From: a virus
Taxonomy: Duplodnaviria; Caudoviricetes
IMG/VR virus record: IMGVR_UViG_3300022208_000003
Coordinates: 1-62,177 of that record
Reading direction: 5' to 3' (one strand)
Length of the DNA stretch: 62,177 bases
The position numbers were made by a program, and so were the translations under genes. Each line of letters opens with the position of its first letter. The stretch's first letter is position 1. This document shows, in pieces, positions 1 through 62,177 of this stretch. The notes below the pieces were generated by a model. It was not told where the DNA came from and did not search any database. It worked only from the letters and a program-made list of their open reading frames with translations.

Positions 1-117
1 ATTGGGATAAACGTTAGCATCGCTAATGCGCTTAATATTTGCCTAAAGGTTCCTATTTTCATCATCCCCTCCGTTGTAGTAGTCAACAAAAAATAGCCCG
101 GCATTTCCGGCGCCGGG
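1..117. repeat. Exact duplicate of 244-360 (5' part of the cassette gene plus the 60-bp cassette repeat)
   Basis: Direct identity at an offset of 243 bp; the copies diverge after 117/360. Confidence 0.93.
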
Positions 118-137
118 GAGCTATGTCGTTGTAAAAA

Positions 138-308
138 TCAGCATTTAACCGAAAAGCTCAGTAATTGTATTGCCAATATAGTGTACCCAATAATTATTAA
201 TTTTTCGACAATATCACCATTATCTTCAAATCCGTATACTAAGATTGGGATAAACGTTAGCATCGCTAATGCGCTTAATATTTGCCTAAAGGTTCCTATT
301 TTCATCAT
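138..308 (-). CDS. Small two-TM membrane protein (cassette gene; paralog of 765-938)
   Basis: MMKIGTFRQ...; GGAGGGG RBS inside the repeat; two hydrophobic segments; shared DI..K...IG..I..IQL.S..V pattern. Confidence 0.75.
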   Translation of the reverse strand: MMKIGTFRQILSALAMLTFIPILVYGFEDNGDIVEKLIIIGYTILAIQLLSFSVKC

Positions 309-360
309 CCCCTCCGTTGTAGTAGTCAACAAAAAATAGCCCGGCATTTCCGGCGCCGGG
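301..360 (-). repeat. 60-bp inter-cassette repeat (terminator-like hairpin + T-tract + GTTGACTACTACAAC + GGAGGGG RBS + ATGATG)
   Basis: Identical at 58-117/62051-62110 and 301-360; partial copies near 721-762, 932-958 and 61675-61743. Confidence 0.93.
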
Positions 361-380
361 AAGATCCGTTGTGGTCAAGA

Positions 381-722
381 TCAGCTTAAATTAAAGATGA
401 ATAGATCAATTTTTTTATCAAAATAATAATTAAATTTCATAGATCTAGAATAATCTATTGAATAATATTTTAGAAATGATCTTGCCATTATTGACCTTGA
501 ATTTCCCCTTTTAACTATCTCGAAAGAGTTTTCATCGTTATCATTTATAAATTTTATGCCGACTTTATTATCTTTTTTATTATAATACAACTCAGCATAT
601 TTATAATTATTAATATCATGTTTGTCAACGAATGAAGAATTAAACGAAATAGTTCCATTTAACCATATTGATATTATTGGGTTTTTACTCTTCATCCCTT
701 TATGTTCAAATTTTTCAAACAT
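381..722 (-). CDS. Hypothetical protein (very AT-rich cassette gene)
   Basis: 113-aa ORF with GGAGGGG RBS, bounded by repeats. Confidence 0.8.
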   Translation of the reverse strand: MFEKFEHKGMKSKNPIISIWLNGTISFNSSFVDKHDINNYKYAELYYNKKDNKVGIKFINDNDENSFEIVKRGNSRSIMARSFLKYYSIDYSRSMKFNYYFDKKIDLFIFNLS

Positions 723-764
723 CCTCCCCTCCTTAGTAGTCAGTCAACAAAAAAAGTCAGCCTG

Positions 765-938
765 CTATTCATTCGGCACTGTCAAGCTCATTAACTGTAT
801 TACCCAAATTGGAACACCGATAAGCCTAATTTTTAATGCGATATCCTCCCCTGCGTACACTGCTGAAAATATCATCAAAAAAAACATTATTAGTGCCATA
901 ATGCCAAGGATTACTTTAAAACTACTTATGCTCATCAT
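765..938 (-). CDS. Small two-TM membrane protein (paralog of 138-308)
   Basis: MMSISSFKVILG...; same RBS/repeat start. Confidence 0.75.
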   Translation of the reverse strand: MMSISSFKVILGIMALIMFFLMIFSAVYAGEDIALKIRLIGVPIWVIQLMSLTVPNE

Positions 939-961
939 CCCCTCCGTTGTAGTAGTCAAAA

Positions 962-1120
962 TTAATCCATAAAAGGATTAACAATTTTCCCGCAGTACTG
1001 CTCAATCCATCGCTGGAATATCCACGCGCACCGAGTTTTCTGACACCCACGGCGGAGCGCTCCGGTACCCCAGAGAGTACGCTTGTGTTCTTTTTGCAGT
1101 CGTTTTGAGAATTTATTCAT
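962..1120 (-). CDS. Hypothetical protein, 52 aa
   Basis: MNKFSKRLQKEH...PFMD*, translated by hand; start overlaps the upstream gene end. Confidence 0.5.
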   Translation of the reverse strand: MNKFSKRLQKEHKRTLWGTGALRRGCQKTRCAWIFQRWIEQYCGKIVNPFMD

Positions 1121-1343
1121 CGTAATCAAGAACCTCACGAGCTAATTTAAAAGCTTCAACGTATGACTTTGCCTGTTCTTCTGCTTCAGCGAAAGATCCG
1201 GTGAGGCAAGCCGAAACGTCAACAGTTAAGCATTTCTTAATAGTTCCGTCCTCTGATATTCGATTTCTACTGCTTATTTTCAGGTATGGAGACCACCCTT
1301 TTTTGCAGACAGTAACGCTATCTCCATCGTGATTTACTCGCAT
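1113..1343 (-). CDS. Hypothetical protein
   Basis: 76-aa ORF with GGAGG RBS. Confidence 0.7.
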   Translation of the reverse strand: MRVNHDGDSVTVCKKGWSPYLKISSRNRISEDGTIKKCLTVDVSACLTGSFAEAEEQAKSYVEAFKLAREVLDYDE

Positions 1344-1440
1344 ATTATATTTCCTCCATCAGTTTTTAAAATAAGGATTTTCTTATTTCATTTTACGGCG
1401 TAGGTTGAAATAAGATGTTTCCATTTTGGAAATAACTCAT

Positions 1441-1656
1441 TTACCATTCATCATATAATGTCAAATCTTTGCTTTCTCCGCATGCACACTTGACAATCAC
1501 TATTGTTCCTAACCCTGTAGTAGTAAAACACCAGGTTAATCTTCCGCCTATTGCTCCTATCTTTTTACCTCCAAGTTGGTCATCTTCTAGGTGACAATCA
1601 TGAATTTCAACAAAATTTTCAGCTATCATCCTTTGTTTATTTGTTAACTCGAACAT
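1441..1656 (-). CDS. Hypothetical phage protein (Cys-containing)
   Basis: 71-aa ORF with RBS; GAIGG...FTTTGLG...CACG pattern typical of small phage proteins. Confidence 0.75.
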   Translation of the reverse strand: MFELTNKQRMIAENFVEIHDCHLEDDQLGGKKIGAIGGRLTWCFTTTGLGTIVIVKCACGESKDLTLYDEW

Positions 1657-1700
1657 ATTCCCCTCTAGTTATCTTTTTGTTCTTCCGTTTTTTCTTCTGC

Positions 1701-1901
1701 TTATTGTATCTGCTTCTTGCTCTCCTTGCATGTGTTGACATATTTCCCCCATCCAATTACTTTTTTGTATTCGTAGTTGCGCCGGAAAAGCTTGTCTGCT
1801 ATTACATTGCAAACTATGAAAATAGCTATTACAACAATAACTATTGCTGCTATCATGGCGATACTCTCGCGCAAGGTAAAATATGAAATCGCCCAATCCA
1901 T
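1701..1901 (-). CDS. Hypothetical membrane protein
   Basis: 66 aa with one TM segment. Confidence 0.6.
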   Translation of the reverse strand: MDWAISYFTLRESIAMIAAIVIVVIAIFIVCNVIADKLFRRNYEYKKVIGWGKYVNTCKESKKQIQ

Positions 1902-2123
1902 ATTAGTTCTCCATCGTTACCCATTCTCGCTTAAACATCTCTTTTGAGTGCCCACGCACCCAGCATCCGGTATCAACCACAGTACCTATTTTCGATTGCT
2001 CTGTGGTTCCGTTTGCGATAAACGCTGCACGGTGCTGATCGCCGATATTTTCGACAACATAAAATGCCGGCATCCTTACCTCGTCAAACCAGCGGTCGAA
2101 CGCTCCTGGTGTGTCGGTTGTCA

Positions 2124-2447
2124 TTACCCCATCTCCTTTAAAAGTTTGTACGCCATCTCCTCGGTAAAAAACGAGTATCGGTAACCGTCTTGCTGGTACC
2201 ATTTCCCATTGATCATTAGGCGATAGCACTTGTCAGTATGGCTGATATTTAACAAAGTTCCTGTGGCGCAGTACTGACTATCCTTGTAATAAAAAATGCA
2301 ATTCTTCCGCTGATCTGAATACGGAGCAAACTTATCAGACCATTGCTTGGCCGGATAGAGCTCAATGACTATTTCCTTCTTAAAACGCCCCGAGTTTTGG
2401 GGGCGTTCTTTGGATAGTTTTAGCACGGAGGCTCGTGGCTCTCTCAT
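2124..2447 (-). CDS. Hypothetical protein
   Basis: 107 aa; ATGA overlap with the exonuclease stop. Confidence 0.7.
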   Translation of the reverse strand: MREPRASVLKLSKERPQNSGRFKKEIVIELYPAKQWSDKFAPYSDQRKNCIFYYKDSQYCATGTLLNISHTDKCYRLMINGKWYQQDGYRYSFFTEEMAYKLLKEMG

Positions 2448-3052
2448 TTGTCGGCCTCGATATCGGCAGCAGCATCTTGTATTTGTCCAACAATCTCGCC
2501 AATTGCCATTTCGAGTAATTGATTAAATTCATCATCGCGTTGTACTCTGATTATGAAAGGCTTTATTCCTGGATAGTAGCTCATAAAGTCCCACCACTTG
2601 CGCCCGGTGACGTAAAGTGATCCATGGACCTGCCGGTGGTACTCAGCAGGCAGCTTGCCGGATCTCAGGTATTTTATGTGCGTGCTTAGCTTTGGGCATT
2701 TTATTTCAAGGCCGCCGTCGTCACCAATAAGGCCATCAGGAGAGCAACCACACTGCGGGCTTTCTTTTGCGATAAATCCAACCTGCCTGACCTCAACGTC
2801 TCGCGTGAACTCGTATAGCTCACGTGCTTCTCCCTCAAGATCAATCCCGCGTTGCATCCATTCGTTCTTAAAACCATCCTCAGTATGACCAAGCAGACGT
2901 TCCCCGACCAGTTGATTGACGTAATCTTTGCACGAGGAGCTAAAAGAGCCGTTTGCTTGTATTATTTTACCGAAATTTGAAGCTGTTGGGATACCTGCTC
3001 TCGCTGCATGCCATTCTGGTGTTCCCTGTTCTATTTCGTCATAAATGATCAT
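2444..3052 (-). CDS. YqaJ / lambda-exonuclease family recombination nuclease
   Basis: EQGTPEWHAAR, TAS, CSPDGL, LEIKCP motifs. Confidence 0.93.
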   Translation of the reverse strand: MIIYDEIEQGTPEWHAARAGIPTASNFGKIIQANGSFSSSCKDYVNQLVGERLLGHTEDGFKNEWMQRGIDLEGEARELYEFTRDVEVRQVGFIAKESPQCGCSPDGLIGDDGGLEIKCPKLSTHIKYLRSGKLPAEYHRQVHGSLYVTGRKWWDFMSYYPGIKPFIIRVQRDDEFNQLLEMAIGEIVGQIQDAAADIEADK

Positions 3053-3744
3053 TTTTTTGACCTCAAGGCGGTTAACGCTTTACTGTATACCTGCCGAGGT
3101 ATAGCCTCAACCGATGGACACCTGATATACTTCAAGAATGCCTCCTTATCGGCAGATTTTTCCTTGATGAGGTCGTTGATTATTCCTTGCTCTTCCTCAG
3201 TGATAAATTGAACATGCTGATTTCCATCGCGGTCCTCATCTGCTATGGCAAGATTGAAAATCATTATCGTTAAATATCTGCGAGCGTAAGAGATTGAGGA
3301 TCCCCTGGCGTGGGTGTCTGTCTTGTTGACCTTGCCGGCTATTCCCTTATTGTCAAGCGGACAATCATATTGGTAATTTTTACTGAAACCGTCTTTATGC
3401 GAAACCTCGCATTTAACCAGTAGATGCCCTTCTATTTCAGATTTTCCGGTGTCAAATGATAATGCGAATCCATGGGCAGTATATACAGGTATTATCAACC
3501 TGTTTATCGCCTCAAGCCTCGCATATTTTGAATTTGTCTGCTGATTGCTTGCATCCTTGACTATCGGACGGATCTCTTTTTGCGCTTCACTCATCGCCCT
3601 ATTGAAAGAGATCATGGCCTCTCTTTCCATGCTTCTCTCGTGCAGCTCAAAAAGCTTCTCCATCTTGGCAACATCCAAATCTGGATTCATTGCCGCATCG
3701 AGTATCGGCGAGCCTGTTTGCGTTGTCGGTAAATTGTCGCTCAT
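3049..3744 (-). CDS. ERF-family single-strand annealing protein
   Basis: SKYARLE, GSSISYARRY, DEDRDG motifs; coupled to the exonuclease gene. Confidence 0.9.
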   Translation of the reverse strand: MSDNLPTTQTGSPILDAAMNPDLDVAKMEKLFELHERSMEREAMISFNRAMSEAQKEIRPIVKDASNQQTNSKYARLEAINRLIIPVYTAHGFALSFDTGKSEIEGHLLVKCEVSHKDGFSKNYQYDCPLDNKGIAGKVNKTDTHARGSSISYARRYLTIMIFNLAIADEDRDGNQHVQFITEEEQGIINDLIKEKSADKEAFLKYIRCPSVEAIPRQVYSKALTALRSKK

Positions 3745-3771
3745 ATTCCCTCCCGGTGGTTAGTTTCTCTC

Positions 3772-3799
3772 ATTATACAACACGGACTTGTCTTGTCAA
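3772..3799 (-). promoter_or_regulatory. Sigma70-type promoter of the ERF/exonuclease operon
   Basis: TTGACA-16-TATAAT. Confidence 0.75.
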
Positions 3800-3817
3800 T
3801 ATTATTTGAGTGATGTT

Positions 3818-4057
3818 TTATATTCTGTTGACTCCGTGGGCTTTGCCATGGCAATGGATGCAAAGCGTGACGAGATTTTCCATGGTGTCCGGCCCACCGT
3901 GTGACCTGAAAATTATGTGGTGAGGAACATCAAGTGGATACCCGCCAGGGCAATCAGGATCTTGGCACGTGTAATCGTCACGTTCTATCACTGCCGCGAA
4001 TAGGTCTTGCAGCGGTTGCCCTTTTAATCTGATCGGCTTTTTCTTCGGATATTGCAT
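3818..4057 (-). CDS. HNH endonuclease
   Basis: RDDYTCQ...HHIIFRSHGG...NLVTLCIHCH. Confidence 0.9.
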   Translation of the reverse strand: MQYPKKKPIRLKGQPLQDLFAAVIERDDYTCQDPDCPGGYPLDVPHHIIFRSHGGPDTMENLVTLCIHCHGKAHGVNRI

Positions 4058-4560
4058 TATATTTCAATTACCTTTGGTCTTTTATTAGTTAGCCCAAGAA
4101 GCCAATCGTGAACATCCTTCTTCGGAATTGTGATTGGTATTTGCTCATGGATTGCGTAAAACTTTATTCTCGTGAGATATTTTGCCATTGGTTTTGATTT
4201 AAGACCTCTTGTCGATATCTCTCGTGCAAGAGCCTTTGCCGCTTTTTCGTATTTTTCAGTACCTTTTTCTAAGAGATTTACCGCCTCAACTAGGCATGGA
4301 AAATAATCTCACATTTCAAGTTTTATGTTGATAAGGTACCGCTCTTTGAAATACTCATGCATATTTTCAGGAGTCCGACCGTAATATTCACCTATTTCCG
4401 TGTTCCACATCCATAGGGTTCTATTTTGGTGACCTGTTTTATTGTCATCAAACTTAAGGACCTTCACCGTCCACCTTTCGTCCTCGGGCAATTCCTCGAT
4501 TACCTTCAGGACTTCGATGCGGTCGGACGGTGAGGTTATGGTGTATTCTGTGGGTTTCAT
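4057..4560 (-). CDS. NinB/Orf-like recombination protein with an in-frame TGA at 4309-4311 (recoded or pseudogene)
   Basis: N-half QNRTLWMW...HEYFK; the frame stays open 83 more codons (..ISTRGLKSKPMAKYLTRIKFYA..) and ends in a TAATG overlap with the HNH gene. Confidence 0.7.
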
Positions 4561-4709
4561 TTATAATTAACTTTGAACGGAGTTTCACACATCAAACATT
4601 CGGTGCGCTCTAAATCCTCAGCAAACTCTGTGTTGACAAAATCGCATTTTGGGCATGTCCATTCCCAGTAAGTTTCAGGAATAAATTTTACCGATTCTAC
4701 CTCTTCCAC
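4557..4709 (-). CDS. Small zinc-finger protein
   Basis: GTG start with GGAGGGG RBS; WTCPKC...CLMC. Confidence 0.7.
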   Translation of the reverse strand: MEEVESVKFIPETYWEWTCPKCDFVNTEFAEDLERTECLMCETPFKVNYK

Positions 4710-5352
4710 TCTCCCCTCCTTTCACGGGCGGCACGATGCCGCCCGGACTAATAACAGTTGACAGTCTATGATACTTGCCGAGCTATATTTTCAACCGGCT
4801 CGGCTATTCGGTTTTTCGCCGGCGGCGTACAAATTAAATATTGGAATCAAATGCATAAACAACCATATCGCAATCCTCTAATTAAGTTGACATGCTTTCA
4901 GCCGGCATGGTTTCGGCTTATTCAATATTAGTACCGCGCTTTGGAGTGGCGCGGCTCACTCTTCATGCATCCACAAAATTGCCAATTGGCCAGCCCATAC
5001 ACCGTCCACCCCGGTGCGGTTCCTGGCGGCTATGCCTGTTCCGATTTTTTTGGCTTTCGTACCTCAACACCGGCTGGCCTCGCGGTGTTGCCTCCACACG
5101 CTCCTCCGGGTGGCCGGCCTGGAGGATTAGGTGGAGGATGGTTAGTAGGAGGGTGATCATTCTTCAATAACCATCATCTCATCATGTCCAATTGAGAATA
5201 TATAATTTCTATATTTAGTTATCACACAGAAATAACCTGCAACAATTGCTTCTGTTATGTCTGTGACATCTTCGATTACTGTTGGGCTCATCTTTTCTTT
5301 TTGTATCGTTACCTTCATAACTTCCCTCATCGTTAAATTTTGATCATGCCTA

Positions 5353-5444
5353 ACCGTATCCTTTCACGGGGACTATGTCAACAATAAAATTCACCACAGA
5401 TAATTTTTTTAGTGGTTGACTTATCCTTTTGTGGGGAGTATTAT
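5353..5444. promoter_or_regulatory. Divergent sigma70 promoters sharing an operator-like spacer motif
   Basis: Minus: TTGACA-17-TACGGT (5381-5353). Plus: TTGACT-17-TATTAT (5416-5444). Both overlap TATCCTTT-N3-GGGGA. Confidence 0.7.
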
Positions 5445-5463
5445 TGATAGGTAAGGAGGTATT

Positions 5464-5649
5464 ATGGAGACGAAAGATATAATCAAAGCTCTACGCAAGG
5501 CCGGGCATGCGGATAAGGATGTCGTGAAGGAGCTCGGCACGGTGAAGCTAAAAACTTACTGGAATTGGTTCAATGAGACAACGAGCCCAAGTAAGGCAAA
5601 TAAGAAGCTCTTGCGTCAATTAGCTGCTGGGAAGGGGGTGAAGGTGTGA
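5464..5649 (+). CDS. Small Cro-like HTH protein
   Basis: 61 aa; IIKALR...VVKELG..KLKTYWNW....TSPS; first gene after the promoter. Confidence 0.65.
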   Translation: METKDIIKALRKAGHADKDVVKELGTVKLKTYWNWFNETTSPSKANKKLLRQLAAGKGVKV

Positions 5650-5906
5650 ATCGATGCCTATTACCACAATCAGAACAGGCCGAGCTTCGCGCCGGAGTGT
5701 CATTGGCACAAGCAGATTACGACGAGGCTAAATCGCGCTTACGTCTTTCTATTTTGAATGTATCGCCTAGCATGACCAAGGCACAACTTGATATGATTGA
5801 ATTGCGTATCGATGCGTTTGAAAGTGCTCTTATTGATTTGGTCAGCTCGCAAAACATAGCAATTAAAGCCGGATTGACGGCTGAGGGGGAACGATGGGAA
5901 AAGTAG
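5646..5906 (+). CDS. Hypothetical protein
   Basis: 86 aa; GTGA overlap. Confidence 0.65.
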   Translation: MNRCLLPQSEQAELRAGVSLAQADYDEAKSRLRLSILNVSPSMTKAQLDMIELRIDAFESALIDLVSSQNIAIKAGLTAEGERWEK

Positions 5907-6226
5907 ACGAATCGATAGTTAAAATTTCTCGTGATCCGAGATGCCTATTAACATTTATTGCGCATCAACCATACGATTTGTATGGAAAACATTCAGAATC
6001 ATTCGCATTCTCAATCCACGAGGATGCATTGAGAGCATTGGTTAGCGAAGAATCATGGGCATTGCTTGATACTGGAGGAGAGCTCCATTTTAAGCTGGTA
6101 GAGGTGGAGTGGGTCAACGAGTTGGAACAATTCATAAAGAATGGTGTTGAATTTGGATATATTACCATTCCAGAAGAAGGAGATCCGGCCAGAGATATAA
6201 TTGATGAGATTATCGGTGATAAATAA
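5894..6226 (+). CDS. Hypothetical protein
   Basis: 110 aa with RBS. Confidence 0.7.
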   Translation: MGKVDESIVKISRDPRCLLTFIAHQPYDLYGKHSESFAFSIHEDALRALVSEESWALLDTGGELHFKLVEVEWVNELEQFIKNGVEFGYITIPEEGDPARDIIDEIIGDK

Positions 6227-6567
6227 TGGGACACAGAGAAACACCATTCCAAAAGAAGTGCCTAGACTGGCTAAATTCATCTACTAAACGCAAGTTTGCC
6301 CGTACCAATTCAGGGCAAGTAAAAGTACGTGGCGGGTGGATGCACCTTTGCGAGCGTGGTTGGGGAGATATAACAGGCGTTGCTTATGGCTATCCTGTAA
6401 TGGTTGAGTGCAAAGTTGACGGGGTGACGACCGATAAGAAGCGAGTAGAAGACCAGGAGAGAATCAGGAGAGAATGGATGGAAGCCGGCGGAAGATATTA
6501 CCGGGTTAAAACTTTAGATGAGCTCAAGATGGTTATCGGAGAGCTCGAAAGATCAATACCTTTTTAG
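6226..6567 (+). CDS. VRR-NUC / PD-(D/E)XK nuclease (possible resolvase)
   Basis: E..FQ, GWGDI, VECK, Q....W..AGG.Y motifs. Confidence 0.8.
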   Translation: MGHRETPFQKKCLDWLNSSTKRKFARTNSGQVKVRGGWMHLCERGWGDITGVAYGYPVMVECKVDGVTTDKKRVEDQERIRREWMEAGGRYYRVKTLDELKMVIGELERSIPF

Positions 6568-6576
6568 GGGGATGAA

Positions 6577-7002
6577 ATGGGGACAAACTTTTACGCATGC
6601 AAGAATGTATGTGAGTATTGCGGCATAGAGGAAAGTCAATCCCACATTGGGAAGAGCAGTATGGGATGGTGTTTCTCTCTGCATGTAATTCCCGAAGAGG
6701 GAATTAATACTCTCGGAGACTGGAAGACTTACCTTTCAAAAGAAAATGTAATTATAAAAAACGAATGTGATGACATCATAACGTTTGAGCAAATGATTGA
6801 TTATATCGAGAATAGACATGGAGGTGATAGAATCTTAGGGGAAGGCGACCCGCCATATGGGTATAAATCATGGAGGATATTCTTCGATCAAAATCATGCT
6901 GAAATAGGACCAAGAAATCTACTTAGACACTTGGTAGATGGCAAGCATTGCGTTGGCCATGGAGAAGGAACTTTTGATTATATAACTGGTGAATTTTCTT
7001 AG
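6577..7002 (+). CDS. Conserved phage hypothetical protein
   Basis: MGTNFY...HIGKSSMGWCF...GEFS pattern. Confidence 0.8.
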   Translation: MGTNFYACKNVCEYCGIEESQSHIGKSSMGWCFSLHVIPEEGINTLGDWKTYLSKENVIIKNECDDIITFEQMIDYIENRHGGDRILGEGDPPYGYKSWRIFFDQNHAEIGPRNLLRHLVDGKHCVGHGEGTFDYITGEFS

Positions 7003-7012
7003 GGGTGATTAA

Positions 7013-7183
7013 ATGAACGGGGAAAAAGCAAAACAAATAAGAAAAGCTATTTACGAAGACAAGTCTCACCGTATGCGTTCTTATCGTAGGGACGAAAAAA
7101 AATGGTGTGTATTAAACGTTGGGCTTAGGAAGGTATATCAAAACGCAAAAAAGATATACCTCAAAACCGGAGAGATTTTTTAA
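7013..7183 (+). CDS. Small basic protein
   Basis: MNGEKAKQIRKAIY...; RBS present; translated by hand. Confidence 0.6.
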   Translation: MNGEKAKQIRKAIYEDKSHRMRSYRRDEKKWCVLNVGLRKVYQNAKKIYLKTGEIF

Positions 7184-7210
7184 AGGTCAATATCTTTTTA
7201 GGGTGATTCA

Positions 7211-7432
7211 ATGAAACCAACAGAAATTACTTACGAGAGGCTTATAAACACTGGAAATTTCTCACACGAGAAATATTCAATAACAATAGCCCTTGACGAA
7301 AATGATAGCCCGACAGATGCCTATCAAAAAGCGCGGAATGCCATCGAAAAGCAGATAAATAGGCCTAGTGCCAGTGAGTTTGCTGTTGCAAAAATTGTTG
7401 CTGAGTATGAAAAAGAGGATATCCCTTTTTAG
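7211..7432 (+). CDS. Hypothetical protein
   Basis: 73 aa, ends in EDIPF (SSB-tail-like). Confidence 0.7.
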   Translation: MKPTEITYERLINTGNFSHEKYSITIALDENDSPTDAYQKARNAIEKQINRPSASEFAVAKIVAEYEKEDIPF

Positions 7433-7511
7433 GGGGATGGATCACGCAACTCAGCCTCATGATACTCGATCCCTACCGTAGGAGCTTTTTGCTTGACACC
7501 ACACATGCTTA

Positions 7512-7540
7512 CTATCCCTGCAACTATTAGCAGGGATAGG
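7512..7540. terminator. Hairpin between convergent operons
   Basis: ctatccctgc-aactatta-gcagggatag. Confidence 0.6.
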
Positions 7541-7576
7541 AGTGTTCCAAGAACAAAAAGAAGAAAGTTTATGGTA

Positions 7577-8026
7577 CTATTCCGCCTCAATTTCGATCTC
7601 CTCTTTTTCCTCTGGTGCTAAAATCTCTGTGGTTGATTCGACTTTGCCGGCAGAGCCTGATCCATTATTGCTCACGTAATCCCCGCCGACATCGTATCTC
7701 GTGCCGTTTCCTGACCTGGCAACCTCAATAAACGCCCAAGGTATAGCACTCATCAAGACTGTCCGTCCAACAGAGCCTATTATTGCAGATGGTTTTTCCG
7801 GGGCCTCCGGGATTATAAGATCCATTTTCTTTTGGCAGACGGTAAGCGCAACGGCGACTGTTCCGCCGGGATCATTCTTAACCTTTTCCAGGGCATCTGC
7901 ACAGGCTTGAGCAATTGCCGAATTCTCTACGGCGATTGATTCGTTTGATTCTCTGATCGAGTCATAATAATTTTGTGTTCCGCATCCAGGTAAAAACAAA
8001 AGAATAATAGCAATCAGCCTCTTCAT
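7577..8026 (-). CDS. Lipoprotein
   Basis: MKRLIAIILLFLPG-C lipobox. Confidence 0.75.
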   Translation of the reverse strand: MKRLIAIILLFLPGCGTQNYYDSIRESNESIAVENSAIAQACADALEKVKNDPGGTVAVALTVCQKKMDLIIPEAPEKPSAIIGSVGRTVLMSAIPWAFIEVARSGNGTRYDVGGDYVSNNGSGSAGKVESTTEILAPEEKEEIEIEAE

Positions 8027-8146
8027 ATTCCCCTCCAAGGAAAAATTTGTTTTACACTTTACATCGATTTCTGATATGGTAAAGTGTATGGTGTAAAATA
8101 CAATCTATATATGGTTATGTCTGTTTTAAAAAAAGTTATTATTATT

Positions 8147-8455
8147 TTATCCGCCTCCACTTTTCTTTTCTTTCTGCTCGACAAGTTTTTTTAGTTGCTC
8201 TTCTATATTACCAAGTCTTCTATCAAGAGCATCTAATTGTGTTTTTGTTGAAGCATTCTGTATTAGTATCTGTGTAACAGCATCTTCATTTTTCTTTGAT
8301 CTGCCTTCGTTGTTGTATATTTTCTCCTTATCTCCACCATAAGAAGACGTTGCAGATATTATTAGGGCAGTTATGGTCGAACATGCAACAGCGATAGACG
8401 CGATCCTAGCCATATCACTCCAGGGACCTCCCCCCTCTTTATCCTTTCCACCCAT
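8147..8455 (-). CDS. Single-TM coiled-coil protein (possible lysis accessory)
   Basis: N-terminal TM plus C-terminal heptads; last gene of the tail operon. Confidence 0.6.
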   Translation of the reverse strand: MGGKDKEGGGPWSDMARIASIAVACSTITALIISATSSYGGDKEKIYNNEGRSKKNEDAVTQILIQNASTKTQLDALDRRLGNIEEQLKKLVEQKEKKSGGG

Positions 8456-9339
8456 TAGAAACCTCTGTTAACCAAGATACAATCGTACTGTGCCGAACTT
8501 TCCTCCTCATTCAACCTAAAAACGAGGTAATCAAGACTGTTTGGAGCTGTTGATAATGTCGGGGAAGGAACGTCGGTACTAAATCTTACCATCGTGCCCC
8601 AAGTTACCGTCCGAGATCCTACCCCATCCTGACGAAGCCTTAATACTATCTCCTGGCCATCTATTCCGTTGATAAAATTTATCGTCGGATCGCCGGTTAG
8701 AGTGACGTCGGCAACGTTGTAAGAGTCAAGATCGAGATTTATCGTTGCCCCGTAAGAAACAACCGTAGTGTCTACTTGACCACTCCTGATCGTAACGTTT
8801 GTACGATCATTTACGGCGTCATCAGAGGCTACGACGGGATTTCCTGCAAAGTTTAGCGTTGCCCGTCTCGTTAAGGCCGTCCCGCCTTGATTTTTTATAT
8901 AATGAGGCCTTACGGGGAGGTGCACAAAAAATATATCGTTTGAGGAAGTATTTCGATAGGCCAGAACGACTCTGCCGAGCGTAAGGAAATTTGAAGCAGC
9001 TCCAGTTGCGACGGTAGCGAGTGCTTTGCTTAGTACAGCTCCGTTAGTCTCGCTAAGCGTGACATAAAAAAATTGATTATCGCTTATCGTTATTGAGCTT
9101 GCCGCGATAGTATTCTCAATTGCTTGGCCGTCTGCCCGATTAAAGACAATCCTAATGGTTCCGTCCCATGATAGAGTGTTAGTGCTCGGACTCCAGGTGA
9201 AGTTTCCGTCACAGTGGACTATAAGATTTCCTGTCGCATAGGTTATTGCTTTATCGAGCTCCGACAATGGAGCGTTCATATCAGGGGCAGAAAACCCTGT
9301 TGAATCGTCTACGTAAGCTGTATGGAGATTAGTTCCCAT
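8455..9339 (-). CDS. Tail fibre / receptor-binding-type protein
   Basis: C-terminal LRLRQDGVGSRTVTW...LSTAPNSLD domain typical of phage tail proteins; position. Confidence 0.7.
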   Translation of the reverse strand: MGTNLHTAYVDDSTGFSAPDMNAPLSELDKAITYATGNLIVHCDGNFTWSPSTNTLSWDGTIRIVFNRADGQAIENTIAASSITISDNQFFYVTLSETNGAVLSKALATVATGAASNFLTLGRVVLAYRNTSSNDIFFVHLPVRPHYIKNQGGTALTRRATLNFAGNPVVASDDAVNDRTNVTIRSGQVDTTVVSYGATINLDLDSYNVADVTLTGDPTINFINGIDGQEIVLRLRQDGVGSRTVTWGTMVRFSTDVPSPTLSTAPNSLDYLVFRLNEEESSAQYDCILVNRGF

Positions 9340-9538
9340 TCATAAATCCTTTAAGCATTTCGCCAACTTTTGGATTTGTTTTAGCTACCATATCAAACAC
9401 TTGGTTCTTTTGTCGCTCGTTAATTTCAAGCGCTCTTTTCTGGGCTGACCTGGCATCTGAGATAAAGCATTCTATTAGAGAATTTGTCTTTTTCTGCTCT
9501 TCGATTAATATCTTTAGCAAATCTTTAATATCATTCAT
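9329..9538 (-). CDS. Hypothetical protein
   Basis: 69 aa, translationally coupled. Confidence 0.6.
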   Translation of the reverse strand: MNDIKDLLKILIEEQKKTNSLIECFISDARSAQKRALEINERQKNQVFDMVAKTNPKVGEMLKGFMNGN

Positions 9539-10620
9539 TACATTGGATCTCCTGAAATATCAAGAAGAACTATTACCGTGATCCCTGTCGCATAGCTCCC
9601 AGATACGGTAAAAGTTATAGACGCTGTTTGATCGGTACTATCGTGGTTTCGTGTATAGCCAAAAACTGTGGAAGCACTCACCCCCATATATTTGCTAATG
9701 TATGTCGAGGATGAATTGCCGGCCTGGTCATCAACCTCTCCTGTCCCTGATGATATAGTCGCGGTGATATACCACCCGAGACCGGTTCCTATTATCTGGT
9801 TTCCATATTGATCGTATGCCGTAACTGTAATCGTTGTGCTGGTTTCGCCCCAGTCTAGTGTTGAGTCTGCAGCAACTACCGTCAAGCTTGTGAGAGTTGG
9901 CGGGTAGTAAGTCTGATTAAACGCTGATTTTTTAATTGCCGTTGTAGCTGCAGTTATCAATATCCAGCCAACTTGGAGATGGTTGCTAGGTACAGATGGA
10001 AGCGAAGGGCTATCTGAGGCAGTGCCCTTGACGACGTCAAAAACCAAATCAGAACCGACAACAACCAAATCGTAACGAGCCCCACTCAAAGGGGCAGCAT
10101 CGATATTTAGTATCTCGGCAACGCTCCCCATTTTTAGGCCATAGCCCATTATCATTTTTGCCGGAGAAGTCATTTTGAGATAGATGACAGCTGATGTCGT
10201 CCCGGAAAATCTTACCCTTCCGTCGCTTACAGCAACTTTCATTACGTCGCGATTTGGAATTTCTAGAAGCTGCAATCCTGTTGTGATTGCATCTGGAGGA
10301 GTAGGGATAACCGGTCCTGGTGACCCTGCCTGTGGGCTGGCAAGAACCATGGAACTATCAAATATTTCAAGCCTCCCACGGTTTCCTCCGGTGTGTCTTA
10401 ATTGTACACCTTGCCCGACACGCAACCATAAAGGCTTTTCCTTGCTATTTTTTGTGTAATAACAAGTTATTAGCTCATCTGATCCCTGTATCTTAACGGT
10501 TGCAGTGCTGCCACTAACACTATAAAGCGTTGCGTATTTGGTCTCTGTGTGATTTTGCGCCTCCTCCCTCATTTTATTACGTAGAGGCTTTTTACCGTAA
10601 AATCTCACGTAATCACCCAC
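9538..10620 (-). CDS. Minor tail protein with a C-terminal Ig-like domain
   Basis: Position; ITVTAYDQYGN Ig-like motif. Confidence 0.7.
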   Translation of the reverse strand: MGDYVRFYGKKPLRNKMREEAQNHTETKYATLYSVSGSTATVKIQGSDELITCYYTKNSKEKPLWLRVGQGVQLRHTGGNRGRLEIFDSSMVLASPQAGSPGPVIPTPPDAITTGLQLLEIPNRDVMKVAVSDGRVRFSGTTSAVIYLKMTSPAKMIMGYGLKMGSVAEILNIDAAPLSGARYDLVVVGSDLVFDVVKGTASDSPSLPSVPSNHLQVGWILITAATTAIKKSAFNQTYYPPTLTSLTVVAADSTLDWGETSTTITVTAYDQYGNQIIGTGLGWYITATISSGTGEVDDQAGNSSSTYISKYMGVSASTVFGYTRNHDSTDQTASITFTVSGSYATGITVIVLLDISGDPM

Positions 10621-13600
10621 CCGTTAAGTTCATCAAAAAATCCTCCGTCATTTTCTCCGCCATCACGAGATGATTTTCTAAACCTCCTCGTAATATCGGT
10701 AACGAACATCTTCATATTCTCCCCGGAAAACGGATGAGGAAAAACTATCGTGTCGCCTTCTTCATCTTGGAGATGCGCTATTTTCTTAATTCCAAGAGAA
10801 TTTCTTTGTAGCCTCACAATCATTATCTCAAAGTCAGCTACGAATTGGCAATCTGCTGTTGAATAGCAAAGGTCATCGTTTATTTGCTGCTCAACTACGT
10901 AACCGGTCTCCGTTTGATTAACGCTATCATCGGCAACCGCCTCAAGGCTGTATCTTACGTCTCCGTATGGGAACCCGTGGATTACGTAAGAGAAAGAGGT
11001 AACAGATCCAAGTATATTGAGAGCCCACCAGCACGCAAACGCCCTGATAAATGACCCCACAGGAATAGTATAAGCTCCAATCGGAATATCACCGATAAAG
11101 TACGCTGCAACAAGCAAGGCAAGGGCGAGAATAAGTTCAAGGACTAAATTTGGGCAATCAACAACAACTATACAATACAACCCGTTTGGATCTTCGAAAG
11201 TAAGCTCCTCAGTAACCGATCCATCAAAAGCAAATGCCGCGCTCGTAGCAGTTTCAACAACTTCAAGCCTAATATTTTGAGCTCTGCGGTTTCTATCTTC
11301 AGAATAATAAACGGTATAAGATTTAGACCCTCCCCACCAGCCGACTGTTCCGTTAAGATCGGCAAGCGCTTCTTCCTCAGTTGAAAGCTGACTGCCGGTT
11401 TGCTCTTGACCGAAAACACGTATTCTATTGATATTGTTACTATAAGTATTGTCAGGATTGAAGGTTAATAGTTTTGTCGTGTCATAATACGTGTGATCTG
11501 TAGAGTTAGATTCATCAATCTTTCTTGCAGTATACACCCCGTCAACGTCTATTGTAAAATAATATCCGAATCTATTACAAATTTTATTTATAACCTCTTC
11601 GACTGTAACGTCTACAAACTGATGCGACAGAGTGTCAAGAGACATTGTCGGCATGCTGATATCTCCTGAATCAATTCCGGCATAGTTTTGCAAAATGCTT
11701 GAAATAATAGCTTGAGGAGTTGAGCTGTAAGATGAGCTTACAAGTATTTTCTTATCTGTCCAAAACGTTCTATCGTCTTCACACTTTACCTGCAGTTTAC
11801 TGTATGTTCCCCTCTCGTAGCTTGTAGTTGCAGAGGTTACATAAAATTCTCCCATGTTTTGCCAGACAGGTGTTCCGCTAATGTTCTCGCCAAACTGGAG
11901 AGTTATTTTCCGCCCTTTTTTAAACGCTTGCCGGTAAATTGAACTTGTGTTGAAAGGGTCAAAAAGATGGCCATGTGAGCACGAAAATTCAAGCGTGTTT
12001 GGAGACCCGTCAATTGATCTCTTAACTACTACGTCTTGATCAGTAACCAGGTAATTGTTAAGCGTTATCGCTGATCCGTCTACGTCCCACTTTATCGCAT
12101 AGTCTGCAGTAGGCCGGCGATCGTTACTCTGCCAAAAGCAAAACATCGTATCATCAGCGTCAACAGATCCAACAGTGTCAAAGTCCCCCAAACCCTGAAC
12201 AAGGATAAGCTCTGGGTCCCAATCCCAATGGTCAACGTTATAAGTTCCTGTTTGATAGTAACTCTTAATTATAGAACCAACACTGGGAAACATGACAACG
12301 CCTGAATAAGGCTCTGAGATACCATGGTAGCCTGCGAATATATATCCGTTTACAGAGTCGTAAGCGCTGCAGCGAAACGAATAATTTCCATCAGGGATCA
12401 TGTCTGAAATCGTTTCGTTGCTGAATAATTGCCACGAGTTACTAGATATATTGTAAATTGATACGCCGTAGTCAAAATGAGTTATTATTAGCGTATTTGA
12501 TTCGCCCGGCTCGATGGATGTTATCTGGTAATCGTCAATAGTAGCCCAGGTTGGACGGTGATAAGTACATTGCCTGGTGGTAAGATTTATTTTTAAAAGA
12601 CCGCGAAGATTTTCTTGTCCATACCCTGACTCATAAGGGAATGACGCGAAGAGATATCCGCCATGATAGCAAATATTCTCAACTCCCCATTTAGGAAAGT
12701 TTGGATCGTTTGCGTTTCGATAATCATCGAGATATACTCCGGCAGCGCTATAAACTCTTAAGCCACCGCCACCGAACAGATTGTAATTTCCACATATAAA
12801 AATGTACCCATCACTTGGGTATGCTCTCATTTCGCATTCGTTTATAAAGCCTAAACTTACACTTCCTTGTTCTTCCACCAGAACAGTATAGGTAAAAGGA
12901 GGAGAGGTATCGCTAAGATTAAAATATCCGATCTGCAAGTCAACACTCGCTCCGGTATAAAACAACCAAAATAAATAAAGTTTTCCGCTTGCAGAGTCAA
13001 CTTGAGCGGTGCGGAGGTATTGAGCGTTTCTGTATTGAGTCCAATCGGTATTTTTTATATATCCTTCTGCGGCATAGTCTCGAAAATAATATTTTGTTAT
13101 CGTATTATCTTCGCCATTTAGCAGATTAAGCGCGTTTGATGCTTGATCATAAACAGGTATTAGATGAGCATCTCCGATATATCGGCCATAGAGAGAGCCC
13201 ATGGTTTCGTCAAGACGCGGGGAAGTAGTTGTACGGTCCCAGTATGTTTCGGTAGACCAGTTTTCAACGTCAATCTTTACTATACTTTGTACGAGTTTAG
13301 TCCCTGTAAACGAGTACATACAAACTGCATACAGCATGCTGTTTGCCGCATCCCAACTAAGCTCATACGCCCAATCGCTATAAGCCCCGCTTGGCCAGCC
13401 TGCTGCCGAATTATCTATCCTGAGAGAGCCTATAATCCTTGTGTAAAGAGCGTAAAGGACCCCAGTGTTTCTTAGGACCGCAAGACAATGATTCGAAGTA
13501 TTTGAAAACGTGGTTGAGAAAGTGATTGCCGTCGGCGCGTCCCAAGTCGATCCGTCGTCAGAACTTGTCATGTAATAGATGTTTGTCAGGTTTGCCATGC

Positions 13601-14936
13601 TATCATTAACAGCGTCTGTGTAGGCAAAAAACATCATTATATCGTCGTTATTAAGCCTCGTCAGAGTAGGACTATCCTTAAGGCGCGATGGTTCAAGCGC
13701 GCCAAGATTTATTGCTGATTCACTGCCCCACGTAACAAAGTCAGCAGATGTCCTCTCGTAAATTGCATATGAACTTCCTCCTGAAACAGCTTCAATCGTA
13801 GCGTTTATTCCACCTGAAAATGCAGTGTAAGAATAATGATCAGTGTCTGGTGTTAGAGCAATACTGTTTCCTGCTGTCCCGGCAACCAAGGCATAAAGTA
13901 TTATTTGAGTGTTAACCCTAACTCCATCAGCCGAGGCGTTTGCCGTGGTTCCTGTTCCGTATCTTACCCCCTCGCCTAGCCCTTCGTAGGTAGTGTCGAG
14001 TATTGCGCAAAGTAAATTCTGTTGGGTAATCTCCAGGCTTAGCTCGTCAATTACAACCTCGTTGGGGTTGCCCCCGCCAACAAGAGCATCTTTAAACGTA
14101 TATGTTGTGGCGCCAACAATTACCGTATTCCCATCATGAGGGAGGCTTGTCATCGTGAGAGTCGCAGAAGCCTCAACAGCGTTGAATGCCTTGAAATCAA
14201 ACACTTGTCCTGCGCTATAGCTTCCGGCTGTAAATGTAATCGTTGCTCCATCAGAAAGAGATTGAGCGGCGCCAGTCATCTGGATAGGCGCACTATACGA
14301 CGTACCTGTTTTCTTCCACTTAAACCATGCTGTCGTCTGAGTACCGCTCTGGGTGACGTACATTGTAAACGTGGTCGGCACTGTTCCGGTATAAGTTCCT
14401 CCACTTGTAGGCTGAGTATAAGAGGAATCTCTTGCGTAAACCAAAAGATAATTCGATGCCGTCCTTTTTACCCAAAAGTGAGAAAAATTAAGTATCGTGC
14501 TGTAAGTTGCTATTGTTCCAGATGAAACGTTTGTTCCTGAAGTGGTTATTATTTTATATTTAAGTAGTTTATTGGCTCCGTGATCAATATAAATTATCCC
14601 TAGATTCCCGTTATCGAGCTGCTCAACCGTTGCCCCATATACTAGAGCTTGTAGGTTTATAGTAAATGCTGTTTCAAAAAATGTTCTGTCGGAATCTGAG
14701 ATATAAAATTTTAGGCCACGGTTGTTGACGTCAAGAAGATAATGGTAGCAAACGAGAATACGGCCGTCAGCCAATGCGAGAGAAACAGGAGCTGTTTCTA
14801 CTTCAGAGGTACCGGTGAGGAATGTTCCATCAAAAGGAATATCGGCGAGCTTTTGGCCGGCAATCAAATTTATGAGAGGTTTGCGCGATGTATAATCCTG
14901 CGCTGCTTGTAGCCCGCCGGCTAGAGTGATAGCCAT
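10605..14936 (-). CDS. Large tail-tip/hub protein with Asp-box (BNR) beta-propeller regions
   Basis: 1443 aa after the distal tail gene; SSDDGSTW and TSADFVTW Asp-boxes; hub-like C-terminal half. Confidence 0.75.
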   Translation of the reverse strand: MAITLAGGLQAAQDYTSRKPLINLIAGQKLADIPFDGTFLTGTSEVETAPVSLALADGRILVCYHYLLDVNNRGLKFYISDSDRTFFETAFTINLQALVYGATVEQLDNGNLGIIYIDHGANKLLKYKIITTSGTNVSSGTIATYSTILNFSHFWVKRTASNYLLVYARDSSYTQPTSGGTYTGTVPTTFTMYVTQSGTQTTAWFKWKKTGTSYSAPIQMTGAAQSLSDGATITFTAGSYSAGQVFDFKAFNAVEASATLTMTSLPHDGNTVIVGATTYTFKDALVGGGNPNEVVIDELSLEITQQNLLCAILDTTYEGLGEGVRYGTGTTANASADGVRVNTQIILYALVAGTAGNSIALTPDTDHYSYTAFSGGINATIEAVSGGSSYAIYERTSADFVTWGSESAINLGALEPSRLKDSPTLTRLNNDDIMMFFAYTDAVNDSMANLTNIYYMTSSDDGSTWDAPTAITFSTTFSNTSNHCLAVLRNTGVLYALYTRIIGSLRIDNSAAGWPSGAYSDWAYELSWDAANSMLYAVCMYSFTGTKLVQSIVKIDVENWSTETYWDRTTTSPRLDETMGSLYGRYIGDAHLIPVYDQASNALNLLNGEDNTITKYYFRDYAAEGYIKNTDWTQYRNAQYLRTAQVDSASGKLYLFWLFYTGASVDLQIGYFNLSDTSPPFTYTVLVEEQGSVSLGFINECEMRAYPSDGYIFICGNYNLFGGGGLRVYSAAGVYLDDYRNANDPNFPKWGVENICYHGGYLFASFPYESGYGQENLRGLLKINLTTRQCTYHRPTWATIDDYQITSIEPGESNTLIITHFDYGVSIYNISSNSWQLFSNETISDMIPDGNYSFRCSAYDSVNGYIFAGYHGISEPYSGVVMFPSVGSIIKSYYQTGTYNVDHWDWDPELILVQGLGDFDTVGSVDADDTMFCFWQSNDRRPTADYAIKWDVDGSAITLNNYLVTDQDVVVKRSIDGSPNTLEFSCSHGHLFDPFNTSSIYRQAFKKGRKITLQFGENISGTPVWQNMGEFYVTSATTSYERGTYSKLQVKCEDDRTFWTDKKILVSSSYSSTPQAIISSILQNYAGIDSGDISMPTMSLDTLSHQFVDVTVEEVINKICNRFGYYFTIDVDGVYTARKIDESNSTDHTYYDTTKLLTFNPDNTYSNNINRIRVFGQEQTGSQLSTEEEALADLNGTVGWWGGSKSYTVYYSEDRNRRAQNIRLEVVETATSAAFAFDGSVTEELTFEDPNGLYCIVVVDCPNLVLELILALALLVAAYFIGDIPIGAYTIPVGSFIRAFACWWALNILGSVTSFSYVIHGFPYGDVRYSLEAVADDSVNQTETGYVVEQQINDDLCYSTADCQFVADFEIMIVRLQRNSLGIKKIAHLQDEEGDTIVFPHPFSGENMKMFVTDITRRFRKSSRDGGENDGGFFDELNGWVIT

Positions 14937-15301
14937 TATACCTCCGATAGAATCAATAGTGTAAGTTTCACATTAAGCCTCTTTCCATTGGTATCGCGGC
15001 CCATAAAATAAGTACTGTCAAGACTGGTTAATTCTACATTGTAGGTTGAGCCTCCACCGTCGTTTGGATCGAAAACAACCGCCGAGTCTGCCTCATAGAT
15101 CGCTTTGAGAGTGTTAAACTCAGGGTTGTTCATGTAAGGCCAAGTCAACTCAATTTCTTTGCCGACGATATCAAGCCCCCAAGAAAAATGCGCGACTCCT
15201 GAATAGGTGAGGACAAAGGTGTTGTACCTCACGTCCTCCACTGGTGTCATGGATGCCGGATTTCTCGTGAATGTTAAAGCTCCAACGCTTATAAGCCCCA
15301 T
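14936..15301 (-). CDS. Distal tail-type protein
   Basis: 121 aa immediately after the tape measure gene. Confidence 0.6.
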   Translation of the reverse strand: MGLISVGALTFTRNPASMTPVEDVRYNTFVLTYSGVAHFSWGLDIVGKEIELTWPYMNNPEFNTLKAIYEADSAVVFDPNDGGGSTYNVELTSLDSTYFMGRDTNGKRLNVKLTLLILSEV

Positions 15302-18300
15302 TAGCTAAACCTCTTGACAACGTCCATTACGGTTGATTCTATGCCGCCCTGCAGTTCTGATCTAAATCTTTTCGAGAAGCTTGGATCTAGGGCGATGGGA
15401 ACGCTTATGTTGACTCCCCCTCCCCCCTCTTGTGCAGATCCACCCATCTTCCAGCGCTCGTAATCTGCGAGTTGTTTATTTTGTGCGTTTACGTCTTTGC
15501 GGGATGTTACCCTTTCTCCGGTCTGCAGTATTGCAGGGAACTCGTCAGGCTTTAACCCATTATGCAGTTTTGGAGGCTGATAGGCAGGAGACATTCCGCT
15601 GTGAAATTTAGGCGGTCTATATGAAGGCTCCATTCCATCATGGAAAAATCCTCCACCTCCTCCACCTCCACCAGTAAAAGCCATTATAGATCTAACTAGC
15701 AATGCTCTTATCTGAATCCTTAGAAGGTCGGCAAGGATAGATTTTGCCATATCTTCGACTGAAGTCTTTCCAGTAGTTGCCAATTCAACCAAAGAATCTT
15801 CTATTGTCTGCAGAGATCTGGTCGCAAATCCTTTCGCTTGCTCAAAACTATTAAGAACGCTTTTTGAATATTCGTTCCAAGCTTCCTTCATCCCATCAAC
15901 CCAAGTTTTATCTTGGAGTAGGTTTTTCTGCTCGATAATAGCCGCGTTTATCTGCTGTATCTGCATAAGCTGCTCTTGACGTGCAAGAGTTGCTTCAGCA
16001 GATGTCCCGATAACTTGGTCGTGGAGTTGCTGGCGAATGGCGAGCTCTTGTTGTAGGACTTCAAGAGTTTGCGCGGCAGCTTCCGGTTCTGTTATTTGAT
16101 CAGCAGCCTTCTTTAGTTCTATTGCCCCTTTTTCAAGTTCGAGGCGGTTAAACATTACCTCTTGAAGTTGCTGTTCTTTTTTTATTCTTTCTTCGTATTC
16201 TTTGTTAAGGGCTTCCGTGATTTTTTGTATCTCTGAGGAAACAATTGATTGTCTCGCTTCTTGATATGTATTGTTTAAATTTTCAAGAGCTTTTTGATAC
16301 TCAACTGATTTGTCAGAATTTCTTTTATACCAGTCTCCAAGAGTCTGGAGGTCCATTTTGTATTGTTTTTGAAGCGATTGCAGCGGAAGAAGTCTATCTA
16401 ATAATGCGTCTTGTTCTTCACGGTATTTCTTTTCTGCTGCAGCAAGCTCTTGAAGAATCTTAGCGCGTTCTCTTTCTGCAAAAGCCGCATCTTTTTGTTT
16501 TCTTGAGTATTCATCAGTTGACTCGGCCAACATTTGAGCAATTATTTTTGCCCGGTCAGCCATTTTCTCATCAAACTCGATGTTTATTTTTACCTTTTCA
16601 TCTTTAAAGTTTTTACCTATCTCATCTCTCATTTTACCTGCAATTTCACGCAGCCTATCTGCCGCGTCTTTACTGATAAAATCAAGCCCTTTTGCCATTA
16701 ATTCATTTGTTTTTGCTTGCTTAAGCAATAGTAAATCAAAAACTCCACTCCATCCATTACTTATCCCTGCAATTACTATTTTTGCGACTCTTTCAAGCTC
16801 ATAAAATCCTCTTATTGTCCAATCTACAAAGTAGACTCCGGCGATACGTGCAATCTCGAAGTTATCTACTAGCAGTTTTCCTACTTCCCAACCTACAAAC
16901 CCGGCGAAAGCTATATTGACTGCGCTGTTTAGGTTTAAAAAAGATCCTCTCGACTTCTTGGCTGCATCGCTTGCCTTGTTCATGGCAGCTGTATTAGCTG
17001 CCGAAGCCGTGGCTAAACTTGCCTGAGCTGATGCGCTTTTGTTCGTTGCCGCTTGTAATTCAGCTTGGGCTGCTGCAAATTTTGTTGTTGCTGCTGCCCC
17101 CAATGCTTGCTCGTCTGCTATCGCTTTTGCTTTGGTGGCTGCTATGCTTTCACCTGTTGCTGTTGCAAGCGCTTGCTGAGCTGATGCATTCGCTACCGTA
17201 GCCGCCCTAAGCTCCGCCTGGGCGACGGCTGCTTCTCTTGAAGCAACGGCAAATCTTTGCTCTAAGATAGCATTATCATTCAAAACATTTGCTTCCTGCA
17301 ACAGGGTTGTTATCTGATTTTTCTCAATATTTATTTGGTCAAATTTTGCCTGTGCAGATGCCAAAGACGCTTCCGTATTTGCAGCTTGAGCCTTAGCATT
17401 ATTCAATGCCATTGCAGCAGCCTCGGCATTTACGGAAGCTTGTGCAGCAGTTGCCGCTGTGCTTTCTTGGATAGCCGTTGCAGTTGCAACGCTTACCTCA
17501 CCAAGTTGCATGTCTGCAGAAATTATAGAGTATTTTGCCTGCAAAGACTCAAGGTCGGCTTTTGCAGCGGCTGCGTTTGCTTCTGCTGCCGCTAAGGTCT
17601 CCTTCGCCGCAGTTGCTTCTGCCGCAGCTTTCATAGCCGTGGCTTGTGCGCTGTTGAGCATCACTGCATTCCCGGAAGCAACAGCATTATTGAGCTGTAC
17701 GGTTGCGGCGGCAGAATTATACATGCCCTTTATCCACGCACCAATTCCGGCAATTACGCCTGGGCCGATAAAGAGAGCATAATAGGCAGCTACTACTTTT
17801 ATAGAGCCTGCAGCGGCCGACGCGATCAACGACATAGCGCTGGCTATCTTCTCAATATCGGTTGAATCGAGCCCCTTAATCGATGAAGTTATATTTTCTA
17901 TTCCGTCAACCAGCGCATCTGTCATTCCGCTGGCTTTATCGAATTCTCCGACAAATTTCTGCCAATGGTTATTCGCAACCGTCAATGCCTGCCCTACAGT
18001 TTGAGGCATTTGGGCAAATTCACGGTCAATAGCTTCCCTTTGGCTAAGAATAGCGTCTATAACCCTTTTTGCTGTTAGCTCTCCTTCACTTCCCATTTCG
18101 CGCAATTTGCCAATAGAAACTCCCAATCCATCAGCTATCAATTGCGCAACTCTCGGGGTTTGCTCAAGAACAGAGTTCATTTCCTGGCCACGAAATGCGT
18201 TTGCTGCAAGTCCTTGTGATAACTGGATAAGAGCACCTGTCGATTCTGCTGTTGTTGCACCTGAAACGGTAAGAGCTTTATTTATTGATTCTGTAACCTG

Positions 18301-18678
18301 GAGCATATCGTTTTGTGATGCTCCAGTGGTTTGGGCTGCCCTAGCCATCCTGGCATAAAGGGTAAGAGTTCCTTCAAAAGCGTTTCTAGTATCGTTTGAT
18401 ATATCGAAAAGTCTTTTTTGGGCATCGGTAAACTCTTCCTGACTGCCGGTAACGAGCTTAAGACGACCCTCAAGGAGCCTCATGGTATCGGCAGTCTTAA
18501 CAATATCCTTTGCCAAATTAGCAATCTGAATACCGGCAAATATGCCGCCGATAGACGCGGCTGTTTTGGCGGCAAGTTTCTCCATCCTTCCGAATGAACT
18601 TTGAACTTGCCGCTCACCTTTACGGAGATCAGTCGCGTCTATTCCAAGGTTTACTATTAGTGTTCCGATAGTGGCCAT
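15301..18678 (-). CDS. Tail tape measure protein
   Basis: Tape-measure domain (IQLSQGLA...GQEMNSVLEQTP), Ala-rich helices, C-terminal FHxG repeats and PAILQTGERV. Confidence 0.93.
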   Translation of the reverse strand: MATIGTLIVNLGIDATDLRKGERQVQSSFGRMEKLAAKTAASIGGIFAGIQIANLAKDIVKTADTMRLLEGRLKLVTGSQEEFTDAQKRLFDISNDTRNAFEGTLTLYARMARAAQTTGASQNDMLQVTESINKALTVSGATTAESTGALIQLSQGLAANAFRGQEMNSVLEQTPRVAQLIADGLGVSIGKLREMGSEGELTAKRVIDAILSQREAIDREFAQMPQTVGQALTVANNHWQKFVGEFDKASGMTDALVDGIENITSSIKGLDSTDIEKIASAMSLIASAAAGSIKVVAAYYALFIGPGVIAGIGAWIKGMYNSAAATVQLNNAVASGNAVMLNSAQATAMKAAAEATAAKETLAAAEANAAAAKADLESLQAKYSIISADMQLGEVSVATATAIQESTAATAAQASVNAEAAAMALNNAKAQAANTEASLASAQAKFDQINIEKNQITTLLQEANVLNDNAILEQRFAVASREAAVAQAELRAATVANASAQQALATATGESIAATKAKAIADEQALGAAATTKFAAAQAELQAATNKSASAQASLATASAANTAAMNKASDAAKKSRGSFLNLNSAVNIAFAGFVGWEVGKLLVDNFEIARIAGVYFVDWTIRGFYELERVAKIVIAGISNGWSGVFDLLLLKQAKTNELMAKGLDFISKDAADRLREIAGKMRDEIGKNFKDEKVKINIEFDEKMADRAKIIAQMLAESTDEYSRKQKDAAFAERERAKILQELAAAEKKYREEQDALLDRLLPLQSLQKQYKMDLQTLGDWYKRNSDKSVEYQKALENLNNTYQEARQSIVSSEIQKITEALNKEYEERIKKEQQLQEVMFNRLELEKGAIELKKAADQITEPEAAAQTLEVLQQELAIRQQLHDQVIGTSAEATLARQEQLMQIQQINAAIIEQKNLLQDKTWVDGMKEAWNEYSKSVLNSFEQAKGFATRSLQTIEDSLVELATTGKTSVEDMAKSILADLLRIQIRALLVRSIMAFTGGGGGGGGFFHDGMEPSYRPPKFHSGMSPAYQPPKLHNGLKPDEFPAILQTGERVTSRKDVNAQNKQLADYERWKMGGSAQEGGGGVNISVPIALDPSFSKRFRSELQGGIESTVMDVVKRFS

Positions 18679-19363
18679 TATTTCTTTTTCATGCTCTTGA
18701 AAATATTTATTGCTGCCTGGTTATCCGCTCGCTCGTCTTTTTCTTCTTTATCTAGCTCCGTCGTTATCATAAAATCCTCTATACCAACGATCCTAGAGTC
18801 TTTACCTCTCATTCCATTTGCGAACTTTGCCGCGACAAGTGCAAGGTTTTGGTCCCGATGCCTGTCTCCCCATGGTTCAAGGTTGAAATAAGCCATCCAC
18901 TCGGCAATCTGGCCGGCAGTCAATACCCTCAACAAGTGGTCTGGGTGAGGGAACCCCAGGGCCAGTGCTAGTCTGAAGTAGAATCTTCGCTCTGGCCTGC
19001 TGATGAGTTTTTTGTGAGATCATCCACATCTTCTTTTGACATGCCGTTTATCCGCTGAGCGACTGCGAATACACGGTCAAGCGCTTTAGCCGATTTCTTT
19101 GCAAGGGCTCTCACGTCTTCAGGGTTAGGGAATAAGAGTCGTCCATTTTCATTGATCATGGTAGATGCACAGAGCTTTGCCCGGAAATTCTCCATGTTCG
19201 TTTCAACATCTTTTCCTTTTCTGGAAACAATCATTTCCTCGAATTTGTCCCTTTCTGCACCAGTCAGCATTTTGACTGTTATCTGTCCGCCCCATTCAGG
19301 AACATCAACCACTTCGGTCTTGATGTCCTGAGCCTGAAGAATTTGATCTTTCGATAAAAACAT
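18678..19363 (-). CDS. Tail assembly chaperone G (18968-19363) and GT via -1 programmed frameshift
   Basis: Slippery A AAA AAC at 19007-19013; the -1 frame (KLISRPERRFYFRLALALG...) runs into ORF 18678-18935. Confidence 0.88.
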
Positions 19364-19393
19364 ATTTACTCCTTGGTTAGATTGATTGCTTGA

Positions 19394-19813
19394 TTAGCTG
19401 CTAATGGTGACGTCTCCGGTTATCTTATAGGTTACGTCAACCGTGATTACCTCGTCAGGTCCGGGGACAGATCCACCAAGATCTGTTACAAACGCAGAGA
19501 AATCAATTGTTGTATTCCCGGTATCACCGAAGACTATCTGGTAATTTACCGCGCTGGTAGACTCGAAATCAGTATTCATGTCTATATAATCGTTTCTGGT
19601 GAAATACTGGGTAAGAGTCACTTCGCCTGAATCGCGCATACCTACTTGGAATTCTTTGATTGTCGAATCGAGATCTGATACGTCAATCGGAGCTCTTGTT
19701 CGAGATGGAAGGGAGATTGATTGTACCTCGCCAAGGGCGGTGAATACTTCGTTGCTTGTCCCATCACCTCTCTTAAAGGTCGTTCCTCGTCCTACTACTG
19801 CGTTAACACTCAT
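19394..19813 (-). CDS. Major tail tube protein
   Basis: 139 aa; IDVSDLDS...GMRDSGEVT pattern; position before the chaperone. Confidence 0.85.
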   Translation of the reverse strand: MSVNAVVGRGTTFKRGDGTSNEVFTALGEVQSISLPSRTRAPIDVSDLDSTIKEFQVGMRDSGEVTLTQYFTRNDYIDMNTDFESTSAVNYQIVFGDTGNTTIDFSAFVTDLGGSVPGPDEVITVDVTYKITGDVTISS

Positions 19814-19822
19814 GTTTTCCTC

Positions 19823-20209
19823 CTAAGCTGAGGTACGTTGTATTCTAAAATTGGCCGAGAAATACGGCCTGTTACTCTCGTCTTTTCCGGTGTATATGAT
19901 ATCCCCCTCTTGATTTATAAGGGCATATCGTGCGCCGTTTATAGTTGTTTGCAATGTGTGCAAATGTTCACATATCGCGATAATGCTTGCATTTGCCGAT
20001 TGATACCCGCCGGCAGCTCCCCGAACCATTATTTGAATGCCAGGTTGTTGCCATTCCTGCCAGATACCAGGATTGCGCCCTGTGCCAAGGGCAACAACCG
20101 TGCATGCGCTTGGAGAGTCCGGAAAATCGCCGATAAATAGGTCAGTTTGAAACGATCCTAATCCTTGGGCTACAAGCAAATCTTTTATGTCTTCTGTCGC
20201 TGGATTCAT
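19823..20209 (-). CDS. Tail terminator / minor capsid family protein
   Basis: QIMVRG...GKDESNRPYFSANF; position. Confidence 0.75.
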   Translation of the reverse strand: MNPATEDIKDLLVAQGLGSFQTDLFIGDFPDSPSACTVVALGTGRNPGIWQEWQQPGIQIMVRGAAGGYQSANASIIAICEHLHTLQTTINGARYALINQEGDIIYTGKDESNRPYFSANFRIQRTSA

Positions 20210-20622
20210 TTGACAAAAACGTATCGTCTAATATCTTCTAAAATGTGCGGAATATTTTCAAATGCCGCCTTTTCTAAAAACTTAGGCTCAGCTTTACCTT
20301 GCGGGTCCCAAAATTTGCCTCGGTCTGCAGATGACCCTGGTTTTTTTGGCCGTGGTTTGCCCTTTAACGTGCCAGGCATCTCATGAACCCAAGGAGCATA
20401 AATGGCGGTATATCCGACTATTGCATATGGTCCTTTAGGTCCTCTAAATGGATCTGCAAAAGCGCTTGCCCTGAGAATTCCGTCATCTCTTGGTGTCTTC
20501 TCCTGTGATGCCCTCTTCACCCTCTGAGCCGCAACAGAAATACCTTTTGCAGAACGATTCTCAATCTTTTTTATTTCCCTGTTGAGATTGCGCACAACTT
20601 TATCGAGACCCTTTAAACTCAC
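20206..20622 (-). CDS. HK97 gp10-like tail completion protein
   Basis: TPRDDGILRAS...YAPWVHE...KFLEKA. Confidence 0.8.
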   Translation of the reverse strand: MSLKGLDKVVRNLNREIKKIENRSAKGISVAAQRVKRASQEKTPRDDGILRASAFADPFRGPKGPYAIVGYTAIYAPWVHEMPGTLKGKPRPKKPGSSADRGKFWDPQGKAEPKFLEKAAFENIPHILEDIRRYVFVK

Positions 20623-20972
20623 ACTAAAACCTCACGATATATCGTTCCGCCGCGTAAATCTTCGGTCTCTGCCTTGCCTTTTATCTCCCAAGCATCGTTT
20701 TCCCCTGGAAGCTCAGAGCTAGTCAGATCGTTTAATGTTGTTTTAGCGATCATTCCGCCAAGAGAGAGATCTTGTCCGACCATGATCACGGCACTACTTA
20801 TCATTTCGGTGAAGGTTCCTAGGCTTTTCGTTTTCCCGATATACTTCCTCTGCTCATCGTTCCACCTAACAGATATTTCTACCGGGTCATCATAAAGATA
20901 CCCTGCGTACCCATCAGGCTGAGGGTTGCCCCAATAAACGGCGGTGTGTATAAGCGCTTGTTCTAGGTTCAT
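20619..20972 (-). CDS. Head closure protein
   Basis: Size and position between adaptor and gp10-like gene. Confidence 0.65.
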   Translation of the reverse strand: MNLEQALIHTAVYWGNPQPDGYAGYLYDDPVEISVRWNDEQRKYIGKTKSLGTFTEMISSAVIMVGQDLSLGGMIAKTTLNDLTSSELPGENDAWEIKGKAETEDLRGGTIYREVLV

Positions 20973-21355
20973 TCTTCGTATGAAAAGTCTATGGTTCCAA
21001 GGGTTGCGCGTTTTCTTGTTGATGTCTCTGCAAGTTTTCCGGTAGGATCAAGTAACATAGCGTTTTGCCCATACGTTGTGGCATTTAATCCAAGCCCAAA
21101 CGCACCGGAATATTTTGACCTCGCTTTATCAACTGCTTTTTCAGATTCTCTTGGATCGATTGAGTGAAGAAAATGGGCGGTGATATTACGCTCAATTTCC
21201 TTGAGGATGTCATCCGAAACCGTGGTATCTCCAGAAAAAACATTGGTAACATAAAGATTTGCCATATTGATGAAAATATCAATTTGGGTATCTGTTATGC
21301 TGCTACCAAGAATTATTATGCTTCTTACTTCAGTTGCAGTTACCCGTCCCATCAT
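20969..21355 (-). CDS. Head-tail adaptor
   Basis: TAHF...GLNATTYGQ...LDPTG pattern; start uncertain (ORF track gives 21376). Confidence 0.7.
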   Translation of the reverse strand: MMGRVTATEVRSIIILGSSITDTQIDIFINMANLYVTNVFSGDTTVSDDILKEIERNITAHFLHSIDPRESEKAVDKARSKYSGAFGLGLNATTYGQNAMLLDPTGKLAETSTRKRATLGTIDFSYEE

Positions 21356-21606
21356 TCCACCGTTATTGTCTGGCAATCAATATCAGCTTGTTCGTTAAGT
21401 GTTTGCCTTTGTGTTTCCAAAACACTAACTCTGTATTGCTTAACAAGATTTACCGTGTATTCACGGTCAATTCTCTTGGCAAACTGAACCTTAGTTTCAG
21501 GATTCGGTAATCCGTCAATTTCTGTTTGGTAGTTATAAGCGAAACAGTACGCCTCAACTACCTCGTTAACCAAATCGGTCGGTATCGTTTTAGTAAAAGT
21601 TGCCAT
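21352..21606 (-). CDS. Hypothetical protein (possible fibre-associated)
   Basis: 84 aa coupled to the fibre gene. Confidence 0.6.
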   Translation of the reverse strand: MATFTKTIPTDLVNEVVEAYCFAYNYQTEIDGLPNPETKVQFAKRIDREYTVNLVKQYRVSVLETQRQTLNEQADIDCQTITVE

Positions 21607-23522
21607 TATTTTATATTTACCTGCCTACTTCCAATTGTATCTATTTGGTAATGGACACCAACAGATGATAATACGGCATCATATGCGTATGTATCTGCTG
21701 AATCTGTAGGGTCCCTGAATACTCTTATGAGAAGATGAGATCCAATTAATTTTCCTGTTCCTGATATTGTGTATTCATCTGTTTTTAAATGCTGCCATGC
21801 TACTCCACCAGCAGCATCAACAAGACTTACCGTGTAATTACTTCCTGGTGTTGAGTCTATATTGTCCCAGTAGTATTCGACTTGCCACTTAACGTTCCCA
21901 GTATCTGAAGTTGTTGGCCTCCAATGGATATGTAGATATATATCAGTGCCTTCCTTGTAGCCATGAAGTATCTCTTGTTCACCAAATTGTAGCTCTTCTG
22001 TGAGGTTTACCCCGTTAAAGGCATACCCTTTAAAACCGGTACTATTTAAGGTAATTAGATCTGGCGCGGTTGCTCCTGGGAGAGCATATAATGCATTGAA
22101 ATTTATATCATTATATACAACAGTTTGTAGCTCTATTGTTTTTTGTGATCCTGTATGGATCAACAAGTCGCTTGCCGTAACCTCATCAGTCTTTATATTG
22201 GCGTCCGCTCCGTCGTAATAAAGAGAAAAATCATATCCTGCGCCAAAATAAAGCTTTTTGCTATCTTGTATTAATGCAACCTCTCCATCCGCTTGAACCT
22301 CAAAAATAGTTGTCCCTGGGTTATCAGTGGCTTGTAAAAGATTTGCAGATTGAGACGCTGCAGCCCTAATAGAAAATCCTATATTAGTTGAATTTCTATT
22401 TTCTATACTAAGATTCGCATTAGGAGATGTTGTTCCAAGCCCAACTCTAAAAGTTGAAAAATCACCATAAATTAATGGGTTGTTTGTATCTGTATTTGAT
22501 ATATAAAGCTTATTGTTTCCAGACTCAGATCTGCCGGCATTATATCCAAGGAAAACGCACCCCGAAACGTTGTAGGTGAAACCAGTACCGTTACCGACAA
22601 ACGTATTGGTAATTCCGCTTGTTATCCCATATCCGGCGTAAGCTCCGATAAGAACGTTATGATTGCCGGTAGCAAAGTACCCAGCAACCGCCCCAATAAA
22701 CGTACAACTTCCTCCTGTTGTTAGTGTTCTTCCGGCCGTTATGCCAACGAGAGTGTTTGCGTTACCTGTTGTTAGGTTTTTCCCTGCCTCAAACCCCAAA
22801 ACAGAATTCCCGTATGACGGAACAGTTACAGACTCAAGAGCTGAAATACCAAGGGAGGTGTTCATCGTGTTGGCAAGCAGGGCCCGCTCTCCATCTACGA
22901 AAATTATATCGTTCGTCGTATTTGGTAGGTAATAATACCCAGGGTAAACAGTTCCCCCAGTCAAGCTCCCATCTGCAACGTTATCGAGATAATCGGTAGT
23001 TACGTTGTCGTTTAACGTGGCAAGTAGTTTAAAGTGAAATACGGCACTTGTGGCTATTGTGCGGTAAATTCTTCTTGCCGTTACTCGATAATCAGAGCTT
23101 GTGGGGATATTGCTTATTTGCACCTGACCATGCGTTGCGTCGGCCACGATATAATCAGTAAATGCCGTTGCTTGGGTCTCCCCTATAGCTGTAACAAACG
23201 ATACAAAATATCTATGTGATCCAGGCGTGATATTCCCAACAACCTCAAGAAGCGTTACTGTCGCAGGGGTCGATGGAGGAATAACCGTGTCAAAGAGTAG
23301 CCCTGTGTCTGTCTGGATATAATGATCTGACGTTGTGCCGGCTACATGTAGCGCCTTGTTAGGGGTATTTGTACCTATGCCTACCCTTACGTTTACCGGG
23401 TCGTAATACAGCCCGTCGTTATCCTCGGCGAGTTTTTTATTCGCATCGATATAAAGGATGCTTCCATAAGTTCCATTATGGATAAGCGTTCCTATTCTTG
23501 TTCGATACTTAATTTCAAGCAT
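21606..23522 (-). CDS. Fibre-like virion protein (YadA-like N-x-x-(I/V)-G repeats)
   Basis: VGIGTNTP, VGLGTTSP, and repeats NTLVGITAG / NVLIGAYAG / NTFVGNGTG. Confidence 0.7.
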   Translation of the reverse strand: MLEIKYRTRIGTLIHNGTYGSILYIDANKKLAEDNDGLYYDPVNVRVGIGTNTPNKALHVAGTTSDHYIQTDTGLLFDTVIPPSTPATVTLLEVVGNITPGSHRYFVSFVTAIGETQATAFTDYIVADATHGQVQISNIPTSSDYRVTARRIYRTIATSAVFHFKLLATLNDNVTTDYLDNVADGSLTGGTVYPGYYYLPNTTNDIIFVDGERALLANTMNTSLGISALESVTVPSYGNSVLGFEAGKNLTTGNANTLVGITAGRTLTTGGSCTFIGAVAGYFATGNHNVLIGAYAGYGITSGITNTFVGNGTGFTYNVSGCVFLGYNAGRSESGNNKLYISNTDTNNPLIYGDFSTFRVGLGTTSPNANLSIENRNSTNIGFSIRAAASQSANLLQATDNPGTTIFEVQADGEVALIQDSKKLYFGAGYDFSLYYDGADANIKTDEVTASDLLIHTGSQKTIELQTVVYNDINFNALYALPGATAPDLITLNSTGFKGYAFNGVNLTEELQFGEQEILHGYKEGTDIYLHIHWRPTTSDTGNVKWQVEYYWDNIDSTPGSNYTVSLVDAAGGVAWQHLKTDEYTISGTGKLIGSHLLIRVFRDPTDSADTYAYDAVLSSVGVHYQIDTIGSRQVNIK

Positions 23523-24865
23523 TAAATAACCAACTTAGTTGTAAAAGTTATTGCTTTCCCGGAAGATGCGCAATACGCATAAAGTTGCTGTCCGTTCCCT
23601 AATCTATCAGATGCGGTGTCTCCTGGTGGTAATTCAATTCCGTTTGCGTTTGTATTTTGATATCCTAAAAATATCGAAGTATCGCTTCCGTTATAAAGAG
23701 TTATATCGTAACTTGATGCCGGAGCTGCCGACGGAACCGCGTAGGCTGTGTTCGCATTTGTCAAAGTAACACTCGAATTTGTCCCAGCTCCTAATGGTCG
23801 CAATGATAGCGATTGTTCAACAGCGGTTTCAAGCTCCTCCATAGAAATCTTAAGATTACCACCTGCTGTTGCCTGGATATTAGTATAGTCACCATTAGGC
23901 TTTTTAGCGGTGAGAACAGATCTTATAATTGGTGCAGGATGATCATCTTTAAGCGCATAGTTAATGCTATGCGAATGACCCTCTTCAACCATTACCGTGA
24001 ATAATGTTGAATGTAGGCTGAATGATCCCTGCGGAGTTGCTCCATTCGTGTATTTAGGTCGATAATACGCAAGCTCAAGCTCAGATGGGTAATGATGCCC
24101 ATTTGGGGTATTACTTAAAATACTAAAAGAGTGCGAATGATCAACAGTGCTTCCATCGCTTGAAAGCTCTATCGTCAACGTCCCTGACTGGTCTGTTGTT
24201 ATGTCAATGATAGCTTGAACAAAATCATTTGTTCCAACCCATTCTCCTGTCCATGTTTGACCTGCTCCTAGTGGCGTTGATGTCTGGTTAGCCCTATCAA
24301 CATATTTCGAATGCACATGAACTGATAAAGACTTCTCTACAAACATCCAATTTATTTTTATTGGGTCTGCTGTATGGAATTCAACTCTAGCAGTACACCA
24401 GGTAAGAAGCGGCCAGTCGTACTCGGCTGATTCAAGATCAGTATTATCAGCTGAATTATCGCAAGTAAAAAGAGTTACTCCACTCCTATCCTTGAGAATT
24501 ATTTTTACATTTGAAAAAGTTCCACCAACAGGAGCACAGAATTTTATTCCGGCGTTTTCGATTGGCCTAAGAAGTTTTACCTCAAAATATTTTGGATTTG
24601 TCGAGCTTGTATCTTGGAATGTTGTGTCAAGACTGTCAACAAGGTCGGTTATTTCTCCTAAGAATGTCCCAATAGACGACCCGCTTGTGTCTAAGTCAGA
24701 TGCGTATACAGACCCTAAATTTAAAGATAACGGCTCGTTTGGAGATCCAAATAGAACATCGTAGAGATTTACACGATCAGCCTCTTCGTTGCCGGAAGCC
24801 TTGTAAAACCATCCGGTAAAAGGCGGGACGTAATGCTTGAATGTTCTGATGAGTCCTGTGCTCAT
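23522..24865 (-). CDS. Putative virion structural protein (Ser/Thr-rich, beta-rich)
   Basis: 447 aa; composition and position. Confidence 0.6.
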   Translation of the reverse strand: MSTGLIRTFKHYVPPFTGWFYKASGNEEADRVNLYDVLFGSPNEPLSLNLGSVYASDLDTSGSSIGTFLGEITDLVDSLDTTFQDTSSTNPKYFEVKLLRPIENAGIKFCAPVGGTFSNVKIILKDRSGVTLFTCDNSADNTDLESAEYDWPLLTWCTARVEFHTADPIKINWMFVEKSLSVHVHSKYVDRANQTSTPLGAGQTWTGEWVGTNDFVQAIIDITTDQSGTLTIELSSDGSTVDHSHSFSILSNTPNGHHYPSELELAYYRPKYTNGATPQGSFSLHSTLFTVMVEEGHSHSINYALKDDHPAPIIRSVLTAKKPNGDYTNIQATAGGNLKISMEELETAVEQSLSLRPLGAGTNSSVTLTNANTAYAVPSAAPASSYDITLYNGSDTSIFLGYQNTNANGIELPPGDTASDRLGNGQQLYAYCASSGKAITFTTKLVI

Positions 24866-25533
24866 TTTTTACCCCATAGAGCAGGTTCAACAAACGCTTT
24901 GACCATTTCTTCTCGATACTCAAGGCCTAACCATTTAATAACTTCTTCGATCTCACTGAAATCTCCACCTATCATCTTTGACGGCCAAACCTCACGAAGA
25001 TTCAGCCCGGCAATTTTCATTTGAGAGAAACGTTTTTCATGCTCTTCCACCCATCGCAACCAGCCAACAACATCACGGTAAGCCCGCATGAAGCTGGTCT
25101 GCATGCATGACCTTGCAATATCGTTTTTATCGCGGCGAACGATTATCCATTTAGCATCAGGAAAAGCCATATGCCAGAGCAGCCAGATAAGGCACATCTT
25201 CGCGCCTTTGTAGAAATACGGCCCACCCTTGTAACCTTCCTCGGAGAACACGGTCATCACCTTAGCTCGCCATCTATCAGCCTGTTCTTGGTTGACGTTG
25301 AATATCTGCTGTGTAGACGGTAGGGGTTTTTGCCCAAGCTGATCGCATTCTATTCCTTTTAGATAAGGCTTAACGATTGTCTGGCGGATGCGGTCATTTT
25401 CAAACATGCCCTTTTTGTTGTACTTGTTTGGCCCGTTCATCCTGCCGCCAAACGCACCACATACGTTTATTACTCCGGCGGTCATAGAGGTTCCGGACCG
25501 AGCAGCACCGGTTATAAGGATAGGGCTGTTCAT
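24862..25533 (-). CDS. Sulfotransferase-family (P-loop) protein
   Basis: ILITGAARSGTS 5'-PSB motif; IIVRR...IARS 3'-PB-like motif. Confidence 0.8.
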   Translation of the reverse strand: MNSPILITGAARSGTSMTAGVINVCGAFGGRMNGPNKYNKKGMFENDRIRQTIVKPYLKGIECDQLGQKPLPSTQQIFNVNQEQADRWRAKVMTVFSEEGYKGGPYFYKGAKMCLIWLLWHMAFPDAKWIIVRRDKNDIARSCMQTSFMRAYRDVVGWLRWVEEHEKRFSQMKIAGLNLREVWPSKMIGGDFSEIEEVIKWLGLEYREEMVKAFVEPALWGKK

Positions 25534-27947
25534 TTCCAGTACCTCTTTACGATATCAAGATGCTGCATGTTGTGGGGCTTTTGGTTGCCGTGGAAGCAGA
25601 TAATCTTTGCGTCCGGCGGCACACCTGTTGAGCAGTGTCTTTTATAGCTATGGATAGGCATAAAATCGTTGATTGGTTTTATATCGACTCCTGCTCCCTG
25701 TAAGGTGCGGAATATATAAACCTGGTCCCATCCTTTACCTTGCCGATGGTCCTTAAATTTATCGATTATATACCTGAAATCACCATGCCAAGCCATAACC
25801 CCTGAAGCCCAGTTACCAGCCCTTTTCCTTGCAGGGTTAAAAGGAACCAGCATTCTGAATTCGCCTTCAGGCATTTTCTTAACCGAGTCAACAAGCTCGG
25901 TGATATCGTCAATTATTACCGTATCAAGATCTATATAAAGGACCGGTCCTTTAAGCCTAAACAGCTCGAGCTTTGACCACCAGCCCTCAAGCTCGTTGAT
26001 AAGCTTTATACTATCTGTAAGGACATCTTCAGAGTCAGTAAAAGTCACAAAGTCGTATTTTGTTTTAACGAATCTATTTGCCATACTTTCAAGCTTTTCG
26101 GCATATAGATTATCAAATACTCCTCCGGTTTTAAGCACGCACGCGATAGTTACAGGAGAATTTCTCTTTATCAATTCTCCTGATTCGCATTTTCCAGTGA
26201 ATCTATTTACAGCCTGATTTATATCTACAACCGGTTTAACCTGTGGCGGCAACCTATCTGGCGGGTTAAGTTCTTTATTGTCATGATTGATCACGATTTG
26301 CCTTCTTTCGTAATCTTTCCCTTCAAGGATAGAGGTTGTAGTGTAAAGTAAGCTTTCAACTTCCAATCCTCTAGTATTTTCAATAAAATAAGTTTTGTTC
26401 TTTACATCGTCAGGTGCGCAATGCCAGGCGAATTGCCGATTATAGTAATCATTCCAGATTATCAATGTTTTCAAATTGAAACATGCAGCCGATATCGTAA
26501 GGCCTGACGGGTAACCGATAACCATTTCAGCACCACGCATGAGGCCGAAAAGCTTTTGAATCGTGGTCTTTCCTGTCAGATCAACGTATTCGGTTGTTTG
26601 CCTCATGACCTTTTGCAACCCAATGTCTTCTGAATCCCACTTCGCCCCTGTAAAAACTATGGTACAGCCTGTTTTTTGATGCAGTAAGTTTAAATATTCA
26701 GCTATTCGTGGGATTTCGAATTGTCTTGACCAGTAAGAATAAGTACCAAAAAGAGGCCAATAAACAACAATATACTTTCCATATATTTCTTGGCATTCTC
26801 GCTTGAAATTTTCTTGCTCAAGAGAAATGAACATTGGAGGGCGCCAGTTTGTTGCAAGGTCTTGGTCTATATCCTCCATCCTTTTGCCGATTCTAAGATG
26901 ACCGTTATATGAGATAAAAAAATCACATCCAAGTATATCCTTAAAGATCGTCCTGCCTTCCCTTGCGTATGCCTCGCGCCATATTTCTTTATGTGGTCCG
27001 TTTGCGTGTTTAACCTCTCCAGTTACGTTAAGGAAAGGGAACATCTCAAGGAACGGAAACGACCTCTTGTGTCCGTTATGAGCCTTATCTCTTGGTGAAG
27101 CGATAAAGACGTCAGGAAGCCCTAACTTTTCCCTCTCAAGAAAAGCCTGAAGCTTTGTTACCGACCAAAAAGAATCACCTAGTCCTGGAGGAAGTAGTAT
27201 TGTAGGCCTATCCTGGGAAGGTTTAGAGCAAAAGAAAACCACCTTTGACGATATAGGTTTCTTTATATTTTCTACCTTAAACCCCGCATCTTTCAGCAAT
27301 AGCTCGAGCTGTCCTGCGGTAAAATACCAAAGATGCTCCTTTTTCCAATGGTGCGCCCCGTCTTCCGCGTAAAAGTCCGGAATATCGATTATGCATGTAC
27401 CGCCTTGGTCGGTAACCCTGAACAGCTCGGCAATGAATGATTTGGGATCAAGCGTATGCTCAAGGACGTCATGGCAAGTTACGATTTTGAAGTGGTCTGT
27501 CGGGAAATGTATTTCCTCAAATTCTTTGCGATAAATGAATGAATTGTCTTTCAGGGAAGCGTAATCAGCTATCTCACAACCAAAAGCGGATGCACCTCTT
27601 GCCCGGCACTCATCAACAAAAGCCCCAGAGCCTGCCCCAACGTCAAGAATCCTCTCTTCAGCTCCGGAAATTATTCCGTATAGATTGCACCTTTTGCGTG
27701 CAAGTTTACGGTCATGCCCATAGCTCTTAGCCTGGTACTTTTTAGAAACAGGTTGATATTTTGAGTAAAACTTTATGGATTCACTTTTCGTGCAATAAGG
27801 AGGTGCTGTCTGGTGGATTACTCCACATTTTGAGCAGATCTCTACCGACATGTTATCTTTAGCCGGCACCGTCTCGCCTAACTCTGTAACCTCGTAATAT
27901 GGCCTTGTAGATCGCTCGGCCTTATCGTTTCCGCAAAAGCAATTCAT
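25530..27947 (-). CDS. Fusion of class I SAM methyltransferase, GT9-like (GT-B) and GT-A glycosyltransferase domains
   Basis: ILDVGAGSG and HDVLEH; GLGDS and DLTGKTT; WWSKLELF, YIDLD, DQ and CFHGNQKPH. Confidence 0.85.
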   Translation of the reverse strand: MNCFCGNDKAERSTRPYYEVTELGETVPAKDNMSVEICSKCGVIHQTAPPYCTKSESIKFYSKYQPVSKKYQAKSYGHDRKLARKRCNLYGIISGAEERILDVGAGSGAFVDECRARGASAFGCEIADYASLKDNSFIYRKEFEEIHFPTDHFKIVTCHDVLEHTLDPKSFIAELFRVTDQGGTCIIDIPDFYAEDGAHHWKKEHLWYFTAGQLELLLKDAGFKVENIKKPISSKVVFFCSKPSQDRPTILLPPGLGDSFWSVTKLQAFLEREKLGLPDVFIASPRDKAHNGHKRSFPFLEMFPFLNVTGEVKHANGPHKEIWREAYAREGRTIFKDILGCDFFISYNGHLRIGKRMEDIDQDLATNWRPPMFISLEQENFKRECQEIYGKYIVVYWPLFGTYSYWSRQFEIPRIAEYLNLLHQKTGCTIVFTGAKWDSEDIGLQKVMRQTTEYVDLTGKTTIQKLFGLMRGAEMVIGYPSGLTISAACFNLKTLIIWNDYYNRQFAWHCAPDDVKNKTYFIENTRGLEVESLLYTTTSILEGKDYERRQIVINHDNKELNPPDRLPPQVKPVVDINQAVNRFTGKCESGELIKRNSPVTIACVLKTGGVFDNLYAEKLESMANRFVKTKYDFVTFTDSEDVLTDSIKLINELEGWWSKLELFRLKGPVLYIDLDTVIIDDITELVDSVKKMPEGEFRMLVPFNPARKRAGNWASGVMAWHGDFRYIIDKFKDHRQGKGWDQVYIFRTLQGAGVDIKPINDFMPIHSYKRHCSTGVPPDAKIICFHGNQKPHNMQHLDIVKRYWK

Positions 27948-28585
27948 TAATATCTCGTTCTGGTTATGGTAAATTCTCTTATCTGCAAGGTTTCTCTTGC
28001 TTTACAGAGTTCAAATATCGTTTTCGCCGCTTCGGCAGGGTCTATCAGCTTGTCGTGATCTTCTCTGTTTTTTGTCATGTCTGTTGCCATAGCCCCGAGG
28101 TAGACATCAACTATCCTCCCCCCGGCTTCAGAAACGTCAATATTCAATGACTCTGACAACCCGCGTATTCCAAACTTGCTAGCGCAATACCCTGATTCAC
28201 CGTTACTTGCTGTCTTGCCGGCAAGGCTATTGATATTCACAAGCAGGCTGAGCGGCCAGAGCTTCTTAATAAGCAAAGACGGAATAACAAGGTTTGTTGC
28301 GAGGATGTAATCAAGCTCTGCTTCGCTTAGATTTTTAAACTTTTTATTCTCGTAAGCAGCTGCATTATTTATAAATATATCAATGTTCTGGTCATATATT
28401 TTTTTGAATAGGTCCTTTACGTTATCCCTGTTCCCAAAATCACCATAGACGTATTCTGCGCCATCTATCCTTGGTATTTCGTTTTTCCTAGCATGAAGCA
28501 CGAGCTCATATCTATTATCGTGGAATACTTTTGCCAATTCATGGCCGAGCCCACGTGATGCTCCTGTGATGAGAACCTTTTTCAT
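27947..28585 (-). CDS. SDR-family oxidoreductase
   Basis: TGASRGLG, NNAA and YCASK motifs. Confidence 0.92.
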   Translation of the reverse strand: MKKVLITGASRGLGHELAKVFHDNRYELVLHARKNEIPRIDGAEYVYGDFGNRDNVKDLFKKIYDQNIDIFINNAAAYENKKFKNLSEAELDYILATNLVIPSLLIKKLWPLSLLVNINSLAGKTASNGESGYCASKFGIRGLSESLNIDVSEAGGRIVDVYLGAMATDMTKNREDHDKLIDPAEAAKTIFELCKARETLQIREFTITRTRY

Positions 28586-28791
28586 TCGATAGCGCCTTTT
28601 GAATTTCCTATCGTTTTTACTATCTCATCACCCTGACCTTCAGTTATATAAATATCAACTTTAGCCATGAGAACATCTTCAGAATTGGCATCAATTACCA
28701 CTCTTCTGACCATTTCAGAATCTAAATTTAATATTTTGCATATTGATATCGCTGTTTTTTTGCCAATACATGGTAATTTTTTATCGTCCAT
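28582..28791 (-). CDS. Hypothetical protein
   Basis: 69 aa with RBS, coupled to the SDR gene. Confidence 0.6.
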   Translation of the reverse strand: MDDKKLPCIGKKTAISICKILNLDSEMVRRVVIDANSEDVLMAKVDIYITEGQGDEIVKTIGNSKGAIE

Positions 28792-28811
28792 TATTAATCC
28801 TTTTGGTTATT

Positions 28812-29294
28812 TCATATAAACGGGAGCCTATCGTTTTTGAGGCATATTACCGACGGGCCGCCATCGATGTAAGCATCAAGCATAGCCTTTTCTGTTTCGA
28901 AAGAATTGCGAGGGAAATAGCCTTTCGTGTTCTTCAACAAGGCAACCAATCCTTTTGCGTTAAGCGCTCTGTGTGATGCCCCTTGAGACGGATAATCATC
29001 GTTACCTATCAGCATGACCGGTAAATTTTGCTCGTCAACATCGAGTTTTATTTGTTCAAATGGTCTTTCAAGGAGAAACGGAGTAAGCGTATAAAATACC
29101 GGCCTCAATCCTTCCGATGCCATGCCGGCGGCAATGCTCATCGTTGATTGTTCGGTGAGTCCAAAATTATAAAAACGATCAGGAAACCTCGTTTTAAACT
29201 CATCCATTTCCTGATGGACGTCACATGTCAGAAGTACAATTCTTTCATTCTTCTCGGCAAGGTGAACTATGGTTTTCCCGAACTGTCGCCTCAT
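28812..29294 (-). CDS. Split transketolase-like enzyme, pyrimidine-binding subunit (short)
   Basis: FPDRFYNFGLTEQ...AAGMA..GLRP...RPFEQIKLD...GASH. Confidence 0.9.
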   Translation of the reverse strand: MRRQFGKTIVHLAEKNERIVLLTCDVHQEMDEFKTRFPDRFYNFGLTEQSTMSIAAGMASEGLRPVFYTLTPFLLERPFEQIKLDVDEQNLPVMLIGNDDYPSQGASHRALNAKGLVALLKNTKGYFPRNSFETEKAMLDAYIDGGPSVICLKNDRLPFI

Positions 29295-30038
29295 GACAAT
29301 TCCTCCATAGCCTTATTCTTTTGCCATCCACTCGGCCAGCATGCATGCCACGCCGGATTATTTTCCATGAACGATACCCCTGCACCCTTTACGGTCCTGG
29401 CGGCTATTATGTTTGGGCTATCATACGTCTTGCTTAACTCCTCTCTGAGCTGCTCGATATCATGTCCGTCAACGATTGAGTAATTCCACCCGGCAGACTC
29501 AAAAACACTCCACACAGACCTTAACGGGAGAACGTTGTTTATCTCGCCAGATCCCTGTATATTGTTCCAGTCAACTATCACGCAAAGATTATCAAGGTTG
29601 TATTTTGCCGCGATCAGCATTGATTCCCAGGTTGTCCCCTCCTGGAGCTCTCCGTCTCCCATGAGCACGTAAACAATGCCTTCCTCGCCTTTTTGCTTCT
29701 TGGCCATTGCAACACCTATTCCGAGCGGCAAGCCATGGCCTAGGCTTCCAGTGGTAAACAGTACGCCGTTATGCGGGTCTCTTGACGGGTGTCCGGTAAG
29801 GCGTGGGTTAAATCCTTTCTCCCGGAGAATTACGTACCATGGCCAGCATGAATGGCCTTTTGAGAGGATAAACCTATCTTCAGCAGAAAGAGCCCCTTCG
29901 TAAAGAGCCCTAAGGATCTCAACGCAAGAGAATGAACCGCCGAAGTGATATCCACCGTTTGCAAGGGCAAGCTCAATTGTCTCTCGTCGCAATCTCTTTG
30001 AACGGTCGTCTAATTTAACAGTCCCTGAATAATTCACT
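29291..30038 (-). CDS. Split transketolase-like enzyme, ThDP-binding subunit
   Basis: DRFILSKGH, TGSLGHG and GDGELQEG...NN ThDP motif; start uncertain (ORF track gives 30103). Confidence 0.9.
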
Positions 30039-30836
30039 GTTCCACGCTGATATTGGGTAGTAGTTGATAACGTCAGGCCTATCAGTTTTGTTTGGCCTAT
30101 CAAGACTTGTCGGAAACTTATCTCTGCTCTCTGTTACCTCACCGACAAGATCTTTTCTCACAAGACTAAGCTCTAAAAGAGGAGGGAAAGACCATGCGTC
30201 AAGATTTACCATCTGAAGAGAGTTATTCGCATGTATATGGAATATATGAAAGTTTTCAAGTATTTTATCAATTCCAGCATTATATTTTTGGAATATATCG
30301 ATATTGCATTGTTCGAAAAAGTCTCCGATTATCATGTGAAAATAAGGAGAATGTCCGTTCTCTTTATGCTCGACATGAAAGACGTGCATTTCAATCAATA
30401 TCTGGCTGAATCTCTTTAGGTCTTCAGCCTTGATCTCTCTCAATAACTCCCATTCATGGCATTCAATATCTACTTTGAGGAGAGAATTGCCGGTATGCTC
30501 TTTGAACCCTTCAGGGTATAGCTGATTCGCGTATTTCTTTATATGTACAAATTTGTCGTTTACTTCAGGTAACTTTTGTATTGTCGGATCACAGAGTAAG
30601 CATGATGTAGTATTAGGAAATCTATATAAAAAATCAGCCTCAAAAGAGACGTCGTTACCAACACCAAAAGTCATTATCTTTTCAGTTTTGTCGCATATCT
30701 CTTTTAATGCGACATACCCGCCATCGTTAGGACCACCTATACGGGTCTTTGTCAATCCGACATCAACAACGGATATCTTTCTGAAGAAATCGCCAATAGG
30801 CCGCATATCAGCCATTAATTCATCTCCACAATGCAT
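30015..30836 (-). CDS. FkbM/Methyltransf_22-like methyltransferase
   Basis: RIGGPNDGGY, FGVGNDVSFE, LKVDIECHEW, QILIEMH, HIHANN. Confidence 0.85.
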   Translation of the reverse strand: MHCGDELMADMRPIGDFFRKISVVDVGLTKTRIGGPNDGGYVALKEICDKTEKIMTFGVGNDVSFEADFLYRFPNTTSCLLCDPTIQKLPEVNDKFVHIKKYANQLYPEGFKEHTGNSLLKVDIECHEWELLREIKAEDLKRFSQILIEMHVFHVEHKENGHSPYFHMIIGDFFEQCNIDIFQKYNAGIDKILENFHIFHIHANNSLQMVNLDAWSFPPLLELSLVRKDLVGEVTESRDKFPTSLDRPNKTDRPDVINYYPISAWNSELFRDC

Positions 30837-31822
30837 CTCCCGGCTTTACCGGTGCGCATGGTTGCTATTGCTTGGTTAATATCATCGAGTTGGAAGCGAT
30901 TGGTTATCATTTTTGATAATTCAAATCGTCCTTCCCGGTACATCTGAAGATAACGGTTTATATCTTTGTCAGGGTCAGTGAGCCCTCCTTGGCTATCGAG
31001 TATCGTCTTTCCGCAGTAATGCTGCCGTGCGTTTGAGAAAACAATATCAGCTCCTGTGTAAGGCTGTCCAACAAGGATAAGCTTGCCTCCCGGTTTGACC
31101 ATTTTGAGCCCCTGTTCAATGACAAGGCAGTTCCCGGTACAATCAACGAAAACGTCAACAGGTCGTTCCCAGAATTTATTCTCGCTCCTAACTGTTTTTG
31201 TTGCACCGAACTCCTCCGCCATTTCTAGCTTTTCATCGTGGATATCGATTGCCACTATCCGTCCGGCGCCAACAAGCTTTGCCCCCTGGATCACGTTAAG
31301 CCCAACACCACCAACTCCGGCAACCGCGATTGACTGGCCTATCTTAAGCTTTGCCTCGTTATTGATAAGCCCAAACCCGGTAGTAACAGCGCAGCCCATG
31401 AGTGCCCCTATATCGGCAGGGATATCGTGCCCTATTTTGGTAACTCTGTTTTCGGAAACAATAGCTGATGTAGCAAAGGTGGCGATAGGGCCAGAGCCGA
31501 CGTTGAGCTTGTTGCTGCTCTTGTATCGTGCCGGCACCGCATCTATTCCAGATCCCTTACGCCAGTGCATGACAACACGATCACCTTTCTCAACCTTGCG
31601 TACACCTCCTCCGACTCCCATTACTCTCCCGCAACCTTCATGCCCGAGCATGTGCGGCAAGTACGGGTCAGCTCCGGCAGCTCCTGTTATCTCGCCTATC
31701 TGAGCACCACAGATACCAGAGGCTTCAATCCTGACAAGAACCTGCCCCTCCATTATTTCCTGAGGTTCAAGTTCCATGACTTGGAGTGGAGAATTTTGTT
31801 CAACCAATACTGCGGCTCTCAC
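30815..31822 (-). CDS. Zn-dependent (MDR) alcohol/sugar dehydrogenase
   Basis: GICG, GHEG, GCAVTTG and GVGGVG motifs; lacks the four-Cys structural-Zn lobe. Confidence 0.9.
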   Translation of the reverse strand: MRAAVLVEQNSPLQVMELEPQEIMEGQVLVRIEASGICGAQIGEITGAAGADPYLPHMLGHEGCGRVMGVGGGVRKVEKGDRVVMHWRKGSGIDAVPARYKSSNKLNVGSGPIATFATSAIVSENRVTKIGHDIPADIGALMGCAVTTGFGLINNEAKLKIGQSIAVAGVGGVGLNVIQGAKLVGAGRIVAIDIHDEKLEMAEEFGATKTVRSENKFWERPVDVFVDCTGNCLVIEQGLKMVKPGGKLILVGQPYTGADIVFSNARQHYCGKTILDSQGGLTDPDKDINRYLQMYREGRFELSKMITNRFQLDDINQAIATMRTGKAGRCIVEMN

Positions 31823-32466
31823 AAAGTGTCCTCCAGTTTGACTTTCTGGAATTGCTCAATCAGAGAAACCGGTGAGCAGTTTAGGATTTCAATTCCTAAA
31901 GCTTTAGCATCTTCCGCGATTTTATCGAAATGTCGAAGATATCGTTTAAATGGATGGTGCAACGGGTCTTCGTAGCCGTAATCAGAATGAAAATTCTTGT
32001 TTTTATCAACGATTCTCATGTCAAATCCAAGAAGAACGATTCTTTTTACACCGAACCAAAACGCGATATTTATTGCGCTTGAGCCTGAATTTCCGTTCCA
32101 TGATATGCGGTCTCGCCTTGATGATTCGAGTCCGCTCGGCTTGCCTCGGGTAACCCTTTTTACCCCAGGCCATCCGTGATCAGGGACGCGACCACAGCTT
32201 GATATCTTGAGGCCTTTGTATTCAAGTAGGTCTTTCCTGATCGCTGAATATAGCGAGCAATCTCCGAAGTAAACCACGTCAACCCAAGGATAGTATCGAA
32301 AGGCAACGTTTACTCCTATCGTGCGCTGATCTTGCAACGGGGAAAGATCCTGATCTTTTAAAGATGGACCACCGCCGATGATATACGCTGTCTCGCCAGA
32401 CCAGATAGGAGGAATTTTAAACGGCTGCCGTGGGGTAAAATCGACTTGCCTTTTTGCAGCCGTCAT
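31819..32466 (-). CDS. DUF115/Maf-like (sialyltransferase-fold) glycosyltransferase
   Basis: IIGGGPSL, IGVN, NSG, IVLLGFD and ILNCS motifs. Confidence 0.75.
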   Translation of the reverse strand: MTAAKRQVDFTPRQPFKIPPIWSGETAYIIGGGPSLKDQDLSPLQDQRTIGVNVAFRYYPWVDVVYFGDCSLYSAIRKDLLEYKGLKISSCGRVPDHGWPGVKRVTRGKPSGLESSRRDRISWNGNSGSSAINIAFWFGVKRIVLLGFDMRIVDKNKNFHSDYGYEDPLHHPFKRYLRHFDKIAEDAKALGIEILNCSPVSLIEQFQKVKLEDTL

Positions 32467-32866
32467 AATTCATGCAGTCCGAACAGTTTTCGAATTCGTC
32501 GAAGTCTTTTCCGAAAGTGCCTTCTTTTAATGGACAATCATTATCGCTGATATCGAGAAGTTTTCTCGCATCTGCGGCAGTGATTGGCTTACTGTTAACC
32601 GGCTTCTTGGTGGCCGAGTTAATCACGTTATAACCGCCTTCAACTTTTTTGGGGTACATAGCGTAATCAACCGACGGCTCTACCTCCGGCTCCGGATCTT
32701 TCGGCATCTCTCCTGAAGTGGCAATATAATTTAATTTTTCACTTCCGAGGAAATCAACTGTCTCGTGCTCTCCGGGAACTTCTTCTCCAGGCTTGATGGT
32801 TTTCCATCCGTAGCCCGGCACTATTACCCGGTGTATGCCGACATTTAATTTTCGTCTTAATTTCAT
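32417..32866 (-). CDS. Hypothetical protein after the capsid gene
   Basis: 149 aa; C-terminal Cys cluster CP...FG......C..C....C. Confidence 0.7.
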   Translation of the reverse strand: MKLRRKLNVGIHRVIVPGYGWKTIKPGEEVPGEHETVDFLGSEKLNYIATSGEMPKDPEPEVEPSVDYAMYPKKVEGGYNVINSATKKPVNSKPITAADARKLLDISDNDCPLKEGTFGKDFDEFENCSDCMNYDGCKKASRFYPTAAV

Positions 32867-32909
32867 ATTAATCCTTGGTTAGATTATCACCGTTCAGGCC
32901 GGTTTACCT

Positions 32910-33980
32910 TTATGCTGAAAGTACGGTAACGCCGCAGTTACCGTTCTGGTCTGCGCGAATTTGCGGGACCATAATGGTCATTACTTTGTACTCGGTAGCC
33001 ATGCCGCCATGCGTGTCCCATTCAACCGTAGTCAAAGGAAGACCCTCTACGATTCGAACGGTATCGGCGGTAAGTTGTACAAGAACTACTTTGTTTGCCG
33101 TCAAAGAGTCTACAACCTTAACGGTCTCAATACCGCCGATCTCAAGAATACGCTGGCGGATAGTTTTGTCAGACTCAGCTTTGAAATCGTCGTCAAGCGT
33201 GGTCTCATAAGCCGTAGGAACATACAGCGCCCATGGTCCATAATGACGTGCATCAATGGAGGCCTGTTTCATTGCGCGGACATCGTCAAGAATCAGGGAG
33301 CCGGTCTTTGCAGAAGCGTCCCAGTTTACCGACAGGGTTACCGTGTTGCGGTTCGGATGATCGGTGTAGCCATACAGGGTGCTGCCACCATAGGCAAACG
33401 TACTTGCTCCGGTGAACAGGGTTGACTCAACGTGCTCAGCGACTACACGAGCAGCCAACATGCCGGCGGTAGTGTCAACCGGATCTCCACTGGTACGGGA
33501 AGCCGCCAGCACCCGAGCGTTGAAAGAAAACTCTTTGTGAGTAATTGGGAGTGGCAAATACTTGAGGTCGTATTTCGGCCGATCTTTCTGGCCATCTACC
33601 ACGGCATCCATATCGAGGTGCGCAGCGGTCATCTCGCTGAGATCCTCATACTCAAGAACGGTTTTCCCTAGACCGTTTGATAAGCGAAGTACCAAACCTT
33701 TTGCGTACAGATCGGCAACACCGACAAGGCGAGTCTTTGCAGCCTCAACGATCTGGCTGTCCATCTGCTTCCACTCGTCTTTCCGGAGAGTGGCGTTTGC
33801 CATTATCGGAATTGCTTTTGCCTTGCCGTTGACAATTTTTGTCACGTAAGACCGCCCATCATTTCCGATCCACGGACGAAGGACATTAGCGTCCATGCCG
33901 TTAGCCATCAGCTTTTTGCCTACTGGGCCAAAATCTCCAATGCTAGGAGAAGAAAGCTCAATCATAGCGTTGTTAGTCAT
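32910..33980 (-). CDS. Major capsid protein (HK97 fold, linocin/encapsulin-like)
   Basis: 356 aa; EWKQMD...PLPITHKEF...R.LAASR; position. Confidence 0.88.
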   Translation of the reverse strand: MTNNAMIELSSPSIGDFGPVGKKLMANGMDANVLRPWIGNDGRSYVTKIVNGKAKAIPIMANATLRKDEWKQMDSQIVEAAKTRLVGVADLYAKGLVLRLSNGLGKTVLEYEDLSEMTAAHLDMDAVVDGQKDRPKYDLKYLPLPITHKEFSFNARVLAASRTSGDPVDTTAGMLAARVVAEHVESTLFTGASTFAYGGSTLYGYTDHPNRNTVTLSVNWDASAKTGSLILDDVRAMKQASIDARHYGPWALYVPTAYETTLDDDFKAESDKTIRQRILEIGGIETVKVVDSLTANKVVLVQLTADTVRIVEGLPLTTVEWDTHGGMATEYKVMTIMVPQIRADQNGNCGVTVLSA

Positions 33981-33992
33981 CGTTATTCCTCC

Positions 33993-34475
33993 TTAGACAA
34001 TCCGGACTTTGATTCGTGCCGTAGTGGGATCTGCTCCGGAGGAACCGGACATATCAACCGCCTCTATGGCCTGTGCCACAATCGGCATTGTGTAAATTGT
34101 TTGAGCTTCTTTGCTCTCTGCGATATCTGCAACGTGTACTTGCAAGGTTCCATTGCCTGCAGACTCCAAGAAAGATCCGATAGAAGCGCTTTGACCGTCT
34201 GCCAGCAAGGCGTAAATCACGTCTCCTCGACGAGGATAAACGTATTTGACACGAGCGGCAGCGGCGTATGCATCGGTGATATCTTTACCCTGCAAATCGT
34301 CTTCCACAGCGAACATAGGAACAGCGTTCTGTGCAGCGTTTGCGTGTACCCTTACTTTTCCGGTGGACATCAACTCAATAAGGTGCCCCGGAGTAATCGC
34401 AGCGTTTGCGATTGCTTCCCGAGTGACGAGATTCTCGCCCTCGAGAACGATTGTTTTATATGCGGTATCAGCCAT
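33993..34475 (-). CDS. Head decoration/cement protein
   Basis: 160 aa between scaffold and capsid; AAITPGHL. Confidence 0.7.
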   Translation of the reverse strand: MADTAYKTIVLEGENLVTREAIANAAITPGHLIELMSTGKVRVHANAAQNAVPMFAVEDDLQGKDITDAYAAAARVKYVYPRRGDVIYALLADGQSASIGSFLESAGNGTLQVHVADIAESKEAQTIYTMPIVAQAIEAVDMSGSSGADPTTARIKVRIV

Positions 34476-34486
34476 TTTCTTACTCC

Positions 34487-36418
34487 TTACTGAGTCGGGC
34501 TATCGAAATTGAGAGAAGTCATTACGTAGGGCTCTTCCTCGGTTTTGCCGGTTCCGGTTACCCCTCCGCCGCCTTGGCCGAGATACGAATATTGATGTGA
34601 AACAGCAGGCTTGGCAGCGAGAGCTGCAATACCAGCGAGAGCGGTATCGTCCATAGACTTAAGTTGCTCTTCGGTAAACGGATTCGCCTCATTTGCCAGG
34701 ATAGTGGCGATCATCTCGGTTCGTGCCTTGTCGAGCTGTTTAAGACCGGCGTTAAGCACTTCGCGAATCTTCGGTGGGGCTGCAGCTAAATAGCTTTCCA
34801 TCGTGATAGGTCCTTCTTTTTTTGTTGCTGCTTCAGCCATTGCCTCGAAATGACCAAGCTGATCAGCAGTTAATCCTTCGAGCCATTCCGCATCGGCATC
34901 GTTAAAGGTTGTGTTTTTGTTTGCAATCAGCGCCCGTACTTTTTCCGGGCAGCAGGGCTCTTTGTTTGCCATTTGCTTTTCTCCTTTGCTGTTACCCTGT
35001 ACGGGCAGGTATTCGGTTTTCTTGTATACTTCGACTCTCATGGTGTCGATTGTCACTCTACCGTTTTGCTCGGTATAAAACTGTTTGTACAGCCTTGTTC
35101 CGAGGTTTGATTCTTCTCGGTAAATAAAGTACATCGGGAACACTGCCTCGATGTAATTTATCTTATAAATTTCTTGCTTCTCGCTCCTTGGAGAATCGAG
35201 AGAGTCTACATATCGGCCTAATTGATTTCTGATCTCATCGTGGCTGGTTTCGTTTGCTGAAATCTTAACGGCAGACAGCAGATCATACTTATCTGCATAA
35301 ACTCCAGCCTCAGCAGTTGCCATCGCTATCTTGGCAAGATATTCTTCAGGCTCAACATTGACATCTATTGAAGAAATAGCCTCTTGCACCCTTATAGCTC
35401 TACGGTGAGCATCAAGATGAGACTTGATAGCGCTCGATGCCTCTTGACCTGATCTTGCACCTTGAGCAGCAGCCCATGCTGCATTTAATCCACCCTTATG
35501 GAGGTACATTGTTCCGGTCGTGTAAACTCCGGCGTCACTTGGATTACCTCCTCCTTGCACCCAGTGATGAGGATAACCCCAGGTAGATTTCTGCCCTTCA
35601 CTGCCCATGTTGGCAAATGCCACACGTGGAAGTTTTGTTTTGTCCACTGACCCCCAAGAAGGCTCGCTATCAGCTACGCTGTTATTGTGCTTGAAATTTA
35701 CGGTAAGCTTTGCGTGTGGGCGGATTCCGCACCCATCATTACGGCTACACGCTCCTGTCTGGCCGGGAAGCAATGCGAGGTGATCAGGCGTAATAGAAAG
35801 AATTTCGACTGCGTAATCTTCATCATTCCACTTGCCGGCAGATTCATTAACCTCGGCAAAAAGACCGGTGCTTACTTCCATGGTCCCGGAATCGAGTTCA
35901 TCAATAATTGACTCTCGTAAAACCTTGGCCACGTTTACATCGATGCACACTTCGGCCTTGAGCTTACCGCCGTCGTAAAACGTGTTACGGATAAAACCTA
36001 TAGATTGCACTCCGTCGGAATTGGCTGAAATATAGTTTCCTTCTTGGTCCTGCGGATGAAATACCGGAACCGGCATTCCATTCCACTGGGAAGCGCATTG
36101 CTGAAGCACGGCAGACGGATAAAAAGCCGGACTACCTACAGCCCCGTGATGCACCCCCTCAACGAGCATCGTTACCGGATAAACACGGTGCAACGTTCCG
36201 TTTATCGTCTCATCCCTGCCAAGAGTGGTAAGGTTGATGGAAAACTCTAAGAACCTGGAGTTAAGGTTTGGAGTCTTATTGCGGTCTTTCCATGATTGTT
36301 TACATATGGCCACGCGCTGGTCACGGTTTTGATACTCAGATACCATGGTCTCGTCAGCCATGCACCGCGTGGTAAAATCACTTTCTTTTTCTGTTTTTCT
36401 TGGCTGTGGTATAGGCAT
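34487..36418 (-). CDS. DUF2213-type prohead protease/scaffold
   Basis: PVPVFHP, EVSTG and PDHLALL...GACS..DGCG motifs. Confidence 0.85.
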   Translation of the reverse strand: MPIPQPRKTEKESDFTTRCMADETMVSEYQNRDQRVAICKQSWKDRNKTPNLNSRFLEFSINLTTLGRDETINGTLHRVYPVTMLVEGVHHGAVGSPAFYPSAVLQQCASQWNGMPVPVFHPQDQEGNYISANSDGVQSIGFIRNTFYDGGKLKAEVCIDVNVAKVLRESIIDELDSGTMEVSTGLFAEVNESAGKWNDEDYAVEILSITPDHLALLPGQTGACSRNDGCGIRPHAKLTVNFKHNNSVADSEPSWGSVDKTKLPRVAFANMGSEGQKSTWGYPHHWVQGGGNPSDAGVYTTGTMYLHKGGLNAAWAAAQGARSGQEASSAIKSHLDAHRRAIRVQEAISSIDVNVEPEEYLAKIAMATAEAGVYADKYDLLSAVKISANETSHDEIRNQLGRYVDSLDSPRSEKQEIYKINYIEAVFPMYFIYREESNLGTRLYKQFYTEQNGRVTIDTMRVEVYKKTEYLPVQGNSKGEKQMANKEPCCPEKVRALIANKNTTFNDADAEWLEGLTADQLGHFEAMAEAATKKEGPITMESYLAAAPPKIREVLNAGLKQLDKARTEMIATILANEANPFTEEQLKSMDDTALAGIAALAAKPAVSHQYSYLGQGGGGVTGTGKTEEEPYVMTSLNFDSPTQ

Positions 36419-36440
36419 GATATTCTCTCGTAAGTTACTG

Positions 36441-37358
36441 TTATTCTTCTATATACGGTAAGCAGACGCACCGGCAGTTTGGGTGAACGGGAATTATTCC
36501 CTCTGCTTCATTTAGGCTAAATATTTTACCATTAAGACCGGCGCAAACTTTACACACCCTACCGTCTCCAGCAGTGCTGAACTCTGCTTGAATCTTTATT
36601 CCTTGAATTTCAAGGTTACGATACTCCTGAATAGTTGCAAGATGATGCGCCCTTATAACCTCGGTGCGGGCAATCATTAGCGCCCTGGTTATCCCTATTC
36701 CTTCGACTTTAGCGGCGATCTCTTGAGCTATTCGTTCAGTTCCCCAGCCTTGAATAATTCCATCGGCAAGGATTCGGGAAATCTGCTGGTCCATTGCGGC
36801 GGTAACGCCTTCAAGCTCGCTATAGACCCTCGAATAGATAACCGCTGCGCGCTCTGAATGGATCGGCGAGTTGAACGATACGTTCACCTCGTCTATATAC
36901 TCGTTTCCGATATCAGGAACCTGTAACCCTGAATTTCGTGCTTCTTGTCGTGCCCGGCGGATTCCCTGCTTGTATGCTGTATCGATATAGAGATTCGCCC
37001 ACAGTCCGGTAATAGATTCTCCTATCCTGTCTCTTGTGGTGATCTCGAAAATGTTTTCCTGTACCTGAGTTGCGAGCCAGGCCATAAAGGCAGCAAGCTT
37101 CTCGTCATCACGCTTAAATTCAAATTCACGTACACCGGTTGCGGCTAGGGCTGCAGGTTGATTCTTTATTCCGAAACAATCATTTTTGACGACCGATTCT
37201 CTGATAAGTCGGTTAACCTTGCGGAATCTTCGTGTAATATCGGCGACAAATCTATCTCGAAGAGACTTTGTACGAGTCGGGTCTATCTGCCGAGCATTAA
37301 CTTTTAATGCCCTATGATGACCACACGAACAAATGTTCACATCGTTACTCGGAAACAA
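36441..37358 (-). CDS. Mu gpF / SPP1 gp7-like head morphogenesis protein
   Basis: RALMIARTE, DGRVC..C and PVHPNCRC. Confidence 0.92.
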   Translation of the reverse strand: MFPSNDVNICSCGHHRALKVNARQIDPTRTKSLRDRFVADITRRFRKVNRLIRESVVKNDCFGIKNQPAALAATGVREFEFKRDDEKLAAFMAWLATQVQENIFEITTRDRIGESITGLWANLYIDTAYKQGIRRARQEARNSGLQVPDIGNEYIDEVNVSFNSPIHSERAAVIYSRVYSELEGVTAAMDQQISRILADGIIQGWGTERIAQEIAAKVEGIGITRALMIARTEVIRAHHLATIQEYRNLEIQGIKIQAEFSTAGDGRVCKVCAGLNGKIFSLNEAEGIIPVHPNCRCVCLPYIEE

Positions 37359-38796
37359 CTTCTTCCTCTTCAGGTATAGGTTCTTCCGTCATTTGCTCTT
37401 CGAATTCTCGGCCTTCTTCGTCCTCTTTTTGGAGGTCTCTAAGTAACCTCTCAGCTTCATCGCGAATACGGTTAACCTTCTCCTCCGGAAAATCCATTAT
37501 CTCGCTGAGAAATACATCAAGCGGAATAGACTCGTTACCTGGAGAAGAATAGAATTCACGTATTGCCTGGGAAACAGTCTTGCCGACCTCAGCTTTGTCC
37601 TTTGGAGTGGGTGCGGTTAACGGAGGCCATTCAATCGAGTACTCTTCACCGGGCGGTCCTTCCATTACTCCAAGCTCAATCATCTTGTCGATAAAAGGCC
37701 GGAGGATAACGTTTTCGTTAAAATCAACACGTCTTGTTTCGACTCTCGAAGTCCATGCCTCGTCGTCTTGAGTGGATGCAAGCTCTCCACGCTCTGAGCC
37801 CATCAAGATACGTTTCGGCATTGCCTTTGCTGCCCCGATAAGATCAATCTGGATGTCAAAAGCATCCCGAGGTGAAGCAATATTAGGCTCAAGAGACTTA
37901 ACGTCTAACCCCTGCAATTTCATGTATCGCTGAAGGCCGTGGACGTATTTGTCGATTTCTGCTGTAAGCTCGGCTGCCTTTTCGGTAATATCGTATTCCT
38001 TATCGGCAATAAATGCCAAACCCCTCATCGCTCCCTGCCAAAACATCTCAGCGCTTCCGCCGGAAATCAGTTCAAGGTTATTGAGTAGGTTGTAAATAGG
38101 CTCAAGCTCAGGAGTGCCTGATATCTCAGATTCGAGCAGGTTTCTTGCGATATGGATTACACGGGAATGGTGAACTTCAAGTTCTCTAAGCTGGACAGCA
38201 TCCCCAATATATGCAGGCTCTGAGAAGCTTATGCGATATGATTCAGGGCGGTTGTAGCGCGGGCTTTTTGGGTCTGGATCGAGTTTATTTATTACGGCAG
38301 ACCATTGCCCATAAGGCTGAAGGTAAAGTATTTCAGAAGCTCTTTGAACAGGCTCTCGCGGGTCTCTTCCATCATTGAATCCTATCATCAAAACAGAATA
38401 ATTGCCTATTCCTGATAGGATGTCTGCTCGTTTGAATACGCTATAGATCTTGAACTTCTTGACAAGCTCTTTCCAGCTTTTTCCAAAGGATGATTCGCTT
38501 TCCGATTCGTCGGTGATCTCGGGAATTTTCTCCCACGATTCGTCAGGCATAGCTTTAACTATACGCTGCGCTATGTCTTGACGGCGGTATTTTGCAAGGA
38601 AATTTTCGTGCGTGAGGCCTTCAAGTGAAGGATATCCGAGAGTTTCGTAAAGATCTCTCTTATTGCCGAAAGATTTACCCAATCTCGCAGCTACAGCGGA
38701 TCTCTGCTGGATAACGGAGGAAAGAATTTCAAGCTTTTTGGCTTGTACGAGCAGCTTCTTTTGCTCAAGCTGCTCTTTGGAAAGCTTATTGGCCAT
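37345..38796 (-). CDS. Portal protein (DUF1073-type)
   Basis: VHHSRVIH, PKRILMG.ERG.LAS..D and LRPFI motifs; position. Confidence 0.88.
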   Translation of the reverse strand: MANKLSKEQLEQKKLLVQAKKLEILSSVIQQRSAVAARLGKSFGNKRDLYETLGYPSLEGLTHENFLAKYRRQDIAQRIVKAMPDESWEKIPEITDESESESSFGKSWKELVKKFKIYSVFKRADILSGIGNYSVLMIGFNDGRDPREPVQRASEILYLQPYGQWSAVINKLDPDPKSPRYNRPESYRISFSEPAYIGDAVQLRELEVHHSRVIHIARNLLESEISGTPELEPIYNLLNNLELISGGSAEMFWQGAMRGLAFIADKEYDITEKAAELTAEIDKYVHGLQRYMKLQGLDVKSLEPNIASPRDAFDIQIDLIGAAKAMPKRILMGSERGELASTQDDEAWTSRVETRRVDFNENVILRPFIDKMIELGVMEGPPGEEYSIEWPPLTAPTPKDKAEVGKTVSQAIREFYSSPGNESIPLDVFLSEIMDFPEEKVNRIRDEAERLLRDLQKEDEEGREFEEQMTEEPIPEEEEVVSE

Positions 38797-38891
38797 GCTC
38801 ACCTTAGCGTAATTTTAACACTTTGTGTGTTTACGATACACTAAGGTGATAATAATAAGCAAGTATTTTTTTGATTTTTTTCTTGACAGGG

Positions 38892-39146
38892 TTATTTTTT
38901 GTGAGGCATTTCCTCAATCTTAATGGTTGTTGTCTCTTTTATCCAATCTCTTTCTACCGCCTCAAGTCTCTCAAGGAGCAATTTTTTAAGCTCCCCTTTA
39001 AAGTCTGTGAAACCGTCATATTTTTCGTATCTTCTTATTATTTTTTTCTTTTCAGTATCATACAAAACAAACTGAAAAGTTGCACCAGTAGGGTCATTAA
39101 TAGCAATAGCGCCAGCCGGATCACATAATATTCTAATCTCCCTCAT
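38892..39146 (-). CDS. Hypothetical protein
   Basis: ORF with GGAGGG RBS. Confidence 0.6.
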   Translation of the reverse strand: MREIRILCDPAGAIAINDPTGATFQFVLYDTEKKKIIRRYEKYDGFTDFKGELKKLLLERLEAVERDWIKETTTIKIEEMPHKK

Positions 39147-39161
39147 TTTCCCCTCCAAAGT

Positions 39162-39893
39162 TTATTCACAAAGAGTCATCTTGTTAGCCATCACCAAATC
39201 CTCCGGCGTATTCACATCAACCCCGCAATCAAACTGCGATATAGCCACGTGGATGTAAAAATCCTCATAAATCACCCTGAGTTGTTCGAGCTTTTCCTTC
39301 TTCTCAAGCTGACTTTGTGGCGTATTGACGAATCGCTGAAGAGATGAATTACGATAGGCATAAATACCTATATGGTTAAGCCAAGTGCCATCGCCGTTTC
39401 TTTCAGCGTAAAAAGGAGTCCGGGTGAAAGATAAAGCTTTTCCTTTTCTATCGATCACGACTTTGACATTATTCTTATCGTAAAATCCGTTTGTATCATC
39501 TCTTTTTCTTGCCGCCGTCACGATGTCGTAATGATCATGCCCCACTATCTCGTCAATAAGCTGCTCAATGAGCCGAGGCGAGATAAACGGAACGTCTCCC
39601 TGAACGTTGACTACGATGTCGTTATCATCAAGGTTTTGTTGCCGTGCTGCTTCTGCTACCCTATCGCTTCCGGAATGATGAATTCCTGTTATTGCCGATA
39701 ATGCTCCGGCTGAATTGGCCATTCCGGCTATGTGAACGTGATCTGTAGCCACTATCACGTCGTCTACTCCGTTAACCATAAGGCACTGCGCAACTACTCG
39801 CTCAATCATGGTCTTGCCTCCGATCATGGCGAGTGGTTTTCCAGGAAATCGAGAGCTTGCGTGCCGTGCTGGAATTATGATTACTTTTTTCAT
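39162..39893 (-). CDS. kdsB: 3-deoxy-manno-octulosonate cytidylyltransferase (CMP-Kdo synthetase)
   Basis: IIPARHASSRFPGKPL, SGSDR, NVQGD, HIGIYAY, EKLEQLR. Confidence 0.92.
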   Translation of the reverse strand: MKKVIIIPARHASSRFPGKPLAMIGGKTMIERVVAQCLMVNGVDDVIVATDHVHIAGMANSAGALSAITGIHHSGSDRVAEAARQQNLDDNDIVVNVQGDVPFISPRLIEQLIDEIVGHDHYDIVTAARKRDDTNGFYDKNNVKVVIDRKGKALSFTRTPFYAERNGDGTWLNHIGIYAYRNSSLQRFVNTPQSQLEKKEKLEQLRVIYEDFYIHVAISQFDCGVDVNTPEDLVMANKMTLCE

Positions 39894-40093
39894 TGTGCCT
39901 CATTATCGTTAATTTTATTTAATCTTGGCTCAATAAAATCACACAACGCGGCTGATATAATTTTTGCTGCTCCTTCTTCATCTAAAGCATGTACAACGCA
40001 CTTATGCCCCTCAATCCCTCTCGATATTCCCTCTAGAAAATAGAAAACTTCTTCACAAAAATTATCGACATCAAGCTCGTACTTGTTAATCAT
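39890..40093 (-). CDS. Hypothetical protein
   Basis: 67 aa with RBS. Confidence 0.6.
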   Translation of the reverse strand: MINKYELDVDNFCEEVFYFLEGISRGIEGHKCVVHALDEEGAAKIISAALCDFIEPRLNKINDNEAQ

Positions 40094-40101
40094 TTCCCCT
40101 C

Positions 40102-40509
40102 CTATTTAATAGCGCCATCACCAATATACCAAACATCAATCGGCAACCCAAAGTGCTTAATCGTGCTGTTCATCCTAATCAAATACTTTACATCCTTCTC
40201 GCTCTCCATGATCAAGACGATGCCGGCACGCTTCCCTGTCTGGAGAGAATAGTAAAGGCTTTGCCCTATAGCCTCGGTCCATTTAGGAGCGAAATCCATT
40301 TCGACGGCAGAGGTTTGGGTAAGACAATCCACCCTTGTGCCATCAGGAAGAGCAACCTCCATCTGGCCGCGATGCTCGCACCATTGTTGCTGATAGTATT
40401 TTTCAGGGTTAAGATGCCCGGCGCTTGAGACTTTGTTGAAGGCCAGGACGAATAAGACTATCACCCATACGGCGAATAGTAGTTTCCCTAGATTTAATGG
40501 TTTTTTCAT
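40102..40509 (-). CDS. Exported protein with a PD-(D/E)XK-like core
   Basis: N-terminal signal/TM; E...LPDGTRVDC...AVEMDF..KW.EAIGQSL.Y. Confidence 0.65.
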   Translation of the reverse strand: MKKPLNLGKLLFAVWVIVLFVLAFNKVSSAGHLNPEKYYQQQWCEHRGQMEVALPDGTRVDCLTQTSAVEMDFAPKWTEAIGQSLYYSLQTGKRAGIVLIMESEKDVKYLIRMNSTIKHFGLPIDVWYIGDGAIK

Positions 40510-40513
40510 TTCC

Positions 40514-42154
40514 CTATCCCCATGTTCCAGCACGTTTGATTTTAGACGGCACCGGGAAGAACGCCATATTAACCGCGTCTGCAAGATCCGGGCTCTTTAC
40601 ACCGTTTGGATTTTTGTCGACCAGTATGCGTCCCTGTCCGTCATGGCTAAATGTAGGCTGTGAAAGCTGCTGGATAAGCTTGTCGTAGCCCGATATCGTG
40701 GAATCGATTGATATTAATTCATCAATCGGATAACTTTCATTATTATATACTACTTTATAAGTTTTTTCAAACCTTGTTCTCAGCGACCAGTAAGCCTGGG
40801 CTTTAAGGTTTTTGAACGTATCGCTGTTTTTTGGAGATTCTTTGTCGCCTTTTATCGTGTTTTCGTCCGGGTTGAGTACTCTTGCGCTCGCCGCCCATGG
40901 GATGATCTCCAGTTTTCCGAAATTGAATTTACCCTCACGCCGGAGACGGTTAACTTCGCTTTTGGCGGTTGCTCCTACCCCTATACAATCGTAGCAGATG
41001 GTGTTGATTAAGCGCTGGCGGCATTCTACCACGGCCTTTAATGTCGCTTGGCCGGCATCGCCTGTCTGCCATTCGTCGAGGTTGGTAAGGACTATCCCTT
41101 TGCGTATGGCTAAGGCTTTTGAGTCACCTTCTTCTTCGTCGGCTAGGTCAAGGCCGGCAAAAGATAGGCCGGATAATGCTTCTGGGTGTTTTAGGTGGAA
41201 ATCGATGGCGGCTTTTACCCAAGCGGCTTTTATTAGAACTCCGGTTATTGATGCTGTTCTGTCGCGGTCTACCTCTTGAGCGAAGATATGTAAAAGCCCT
41301 TCTCGTTCAGCCTTATCGCGTCTTTTTTGGTACCATTGTTCATCTTTTAGCGGGTGGCTCCTCCAATCAAAGATGAACACTCTTGTTGTCCCTGGTTTAA
41401 TCTTTTTGCCAGTTTCCCACTCTTCTCCCTGTTGACGCTTGCGAGCAATAATATTTGCGTTGCCGTTTACTGATGAAATATCAATACGCACTTCAGTTGT
41501 GGCAGATAAGCTTGCTTCAATCATCTCTAATCTTTCAATGTGTTCAGCTTCATCTACCAGGTATAGGCTTTTTCTTCCCCCACGCCCCAGATTTGTGCCT
41601 GCTTCACCGGTAATGGTAGAACCATTCTCTGGATTTATTATTTTCATGAAAGAGAAATGTTTTTGTTCTGAAAATCCTTCAGGCAACAAAAAACTAGGAA
41701 GGTATCTAATCTGCATCCTAACCTTCTCCAGGACACTGTCTGGGTCCCCTATCTTATCCACAAGGATCTCTTTTCTACTACCCCATCCGACGCTACTACC
41801 CTCCTCAAATAGCCACAGGTAAACAGTGTAGGCAGTCCCGCACCAAGTCATACCGGCATCCCTTGTCTTCTCAACTATACCAGACTCTTGGTCAATATAG
41901 CATTCATGGAGGAATTGAATAAATTCTATTTGCCGAGGGAAAAGAACGAAAGGCATTATGGTTGGGAGATCCTCACTGCTTGCATTGCGAGGATCATAAG
42001 TAATGCCGAAGTCTTGTATGAATTCAACAGGCTTTCCGCGATAATATTCCTTGCACCCTAGCTGAAGGATCGGATCTGATTGAATTTTAATGATCCTCGC
42101 CTGTCGCTCCATGAAGATTTCGGTATAGCTTTTATAGGGCCAAGCATTACTCAT
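40514..42154 (-). CDS. terL: Terminase large subunit
   Basis: Walker A-like EKTRDAGMT, Walker B YLVDE, nuclease GLDLA and SPDLADA. Confidence 0.92.
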   Translation of the reverse strand: MSNAWPYKSYTEIFMERQARIIKIQSDPILQLGCKEYYRGKPVEFIQDFGITYDPRNASSEDLPTIMPFVLFPRQIEFIQFLHECYIDQESGIVEKTRDAGMTWCGTAYTVYLWLFEEGSSVGWGSRKEILVDKIGDPDSVLEKVRMQIRYLPSFLLPEGFSEQKHFSFMKIINPENGSTITGEAGTNLGRGGRKSLYLVDEAEHIERLEMIEASLSATTEVRIDISSVNGNANIIARKRQQGEEWETGKKIKPGTTRVFIFDWRSHPLKDEQWYQKRRDKAEREGLLHIFAQEVDRDRTASITGVLIKAAWVKAAIDFHLKHPEALSGLSFAGLDLADEEEGDSKALAIRKGIVLTNLDEWQTGDAGQATLKAVVECRQRLINTICYDCIGVGATAKSEVNRLRREGKFNFGKLEIIPWAASARVLNPDENTIKGDKESPKNSDTFKNLKAQAYWSLRTRFEKTYKVVYNNESYPIDELISIDSTISGYDKLIQQLSQPTFSHDGQGRILVDKNPNGVKSPDLADAVNMAFFPVPSKIKRAGTWG

Positions 42155-42677
42155 TATTAACACTTACCCTCAACATGGATTACATTCTCTATTCTCAACG
42201 ATCATTCCTGATTCCGTGTCAACTACATGGTACCAGTCGATATCGTCAGCAGTATATTTTAGAACTCCCTCAACCCCTGCCGCATCCCTGCTATCAAACG
42301 ACCCGAGGTAGTCGAACATTCCACCTTTAGGGTAGAATTGGCTCCCTCCAAATAGTATGAATCTTTTCATTTCCCTCTCCTATGTTTCCTCAGCATTTTC
42401 AACTATATCAAGAATTGCTTTGATTATCTCTTCCTTCGAATAGCTTGAAAGCTTTTCCTCCATATCTTTTCGTGAACACGTTGGATGATGATAGGTAGAT
42501 TTTTGTACGTGATATTCAAGATCTCCTATTTTGATCGAACCACCAGCATAAGGCATATCAAGGTCGATCCTGTCGTTTCCTATCTTAGCTTCACTTTGTG
42601 AGCACATTTTCCATCCTCCTTAACTTCACACGCACAAAACGTAATTGTCTTCCATCATCATGCCATCTCATAGACCG

Positions 42678-42854
42678 TTAATCAGGCCTATCATTCCATA
42701 TAGCGACGGCCTCCACCTCATTTTCGGCCGTTTTTGTCGGTCCGATAAGTCCACATGCTCGACAACGAACTACAAGGAAAGAATTTTCCGGATGCGGCTC
42801 GACACCTAAAAGATCTGTCCGCTTGCAAAATGGGCATGGTTTTGGCTTTTCCAT
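42678..42854 (-). CDS. Lar-family restriction alleviation-like zinc-ribbon protein
   Basis: MEKPKPCPFC...VRCRACG..GP....EAVAIWNDR, translated by hand (58 aa). Confidence 0.8.
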   Translation of the reverse strand: MEKPKPCPFCKRTDLLGVEPHPENSFLVVRCRACGLIGPTKTAENEVEAVAIWNDRPD

Positions 42855-42875
42855 TATCCTATCCCCTCCTCATTA

Positions 42876-43791
42876 GCTCCATATACAACCATTATATTAT
42901 ACTCAATGATGGTTTCATTCATGAAATTTGAATACTCACAATTATTCCGTCTTCAAATTCAATCGTAGTACCTTTTCCGCCATTGCTAGCGAATAACGCC
43001 AATGGAATTCTTCTCACACCTAAGCTCTCTAGCGATCCGACTTTTTGCACGGCAACTCTTACCGTCTCCCCTTCCCTCTTCAGCTCACTAAGAATCTCGT
43101 CAATACGCATCATTTTCCCGTCCAATAACCTTCCTCTCCAGAGCTCCAGAACCCTCAAACAACAACGTCTTATTTTCACCGCTACAATTATCTATAACGG
43201 CAGATCCTGTGTACCCATGACTTTCAACGGTGACGTAATCGTTTTCATGACAGCTTTGCAAGATATGTAATATTGATTCTTCATCCTCAAAAAAAGCAAA
43301 CCCTCTCCAATATCTCAAACCAGGCTTACCGCCAATTCCGTAGTCTTGCGAAAAACTAAGTTTGATCATACAGGGGATGCCGTTGATTGTTCCGTTTTTC
43401 TCGCTCATTATTCCAACCCCACATCATCATCAGCGGTGCTATTTCTTAGCCCCCAGAGCCCTTCCCTGTATCTGTATATCGTTACTTCCTCACCTTCAGA
43501 TATAACCATCAGCCCATGCTTTTTACAGAGGGCTTCATACTCCCTGTAAAACGCTTCGTAATTTTCCGGAAGTTTGCCATCCCACGATTCACACCAGCCG
43601 TCCTTCTTGCCTTGAGCGTATTCAATGACGTCAAGATCAGCCTTCTTGCATCTTACTAGGTCGTTTTCTATATTTTCGACATTAGATCTTTCAAGGTTTA
43701 TGCACGTATCGCACCATCTATTCATCCCCCCTCCTCCTTGGCTCCATATACAACCATTATATTATACTCAATGATTGTTTCATTCATGAAA
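42876..43791. repeat. 51-bp direct repeat (42876-42926 and 43741-43791, one mismatch) flanking three small ORFs
   Basis: gctccatatacaaccattatattatactcaatgat(g/t)gtttcattcatgaaa. Confidence 0.9.
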
Positions 43792-44303
43792 GACTTAGAT
43801 CCAACCGGGATGAAGGTTATAGACTCAACTCCATTCTCCTTTTGGATCTTTTCAATATTATTTCTCGTGTAATGATAAATTTCAAACCTTTTGCCATTAC
43901 CTACCTTGGTTTGTATCGGTGTTAGCTCCATCCATCCCTCCTTAACCCTGGCAATCCCCATGGTGATCATTCAATAACCCCATTCAACTCTTTTGCATGT
44001 CGCACCTTGTGATTCAAGCCATGGGACTAGCTTGGTTTTGAAACACTCAGGACACATGTCAACAATGTAGTTTGTACCACATCCTCCATCAGGATAAGAG
44101 CTTCCATCCTTCTGTCTAACTACAACCTCAATCTCAACTTCGTTTACTTCGTAACTTGATGATTCCCAATCTCCCCTACTTGCTATCTTACCGCAAAGAT
44201 CGCACTTTGTTTCAACCAGCTTTTCTACTATGCTAGTAACTTTTTCTTCCTTATAAATTCTCATTTCGTTCCCCTACCTTTATTTCGTTAAGACGCGCAA
44301 CTT

Positions 44304-44663
44304 TCATTTCTTTTTCTTCTTATTTTTTATCCTCACCGTCACCAATAACCCTCTTTCGTTAAAAACCTTTTTTGTTTTCGCCTTTCTTTTCTTCTTCTTA
44401 TGCTGTAGATTTCTTTTCTTTTTGGCTGGAAGTTTTCCATGCTCGCCCATATGGCATCTATTACATAGCAATATTAAATCGTCAGGCTCTTCATCAAATA
44501 ACCTTTCATACGTTATATGATGTACCTGCTTTCCATTCTTTCCGCATAACTCGCATTTCCCACCCCTAAGGATAATGATATCAGCTCTTATTTTGGCCCA
44601 TTCAGCCGATATGATATAAGCTTTATACTTCTTCTTGCGATCTGTTATATTTTTCCAATGCAT
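44304..44663 (-). CDS. HNH endonuclease with a basic tail
   Basis: CELCG..QVHHITY...LILLCNRCH. Confidence 0.88.
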   Translation of the reverse strand: MHWKNITDRKKKYKAYIISAEWAKIRADIIILRGGKCELCGKNGKQVHHITYERLFDEEPDDLILLCNRCHMGEHGKLPAKKKRNLQHKKKKRKAKTKKVFNERGLLVTVRIKNKKKKK

Positions 44664-44807
44664 AAAACAAAAAAGGCTTTACCAACGGTACCGATTCCTT
44701 GAGAGAAAAACCGGTAGGGAACCCGTTGATAAAGCCTTCTTAGCCCCTCAAGTATTTTTTTAAAAGCTCCATCGTTTCCCAGGCGACTTCATAGCTTTGA
44801 CACTTCC

Positions 44808-44835
44808 ATTATACAGGTTTCGTTGTGGTTGTCAA
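44808..44835 (-). promoter_or_regulatory. Sigma70-type promoter upstream of a structured leader and the HNH gene
   Basis: TTGACA-16-TATAAT. Confidence 0.75.
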
Positions 44836-47800
44836 CCTTTCTCGTCAACATTCCTATCAGCTTCAAAACCTTTAGCTATAGAAATCAATATTGCCCTTAT
44901 TTCGGCAAATTCATTTTCGGTCATTTTTCGAGACACTGAAACTTTCTCATTGCCTACTACGATTTCATAATCTTCTGTTGAGATAATATTTGTTCCGATT
45001 AAAACGCAATTATTATGGGTGCAGGTAGATCCATCGCCGATTATTACGTTATTTTTTCCAGGACACTTGTTCATTCATACACCTCAATACCAGGCTTTTT
45101 TGGTGCCCATCTCATTTATTTCACATCCCACTCATCGCACAAACTAATATCCTGATGCTGTACCTCCACCCCACTGGAACACTCCGATTTAACCGTTCTG
45201 GAATTGCTCCCGTCGACGATGAACTTCTTTAACTTGTGGTGTTTACAGGTTCGGCAGGTTTTTTCTTTCATTGATTATTGATTCTCCTTGTTTAATAATA
45301 GTTAAATTACCATCATAAGGAGGATGAGATCCGATGCCAATTACCTCTTTAATCTCGACCCATTCCCCGACAAACTCTTCGCCTGGGTTGAGCTTCACAG
45401 CGTCACTCCCCATCGTAGATGACATTTAAAGAAATTATAACAATTTCTCGTGCTTTTAATCTATCCTTAATTTTATCATAAAGAATTTTGTATTCATCAT
45501 TATTCTTAACGCGCCTAACATCTTCCACTGATCCGCTTGAATGAACTAATTTTCCATTACGGTTATGTAATACGCAATAATTATACAAAACCATGATTAT
45601 GCATACCTCCAATACCCACTGCAAATCACCCTGCCATCGTCAGGATAGATAATCGTCACGACCTCGTCGCGCTTGCAGCCATAAGGATATTCATCACCGA
45701 TAGCGCACCGGCACGTGTTGCAGTACTCAGAGCCTTTCGCTGGGTTTTTGCCGGCAGCCTCCATACGTTCATCTGCTTCTTCGAATGCTCTTATTTCGAA
45801 TAGGTCTCCGGTGTGTTCGTTATTCATTTCCCCTCTTCCTCAAATCGAATCAGTGCGTCGTAGAGATATTTTGGGATTTCTCTCCACCAGAAACATCCAA
45901 ACACATCTTTACCTCCACCAAAAAAACTTCTACCATCGCTCTTTACATAACATAAATAGCAACAGGTTATTTTTATAGGAGGATCATTTTCAGTGAATCC
46001 AGTGCACGTTTCGTCACCATCTACATCGTAAAGGCCTCTATCAACTTCTACAGAAGATAAGCATCTCATGTCTCCATGAGGGTCTTTTCTCAGAGAAGAA
46101 TACTTACATGCATCGCAATACTTGAACCCCATCACTCTTCTCCCTTTACCATTTCAGCGTAGAGCCGTGCTGCATCCTTCGGGCTCATTTGCAAGGTAAT
46201 AACCTTGTGTTCAGGCTTATCAGCGCTTCCTGTGTTTTCTGTCCTCTCGGTAAACCCGTGATTGGTAGAAAGGATGAGCCTTGTTATAGTCGGGTTGTAT
46301 TCGTTATCAAGCCCACCCTCGCATAGTCTTGAACACTGCTTTGTTTTGCATACCTCAAGTAGCCATGCAAGGTGCTCACTTTCTTTAGCCCAATCATAAA
46401 TCCTTGACCTGGGAATAAACACATCGTTTCTAGCGCAAAACGATGATACAAAAGGCCTATCAGTAGTCTGAATGTACTCCTCAAACATGCCGATTATTTT
46501 AAGTTTTTCCCTGTCAGTATACTGCCGCCCAGGCATGTGTCCTACCCGTTTAAATTAATCATTATTATCAATATTTTAAAAAATGATGATTTTTGTCACT
46601 TTTTGTCACTTTTTGTCATAATCTTCTTGTTTGTCTCTATACGATAAAGCATCATGAAGCTTATGGTAGACATATTTATTATTCGTCATAACCTTAATAT
46701 CAAGATCGATATTAAAAGACCTGGCGACAACTCCCATGAGCCATAACCCAAACCGGCTTCTCCCGATGCCGGTTACCTTGACGTGTAATTCACCTATTGT
46801 TTCCATTATTTTTTTATACACATTGGATAAGTTTTAACATGCCCATACGGTGTGTTCCCTGCTGAATTATCAGTTATCTTCAGCCTTTTTGAATTAGCTA
46901 CACACTCTTCCATTGTTTCATATACTGGTGATAATTCAACAACCTGTCCAAATGCCCCGCCTGCTTCAAATCCAGCGGTAATAGACAAAATCAAAACAAT
47001 CTTAAACATTTCCCCTCCGTAGCAAATTATTGTTTTTCCACGGCGTTTATTCTGCACGTGCATTCGTGGTGGTAATCATATGAGACTATAATATCGTACT
47101 CATCTATTATTTCCACCACAACGGCTGGCTTCCTCGTTGCTTTGTGAACCACGACATCGCCTATTTCAAATGGTTTTTCCGGCATACTCTACCTCTTTAC
47201 GGTTAAATTATTGATAGATAAACTTTAATTATCATTCTACCTACATGGGAGAATGATTGCCGTTATTGGCTACCGTAAAAAGGATTGGTTACATTTTTCT
47301 ATATTTTACCACAGGTTCGTCAATTTTGAAAACTTTTTCAACGAGATAGAGGCGCATCATTGAATTTACTCCGACGGCAAACAGTATCATCCCGACGGCG
47401 AGCTTTACGCTTACCGATGACATGATAGTGATTCCGGCTACAAATTGCACTAGAGCCACAAGATGCTCAATCACTCTTGCCTTGTCTTTTTGCATGAAAT
47501 TTAGCCACCATTCTGTCTATATTTTCTGTGTCACTGGTATTTCTGTTTAGCATAATATTATTGCCCCATAATACTATAAAAACGCCAATTGCTACTTTAG
47601 GGCTAACAGTATAAATAATTACTCCACCAGTAATTCCCAATATTATTGATAAAATATCATTTAGTATCTTTTTTTGCATCTTTCGCCGCCTTTATCTCGC
47701 ATTTTGCGCATAGGCTAAATTCTGTTAGCTCTCCGCATTTACATGTGTTCATTTTTTGTTAATTTTAATAATTTGCACTCAAACATCCATCTTGGCTTAA

Positions 47801-48800
47801 GAAAAAATACATATTTTAATTTATATAAAAAATTAGAATCGCAATAATTACACCAACCTAATGGAGGTCTCAACTGTTCACGATGACCGTCGTATCGATA
47901 ATATAAATATTTTTTAATGATATTATGCATCACTTCTCACATCCACCATCACAAGTTTTACTCTATTCCCACGCCGAGCACCCAACAGGACCTTGATAGC
48001 CTATTTCATGGAAAATGTTGATGAATTTTGAATTACACACATAACTATTGCCTGTAATTCCACTTATTCGCGATTTCTTAATAACTTGTTTTTCGAAATC
48101 TTCTCTTGAAGAAATTATTTTACCATTTTTACAAGTATCGCAAAGTTGAGTTTTCATTTCTCACACCATCCCGTACAAGTCTTCCCCCAGCAGTAATCAT
48201 TACAAAGGCAGGGTATATCCAAGCACTCTGCCCGGTCCTTGCCACTTCGCCCGAGATTGCACCGTCCTGCATTTGGACACTTGGAATCGTCTTGGAGTAT
48301 TTTAAGCTCTATTCGACCGGCCATTAAGTTGTACCTGAAGTTTTGTATTCGATTACTAGATCTCCGGTATACGTTGTTTCCCACCATGGGGTTGTCGGTA
48401 TCCATGGTGCTGGATAATAATGATAAATAAAAGTTGGGGACTCCTGGGGGAATATATCATTCAAAACTTTCTGGAGATTTTTTGCCTCATCAAGAGATAG
48501 CTTGAGCTCTTCTCCTTCCCTTATTTTTATTGTGATGTGCCCTAATTCCATTTACCATCCCCCCTTATCGGATATACTTTAACCAGTCGTTTTCTGTTCT
48601 TTAGTCTTGTTTTTAGCTCTTTTTTCAGAGCTAACATTCGGCTTTTGATAATAAGCTCTCCTGTAGCAATCTCTACCCCTGCCATATGCAAATACCTACC
48701 ATAATTGGAGAGAGTATAAATAAACCAATAATAATTCCGAATATTGATCCTCCAATAACGCCAGATTCAGGCTTCCAAAATTTTATCATCATCACCATCT
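44832..48800 (-). other. Array of small hypothetical ORFs (several CxxC or membrane proteins) around terS
   Basis: Contiguous minus-strand ORFs of 50-105 aa. Confidence 0.65.
46132..46536 (-). CDS. terS: Terminase small subunit (P22 gp3-like)
   Basis: IYDW...GGL..EYNPTITRLILSTNHGFTER pattern. Confidence 0.7.
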   Translation of the reverse strand: MPGRQYTDREKLKIIGMFEEYIQTTDRPFVSSFCARNDVFIPRSRIYDWAKESEHLAWLLEVCKTKQCSRLCEGGLDNEYNPTITRLILSTNHGFTERTENTGSADKPEHKVITLQMSPKDAARLYAEMVKGEE

Positions 48801-48819
48801 CCCCTTATCAGATCGTGAG

Positions 48820-49314
48820 TTACAGTTCCTTCTTGTAATTTTCGATTCGTTTGATGTAGTTGATTGTCTCCTCTGCATGCCTACCTGTTACTTTTGGCAA
48901 AACCTCCGCCAAACTCTCCCATTTATCAGGAATATTGGCTAGCTTCTGGGCTTTGAGGATGTTGCCAAGGCCAGCGTTGTAAGAGGCAAACATGTAGCGG
49001 ATTCGTTCCAAACCTTTTTCCGCCTTCCATATATCGTATATTCGGCGGTCGTAATAAATACCGGCAGTTATATTGATAGCCGGGTCATAGGGATCATTCC
49101 TTAGCCCAAGTGAGCTGCGGATCTCCTGCCATGTAAACGGCATGAGCTGCATTAGCCCCATTGCTCCTACCGGACTTACGGCACTCGGATTAAGACTACT
49201 CTCTGCTAATGCTTGGGCTTTAAACCACTTCCAGCCAATATTGGTATCTTTGAAATAACTGCTTGCTGTCATGGTAAAAAACCAATCATATTGAGTAGTA
49301 TAGTTTTCTCTCAT
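48820..49314 (-). CDS. SLT-family lytic transglycosylase (probable endolysin)
   Basis: AES..NPSAVSPVGAMGLMQLMP and ASYNAG. Confidence 0.92.
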   Translation of the reverse strand: MRENYTTQYDWFFTMTASSYFKDTNIGWKWFKAQALAESSLNPSAVSPVGAMGLMQLMPFTWQEIRSSLGLRNDPYDPAINITAGIYYDRRIYDIWKAEKGLERIRYMFASYNAGLGNILKAQKLANIPDKWESLAEVLPKVTGRHAEETINYIKRIENYKKEL

Positions 49315-49607
49315 TATTTACATCCATCTATCCAGAGCAGAAATAAAAGACAACATCCAGCATGCGCAAGATGATGCTGTCCGCTCTCTTCGTCGAATAT
49401 CTCCCCACTCCACCATGCATCAATATGCCTCATCATTGCCGCAAAATACCTACGCTTTGCATCAGGCACATCTTGCCATTGCTCAGGTCCATATTTTTCA
49501 GCCCCAAACGTTAACACGTCGACGATCATTCTTATCGGTCCGAACGGTAGGAGATCCCACATCGGCTTTCCGTTGTCGCGTTTAAGTTCATCTCCCCTTT
49601 CGCCCAT
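49314..49607 (-). CDS. DUF5664-type dATP/dGTP diphosphohydrolase domain protein
   Basis: DNGKPMWDLLP, FGAEKY, AAMMRH..AW..GE..DEESG.HHLAHA. Confidence 0.85.
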   Translation of the reverse strand: MGERGDELKRDNGKPMWDLLPFGPIRMIVDVLTFGAEKYGPEQWQDVPDAKRRYFAAMMRHIDAWWSGEIFDEESGQHHLAHAGCCLLFLLWIDGCK

Positions 49608-49897
49608 TATTCACCATCTCCATACATCATCTCAGCCGCCTGCATCAAGACCTTCTCGACCTCCTCTTCGTCAAATTCTCTCCGGTAAATATCCTGGATC
49701 GCATGCAGTAACTCGTGGACAACAGAAGTGGTAAATATTTCTTCAAAGGATATCGGATATTCCTTGTCTACAGACGTATTCACCATGGCCTCAATATTCA
49801 CGGCTATTTCCGTTACCGGTTCTCTTACAGATCCTGTGAGGTATCCAGCAAACGCCGGTATTTCGTTGTTAGGTGTTATTCTTACTTTAATTTCCAT
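49607..49897 (-). CDS. HExxH metallopeptidase-like protein
   Basis: VVHELLH...EEEVE. Confidence 0.6.
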   Translation of the reverse strand: MEIKVRITPNNEIPAFAGYLTGSVREPVTEIAVNIEAMVNTSVDKEYPISFEEIFTTSVVHELLHAIQDIYRREFDEEEVEKVLMQAAEMMYGDGE

Positions 49898-50168
49898 TAG
49901 CTTATACCGTTACGTTCGAATTGAATCCAGGCTCTTCCGTATTCCCAATAACATAGACCAGAAATAACATCTAAATTAACCTTGCTATCTCTCCATGGTC
50001 TAATGAGATTACCAAACTCCATTTTTAAAACCAATCTCCACCTCGGTAGCTCACCTCCTCCCGGCATAGGCTTTTCCTCGTTACGCCCTGGGCAGGTTTC
50101 GCACTCCAGGTCTAGTTCCTGTGCTCTATTACAACGGAAATCACAGGCCGGAAGGCATTTTTTTGGTA

Positions 50169-50600
50169 TTATTTCCACCCAAACCCCCAACTAAACGGAA
50201 GCTTCAATCCCTCGATTCCGCCGGCTTGTACGCCTTCAAACATAAGCTTTCCAAGCCCTATTGAATGCGCTGCGGCGACGTCTTTCATTAGCTCGGTATC
50301 GGCGTATAACTTGGCAAGGTCATCCCCTAGTTTTCCAAGCCAGTACCTGACATCGTGCCAGAAACAAGCTGGATAAATCGAAACTTGTTCAAGAGAAAAT
50401 CCTTTACGCTTAAGAAACGAATCAGGCCAGCAGCTACAGCCATCAGACGAGAATGGGCTTATCTGCCAATCATTGATCATAATCTCATCCAACGAAACGA
50501 TGATGTCTTTTTTGTCAAACATAGAAGCTAGGCGCAATAGCTCCATATTGATTACTTCAACTCCTATTTCAGGCAGTTCCGGTAATTCTATGGTTCTCAT
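50169..50600 (-). CDS. Phospholipase A2-like/DUF1353-like protein
   Basis: DGCS...CFWHDVRY...AD motif. Confidence 0.55.
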   Translation of the reverse strand: MRTIELPELPEIGVEVINMELLRLASMFDKKDIIVSLDEIMINDWQISPFSSDGCSCWPDSFLKRKGFSLEQVSIYPACFWHDVRYWLGKLGDDLAKLYADTELMKDVAAAHSIGLGKLMFEGVQAGGIEGLKLPFSWGFGWK

Positions 50601-50848
50601 TTCTCCTCCGGTAATTCACATCTAAGGTTATGCTGGCACGATATGCACGGCTCCTCATCATCGTTTCCACGCCTAAATTTACAGGCGCAACATGGGAAAC
50701 ATAATTGGAACTCGTTATCGTCACATTCAAACTTATCGTGCTTTACTACGTAATCTCTTAACGCCATTTCCCCTCCAAGGTTAATCCAACCGCCCACAGG
50801 TCGAGAACTTCGGAGATTTGTGATTTTTTTTGGGCGGTTGAAACTTTA

Positions 50849-50989
50849 TTACTGCTTTTCTTTACCGCAAACAGTACAGCGGTAGACCTTAACGCCTACC
50901 GGGCCTTTGCCTGTCAGGTTGAATACACGGTTTCCGTTGCCGTGTAATTTGTCTTGTCCGTCGTGCTTGCATGTGCATTTTTGAATCAT
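50849..50989 (-). CDS. Small Cys-containing phage protein
   Basis: MIQKCTCKH..QD.LHG...RVFN...RCTVCG, translated by hand. Confidence 0.65.
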   Translation of the reverse strand: MIQKCTCKHDGQDKLHGNGNRVFNLTGKGPVGVKVYRCTVCGKEKQ

Positions 50990-51000
50990 TTTGCACCTCT

Positions 51001-51339
51001 TCAATCACTACTACCACCGCATGACGATCCACCATCATACGATGACCCGCCCGAGTAGTAGGATGAGCTGTCACTTACAGAAATATCACCATGATAATCA
51101 CTGCCACCGTGTGAACAATCGTCACCACTTAAAGATGCGCCGACAATTGCCCCTACGATACTTCCTCCAACAGCATAGCCTAAAAGTTCCGAGTCAGTCG
51201 CAGCGGCGACGATTGCACTTGTGCCAAAATCCTCTTCCGAATGGTTGTCATTCCTGGCGCTTGTTTTTAAACGAGTTGTTTCACTTCGTTTACGTTTAAC
51301 TTTCTTTTTCCTTTTGAATAACATTTTAAACCAATTCAT
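51001..51339 (-). CDS. Hypothetical protein with a Gly/Ser/Asp-rich tail
   Basis: Basic N-terminus, glycine zipper, low-complexity C-terminus. Confidence 0.65.
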   Translation of the reverse strand: MNWFKMLFKRKKKVKRKRSETTRLKTSARNDNHSEEDFGTSAIVAAATDSELLGYAVGGSIVGAIVGASLSGDDCSHGGSDYHGDISVSDSSSYYSGGSSYDGGSSCGGSSD

Positions 51340-51378
51340 TTCCTCTCCTATTTTACCATTGCCTGGTGAGTATGTAGC

Positions 51379-51582
51379 TTACTGCGTTATTTTCCTCAAA
51401 ATCTTAGCAAACTTTTCGTGCTGCTCTATCACGCTCAAAAATACTCCACATAAATCAAGGTCGTCTCCGTCGTCACACATACTATCATAATCGGCCTTGC
51501 CCTCAGCCACAGCGTTTTAGTGATATTTGAGCACAGCATGCACTTCGCCTAGCTCTTGTTCGCTTAATTCGACTATTTTCAT
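51379..51582 (-). pseudogene. Small ORF with an in-frame TAA (51517-51519)
   Basis: MKIVELSEQELGEVHAVLKYH*NAVAEGKADYDSMC...KITQ*. Confidence 0.4.
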
Positions 51583-51623
51583 TTGAGGCCGTTTTACGTC
51601 TTCGGGTTTTCCTGTTTATCCTA

Positions 51624-51732
51624 TTGATGGCATGGGGAGGAAATTAGCAAATATTACTTGCCTTTCACCGGTTGAGAGCTCCACAGGCATTATAACGCAA
51701 TATTTAAACTAATCGCCTCCCAATACCATCAA
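51624..51732 (-). ncRNA. Candidate rod-shaped structured RNA
   Basis: Nested pairings ttgatgg/ccatcaa, gggagg/cctccc, attag/ctaat, aatattgc/gtaatatt, tgcc/ggca; G-U pairs favour the minus strand. Confidence 0.5.
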
Positions 51733-51948
51733 ATAATTGGCGTCCGGTTTGGTTGTTCTAAGACGCCATCGACTTTTTACTTTTACTCCAATCACCTTAA
51801 AGATGCCGCCCTGCTATTTGCAGGACGGCTGCCAACCTGCGATGCGCGAGAAGGCTGCCGGTACAGCTAGAATAATCCGGCCTTTTAGAGGGTCTAGCAT
51901 CTGTAAGATGATCGAAGACTTTTTACTACGTTCTCTTTGAGATTGAGT

Positions 51949-52024
51949 TGGAGCCGCCTCCAGGATTCGAACCCGGAACATTCTCATTACAAATGAGAGG
52001 TTCTTCCATTTGAACTAAAGCGGC
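51949..52024 (-). tRNA. tRNA-Thr(UGU)
   Basis: 76-nt cloverleaf; acceptor GCCGCTT/AGGCGGC; anticodon arm tctca-tttgtaa-tgaga; GGTTCGAATCC T-arm; encoded CCA. Confidence 0.95.
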
Positions 52025-52060
52025 TCAAAAACTTGTCAAAGCACGAAACCAAACACAAAA

Positions 52061-52129
52061 AAAGCGCTTTATTAGAGTGGGCTGATCGGTCGGATGACCA
52101 GCCTTGGCGTCACTCTAATAAAGCGCTTT
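52061..52129. repeat. Perfect 19-bp inverted repeat enclosing a structured 31-nt loop
   Basis: aaagcgctttattagagtg ... cactctaataaagcgcttt. Confidence 0.85.
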
Positions 52130-52198
52130 AATATCTCCGACCATTTTTCCGCCAGCTCCCCGGTGCCACCCGGATCTAAGCTTTGTGTTATCATAGCG

Positions 52199-52732
52199 TT
52201 ATTTTTCGGCATTGTCAACAGATTCAAGATTAATAATGACGCTTTTTACCGAAATAGGCTGATCACTTACGTGCACGATCTGCCCGCCTGATATGTAGTG
52301 CTGATGGTAAACTCCTTTTGTGTCCCACCAAAAAATGTAAGGGATTGAGCTTCCATATGTTCCATCGTCTTGAATACGAGGCATTACAAAATCTCCTTGC
52401 CATTCTCCGGTATCTCCTTTTTCGAAATGAACTTCACTTGTCAACCGCTTGCCGCTCGAAGTCACCTTCCCATCAACTGTTGAATAAAAAATGACTTGCC
52501 CTGAGTAAGCCGAAATCAAGTAAAGGTGCTTAATGGCTCCAGGCTTGTTATCTTCCTCGACTCGCCGTTTCACGTTTTCCTGTTCAACCGTCATTCCGCT
52601 TGGGCCGGTTTTTACGCTGGCAGATACCTTGCGAACTCCGGAGTCGGAAACAGGTCCTCTTTTAGCTGAGGTTTCGTTGCAGCCGACGACAATAAAAGAT
52701 AACGACACGATCAAAACTAATATTCGCTTCAT
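52199..52732 (-). CDS. Lipoprotein (phage family with DDGTYGSS motif)
   Basis: Lipobox VVG-C; GKVTSSGKRLT; QDDGTYGSS..YIFW. Confidence 0.8.
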   Translation of the reverse strand: MKRILVLIVSLSFIVVGCNETSAKRGPVSDSGVRKVSASVKTGPSGMTVEQENVKRRVEEDNKPGAIKHLYLISAYSGQVIFYSTVDGKVTSSGKRLTSEVHFEKGDTGEWQGDFVMPRIQDDGTYGSSIPYIFWWDTKGVYHQHYISGGQIVHVSDQPISVKSVIINLESVDNAEK

Positions 52733-53233
52733 TTAGTTCTCCAAGTAAGGCTTGTATTCGCGAGGAAGTGTTTTTGTCGCCCCTTCCGGCAATGAGCCGG
52801 CATTCGCAAAAGCCCAATTGAATTTCGACATTTGAGCGTTGTATTCCGCAGACAATTGGTTATAGCTCGCCTTTACCCCTGCGACCTCAGACCTCCATTG
52901 AGACATCTGCTCGCGGTCAGTGCGAGGCCAATCTTTTCGAGCCACCCCCTCGTAATCGCTATTCATGCCGTCAATACGTTGCTGATAAACACCGATACTT
53001 GCTATTTTGTTATCAAGCTGCGCCGAGCAATCCTTGAACCATTCGTATTTCTGAAGCATGGCACGTGGCCCGAATTGCTCTTTAGCAACCTGTGTTGCTT
53101 CGCCAAATACTCCAAAAACTGTTCCGATTCCCCACACACAGGCGATTAGTACCGCGATGACGAGGATAATCTTTAATCCTCCCTGTAATGGTCCTTTTTC
53201 AACTGCTTTTTCAACTGAATCCCAGTCCTTCAT
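52733..53233 (-). CDS. Membrane-anchored coiled-coil protein
   Basis: TM segment then KYEWFKD...YNAQMSKFNW. Confidence 0.75.
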   Translation of the reverse strand: MKDWDSVEKAVEKGPLQGGLKIILVIAVLIACVWGIGTVFGVFGEATQVAKEQFGPRAMLQKYEWFKDCSAQLDNKIASIGVYQQRIDGMNSDYEGVARKDWPRTDREQMSQWRSEVAGVKASYNQLSAEYNAQMSKFNWAFANAGSLPEGATKTLPREYKPYLEN

Positions 53234-53364
53234 TATTCCTCCACATATTCAGTTTCATAGTTTGGGCTTAAATTTTCTTGCACAATCGGAGCAGCAATCG
53301 CCGCCAATATCCCGATAATGGCAATAACAATCAACAACTCAATCACCGTAAATCCTTTCTTCAT
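53233..53364 (-). CDS. Mini type IV pilin-like protein (43 aa)
   Basis: MKKG|[22 protein letters not shown] prepilin cleavage/N-methylation motif; GGAGGGGG RBS. Confidence 0.85.
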
Positions 53365-53374
53365 TCCCCCTCCG

Positions 53375-53698
53375 TTATTTCCCCAATTCGTCAACTTTTT
53401 TGTTAAAAAACCTGTCCCAGCAATCTTCACACTCTACGGCCTCGTCGCCTTCGCAGTCGACCCCTTCAGGGCAAATATACCTGAGTAACTTCTTATAGTT
53501 CCCAAGCATATATTCTATTTTAACCGCCAACTTCTCCGTGCTAGCCGCTACCCCGGTATTAACGTAAATTTCTTGTAACCAGTTTTTACCGTCGATAGAT
53601 CGTTCTATACAGATTCCGTAGCCTATACTAGGCCTAGACCTAAATTGTTCGCTCACTTCCCCTCCGTTATCTTGCCGCCCTATCAGCCTTATGTCCAA
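53375..53698 (-). CDS. Hypothetical protein
   Basis: 107 aa; C-terminal CP...C......C.DCW. Confidence 0.55.
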
Positions 53699-53827
53699 TG
53701 CCTACCAAGCCAAAAACTCCGCCTACCATCACCAGTATTTCGGCGTATTGTTCGTATTCCCCGCCTACCGCCTTAAGCGCTGCCGACAGTCCGATAATTG
53801 TGGCTCCGGTCCATGTCTTCCATCCTT

Positions 53828-54199
53828 TCATTCGTCCTCCACCAGGTCTGCTATTGTTATCTCGTCAAATCCAGCCATTAACTCGTTTTCTGACCGCTCC
53901 ATGTACCAGTCGATCTTTCCGCCGCCGTTGCGGTTAAAATGGAATGGCCCGCCGCAGATCTCCAAAACTTCAAGCAGCGTGATTTTATCAGGGCTTTTTA
54001 TTAGCACTGGTCCACCCCGGCTGCCCTGCCTGATTTCAATCAGGCCCCTCTTGCTTAGGTCTTGTAGAATCTTGGCGAGAAAATGGGTTGAAATCCCTTC
54101 CGCGTCAGCAATTTCTTGACGACTTACGACAATTCCTACTCCTGCCCTTGCCAAGTAACGCATGGCCTGGAGTGCGTATATTTGCTGGTTTGTAATCAT
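53828..54199 (-). CDS. Rrf2-family transcriptional regulator
   Basis: YALQAM.YLA, EIA..EGIS.HFLAKILQDL, G.RGG..L..SPDKITLLEV. Confidence 0.9.
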   Translation of the reverse strand: MITNQQIYALQAMRYLARAGVGIVVSRQEIADAEGISTHFLAKILQDLSKRGLIEIRQGSRGGPVLIKSPDKITLLEVLEICGGPFHFNRNGGGKIDWYMERSENELMAGFDEITIADLVEDE

Positions 54200-54210
54200 T
54201 TCCCCTCCAA

Positions 54211-54873
54211 TTATTCCGGATATCTTTCCAGGTATTTTTTCATTGCATCACCATAGCCATCCCAGGTATCGACTCCGTGTCTTATAAGGCAATCAAGCTC
54301 GTAGTCTCTTTTTTTGAGTCTTGCCAGTTCAGCTTTTTCTACGACGAGATAATCTCCACCAGGATGCCGATTGCATAGGTCCTCAAGCTCAGAAAGCTTT
54401 GCTTTCTTTTCGGCTATTTCTAAAATCAATTTATCGTTTTCCTTTGCCGCTGAAATCCTAGCAATATTTATTGCCTCGATTTGTTTTTTAAGATTTTCGG
54501 CGAGTTTTTCGTTTTTACTTGTCTCAATCTCAAGAGCTTTTTTCCTATTGGCAAGCTCTCCAACAGCAAGAGCTAAATAATGAAGCTCTTCAACCGCCTT
54601 CTTTGTCTTTTCCCCGACCTTAGCCATCGGTTCTTCGACAAAGATAGCGTTTACGAGCCGCTGCGATCCATGGTGCTCGTAAGGAATATCCCTTTCAAGA
54701 GTTGGCCCTCCAACACAATAAATTTCCATTGCTTTCCCCTCGTAGACAGGAGTCACGAGGTATTTTGTCTTTCCTTGGCTATCGGTGACGCAATCGTCTA
54801 GGACTACCTGTTCCCCTAGTTCATTGTAATAATACCTTCCTATTACCGCCTCTTGCCCATCAGTTGTTACCAT
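54211..54873 (-). CDS. Coiled-coil phage protein
   Basis: 220 aa; C-terminal L..HGVDTWDGY. Confidence 0.7.
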   Translation of the reverse strand: MVTTDGQEAVIGRYYYNELGEQVVLDDCVTDSQGKTKYLVTPVYEGKAMEIYCVGGPTLERDIPYEHHGSQRLVNAIFVEEPMAKVGEKTKKAVEELHYLALAVGELANRKKALEIETSKNEKLAENLKKQIEAINIARISAAKENDKLILEIAEKKAKLSELEDLCNRHPGGDYLVVEKAELARLKKRDYELDCLIRHGVDTWDGYGDAMKKYLERYPE

Positions 54874-55066
54874 TTCCCCTCCAATTATTCTGGATATCTT
54901 CCCATTGATTCATATGATCACTAATAATATTAGCGAGCTTCTGTTTAAACCTTGAAGCTCCAGCGAAGTCGCAACACACTGAAGCGTGTAGCAAAGATTC
55001 GTTTCCGTATTTTTGCTCTGCCATCCACTCATACAGCTTCTCTGCAAGTTTTTCTGCATCAGACAT
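54860..55066 (-). CDS. Hypothetical protein
   Basis: 68 aa with GGAGGGG RBS. Confidence 0.65.
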   Translation of the reverse strand: MSDAEKLAEKLYEWMAEQKYGNESLLHASVCCDFAGASRFKQKLANIISDHMNQWEDIQNNWRGNGNN

Positions 55067-55264
55067 TATTTCCCCTCCAAATATTTAAGCGGGAGGCGGC
55101 CGCACCGTACGGCCGCCTCCAAATTTAGCCGGACTACCCGGCAAGCTCGGACCTCGTGTTGTAGCCGACAATCGAAAATGTTTTCCCGAGCTGTCTTTAT
55201 AATACCAGACTAAAACTATTTGACAAGGGTTTTTTATTTTTTTTATTTGTGGTGTCTTTTTTTG

Positions 55265-55293
55265 TTGACTATGCACCTAGCTTCGGTTATAAG
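55265..55293 (+). promoter_or_regulatory. Sigma70 promoter with an ACC(G/T)A-N3-TCGGT operator
   Basis: TTGACT-17-TATAAG; ACCTAGCTTCGGT in the spacer. Confidence 0.7.
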
Positions 55294-55332
55294 TAGGCAT
55301 ACTCAAGATTAACACTACCAAGGAGAACGGAA

Positions 55333-55572
55333 ATGAAACTGACAAGCGAAATAGTAAAAAGAGCATGGGACACCCGCCGGAAAGCAGCAAAAAAACATAA
55401 CTGCAAAATTATGGAAATCTCCTTGTCTGAATGCCTAAAGTTCGAAATTGCCTGCGCGAAAGCAATAAAAAAACAAAACGAGGATATTAAAAAAATCAGA
55501 GAAGAACTAAGCAAAGACCCGGTATGGATAACCGACGAAGACGGCTGGCATTATATGCCGGTTTATTGTTGA
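55333..55572 (+). CDS. Hypothetical protein
   Basis: 79 aa with AGGAG RBS. Confidence 0.7.
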   Translation: MKLTSEIVKRAWDTRRKAAKKHNCKIMEISLSECLKFEIACAKAIKKQNEDIKKIREELSKDPVWITDEDGWHYMPVYC

Positions 55573-55648
55573 GTTTGTCTATCAAAAACCGCAAAATATG
55601 AGTCACAAAGTGTTTTGTGGCTCATCAATTAACATCAAGGAGAAGGAA

Positions 55649-55885
55649 ATGACGCCAATCAAAGAAAAGCTCGAAACTATCACCACAATTTACGGATCTT
55701 TCTCAGCGTTTTACCGAGACTGGAAGATCCCACAACAGACGGCCCAGTCTTGGACTGAAAAAGGTAGGAAGGCTACTTCTGTAGTCCATGCTTTGCTTGA
55801 CGCGGTCATAATTGTGGAGAGGCAGGCAAAAGTTATCAGTCAGCTACAACAGAAAATAGCCGAACTCGAAAAAAAAATAACCTAA
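55649..55885 (+). CDS. Putative HTH regulator with a coiled-coil tail
   Basis: SFSAFYRDWKIPQQTAQSW..KGRK HTH-like segment. Confidence 0.55.
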   Translation: MTPIKEKLETITTIYGSFSAFYRDWKIPQQTAQSWTEKGRKATSVVHALLDAVIIVERQAKVISQLQQKIAELEKKIT

Positions 55886-55909
55886 TGCTCTTTTTTTTTA
55901 TTTTCCCTC

Positions 55910-55938
55910 TTGACTCTATACCGAGCTTCGGTTATATT
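55910..55938 (+). promoter_or_regulatory. Sigma70 promoter with a palindromic operator
   Basis: TTGACT-17-TATATT; ACCGAGCTTCGGT. Confidence 0.8.
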
Positions 55939-55985
55939 GTAATTAAAGGATGAGGGAAAAACAACAAAAACAAAAGGAGCAAACG

Positions 55986-56144
55986 ATGAAAAGAATGATG
56001 AACATCCCGGCAAGCAAAGAGTACGACGGAACCTTCCAGACGAAAGAAGACGGAATGGCGATAATCAAGGCGGTCGCCACAGTGAAAGGATGGCCGGCAA
56101 TCGTCCTAACAAGAGAGCTGGATAGCTGGAAAGATCGATTCTAA
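55986..56144 (+). CDS. Hypothetical protein
   Basis: AAGGAG RBS before MKRMMNIPASK. Confidence 0.6.
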   Translation: MKRMMNIPASKEYDGTFQTKEDGMAIIKAVATVKGWPAIVLTRELDSWKDRF

Positions 56145-56187
56145 GAAAAACGCCCCCGAAAGGGGGCATCATTTAACGGAGAAGGAA

Positions 56188-56496
56188 ATGAATATATACG
56201 ACTTTATAGGTGGTACGGCAAAAAAATTTAAGTTAGGTGATCTGGCCATAGTTAAATGGCCTGATTCTTGTCATACCTGCAAGGATTCACAAGCTGAATA
56301 TAGGATAGGAACAATAGTAAAAATTGTCGAAATAATAAAAGGACCAGGAGACGAGTATTATCATTGCTTGTCACTCGGAGATTTGGCACTTAATGATTGC
56401 GATGAAGGTTGGTATTACTATGATAGAGAATTATCTGAATTGGAATCAAAGTCTGAATCTTACGAAATCGAAGAAAAAATCGAACTGATTGACTAA
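56188..56496 (+). CDS. Hypothetical protein
   Basis: 102 aa between hairpin/RBS repeats. Confidence 0.7.
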   Translation: MNIYDFIGGTAKKFKLGDLAIVKWPDSCHTCKDSQAEYRIGTIVKIVEIIKGPGDEYYHCLSLGDLALNDCDEGWYYYDRELSELESKSESYEIEEKIELID

Positions 56497-56780
56497 GACG
56501 AAGAGAAATACCCCGGAAAACCGGGGCATCATTTAACGGAGAACGGAAATGAAATACCAAGATTGGTCACGAGTAGAGTCAAGAGAAAGTTCGGACTGTT
56601 CAGCGGAATTATTTGTGCAGACTGACGAAAAGCAGGGACCTGAGGTGTGACATGCCAGAGTTGTTGTCACTCCATTTTCCACGCATTGTCCGACCTGTGG
56701 AGAGATTTGGGCATGCGATTCAATATCCGTATGCCCTGGATGCGGTGAACAATATCCTGAGGAGTGGTAAATAAACTCTC

Positions 56781-56809
56781 TTGACACAATACCGACCATC
56801 GGTTAATAT
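56781..56809 (+). promoter_or_regulatory. Sigma70 promoter with a palindromic operator
   Basis: TTGACA-17-TAATAT; ACCGACCATCGGT. Confidence 0.65.
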
Positions 56810-56818
56810 AGTACCATG

Positions 56819-56853
56819 AGAGAAGGCCTCAAAAAAAGAGGCCTTCTCTTTTT
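56819..56853 (+). terminator. Intrinsic terminator between convergent units
   Basis: agagaaggcctc-a7-gaggccttctct-tttt. Confidence 0.85.
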
Positions 56854-56854
56854 A

Positions 56855-57346
56855 TCAAATCCTCGGAATCCCGTCATCTCCTACAAATATCTTGACAGGC
56901 CATCCATTAAAAGACCATTCCAGTTTATCTAGACACCAGTAAGCTGTTGCGCCAATCTGTAGCTGAGTCCTTACCAGCCGATATAGTTCTGATTGTTCCT
57001 GATTCATCCACATGCGAATATCATCAGTACCATACTTTTTTAGCCTACGGATAAAGCATTGGCGAGTTATGCCGAGAATATCAACAATTTCATCTATAGT
57101 TCCTTTATAGTAGCTAAAAGGGCTCTCATAGATATTATCGTCTCGTTTTCTACCTCTACTTCTATATTTAAGATCTTCCTTATGCTTCCAGGTCCGAGGG
57201 TCATCAACCCCCCATCGCGCAATCCGTGTGCGAAAATTACTCGGGCTGCATCCAAGTCTATCTGCACACTTTTTACAATCTCCTTCCCACCCTTCAGGAC
57301 TTTGATAAATTCTTCCAATCTTAACTCTTGATTTTTTCATCAACAT
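56855..57346 (-). CDS. Protein with two tandem HTH-like repeats
   Basis: ADRLGCSPSNFRTRIARWG.DD.R and VDILGITRQCFIRRLKKYG.DD.R. Confidence 0.7.
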   Translation of the reverse strand: MLMKKSRVKIGRIYQSPEGWEGDCKKCADRLGCSPSNFRTRIARWGVDDPRTWKHKEDLKYRSRGRKRDDNIYESPFSYYKGTIDEIVDILGITRQCFIRRLKKYGTDDIRMWMNQEQSELYRLVRTQLQIGATAYWCLDKLEWSFNGWPVKIFVGDDGIPRI

Positions 57347-57448
57347 AGGATAACCTCACTTTGTCGCATTCCTCTCAGTTTCTGGTTTGCTTCATTTCCC
57401 CATCCGGTTTCCCCGGACTTGACACCTTGTCCGGGGATTACTTCATCT

Positions 57449-57802
57449 TTATACTTTCCCATTATAATTAGTTCCGTAAATTTTATCGCAGATCAGAAGA
57501 GATTCGCTATCTCTCTTTGATATTCCTGATTCTCCACCAAAAAGCATACACCTGCTATCTTGGGCAGAATGCTCCCAAAAATCACACTCCACCCACCCTG
57601 TTCCGTCGTAACAGTGCCCGCGCATGCTCCCGCTTGTACTTTCCGGTCCTGCGGTTTTTATCACAATGTTTCCACCTGCCTTTACCGATTCTTTACTAAG
57701 CGCTTCTTCAACTAGCTTGGTTATCACCGCTCGGTCTGCTTTTGCGAGCACACGATACCCATTTTTAGTTTTTAATTTATCGAACCATTCTTTTAGTCCC
57801 AT
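57449..57802 (-). CDS. Hypothetical Cys-containing protein
   Basis: AGGAGG RBS before MGLKEW. Confidence 0.65.
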   Translation of the reverse strand: MGLKEWFDKLKTKNGYRVLAKADRAVITKLVEEALSKESVKAGGNIVIKTAGPESTSGSMRGHCYDGTGWVECDFWEHSAQDSRCMLFGGESGISKRDSESLLICDKIYGTNYNGKV

Positions 57803-57955
57803 TCTTTTCCTCCTGGTAAACGCTTTCCATTGCATCCCACCACGCATCATCAGATTCATTTTCCCAACAAATCTGGCAGCCTCCACATTCTATTTTTCCG
57901 TTGATTGATATAGACCAATTGTCGTCGTTTTCTATTCCACACTTAGGGCAATTCA

Positions 57956-58537
57956 TTAATTCATCCTCATAACCCCACCATTGCCGCCATCAAAAACAAG
58001 AGGGATCACCCCTTGCTCGTTATGCGGAAAAAACAGCTTTGCATTTGGGAGGTTTTTGCATAAATCAACCAAACATTCTGCAATCATGGTTCCTTCTATT
58101 ACTATTGCCGAATATTTTCCGAAATGTGATCCTTCCCCGTTGCAATCTTCGCATTTTATTGAGTCGCCTGGAATTTTGCCCCATTCATGGCAAGTTTTGC
58201 AATCACACCAATATTCATGATATCCGCTGGTAAAATTAATCTGTCCTTCTCCGTCGCACTCGTAGCAATTATCTACTTTTCCAGAACCATTACATGTCCT
58301 GCATTTAATCTTTTCTCTTAGTTTTATTTCTGAAACGTTTACCCACCTTCCCTCTTTGTCAGGGTTGATATTGATTTCTCTTACCGGGGGAGCTTCCTGA
58401 TTTTCTGCATATCTCTCATCTCTCGGCACCGATATAAGCATGTTCCCATTTGTGGCATACGTTCTATCGTCTATGCTCCAAGGTTTTTCAATAAATGGAC
58501 GCTCTCTATCGCAAAAAAGCTCTAAATCTATAACCAT
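57956..58537 (-). CDS. Protein with DnaJ-type CxxCxGxG zinc-finger repeats
   Basis: CRTCNGSG, CYECDGEG, CKTCHEWG, CEDCNGEG. Confidence 0.8.
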   Translation of the reverse strand: MVIDLELFCDRERPFIEKPWSIDDRTYATNGNMLISVPRDERYAENQEAPPVREININPDKEGRWVNVSEIKLREKIKCRTCNGSGKVDNCYECDGEGQINFTSGYHEYWCDCKTCHEWGKIPGDSIKCEDCNGEGSHFGKYSAIVIEGTMIAECLVDLCKNLPNAKLFFPHNEQGVIPLVFDGGNGGVMRMN

Positions 58538-58538
58538 C

Positions 58539-58793
58539 TCATTCTTCCTCCGGAAAAAATATCTTCCCATCGCCGTCAAGAATATCCTTGGCAGTTATCA
58601 AGTCGAATCCTTCACCTCCTGCAGATTCGAATTCGGCCTTCATTTCACCAAGAAAATAACGACACATCTCAAGCGTGAAATCCCAATCTGCTGCCTCGCT
58701 ATCAATGTGTTTTATGATCTCTTCAGACTGCTCTCTATCCATATTAGAGACAACCTCTTTTATATCAAGTTCTACATTGCACCATGTTTTCAC
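58539..58793 (-). CDS. Hypothetical protein
   Basis: 84 aa with GGAGG RBS. Confidence 0.7.
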   Translation of the reverse strand: MKTWCNVELDIKEVVSNMDREQSEEIIKHIDSEAADWDFTLEMCRYFLGEMKAEFESAGGEGFDLITAKDILDGDGKIFFPEEE

Positions 58794-59055
58794 TTCATAT
58801 CCTCCATCTCTTTTCTCCTATTGAATCCTCTTAGGCTTTATCCTAATCAAACCGTGCCATTTTACCACCCACCTCTCCATGCTATCGCACCCATAACCTC
58901 TAGGTTCGTAGCTTTCAGGCATAAATCCATAACAAGCAAAACACTTTACTCTCGTGCAATATTCTTCGGAGAGATCGTCTTCGTCGTCGTATAGCATTGA
59001 GCAGGTATCATTTGTGATACTTCTTGTGTGGTCATTTCCTCACTTCTTTATCCGT

Positions 59056-59445
59056 TTATTTTGATTCGGTATTTTGGCTCTTCTGGTTTTCCTTTTCCTT
59101 TGCTATCCTTTGGGCTTCTTTAAGTATATTTTCCGATTTTTCCATGCTCATTCCAGTAGACCCCATCCATCCTCCAATTAGCGCCATCAGAAAATCGAAT
59201 CTGAATTCCGCTTTCTCCATGATATTCTTGTTCTCCGATTCCAGGGAGGAGAGTTTGTTTAAAATCATTGACTCTGTTTCTTCCACCTGAATAAAATTTA
59301 AGTCCGTCTGTTCGTCCAGTTTTGTTAAATTGGATTCCAAGTTTGCTATTCTCTCTATTATTTTCGCTTCCCTTTCTCGCTCCTTATTGTGGAGTTCCTT
59401 CCAGGATTCTTCAACAACTTTACGGTCTTGTTCCGATATGTCCAT
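59056..59445 (-). CDS. Coiled-coil protein, paralog of the nested ORF 60149-60634
   Basis: Shares KLSSLE, ESENK and ENQKSQNTE, with exact DNA blocks. Confidence 0.7.
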   Translation of the reverse strand: MDISEQDRKVVEESWKELHNKEREREAKIIERIANLESNLTKLDEQTDLNFIQVEETESMILNKLSSLESENKNIMEKAEFRFDFLMALIGGWMGSTGMSMEKSENILKEAQRIAKEKENQKSQNTESK

Positions 59446-59449
59446 TTCC

Positions 59450-59848
59450 TCACTCCTCTATCCGTTTTTCTTCCATTGATTTCATAAGCCCGCCACTCAT
59501 ATCCATAATCTTCTTGCCGCGCTGCTCGTATTTCTCAGCGTATTTTTCGGCAAGCATTTGAACGTCTGATTTAAGGGCTATCCCCCACATCAAGTGTCCG
59601 TTTGCATCTATTCCTTGAGGGTAATAGCCATGTTCCTCCCTAAGCATCGAATAAAGCAAAGCAACACGTGACAACTCATCATCAGATAGTTGACATTTTT
59701 TCTCGTATTTGTTAGATTGTTTTTCCGAATAGTATTTGTAATGCGTTTCCAGCAGGTACATATCCTCCTGCGTTATTGCCTGCTGAGGCGTTTTCTTTGT
59801 GCTCACCAGAGGAGGTCTCTCGTAACAAGGGGTTTCCGTATTTTTCAT
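59450..59848 (-). CDS. Hypothetical protein overlapping the rep 3' end
   Basis: 132 aa with AAGGA RBS. Confidence 0.65.
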   Translation of the reverse strand: MKNTETPCYERPPLVSTKKTPQQAITQEDMYLLETHYKYYSEKQSNKYEKKCQLSDDELSRVALLYSMLREEHGYYPQGIDANGHLMWGIALKSDVQMLAEKYAEKYEQRGKKIMDMSGGLMKSMEEKRIEE

Positions 59849-61445
59849 AGATTTCCTTCTTCATCTCCTCTTTGCTTTTAAAACGCCGTTTTTGAGACGA
59901 TTGACTTTCCATGGGGTAATCCTCCCACCTTCTATCAGTCAACCAACCTTGACACCATTTTGGCGTTCCTCCACGCTGTATGATGCCGTCCCTCTCCCAC
60001 GCTTCTTTTTTGGCGGCGTAAATTATCCACTTTGCCTTTTCAGGGGAATAATCTTTTATGTCCAGCCAAGAGTCGGCGGCTGCGGCTTTTCCTTTCTTGT
60101 AGTCGAATGCGATCCAGAATTCTTCGAAGTCGGCAAGACGTTGTCCTTTTAGCCAGCGGTTCTTTTTGGTTCGGTATTTTGGCTCTTCTGGTTTTCCTCC
60201 AGCATCTCCTGATATTTTTCCTCCGCATTCCCGAATAAATTCTCTGTCGGGATTTGTATCTCCTCCGCCAAGGCAGATATCAGGCACGCAACCTTTACTT
60301 TCTCCGTTTCCTGGTTTTTTATCCTCCTCTCCGCATCCTGTAAGGCTTGGTCCATACGTTTCATCACTACCGTATGAATTTTTACAGTTTTGATCTCCAT
60401 TTCCAGTTCTGCAATCCTTTCTTCTTGCTCCTTCATTTCCTTCCATGCCGCATCCAGCCCCCTGCGGAGTTCCTTGTTCTCCGATTCCAGCTCTTCTCCC
60501 ATCTCTTCCAGACAGTTTATTCTCTTCAGCGCTTCCCTTGCCTCTCCTTTCATCTCCTCTTGTTCCAACTCCAGGGAGGAGAGTTTTGCTTCCAGGTTGT
60601 TGATTGCCATCACAAATGCATTTCCGCTTCCCATTGCCTATTCCTCCGTCCTTATCGTTGACTTCGTTGTTGTTGCTGTCATTTTCATAATCTAAGGTGA
60701 TTGTTATTTCGTTTGGTACTTTTCCAAAACCTCTATCGCCTTGTCCTGATATTCCGACGCTTGATGTTGGATCTTTTCTGTCCTTTCTATCAGCTTCCCA
60801 AGTTCTATATCGTGCTTGATCGTTATGGCTATCGCAATCAGTAGAACTATGGTCAGGCATATGTTTGCTATTTCCATTTTCATCCTCGATAGTGAGATTG
60901 GCTGATTCGGGTACCGAATCGGCTATATTATCTTTTAAAGAAGGAGAAGGAGAAGGAACAGGGGATGGAGTAGGAGTAGGAGATGGGGCATTGCCCTCCG
61001 CATCGATCCGCATGCCATCAGCATCATTCTGCAATGCATCCCGCATGCCCTCCGCATTATCATCAAGATTTTCCTCTATTTTTTTCTCTTTCTTTCTCCA
61101 TCTTACTAAAGCTGCCTTTCTTGCTAGTTCTGATCTTTCGTCAGCATGGAATGCATAACTTTGATGCTCTTTCCAGTCATGTATATAATAAACACCTTCT
61201 TTGAAATCCATGAATCCTATATCGACAAGGGCATCACAAAATTGTTTTGGATCTCCACCCCAATTCGCATCCATTGCGATATCTTCATGATCCATATCTT
61301 TAAGTATGCCCTTAGGTTTATTTACGGCCACACTTAACCATAAATCTATCAGAGATAAGACAGCAGTCTTTCCCAATCTTGATTCGAGTTTTTTACGTTT
61401 ACGATGGGTTAAAAACGACGTTTGCAGTCTTATATCTGTGTTCAT
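59712..61445 (-). CDS. Phage replication initiator / replisome organiser
   Basis: N-terminal wHTH-like region (LIDLW...YYIHDWKEHQ), PSP linker, C-terminal FEEFW..F..KKGK..A...W...QGWL..RRWED; ATGA-coupled to the HTH gene. Confidence 0.82.
   Translation of the reverse strand: MNTDIRLQTSFLTHRKRKKLESRLGKTAVLSLIDLWLSVAVNKPKGILKDMDHEDIAMDANWGGDPKQFCDALVDIGFMDFKEGVYYIHDWKEHQSYAFHADERSELARKAALVRWRKKEKKIEENLDDNAEGMRDALQNDADGMRIDAEGNAPSPTPTPSPVPSPSPSLKDNIADSVPESANLTIEDENGNSKHMPDHSSTDCDSHNDQARYRTWEADRKDRKDPTSSVGISGQGDRGFGKVPNEITITLDYENDSNNNEVNDKDGGIGNGKRKCICDGNQQPGSKTLLPGVGTRGDERRGKGSAEENKLSGRDGRRAGIGEQGTPQGAGCGMEGNEGARRKDCRTGNGDQNCKNSYGSDETYGPSLTGCGEEDKKPGNGESKGCVPDICLGGGDTNPDREFIRECGGKISGDAGGKPEEPKYRTKKNRWLKGQRLADFEEFWIAFDYKKGKAAAADSWLDIKDYSPEKAKWIIYAAKKEAWERDGIIQRGGTPKWCQGWLTDRRWEDYPMESQSSQKRRFKSKEEMKKEIYEKYGNPLLRETSSGEHKENASAGNNAGGYVPAGNALQILFGKTI
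60149..60634 (-). CDS. Nested out-of-frame coiled-coil protein
   Basis: 161 aa with its own GGAGG RBS, heptad E/K-rich composition, and a paralog at 59056. Confidence 0.65.
   Translation of the reverse strand: MGSGNAFVMAINNLEAKLSSLELEQEEMKGEAREALKRINCLEEMGEELESENKELRRGLDAAWKEMKEQEERIAELEMEIKTVKIHTVVMKRMDQALQDAERRIKNQETEKVKVACLISALAEEIQIPTENLFGNAEEKYQEMLEENQKSQNTEPKRTAG
60704..60883 (-). CDS. Nested out-of-frame TM-anchored protein (59 aa)
   Basis: MKMEIANICLTIVLLIAIAITIKHDIELGKLIERTEKIQ...*; GAGG RBS; same frame as 60149-60634. Confidence 0.5.
   Translation of the reverse strand: MKMEIANICLTIVLLIAIAITIKHDIELGKLIERTEKIQHQASEYQDKAIEVLEKYQTK
60988..61058. other. Putative iteron-containing replication origin inside rep
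   Basis: Repeated tgccctccgcat and ccgcatgcc units next to a purine-skewed tract, as in lambdoid O-type genes. Confidence 0.5.
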
Positions 61446-61630
61446 GCAGCTTTTTCCGAGATAAGAGGTTTCATCTTTTCTTTTATACCTATTGCTGTCA
61501 AATCCGGTATGCGTTGTCTTCCAGCTTCCCACCCGCAATACCCACTTATAGATACCCCAAGATGGTTGGCCATTTCCTGCTGAGTGAGCTCTGCCCTTCC
61601 CCTTAATTCTTTTAGATCTTCTCCGGTCAA
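61442..61630 (-). CDS. XRE-family HTH protein (Cro-like)
   Basis: LKELR..AELTQQEMANHLGVS......WEAG...IP; AGGAGG RBS, TTG start. Confidence 0.88.
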   Translation of the reverse strand: MTGEDLKELRGRAELTQQEMANHLGVSISGYCGWEAGRQRIPDLTAIGIKEKMKPLISEKAA

Positions 61631-61674
61631 TTAAATCACCTCCTTTTTTAGAATTAATTAATAATAGCATATTT

Positions 61675-61743
61675 TAGTAGTCAGTCAACAAAAAAATAGC
61701 CCGGCATTTCCGGCGCCGGGGCTCCGTTGTGGTAAGAATCAGC
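61675..61743 (-). repeat. Variant cassette repeat: hairpin terminator whose TTGACT acts as the -35 of the HTH/rep promoter
   Basis: cccggcgccggaaatgccgggc-tattttttt-gttgact, then TTGACT-16-TATTAT with an extended TG. Confidence 0.75.
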
Positions 61744-62058
61744 CTAAACCCAACCCTTTTCGAGAGTCAATAGCCGTCTTGAGCTCATTTGTTTTTGTAA
61801 TATGCGGTACCATGCAGGCCATTTTGACACTGCCCCAGGCATCCCAGGGAGTAACTTGCAATAAAACGCCATGCACCTGTAACCAATCTCAGGATTGTGA
61901 GCTGGAGCAAAAAAACCAAATTGCAGTCCATGCCAACCTTTAGGCATGAATCCTTGGCCTATAAAAACTGCTGTGTATCTGATCTGCATGCGCAGTAAAG
62001 TATTGGCGCACTGTCCACTTATTACGTTTTTGTCAATAATGATAAAACGATTCATCAT
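61744..62058 (-). CDS. Hypothetical protein (cassette gene)
   Basis: Starts ATGATG inside the repeat; ends before the variant repeat. Confidence 0.6.
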   Translation of the reverse strand: MMNRFIIIDKNVISGQCANTLLRMQIRYTAVFIGQGFMPKGWHGLQFGFFAPAHNPEIGYRCMAFYCKLLPGMPGAVSKWPAWYRILQKQMSSRRLLTLEKGWV

Positions 62059-62177
62059 CCCCTCCGTTGTAGTAGTCAACAAAAAATAGCCCGGCATTTC
62101 CGGCGCCGGGGAGCTATGTCGTTGTAAAAATCAGCATTTAACCGAAAAGCTCAGTAATTGTATTGCCAATATAGTGT
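62051..62177. repeat. 127-bp terminal overlap with 58-184 (circular assembly junction)
   Basis: Direct sequence identity; 127 is a common assembler k-mer size. Confidence 0.93.

Follow-up and report, generated by a model that had tools for sequence, protein, structure and literature searches.

A 1.8-kb array of small genes in an uncultured phage is punctuated by a near-identical family of composite linkers that extend, as the alignment of the junctions reveals, from the stop codon of one gene, across the intergenic DNA, to the SD and start codon of the next. We consider it probable (about 0.6) that this linker is a PeSL-like regulatory element that is also a substrate for homologous recombination between its copies. 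Assembly depth and the contigs of a relative suggest that the array is a hyperplastic accessory-gene region in which genes are duplicated, lost or swapped at the linkers.

It is only partly understood how phages can acquire and discard small accessory genes while leaving the neighboring genes intact, and many such genes act in host takeover, exclusion or counter-defense. The PeSLs are one answer for the T4-type phages, and a differently built linker in an unrelated, uncultured phage would suggest a wider principle, in which the signals for expressing a gene also provide the homology by which it is moved. Three signatures are apparent here: one unit seems to have been duplicated in tandem only recently, a 23-nt direct repeat bounds a block, and a relative has other cassettes. 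Linkers that are identical although the small ORFs around them are unrelated also offer a simple search image for accessory-gene hotspots in viral metagenomes.

Genome setting of the array

The sequence analyzed is the 62,177-bp IMG/VR virus record IMGVR_UViG_3300022208_000003, classed as linear and with an estimated completeness of 88%; the whole of this stretch is referred to here as the window, and its GC content is 43.4%. The phage encodes a terminase, a portal, a head protein and a 1,125-aa tape-measure protein, and its portal is at most 37.7% identical to the portal of any of 50,697 phage records. Near the window ends every gene is on the minus strand, and reading 5' to 3' along that strand a promoter is followed by an Erf-like gene, a YqaJ exonuclease gene, several small ORFs, the array, an HTH regulator and a replication initiator (Table 1), such that the array comes after the ERF/YqaJ recombination genes and before the HTH/replication-initiator genes. 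The initial annotation, made from the sequence alone, had placed an ERF/exonuclease pair nearby and had described the region as integrase-free; the pair is present, and neither the tyrosine recombinase family PF00589 (for which the positive control matched in 14/14 genomes) nor the serine recombinase family PF00239 has a match in the window. An Rfam search of the window returned only a tRNA, and the array matches no Rfam family. Other intergenic repeat families, of promoter/SD and terminator/SD composition, are present elsewhere in the window.

Table 1. The array genes, the junctions between them and neighboring features, listed in minus-strand order across the contig ends.
Feature	Position	Strand	Remarks
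Consensus promoter, 12/12	3799-3772	minus	upstream of Erf-like gene
Erf-like annealing protein (ERF)	3049-3744	minus	candidate recombination function
YqaJ-type exonuclease	2444-3052	minus	candidate recombination function
J0	936-959	minus	ribosome-site half of the module, TTGACTACTACAACGGAGGGG-ATG, without hairpin; between ORF 962-1120/1138 and gene1
gene1	765-938	minus	57 aa, two hydrophobic segments; paralog of gene3
J1	723-764	minus	CAG-GCTGA-C, T7, GTTGACTGACTACTAA, GGAGGGGAGG, without hairpin; between gene1 and gene2; holds left copy of 23-nt direct repeat (733-755)
gene2	381-722	minus	113 aa, 22.8% GC; member of widespread uncharacterized family
J2	309-385	minus	full module: GCTGA 381-385 with gene2 stop, ACAACGG box, hairpin 339-360, T6, GTTGACTACTACAACGGAGGGG
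gene3 copy A	138-308	minus	56 aa, two hydrophobic segments
J3	64-142	minus	full module, hairpin 96-117; 60/60 identical to J2 from hairpin to ATGATGAA
gene3 copy B, 5' 63 nt	1-63	minus	identical to 246-308; runs off contig end
gene3 copy B, 3' 47 nt with stop	62131-62177	minus	identical to 138-184; begins at other contig end
J3b	62059-62135	minus	full module, hairpin 62089-62110; identical to J3
gene4	61744-62058	minus	104 aa, 43.2% GC; conserved uncharacterized family
J4	61631-61743	minus	GCTGA, ACAACGGAG, hairpin 61699-61720, T7, right copy of 23-nt direct repeat (61674-61696); between gene4 and HTH gene
HTH regulator	61442-61630	minus	62 aa; first gene past the array
Replication initiator	59712-61445	minus	577 aa from ATG at 61445; phrog_9474, E 3.3e-22

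Genes of the array

All four of the short minus-strand ORFs recorded in the initial annotation are present, and as cargo they are of mixed composition, with GC contents of 22.8%, 32-36% and 43%. Gene1 and gene3 are the two divergent paralogous membrane-type cassettes that had been proposed, sharing 19 of 55 residues (35%; E 2e-8) and 90 of 171 nucleotides (53%), with two hydrophobic segments in each product. Two homologs of gene1 (P0002 and P0003, 84-86% identity) are encoded on Logan contigs, and gene3 found only itself in a search of 5.8 billion proteins. P0002, encoded on a contig of 4,680 nt, has an N-terminal extension hinting that a hairpin may come immediately after a start codon there, as would be the case in an 'empty' site.

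Gene2 is the extremely AT-rich cassette noted earlier, its GC content being about half that of the window, and it belongs to a family with 590 representatives at E<=1e-3. Its AF2 model has a pLDDT of 96.7, with fold matches to uncharacterized phage proteins only; no Pfam family was found at or above cut-off in any of the 50 family members scanned, and the PDB yielded neither a sequence match nor a fold match at E<=0.001. Gene4 has 10 homologs with 59-78% identity, one of which is on a 68.9-kb IMG/VR contig, where it lies among small early ORFs in another context and without the linker module; contigs of 38.6 kb and 1,681 nt also encode relatives of gene4. The AF2 model of gene4 is poor (pLDDT 66.5) and Atlas gave no usable match. 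As single queries gene2 and gene4 recovered no relatives in IMG/VR, and Pfam gave no match at cut-off for any of the four cargo genes. Gene2 and gene4 represent separate families, both of them widespread in metagenomes and phages.

A composite linker at the gene junctions

Viewed on the minus strand, the linker is composed of GCTGA, a tail of ~20 nt containing an ACAACG(G) box, the hairpin CCCGGCGCCGGAAATGCCGGGC, CTA followed by T6 or T7, GTTGACT(GACT)ACTA, and then CAACGGAGGGG-ATGATG. Its 3' end is thus ACAACGGAGGGG-ATGATG, and the shared identity reaches the first two codons of the downstream gene. The earlier description of a conserved module separating the four short genes is borne out by repeat counts far above chance. 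The 22-nt hairpin has four exact copies (Table 1), with matches in 0/100 shuffles; the 24-nt RBS box TTGACTACTACAACGGAGGGGATG also has four (63-86, 306-329, 936-959 and 62056-62079), and its 21-nt GACT variant TTTTTGTTGACTGACTACTAA has two (733-753 and 61674-61694), with none expected in either case; and ACAACGGAG has five copies, all within the array, where 0.35 are expected. GCTGA is found at or just past the stop in 4/4 array genes; gene2 and gene3 terminate at the TGA that it contains, and in gene1 and gene4 it comes after the stop.

The stretch from the hairpin to ATGATGAA is identical at 60/60 positions in three copies, and the hairpin at 22/22 positions in four. J2 and J3 differ at eight positions, all in the tail between GCTGA and the hairpin. 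The identity of J3 and J3b is trivial, as these are the two copies of the duplication described below. The ACAACGGAG box sits in the ribosome site and again just ahead of the hairpin, its perfect copies bracketing gene4, and at every hairpin-bearing junction an ACAACG(G) box upstream of the hairpin repeats the one within the ribosome site.

The hairpin has seven pairs, six of them G-C, and is followed by a T run, and at the sequence level it has the pattern of an intrinsic terminator. It is present at four of the six junctions, downstream of gene2, of both gene3 copies and of gene4; the gene1-gene2 junction, J1, is the one from which the initial annotation had correctly reported it missing. 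Folding of whole junctions is no better than that of shuffles (z from -0.99 to +0.51), with no structure signal beyond the hairpin. A consensus promoter scan was positive only at J4 among the six junctions and found none at J0-J3b, where TTGACT has no -10 partner. At J4 the module becomes the promoter for the HTH and replication genes, in agreement with the annotation: TTGACT (-35, 61683-61688) is followed by a 16-nt spacer, a TG-extended TATTAT ending at 61661, and then the SD of the HTH gene, with a score of 10/12. A perfect 23-nt direct repeat, T7-GTTGACTGACTACTAA, which is part of the module and is present in both J1 and J4, flanks the gene2-gene3-gene3-gene4 block of 1,295 nt.

Judged from these elements, the linker probably attenuates read-through and supplies ribosome sites. 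Transcription from the early promoter at 3799 would read through the ERF gene, the exonuclease gene and the small genes, with stepwise attenuation at the hairpins, and every ORF would be re-equipped by the linker with the same ribosome site; at J4 the TTGACT box, paired with a -10, would drive the HTH and replication genes.

A second copy of gene3 across the contig ends

The array includes a fifth unit that is absent from the initial annotation, with both contig ends falling inside a second, identical copy of gene3. Window positions 62177-62051 correspond to 184-58 (127 nt, all identical), with 59 nt missing between the contig ends, and positions 1-142 correspond to 244-385 save at 8 positions, the gene3 unit having a period of 243 nt. 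If the ends are joined via the missing 59 nt, the genome closes at ~62,236 bp and the array is arranged as tail-a, core, gene3, tail-b, core, gene3, tail-b, core, gene4. With the record classed as linear and 88% complete, the circular junction that the annotation had assumed is a deduction from the sequence, albeit a well-supported one.

Copy number was estimated using the sequencing run X1, the probable source of the record, which holds all sampled words of window 1-6000 and whose Logan contigs constitute an independent assembly. Logan depth in the single-copy flanks is 21.6 for a 42.6-kb contig, 22 for an 18-kb contig and 21.2 for the contig containing gene4. By comparison, the depth is 46.1 (~2.1x flanks) for the 242-nt gene3 unit (89-330), 66.2 (~3.1x flanks) for the 60-nt core (301-360) and 70 for the 31-nt hairpin word, these values being mean word depths of short contigs, which a co-occurring strain sharing gene3 could also give. 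The ratios of 2.1 and 3.1 are those predicted for two gene3 copies and three core copies, and the mean word depths therefore fit a real tandem duplication of gene3, with its junction within the module. No alternative joints are seen in the X1 Logan contigs, a form of assembly that drops rare variants.

Were the contig-end repeats and the second gene3 copy the products of a mis-resolved graph loop, the array would be shorter than it looks. Both contig ends do lie inside a repeat with 59 nt missing between them, and an exact repeat of 60 nt can exceed the word size of a short-read assembler. We find an assembly artifact scarcely credible, however, given that the independent assembly of X1 yields the elevated depths of both the gene3 unit and the core, and that the module is also present in contigs of another study; moreover, even if gene3 were present only once, just one of the six junctions would be lost and the four genes would all remain.

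Variation in gene content between relatives

Related sequences are found in X2 and X3, two runs of one other sediment study, which contain 6-8% of the words and whose contigs, short metagenome contigs of two samples, cover 750-5959 in pieces with 80% to >99% likeness. No X2 or X3 contig covers 1-330 or 386-749, and the differences in gene content are read solely from contigs that bridge, not from this lack of cover. One contig in each (1,928 nt and 433 nt) spans the 750-956 stretch around gene1, with 9 nt duplicated in frame, and runs past the T-tract into 30 letters, the first 28 of which are unique to window 61656-61683, the HTH promoter. Because these 28 letters match only the HTH promoter, gene1 must lie directly before that promoter in the relative, and the gene2-gene3-gene3-gene4 block is absent there. 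Upstream of gene1 both of these contigs pass from 956 to 331-385 over a joint whose shorter side measures 55 nt, and thus have a full tail-a plus hairpin module at this position, whereas in the window that module is at the gene2-gene3 junction; beyond it the sequence is unlike window 1-6000. For one joint in X2 (385 to 931) the shorter side measures only 26 nt. Another X3 contig has a homolog of ORF 962-1120 followed by the RBS box, and then unlike sequence in place of gene1.

From the gene1 contigs and this X3 contig it follows that one and the same linker is found between different pairs of genes in the two related phages, with the ends of the differences lying inside linker copies. This applies to all three changes seen within or next to the array, namely the duplicated gene3, the block from gene2 to gene4, and the additional gene that the relative has ahead of gene1. 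The initial annotation had held that identical gene content and order in all relatives would tell against its proposal of a plug-in cassette system; content in fact differs, with gene1 adjoining the HTH promoter in X2 and X3.

Exchange of genes close to the array also occurs where there is no linker. Window 1121-1898, which contains three small genes ~200 nt upstream of the array, is replaced in X3 by 524 other letters, with the breakpoints at two ATG start codons and the module at neither end. Gene exchange in this lineage therefore does not require the module, and gene-boundary mosaicism occurs without it.

Beyond the X2 and X3 contigs, neither a close relative nor a further module-bearing one was found in the collections searched (phage records, IMG/VR, and metagenome and genome contigs). 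Megablast of both window ends against the 50,697 phage records gave no match, nor did blastn in distant mode with window 1-1200 against the phage records, and scans of IMG/VR for the exact hairpin and RBS box had 0 matches. The replication initiator has no relatives in IMG/VR. The exonuclease has 202, with a top identity of 56%, and the module motif is present in 0/80 loci of the best 80 of these 202; in a motif scan of 87 loci, 83 are without a match and the four with a match are the window itself. Exact hairpin matches elsewhere, on one metagenome contig and two genome contigs, are in GC-rich coding-like DNA without a T-tract or TTGACT and were set aside as chance.

Linkers as probable substrates for homologous recombination

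Linker copies that are identical over 23-60 nt can be regarded as substrates for homologous recombination. No integrase or resolvase is encoded, and homologous recombination between the linkers is the most economical reading. The tandem duplication of gene3 that is observed is exactly the product that unequal exchange would generate between the core preceding gene3 and that preceding gene4. Exchange between the two 23-nt T7-GTTGACTGACTACTAA copies would lead to loss or gain of the 1.3-kb gene2-gene4 block, and exchange between two RBS boxes to loss or gain of a gene and the accompanying hairpin ahead of gene1. The likely catalyst would be the Erf/exonuclease pair of the phage itself, encoded 1.5-3 kb upstream. 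The Erf/Exo pair of phage D3 is reported to equal lambda Red in recombination efficiency, including on substrates that have diverged, and Erf/exonuclease pairs to be efficient in lytic growth, with short or diverged substrates too (PMC3945230).

The modules could instead be purely regulatory, each of them a terminator or attenuator with an SD that was copied along with duplicated genes and kept by selection, with the differences in content reflecting general gene-boundary mosaicism. The paralogy of gene1 and gene3 does imply that part of the array arose by duplication, the neighboring three-gene replacement has no module at its ends, and the additional intergenic repeat families indicate that repeated signals are a style of this genome. 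Nonetheless, we think a solely regulatory role unlikely. The modules are 100% identical while the paralogous genes have drifted to 53% nucleotide identity, which would need homogenization or recent spread; the unrelated gene2 and gene4 share the same flanks; and each of the three differences in or beside the array ends within module copies.

Dedicated site-specific capture, in which a factor recognizes the hairpin or the ACAACGGAG boxes and moves cassettes as circles in an integron-like manner without an integrase, appears very improbable. Several features could be accommodated by it, including the repetition, upstream of the hairpins, of the ACAACG(G) box of the ribosome site, the perfect ACAACGGAG copies around gene4, the presence of the same tail and core module between different gene pairs in the window and the relative, and the lack of promoters belonging to the cassettes themselves. 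However, genes for tyrosine or serine recombinases are lacking in the window, the hairpin resembles that of a terminator in its simple GC stem and T run, and homologous exchange over at least 23 identical nucleotides explains every observed difference; no circle or empty site is seen in the contigs. The part of the plug-in cassette proposal that survives is that the module bounds units varying between relatives; a dedicated system, as opposed to ordinary homologous recombination, has left no sign.

The regulatory linker that also serves as homology could be extended to a gene-capture platform, in which ACAACGGAG-bracketed ORFs would excise as one-linker circles and re-insert at any linker in the same or a co-infecting phage, driven by the Erf/exonuclease pair. 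This would be an integrase-free analog of the integron far from T4, and we regard it as decidedly unlikely.

Comparison with known systems

The PeSLs (promoter-early stem-loop elements) of T4-type phages are described as composite promoter/stem-loop/SD motifs found by orphan genes and bounding indels between close relatives (PMC2839356 and the later Comeau et al. 2014, PMC4122927). The first of these papers presents PeSLs as mobile regulatory cassettes, with formation of mini-circles and PeSL-mediated shuffling (Arbiol et al. 2010, PMC2839356), and the idea of mobile regulatory cassettes is thus not new in kind.

The linker resembles a PeSL in being an intergenic repeat that extends from the upstream stop through a stem-loop to the downstream SD and start, in its concentration among small orphan genes in a hyperplastic region (located here between the recombination and replication modules), and in bounding the presence or absence of genes between relatives, as seen here in short contigs of one other study. 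The likeness extends to a stem-loop predicted to terminate or attenuate transcription, at 4/6 junctions here, and to a proposed mechanism in which repeat copies recombine by homology without a dedicated integrase. It differs in that each PeSL motif has a promoter, whereas a promoter is present at only one of the six junctions here and the unit is a terminator plus an SD, and in that the first two codons (ATGATG) are part of the identical stretch. The copies are also a near-identical family in a single array, unlike the ~50 diverged PeSL copies distributed genome-wide, and the phage that carries them has a tape-measure protein, an Erf/YqaJ module and a portal <38% identical to that of any cultured phage. 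Mini-circles have been shown for PeSLs, whereas the array is known from contigs. The array functions like PeSLs but is not a PeSL, there being no promoter at five of the six junctions and the phage being unrelated. Our literature search for PeSL-like elements outside the T4-type phages brought up only the two PeSL papers and a few that cite them, which is not proof of the absence of such elements from print.

The array also has features in common with the morons of lambdoid phages, which Juhala and colleagues are said to have defined in 2000 as having their own promoter and their own terminator, being inserted where two genes are neighbors in a relative, and being of deviant composition. The extra genes here lie between genes that are adjacent in the relative (gene1 and the HTH gene in X2 and X3), and a terminator-like hairpin with a T run comes after gene2, both gene3 copies and gene4. 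Composition is deviant in gene2 but not in gene4, which is close to the window average. The array departs from morons in that the cassettes at J0-J3b are without promoters of their own, and in that several unrelated genes share one repeated linker, with one unit tandemly duplicated.

Integron cassettes are accompanied by an adjacent IntI tyrosine recombinase, and their attC sites are imperfect palindromes with conserved core sites at both ends. The array is similar to these in that it consists of small promoterless ORFs in one orientation, each with a downstream hairpin-forming element, and in that content varies between relatives. It differs in having no IntI-type integrase in the window, in its perfect GC stem with a T run in place of the imperfect attC palindrome, and in repeats that include the ribosome site and start codons. 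By eye, GTTGACT and the ACAAC box bear only a partial resemblance to the attC core-site consensus.

Intergenic repeats and promoter spacing

The genome in the window seems to be built in a style of repeated regulatory linkers. Beyond the minus-strand cassette array that crosses the contig ends, the window contains four further intergenic repeat families, each present in two copies (see table). One, a 64-nt unit, looks like a -10 element plus a Shine-Dalgarno sequence. One of the four families is a pair of TTGACT-type promoter-like sites on the plus strand, and one is a pair of terminator-like hairpins, in which the stem sequences differ between the copies and an AACGGAG-type ribosome site downstream on the plus strand is common to both.

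At the HTH promoter of the window the TTGACT-TATTAT spacing is 16 and is set by a 4-nt GACT duplication. Comparison of window 61674-61696 with the loose end at 750 of the X2/X3 contigs, which derive from related phage and carry gene1 directly next to the HTH promoter, shows that the duplication is present in both window copies and absent from the HTH promoter of these relatives.

Junction read-through and gene exchange

The gene1 homologue P0002, on a Logan contig of 4,680 nt, was called with extensions at both ends. The N-terminal extension is of 17 residues and begins MM, and it may represent read-through of a variant of the inter-cassette module with a small hairpin immediately behind ATGATG; on this reading of P0002, the variant may be an 'empty' cassette site. 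The C-terminal extension runs through a junction resembling J1, the hairpin-less linker between gene1 and gene2.

In a contig of run X3, 524 unrelated letters stand in place of window 1121-1898 (minus strand), a segment comprising exactly three small ORFs and lying between the ATG at 1901-1899 and that at 1120-1118. The swap is precise to the gene boundaries and occurs without any repeat.

Cassette gene families

Gene2 (381-722, minus strand) encodes a member of a large family of uncharacterised proteins, for which 590 representatives were found at E<=1e-3. Its predicted model is of very high confidence (pLDDT 96.7) and mainly beta, and no significant match to it was found in the PDB; in fold it resembles uncharacterised phage proteins, among them Gp105 from Lactococcus phage KSY1 (E 3.7e-7, TM 0.74) and a protein of Bacillus phage Mgbh1. 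Gene4 (61744-62058, minus strand) encodes one of a conserved family of ~100-aa proteins, in which Cys, His and Trp positions are invariant and no Pfam domain was found. On a 68.9-kb IMG/VR contig a gene4 relative lies upstream of two ORFs that we judged by eye to be DNA methyltransferase-like and primase/helicase-like, the latter of 777 aa.

Replication initiator

The replication initiator gene begins at 61445, right behind the HTH gene, and a 652-aa ORF listed mechanically at 59712-61670 (minus strand) is a read-through artefact. The middle part of the initiator is long and of low complexity.

Coordinates of repeat pairs and other features
Feature	Position	Strand	Remarks
Repeat pair, 64-nt unit	42863-42926 / 43728-43791		copies 95% identical
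Intergenic repeat pair	54190-54230 / 54864-54904		
Intergenic repeat pair	55265-55291 / 55910-55936		
Intergenic repeat pair	56144-56188 / 56504-56548		
Gene4 relative	6010-6303 (locus L088)		on 68.9-kb IMG/VR contig
161-aa ORF	60149-60634		overlaps replication initiator in another frame
tRNA-Thr (TGT)	51949-52024	-	
805-aa protein	25530-27947	-	PHROG matches: methyltransferase-like and glycosyltransferase-like

Follow-up and report, generated by a model that had tools for sequence, protein, structure and literature searches.

Open reading frames nested out of frame in an inter-domain insertion of a tailed-phage replication initiator gene

The replication initiator gene (rep) of an uncultured tailed phage carries a 240-codon insertion at the joint between its two domains, and two frames of the same strand are open through much of this DNA. 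In the 62-kb window (the whole stretch of DNA analysed, 62,177 nt), we found that the insertion holds small open reading frames (ORFs) in the +1 frame of rep, that its substitutions are distributed asymmetrically between the two frames, and that one part of it comes and goes as a cassette between natural variants. We consider it likely that the locus is dually coding on one strand: a 577-aa rep chain would run through a disordered spacer, and independently initiated +1 ORFs would be read from the same letters. Relatives were sought by protein, profile and DNA searches, and all frame comparisons are pairwise, against the sole relative with DNA (locus L001). The features are collected in Table 1.

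Table 1 Features of the rep locus, with positions in the window, strand and the evidence used for each.
Feature	Position	Strand	Evidence
Replication initiator gene (rep), 577 aa (P0001)	59712..61445	-	PHROG profiles, homologue alignment, AF2
XRE-type HTH gene, 62 aa	61442..61630	-	Pfam HTH_31, 34.6 bits (cut-off 27)
Rep-frame insertion, 240 codons (residues 183-422)	60180..60899	-	homologue alignment, AF2, substitutions
12-pair palindrome/hairpin in the DNA for junction motif KDNIADSVPES	60899..60925	.	repeat/hairpin scan
Nested +1 ORF, 161 aa, long-helix (coiled-coil-like)	60149..60634	-	L001 conservation, substitutions, AF2, SD
Nested +1 ORF, 59 aa	60704..60883	-	ORF list, cassette boundaries, hydrophobicity
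Mini-ORF, 16 aa, +1 frame	60638..60688	-	translation; matching frame in L001
+1 ORF, 132 aa	59450..59848	-	ORF list; SD AAGGA
Free-standing coiled-coil ORF, 129 aa	59056..59445	-	repeats, BLASTP

The initiator gene and its insertion

Judged by its profile matches, rep is a member of the replication-initiator families. Its N part matched the PHROG profiles phrog_9474 (4.3e-22), phrog_2447 (2e-11) and phrog_3926 (8.9e-9), and its C part matched phrog_270 (5.8e-7); these replication-initiation profiles cover the N and C parts only, not the middle, and searches of rep against Pfam and NCBIfam returned no match. The chain consists of an N-domain (residues ~1-142), a Pro/Ser linker (152-169), the junction motif KDNIADSVPESA (171-182), the insertion and a C-domain that starts at residue 423 and ends in a conserved ALQILFG tail. 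AF2 modelled the N-domain confidently. Its best structural match was the initiator of an MDR plasmid (4pta_D; Z 6.2, 91 aligned, rmsd 3.3); with 2vn2, the N-domain of DnaD, Z was 5.5. Both scores are middling, and the fold may be winged-helix-like. The rep-type C-domain also follows a phage_O_Nterm domain in P0033 (TIGR01610, 46.5 bits; cut-off 45.5), and in precomputed Pfam assignments it is preceded by PF13730 in P0031 and by PF04492 in P0033. By these domain orders, the C-domain is common to bona fide initiators.

The first-pass annotation of this DNA had described rep and three other ORFs, and all four were recovered at their coordinates on the minus strand, with lengths of 652, 161, 59 and 132 aa. 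The 652-aa rep (59712..61670, from the first ATG), however, turned out to be the open frame extended upstream of the real start, which is the ATG at 61445 and gives 577 aa. This ATG overlaps the TGA of the upstream HTH gene as ATGA. The HTH gene starts with TTG and has an SD (AAGGAGG) 8 nt upstream; farther upstream of it lies a terminator-like hairpin (61720-61700), followed by a promoter-like site (61688-61661).

The insertion sits at the inter-domain joint, and the rep frame is stop-free throughout it. Eight of the 12 homologues aligned lack it, with the Pro/Ser linker running straight into the C-domain, and the other four (P0001-P0004) have an insert; the 79 viral loci that carry the rep C-domain contained no comparable insert. 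In P0033, KDNIADSPES stands five residues ahead of the C-domain. The inserts of P0001-P0004 differ, and all four homologues are single open frames, in a sample biased by a search that returned long proteins only. These alignments bear out the earlier proposal that the linker is an insertion; its long open extent was also rightly seen, at 240 codons by our measurement (60899-60180) rather than ~245. In the AF2 model of the rep chain, the 10-residue blocks of the insert have mean pLDDT values of 30-46, save one block at 64, and its rep-frame product is predicted to be a disordered spacer. Together with the lack of any excess of rep-synonymous change (below), this agrees with the claim that the linker is tolerant. 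The claim that the rep frame looks off-frame in the linker did not hold: codons of the insert score +0.27 to +0.30 bits per codon in the rep frame, as in ordinary genes.

At the junction, the palindrome lies just upstream of the first nested start, and L001 differs from it once, in the loop. Short ATGCGG-type repeats occur at 60996-61060, just upstream of the insert.

Open reading frames in the +1 frame

The 161-aa, 59-aa and 132-aa ORFs are all in one frame, +1 relative to rep, and the first two lie wholly inside rep on the same strand, which confirms the nesting described earlier. An SD (GGAGG) stands 8 nt upstream of the 161-aa ORF; an SD of such strength is found at ~10% of all minus-strand ATGs. 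The SD of the 59-aa ORF is weak (AGGA only, 5 nt before its second ATG); the assignment of an SD to each nested ORF stands for the larger one and only weakly for the smaller.

For the 161-aa ORF, AF2 predicted one long helix (residues 4-126) with a mean pLDDT of 87; from residue 11 on, the means of 10-residue blocks lie at 88-98. High AF2 confidence in a Glu/Lys/Leu-rich helix of this kind is no proof that the protein is real. Helical periodicity was above the null in a global test (power 7.63 vs 3.36 ± 1.30, P = 0.009) and not significant in the local-window version (P = 0.11). The ORF's last ~10 codons lie over ancestral rep C-domain sequence, which makes birth in place no less likely than capture. 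The 59-aa ORF has a hydrophobic N-terminal helix, followed by an amphipathic helix, and is a predicted membrane anchor; with the rep protein as given, P is 0.023 for its hydrophobic stretch. The case for this ORF as a gene is weaker, and L001 lacks it. Between the two, the 16-aa mini-ORF ends in a TAG 3 nt ahead of the start of the 161-aa ORF, and would have a coupling role.

Two further ORFs adjoin the 3' end of rep. The 132-aa ORF overlaps the final 137 nt of rep, as had been pointed out before, and a homologous 123-aa ORF in L001 overlaps the end of rep by 122 nt. Codon changes between the phage and L001 in this overlap are 6 synonymous and 24 non-synonymous in rep, and 7 and 26 in the +1 frame; the fast divergence of both frames is uninformative on selection. 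The free-standing 129-aa ORF is a weak paralogue of the 161-aa ORF (BLASTP E = 0.001-0.016) and is interrupted by 4 stops in the frame equivalent to rep. The junction of the 161-aa ORF and the rep C-domain recurs at the 3' end of the 129-aa ORF (40-nt repeat 59054-59093 / 60159-60198, 93% identity; 34 of 35 nt identical by local alignment). The 129-aa ORF, missing from L001, has 30-nt repeats at its two ends (59033-59062 / 59443-59472).

Searches for homologues of the nested ORFs were nearly blank. No convincing homologue of the 161-aa ORF was found among 5.8 billion proteins (0 of 107 candidates), and no locus in the viral or genome contigs collections. A search of 1.84 billion proteins gave one match, to 6 stretches of an 838-aa protein (E = 4e-8), which we rejected as a homologue and took as coiled-coil composition. 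Neither nested ORF had anything above threshold in Pfam, NCBIfam or PHROG, and the ESM Atlas gave unnamed clusters only, with recognition values (1868 and 2026) that do not reach the 2300 mark. Nested ORFs are seldom called by gene finders, so a blank of this kind is weak evidence. The first-pass annotation had seen an operon fragment in the linker, which would imply capture from elsewhere; the protein and two contig collections contained no free-standing homologue of the nested ORFs outside this phage.

Frame openness, substitutions and cassette variation

The nested arrangement exceeds chance. Synonymous-codon shuffles of the 161-aa ORF had a mean of 3.5 rep-frame stops (P(zero) = 0.009), codon-order shuffles 7.4 (stop-free 0/20000), and re-encoding with phage codon usage 11.2 (stop-free 0/20000); the L001 copy, when re-encoded, had 11.9 (stop-free 1/20000). 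For the 59-aa ORF, re-encoding gave 4.4 rep-frame stops (0.35% stop-free, P = 0.0035), and two shuffles gave P = 0.13 and 0.06 for its rep-frame openness. In the reverse test, a +1 open run of at least 162 codons given the rep protein had P = 0.08 by synonymous shuffle, 0.016 by codon order and 0.11 by re-encoding. A +1 open run of such length is not rare given the rep-frame protein, and the hydrophobic-poor composition of the spacer by itself favours an open +1 frame. Among 26 other genes of the window, none had a +1 open run of at least 100 codons (maximum 98). The +1 codon score was +0.19 bits per codon for the 161-aa ORF and +0.15 for the 59-aa ORF, and 45 of 45 other genes scored -0.15 or lower in their own +1 frame.

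A relative with the insert was found at one locus, L001, in metagenome contigs, and at none in the viral contigs or genome contigs collections. Among GenBank phages, blastn returned no close DNA relative, and tblastn with P0003 reached 2 Staphylococcus phage records and no others, by a distant match to a DnaD-like N-domain. The first-pass annotation had raised stops in the +1 frame of relatives, and a rep split into two genes; in L001, the one relative, rep (1119-2606) and the 161-aa ORF (1693-2178) are both intact. The length, start and stop of the 161-aa ORF are identical in L001, and the start and stop are kept across a 75-nt block that has 41% identity and equal length in the two genomes.

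In the insert, 11 of 23 substitutions between the phage and L001 are synonymous in the +1 frame (expected 20-27%; P = 0.0025-0.024, from one pairwise comparison), and 5 of 23 are synonymous in the rep frame, which is the chance level and not significant. In the adjoining C-domain, 15 of 19 substitutions are rep-synonymous, a pattern that indicates strong purifying selection there. The substitutions of the insert recur with a three-base period that follows the +1 frame. These comparisons favour reading the 161-aa ORF as a protein-coding gene on which purifying selection acts at the amino-acid level. The rep frame of the insert appears less constrained than the nested +1 frame, with a modest asymmetry over 23 substitutions.

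The 59-aa ORF corresponds to a 195-nt cassette that some natural variants carry and others lack. Direct repeats of 21 nt that contain the ATG (60875-60895 and 60680-60700) stand on either side of it, and the ends of the cassette match the +1 ORF, with the ATG at one end and 15 nt beyond the stop at the other. L001 lacks the cassette, as do, among the variants listed, a contig of run X3 and a contig of run X4 (joint 60679>60875). All three interpretable length variants of the insert among those listed are multiples of 3 (195 nt; 365 nt replaced by 140; 99 nt replaced by 27). Length changes would survive only as multiples of three, because the C-domain then stays in frame.

The variant with 99 nt replaced by 27 comes from run X4, on a contig of 553 nt, most of which otherwise does not resemble the window. 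Its 27 letters, read by hand, have a rep-frame stop and are open and in phase in the +1 frame; rather than a rep insert, this variant could be a free-standing paralogue. Two joints in run X7, 60490>60570 (skipping 79) and 60595>60873 (skipping 277), have short sides and missing letters between, and are left out of the count of length variants. A joint in run X2, 59467>60164 (skipping 696, with 1 letter between), is due to the paralogous 3' end of the 129-aa ORF, which lies beyond the stretch compared with the runs. Among the runs listed as carrying this DNA, none was of RNA.

Alternative explanations and comparable systems

We propose that rep is translated as one 577-aa chain, initiated by ATGA coupling to the HTH gene, in which a winged-helix-like N-domain and a conserved C-domain would be held apart by the insertion at their joint. 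The rep-frame insert would serve as a spacer, with the absence of stops as its main constraint. The +1 frame would hold a short chain of small ORFs, namely a 59-aa membrane anchor, the 16-aa mini-ORF and a 161-aa long-helix protein, the last under amino-acid-level purifying selection, and nested units would be swapped as cassettes via short repeats that include the start codon. We infer that the nested ORFs are translated from their own ribosome-binding sites. Our guess, held with low confidence, is that their products are early accessory proteins which work at the membrane and which the phage can do without, perhaps in host takeover or exclusion. The dual coding put forward by the first-pass annotation is supported for the 161-aa ORF, as are the insertion and its tolerance; capture of an operon fragment is no more likely than birth in place, and codon scores speak against an off-frame rep.

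It is unlikely, in our judgement, that only rep is translated, with the insert as an expanded purine-rich, hydrophobic-poor disordered linker and the +1 ORFs as by-products of its composition. This reading accounts for the open +1 frame, since +1 stops are possible only at rep codons with T in the second position, which are scarce here. It also agrees with the only mildly unusual +1 openness given the rep protein (P = 0.08-0.11), with a rep-frame codon score of the insert that exceeds the +1 score, with the lack of homologues of the 161-aa ORF in the databases searched, with language-model recognition below the mark, and with the non-significant local periodicity. However, the split of 11 +1-synonymous against 5 rep-synonymous substitutions is the reverse of that in the neighbouring C-domain, and the positive +1 codon score is unlike that of all 45 other genes. 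The global helical periodicity, the strong SD of the 161-aa ORF, the retention of its start and stop across the 41%-identity block and the coincidence of cassette indel boundaries with +1 ORF boundaries argue in the same direction.

In both genomes the rep frame lacks stops to a degree far beyond chance, and the length variants keep it; both facts make it improbable that rep is in effect split, with the nested genes as the sole functional products, a meaningless tail on the N-domain, a C-domain that is dispensable or made otherwise, and an open rep frame left over. A stand-alone C-domain may function, as other lineages have proteins of 146-149 aa that consist of the C-domain alone (P0028, P0029), but the C-domain here, with its 15 of 19 synonymous substitutions, has no ATG, GTG or TTG near its beginning. 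The four homologues with different inserts, from the search biased towards long proteins, are likewise single open frames. Similarly improbable is conservation of the insert for a DNA- or RNA-level function, such as an origin inside the initiator gene as in lambda gene O, with both open frames secondary. A linker-coding origin is the lambda arrangement, repeat arrays occur in the rep linker of L067, and the junction palindrome and the ATGCGG-type repeats upstream of the insert would fit an origin. Yet we found no iteron-like family in 60180-60899, where two-copy matches of 10-24 nt were the only repeats, and no multi-copy iterons in 60100-61250 (best two-copy repeat 61008-61027 / 61041-61060). 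Most homologues do without the insert, and its three-base substitution periodicity, tied to the +1 frame, points to protein coding and not to an array of binding sites.

Several known systems resemble the dual coding that we favour. In the 5.4-kb ssDNA phage phiX174, genes B and K are nested in gene A, so that out-of-frame genes likewise lie inside a replication initiator gene; there, however, the overlap covers structured parts of the A protein, whereas here it is limited to an inserted disordered spacer. Phage lambda has an origin iteron array in the linker-coding part of its initiator gene O. Like lambda O, rep is a two-domain initiator whose linker-coding DNA would hold a second kind of information, which is an iteron array in lambda and +1 ORFs here, with no iterons found in the insert.

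The HBV polymerase spacer overlaps the preS/S surface gene, and the ASGV movement protein overlaps a polyprotein linker, as described in the review PMC8227390. Both share with our locus an out-of-frame gene in an inter-domain linker or spacer of a replication protein, and an asymmetric evolution in which the linker frame varies freely and the nested frame is constrained. By the homologue alignment, the host-frame segment here is an inter-domain spacer that homologues do without, as in overlaps of the HBV/ASGV type. Those are, however, small eukaryotic viruses under strong genome-size pressure, and ours is a 62-kb tailed dsDNA phage whose insert holds several ORFs, at least one of them a presence/absence cassette, and whose asymmetry is modest over 23 substitutions. 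The embedded spanin genes Rz/Rz1 of lambda (PMC5295617, PMC6139136) are a same-strand case of a +1-frame gene inside another and, like the nested ORFs here, show a complete +1 gene entirely within another gene of a tailed phage. Rz/Rz1 are a functional pair in a lysis cassette, whereas the host gene here is a replication initiator in an early operon. A spanin identity of the nested ORFs was considered and rejected; the endolysin-like gene (48820-49314) is ~11 kb away. Among the first 40 residues of the 161-aa ORF there is no Cys and hence, as read from its sequence, no lipobox.

Gene finders forbid long same-strand overlaps, so protein databases lack such genes; no entry exists for the nested ORFs of this locus, though L001 also carries one of them. 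The locus is a clear natural asymmetric overlap in a large dsDNA phage, for which genome-size pressure is not the obvious cause, and it shows that a protein spacer is selectable for openness alone. We regard as possible, but doubtful, a broader view in which small out-of-frame accessory genes repeatedly land, or are born, in the disordered joint of phage replication initiators, where repeat-bounded cassettes with a start codon come and go if the initiator stays in frame. If this is true, accessory genes, possibly for anti-defence or exclusion, would be hidden in an essential early gene, co-transcribed at once, hard to delete and missed by annotation pipelines. If the linkers of essential genes often hide exchangeable small genes, phage gene counts and searches for anti-defence and host-takeover functions would miss a class of genes.

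The replication initiator gene and its operon

The window is an entire virus record of 62,177 bp with a tailed-phage gene set (tape-measure protein, portal, large terminase, head proteins, Erf-type annealing protein, exonuclease and an endolysin-like gene), and nearly all genes of the window are carried on the minus strand. The replication initiator gene (rep) and its nested ORFs are located at the start of the early operon. The first-pass annotation had read rep as a 652-aa ORF; the frame is open as proposed, but the length is not retained. Because the rep ATG overlaps the stop codon of the HTH gene, rep encodes 577 aa, which is also the output of the gene caller (protein P0001).

Positions of the features discussed
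Feature	Position	Strand	Remark
Repeated 23-nt boundary sequence	63-85, 306-328, 936-958, 62056-62078		four perfect copies
142-nt repeat	1-142 / 244-385
Surface-sugar gene block	25530-32466		between head and tail genes
207-aa early protein	57956-58579
129-aa ORF	59056-59445	-	free-standing paralogue of the 161-aa ORF
132-aa ORF	59450-59848	-	overlaps rep 3' end
ALQILFGKTI, rep residues 568-577	59715-59744	-	rep C-terminal end
161-aa ORF	60149-60634	-	nested
16-aa mini-ORF	60638-60688	-	nested
59-aa ORF	60704-60883	-	nested
Insertion, rep residues 183-422	60899-60180	-
12-pair palindrome	60899-60925
ATGCGG-type direct repeats	60996-61060		20-nt copies at 61008-61027 and 61041-61060
rep, 577 aa	ATG at 61445	-	overlaps HTH gene stop as ATGA; without own SD
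XRE-type HTH gene, 62 aa	61630-61442	-	Pfam HTH_31; strong SD
Promoter-like site	61688-61661	-	after terminator-like hairpin, before HTH gene
Terminator-like hairpin	61720-61700	-	upstream of promoter-like site
Identical 31-nt terminator-like hairpins	61691-61721, 62081-62111	-	either side of 117-aa ORF
117-aa ORF	61744-62097

Together with its flanking hairpins, the 117-aa ORF forms a moron-like cassette that immediately precedes the early promoter. In the 207-aa early protein, a zinc-finger region of the DnaJ CXXCXGXG type scored 27.5 bits, under the Pfam cut-off (32.7); the protein also matches phrog_37414, whose function is unknown. The surface-sugar block, with genes for a glycosyltransferase, a methyltransferase, a FabG-like reductase, an alcohol dehydrogenase and a sialyltransferase-like protein, may be a phage-borne surface-sugar modification module.

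An insertion between the rep domains

PHROG replication-initiator profiles matched rep at its two ends only. A search of 5.8 billion proteins for rep homologues gave 26 matches, of which 12 were aligned: four (P0001-P0004) had the long middle segment, and in eight a Pro/Ser-rich linker was joined straight to the C-domain. The middle segment is accordingly an insertion. In homologue P0033, whose N-domain is a phage-O N-terminal domain (TIGR01610), the motif KDNIADSPES is 5 residues ahead of the C-domain; in the window rep the same junction motif (residues 171-182) is 240 codons ahead of it, and the limits of the insertion were set from this difference. The C-domain was found with several different N-domains, and also alone at 146-149 aa in a search for shorter proteins. 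No comparable insert occurred in the 79 viral loci encoding the C-domain, where the longest open frames were, by reading, extended upstream or, in the case of L067, contained a linker rich in repeats. L067 (2395-3639) is a low-GC relative; Asn/Gln/Lys-rich units are repeated throughout its rep linker, and a ~24-residue stretch recurs in a second frame. The initiator gene of L067 thus probably contains an iteron array, as in lambda.

The sole relative found with DNA was L001, a 3.9-kb metagenome contig. Its P0002-like rep has a different, DnaD-like N-domain and is nearly identical to the window from the KDNIADSVPES junction onward; therefore, the junction, nested ORFs and C-domain travel as one module. 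The palindrome lies exactly in the DNA encoding this junction motif, at the border between the shared module and the N-domain modules that differ between the window and L001. Its L001 copy differs solely in the loop, and a role in recombination or regulation is possible. The ATGCGG-type repeats (sense strand) lie in rep coding sequence, directly ahead of the part for the Pro/Ser linker, and are weak candidates for repeats of an origin. At the other end of rep, ALQILFGKTI, which we take to resemble a beta-clamp-binding motif (QL[SD]LF), is kept in homologues (ALQILFGG in P0002, ALQVLFGK in P0003, PLEILFGK in P0004). The tail preceding it diverges. The 132-aa ORF reads the DNA of this region as well, in the +1 frame.

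Probable coding in both frames of the insertion

All ORFs of the first-pass annotation were found as described, and the 59-aa, 161-aa and 132-aa ORFs share one frame, +1 relative to rep. The openness of the rep frame across the insert is not due to chance. The sense strand is T-poor (16% T), which does not account for it. With the 161-aa protein fixed, shuffling of synonymous codons produced a mean of 3.5 rep-frame stops (P of zero = 0.009), and shuffling of codon order a mean of 7.4 (stop-free, 0/20000). Re-encoding the ORF with phage codon usage gave 11.2 rep-frame stops (stop-free, 0/20000), and re-encoding its L001 copy and the 59-aa ORF gave 11.9 (stop-free, 1/20000) and 4.4 (P = 0.0035), respectively. 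In the free-standing 129-aa paralogue from this genome, 4 stops interrupt the rep-equivalent frame. Full-length read-through of rep is strongly supported.

The openness of the +1 frame is by itself less clear than the rep-frame case, and other evidence must decide. Given the rep protein, a +1 run of at least 162 codons had P = 0.08 (synonymous shuffle), 0.016 (codon order) or 0.11 (re-encoding); it is not very rare because a +1 stop needs a rep codon whose second base is T, and such codons are scarce in the spacer. The 161-aa ORF is kept in L001 with start and stop unchanged, even though it includes a 75-nt stretch of equal length where the two genomes share only 41% identity; both frames of this stretch are open in each genome. 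Each substitution between the window and L001 was classed by its effect in each frame. In the conserved blocks of the insert (360 sites), 11 of 23 differences were +1-synonymous (20-27% expected; P = 0.0025-0.024, kappa 1-4) and 5 were rep-synonymous (24-29% expected; not significant); among 19 differences in the adjoining C-domain, 2 were +1-synonymous and 15 rep-synonymous. In this one pairwise comparison, amino-acid-level selection therefore changes from the rep to the +1 frame at the insert edge, and the +1-synonymous excess agrees with the same-strand dual coding proposed at the outset.

Codon-usage log-odds of the insert were positive in both frames (rep, +0.27 to +0.30; +1, +0.15 to +0.19), and none of the 45 remaining phage genes scored above -0.15 in its +1 frame. 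In hydrophobicity, the 161-aa product showed a 3.5-residue periodicity of 7.63 vs 3.36 ± 1.30 predicted from rep coding (P = 0.009), which was not significant in a local-window test (P = 0.11). AF2 predicted a single long helix for this product (residues 4-126, mean pLDDT 87); the rep-frame product of the insert had block pLDDT of 30-46, except one block at 64, flanked by confident N- and C-domains. The 161-aa ORF has a GGAGG SD 8 nt upstream, a strength seen at only ~10% of minus-strand ATGs, and the mini-ORF, also visible in L001, ends 3 nt before its ATG. For the 161-aa ORF, sequence and prediction support dual coding well; for the 59-aa ORF the case is weaker, though plausible.

Phages offer classical cases of genes nested out of frame, e.g., phiX174 A/B/K. 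Lambda Rz/Rz1 is another such case (PMC5295617, PMC6139136). A review reports asymmetric constraint where the HBV polymerase spacer overlaps preS/S and where the ASGV movement protein gene lies inside a polyprotein linker (PMC8227390). These two belong to the closest functional analogues, namely genes that overlap the spacer between replication-protein domains. Titles and abstracts from a limited literature search mentioned no genes nested in a tailed-phage initiator linker, which is not proof of absence.

Origin and proposed exchange of the nested genes

The conserved C-domain start (KYRTKKNRWL, compared with the consensus) is overlapped by the last ~10 codons of the 161-aa ORF; therefore, the 3' part of this ORF was overprinted on ancestral rep sequence. 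The 3' end of the 129-aa ORF is identical at 34 of 35 nt and has the same rep codons in the -1 frame of that ORF; it appears to be a copy of the nested gene's end, rather than its source. Whether the nested genes were born in place or captured is about an even choice: the rep-frame codon score is better than that of +1 and no homologues were found outside, as expected of birth in place, while capture is favoured by indels that behave like cassettes and by the lack of the insert in most homologues.

The 59-aa ORF is flanked by 21-nt direct repeats that include its ATG, and L001 lacks exactly the 195 nt that hold it, from this ATG to 15 nt beyond the stop. The same absence, with 60679 joined directly to 60875, was found in contigs from a different study, which came from two of its runs; in one of these contigs, 365 nt of the 161-aa ORF are also replaced by 140 other letters (net 225 nt). 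In a third length variant, 27 nt stand in place of 99 nt (net 72 nt). All three interpretable length changes in the insert are multiples of three, a count that leaves out two uninterpretable joints and one joint caused by the paralogous repeat. The 129-aa ORF, not present in L001, has 30-nt repeats on both sides. The 23-nt boundary sequence (0 copies expected by chance) occurs near both ends of the record, which suggests that the record is circularly permuted. Its last copy spans, on the minus strand, the SD and start codon of the ORF there, and an L001 ORF begins with a protein stretch (MTTTTEGMM...) similar to that at the boundary copy. These copies look like boundary sequences for the exchange of small-gene cassettes, and we infer that exchange at start-containing boundary repeats is a habit of this phage.
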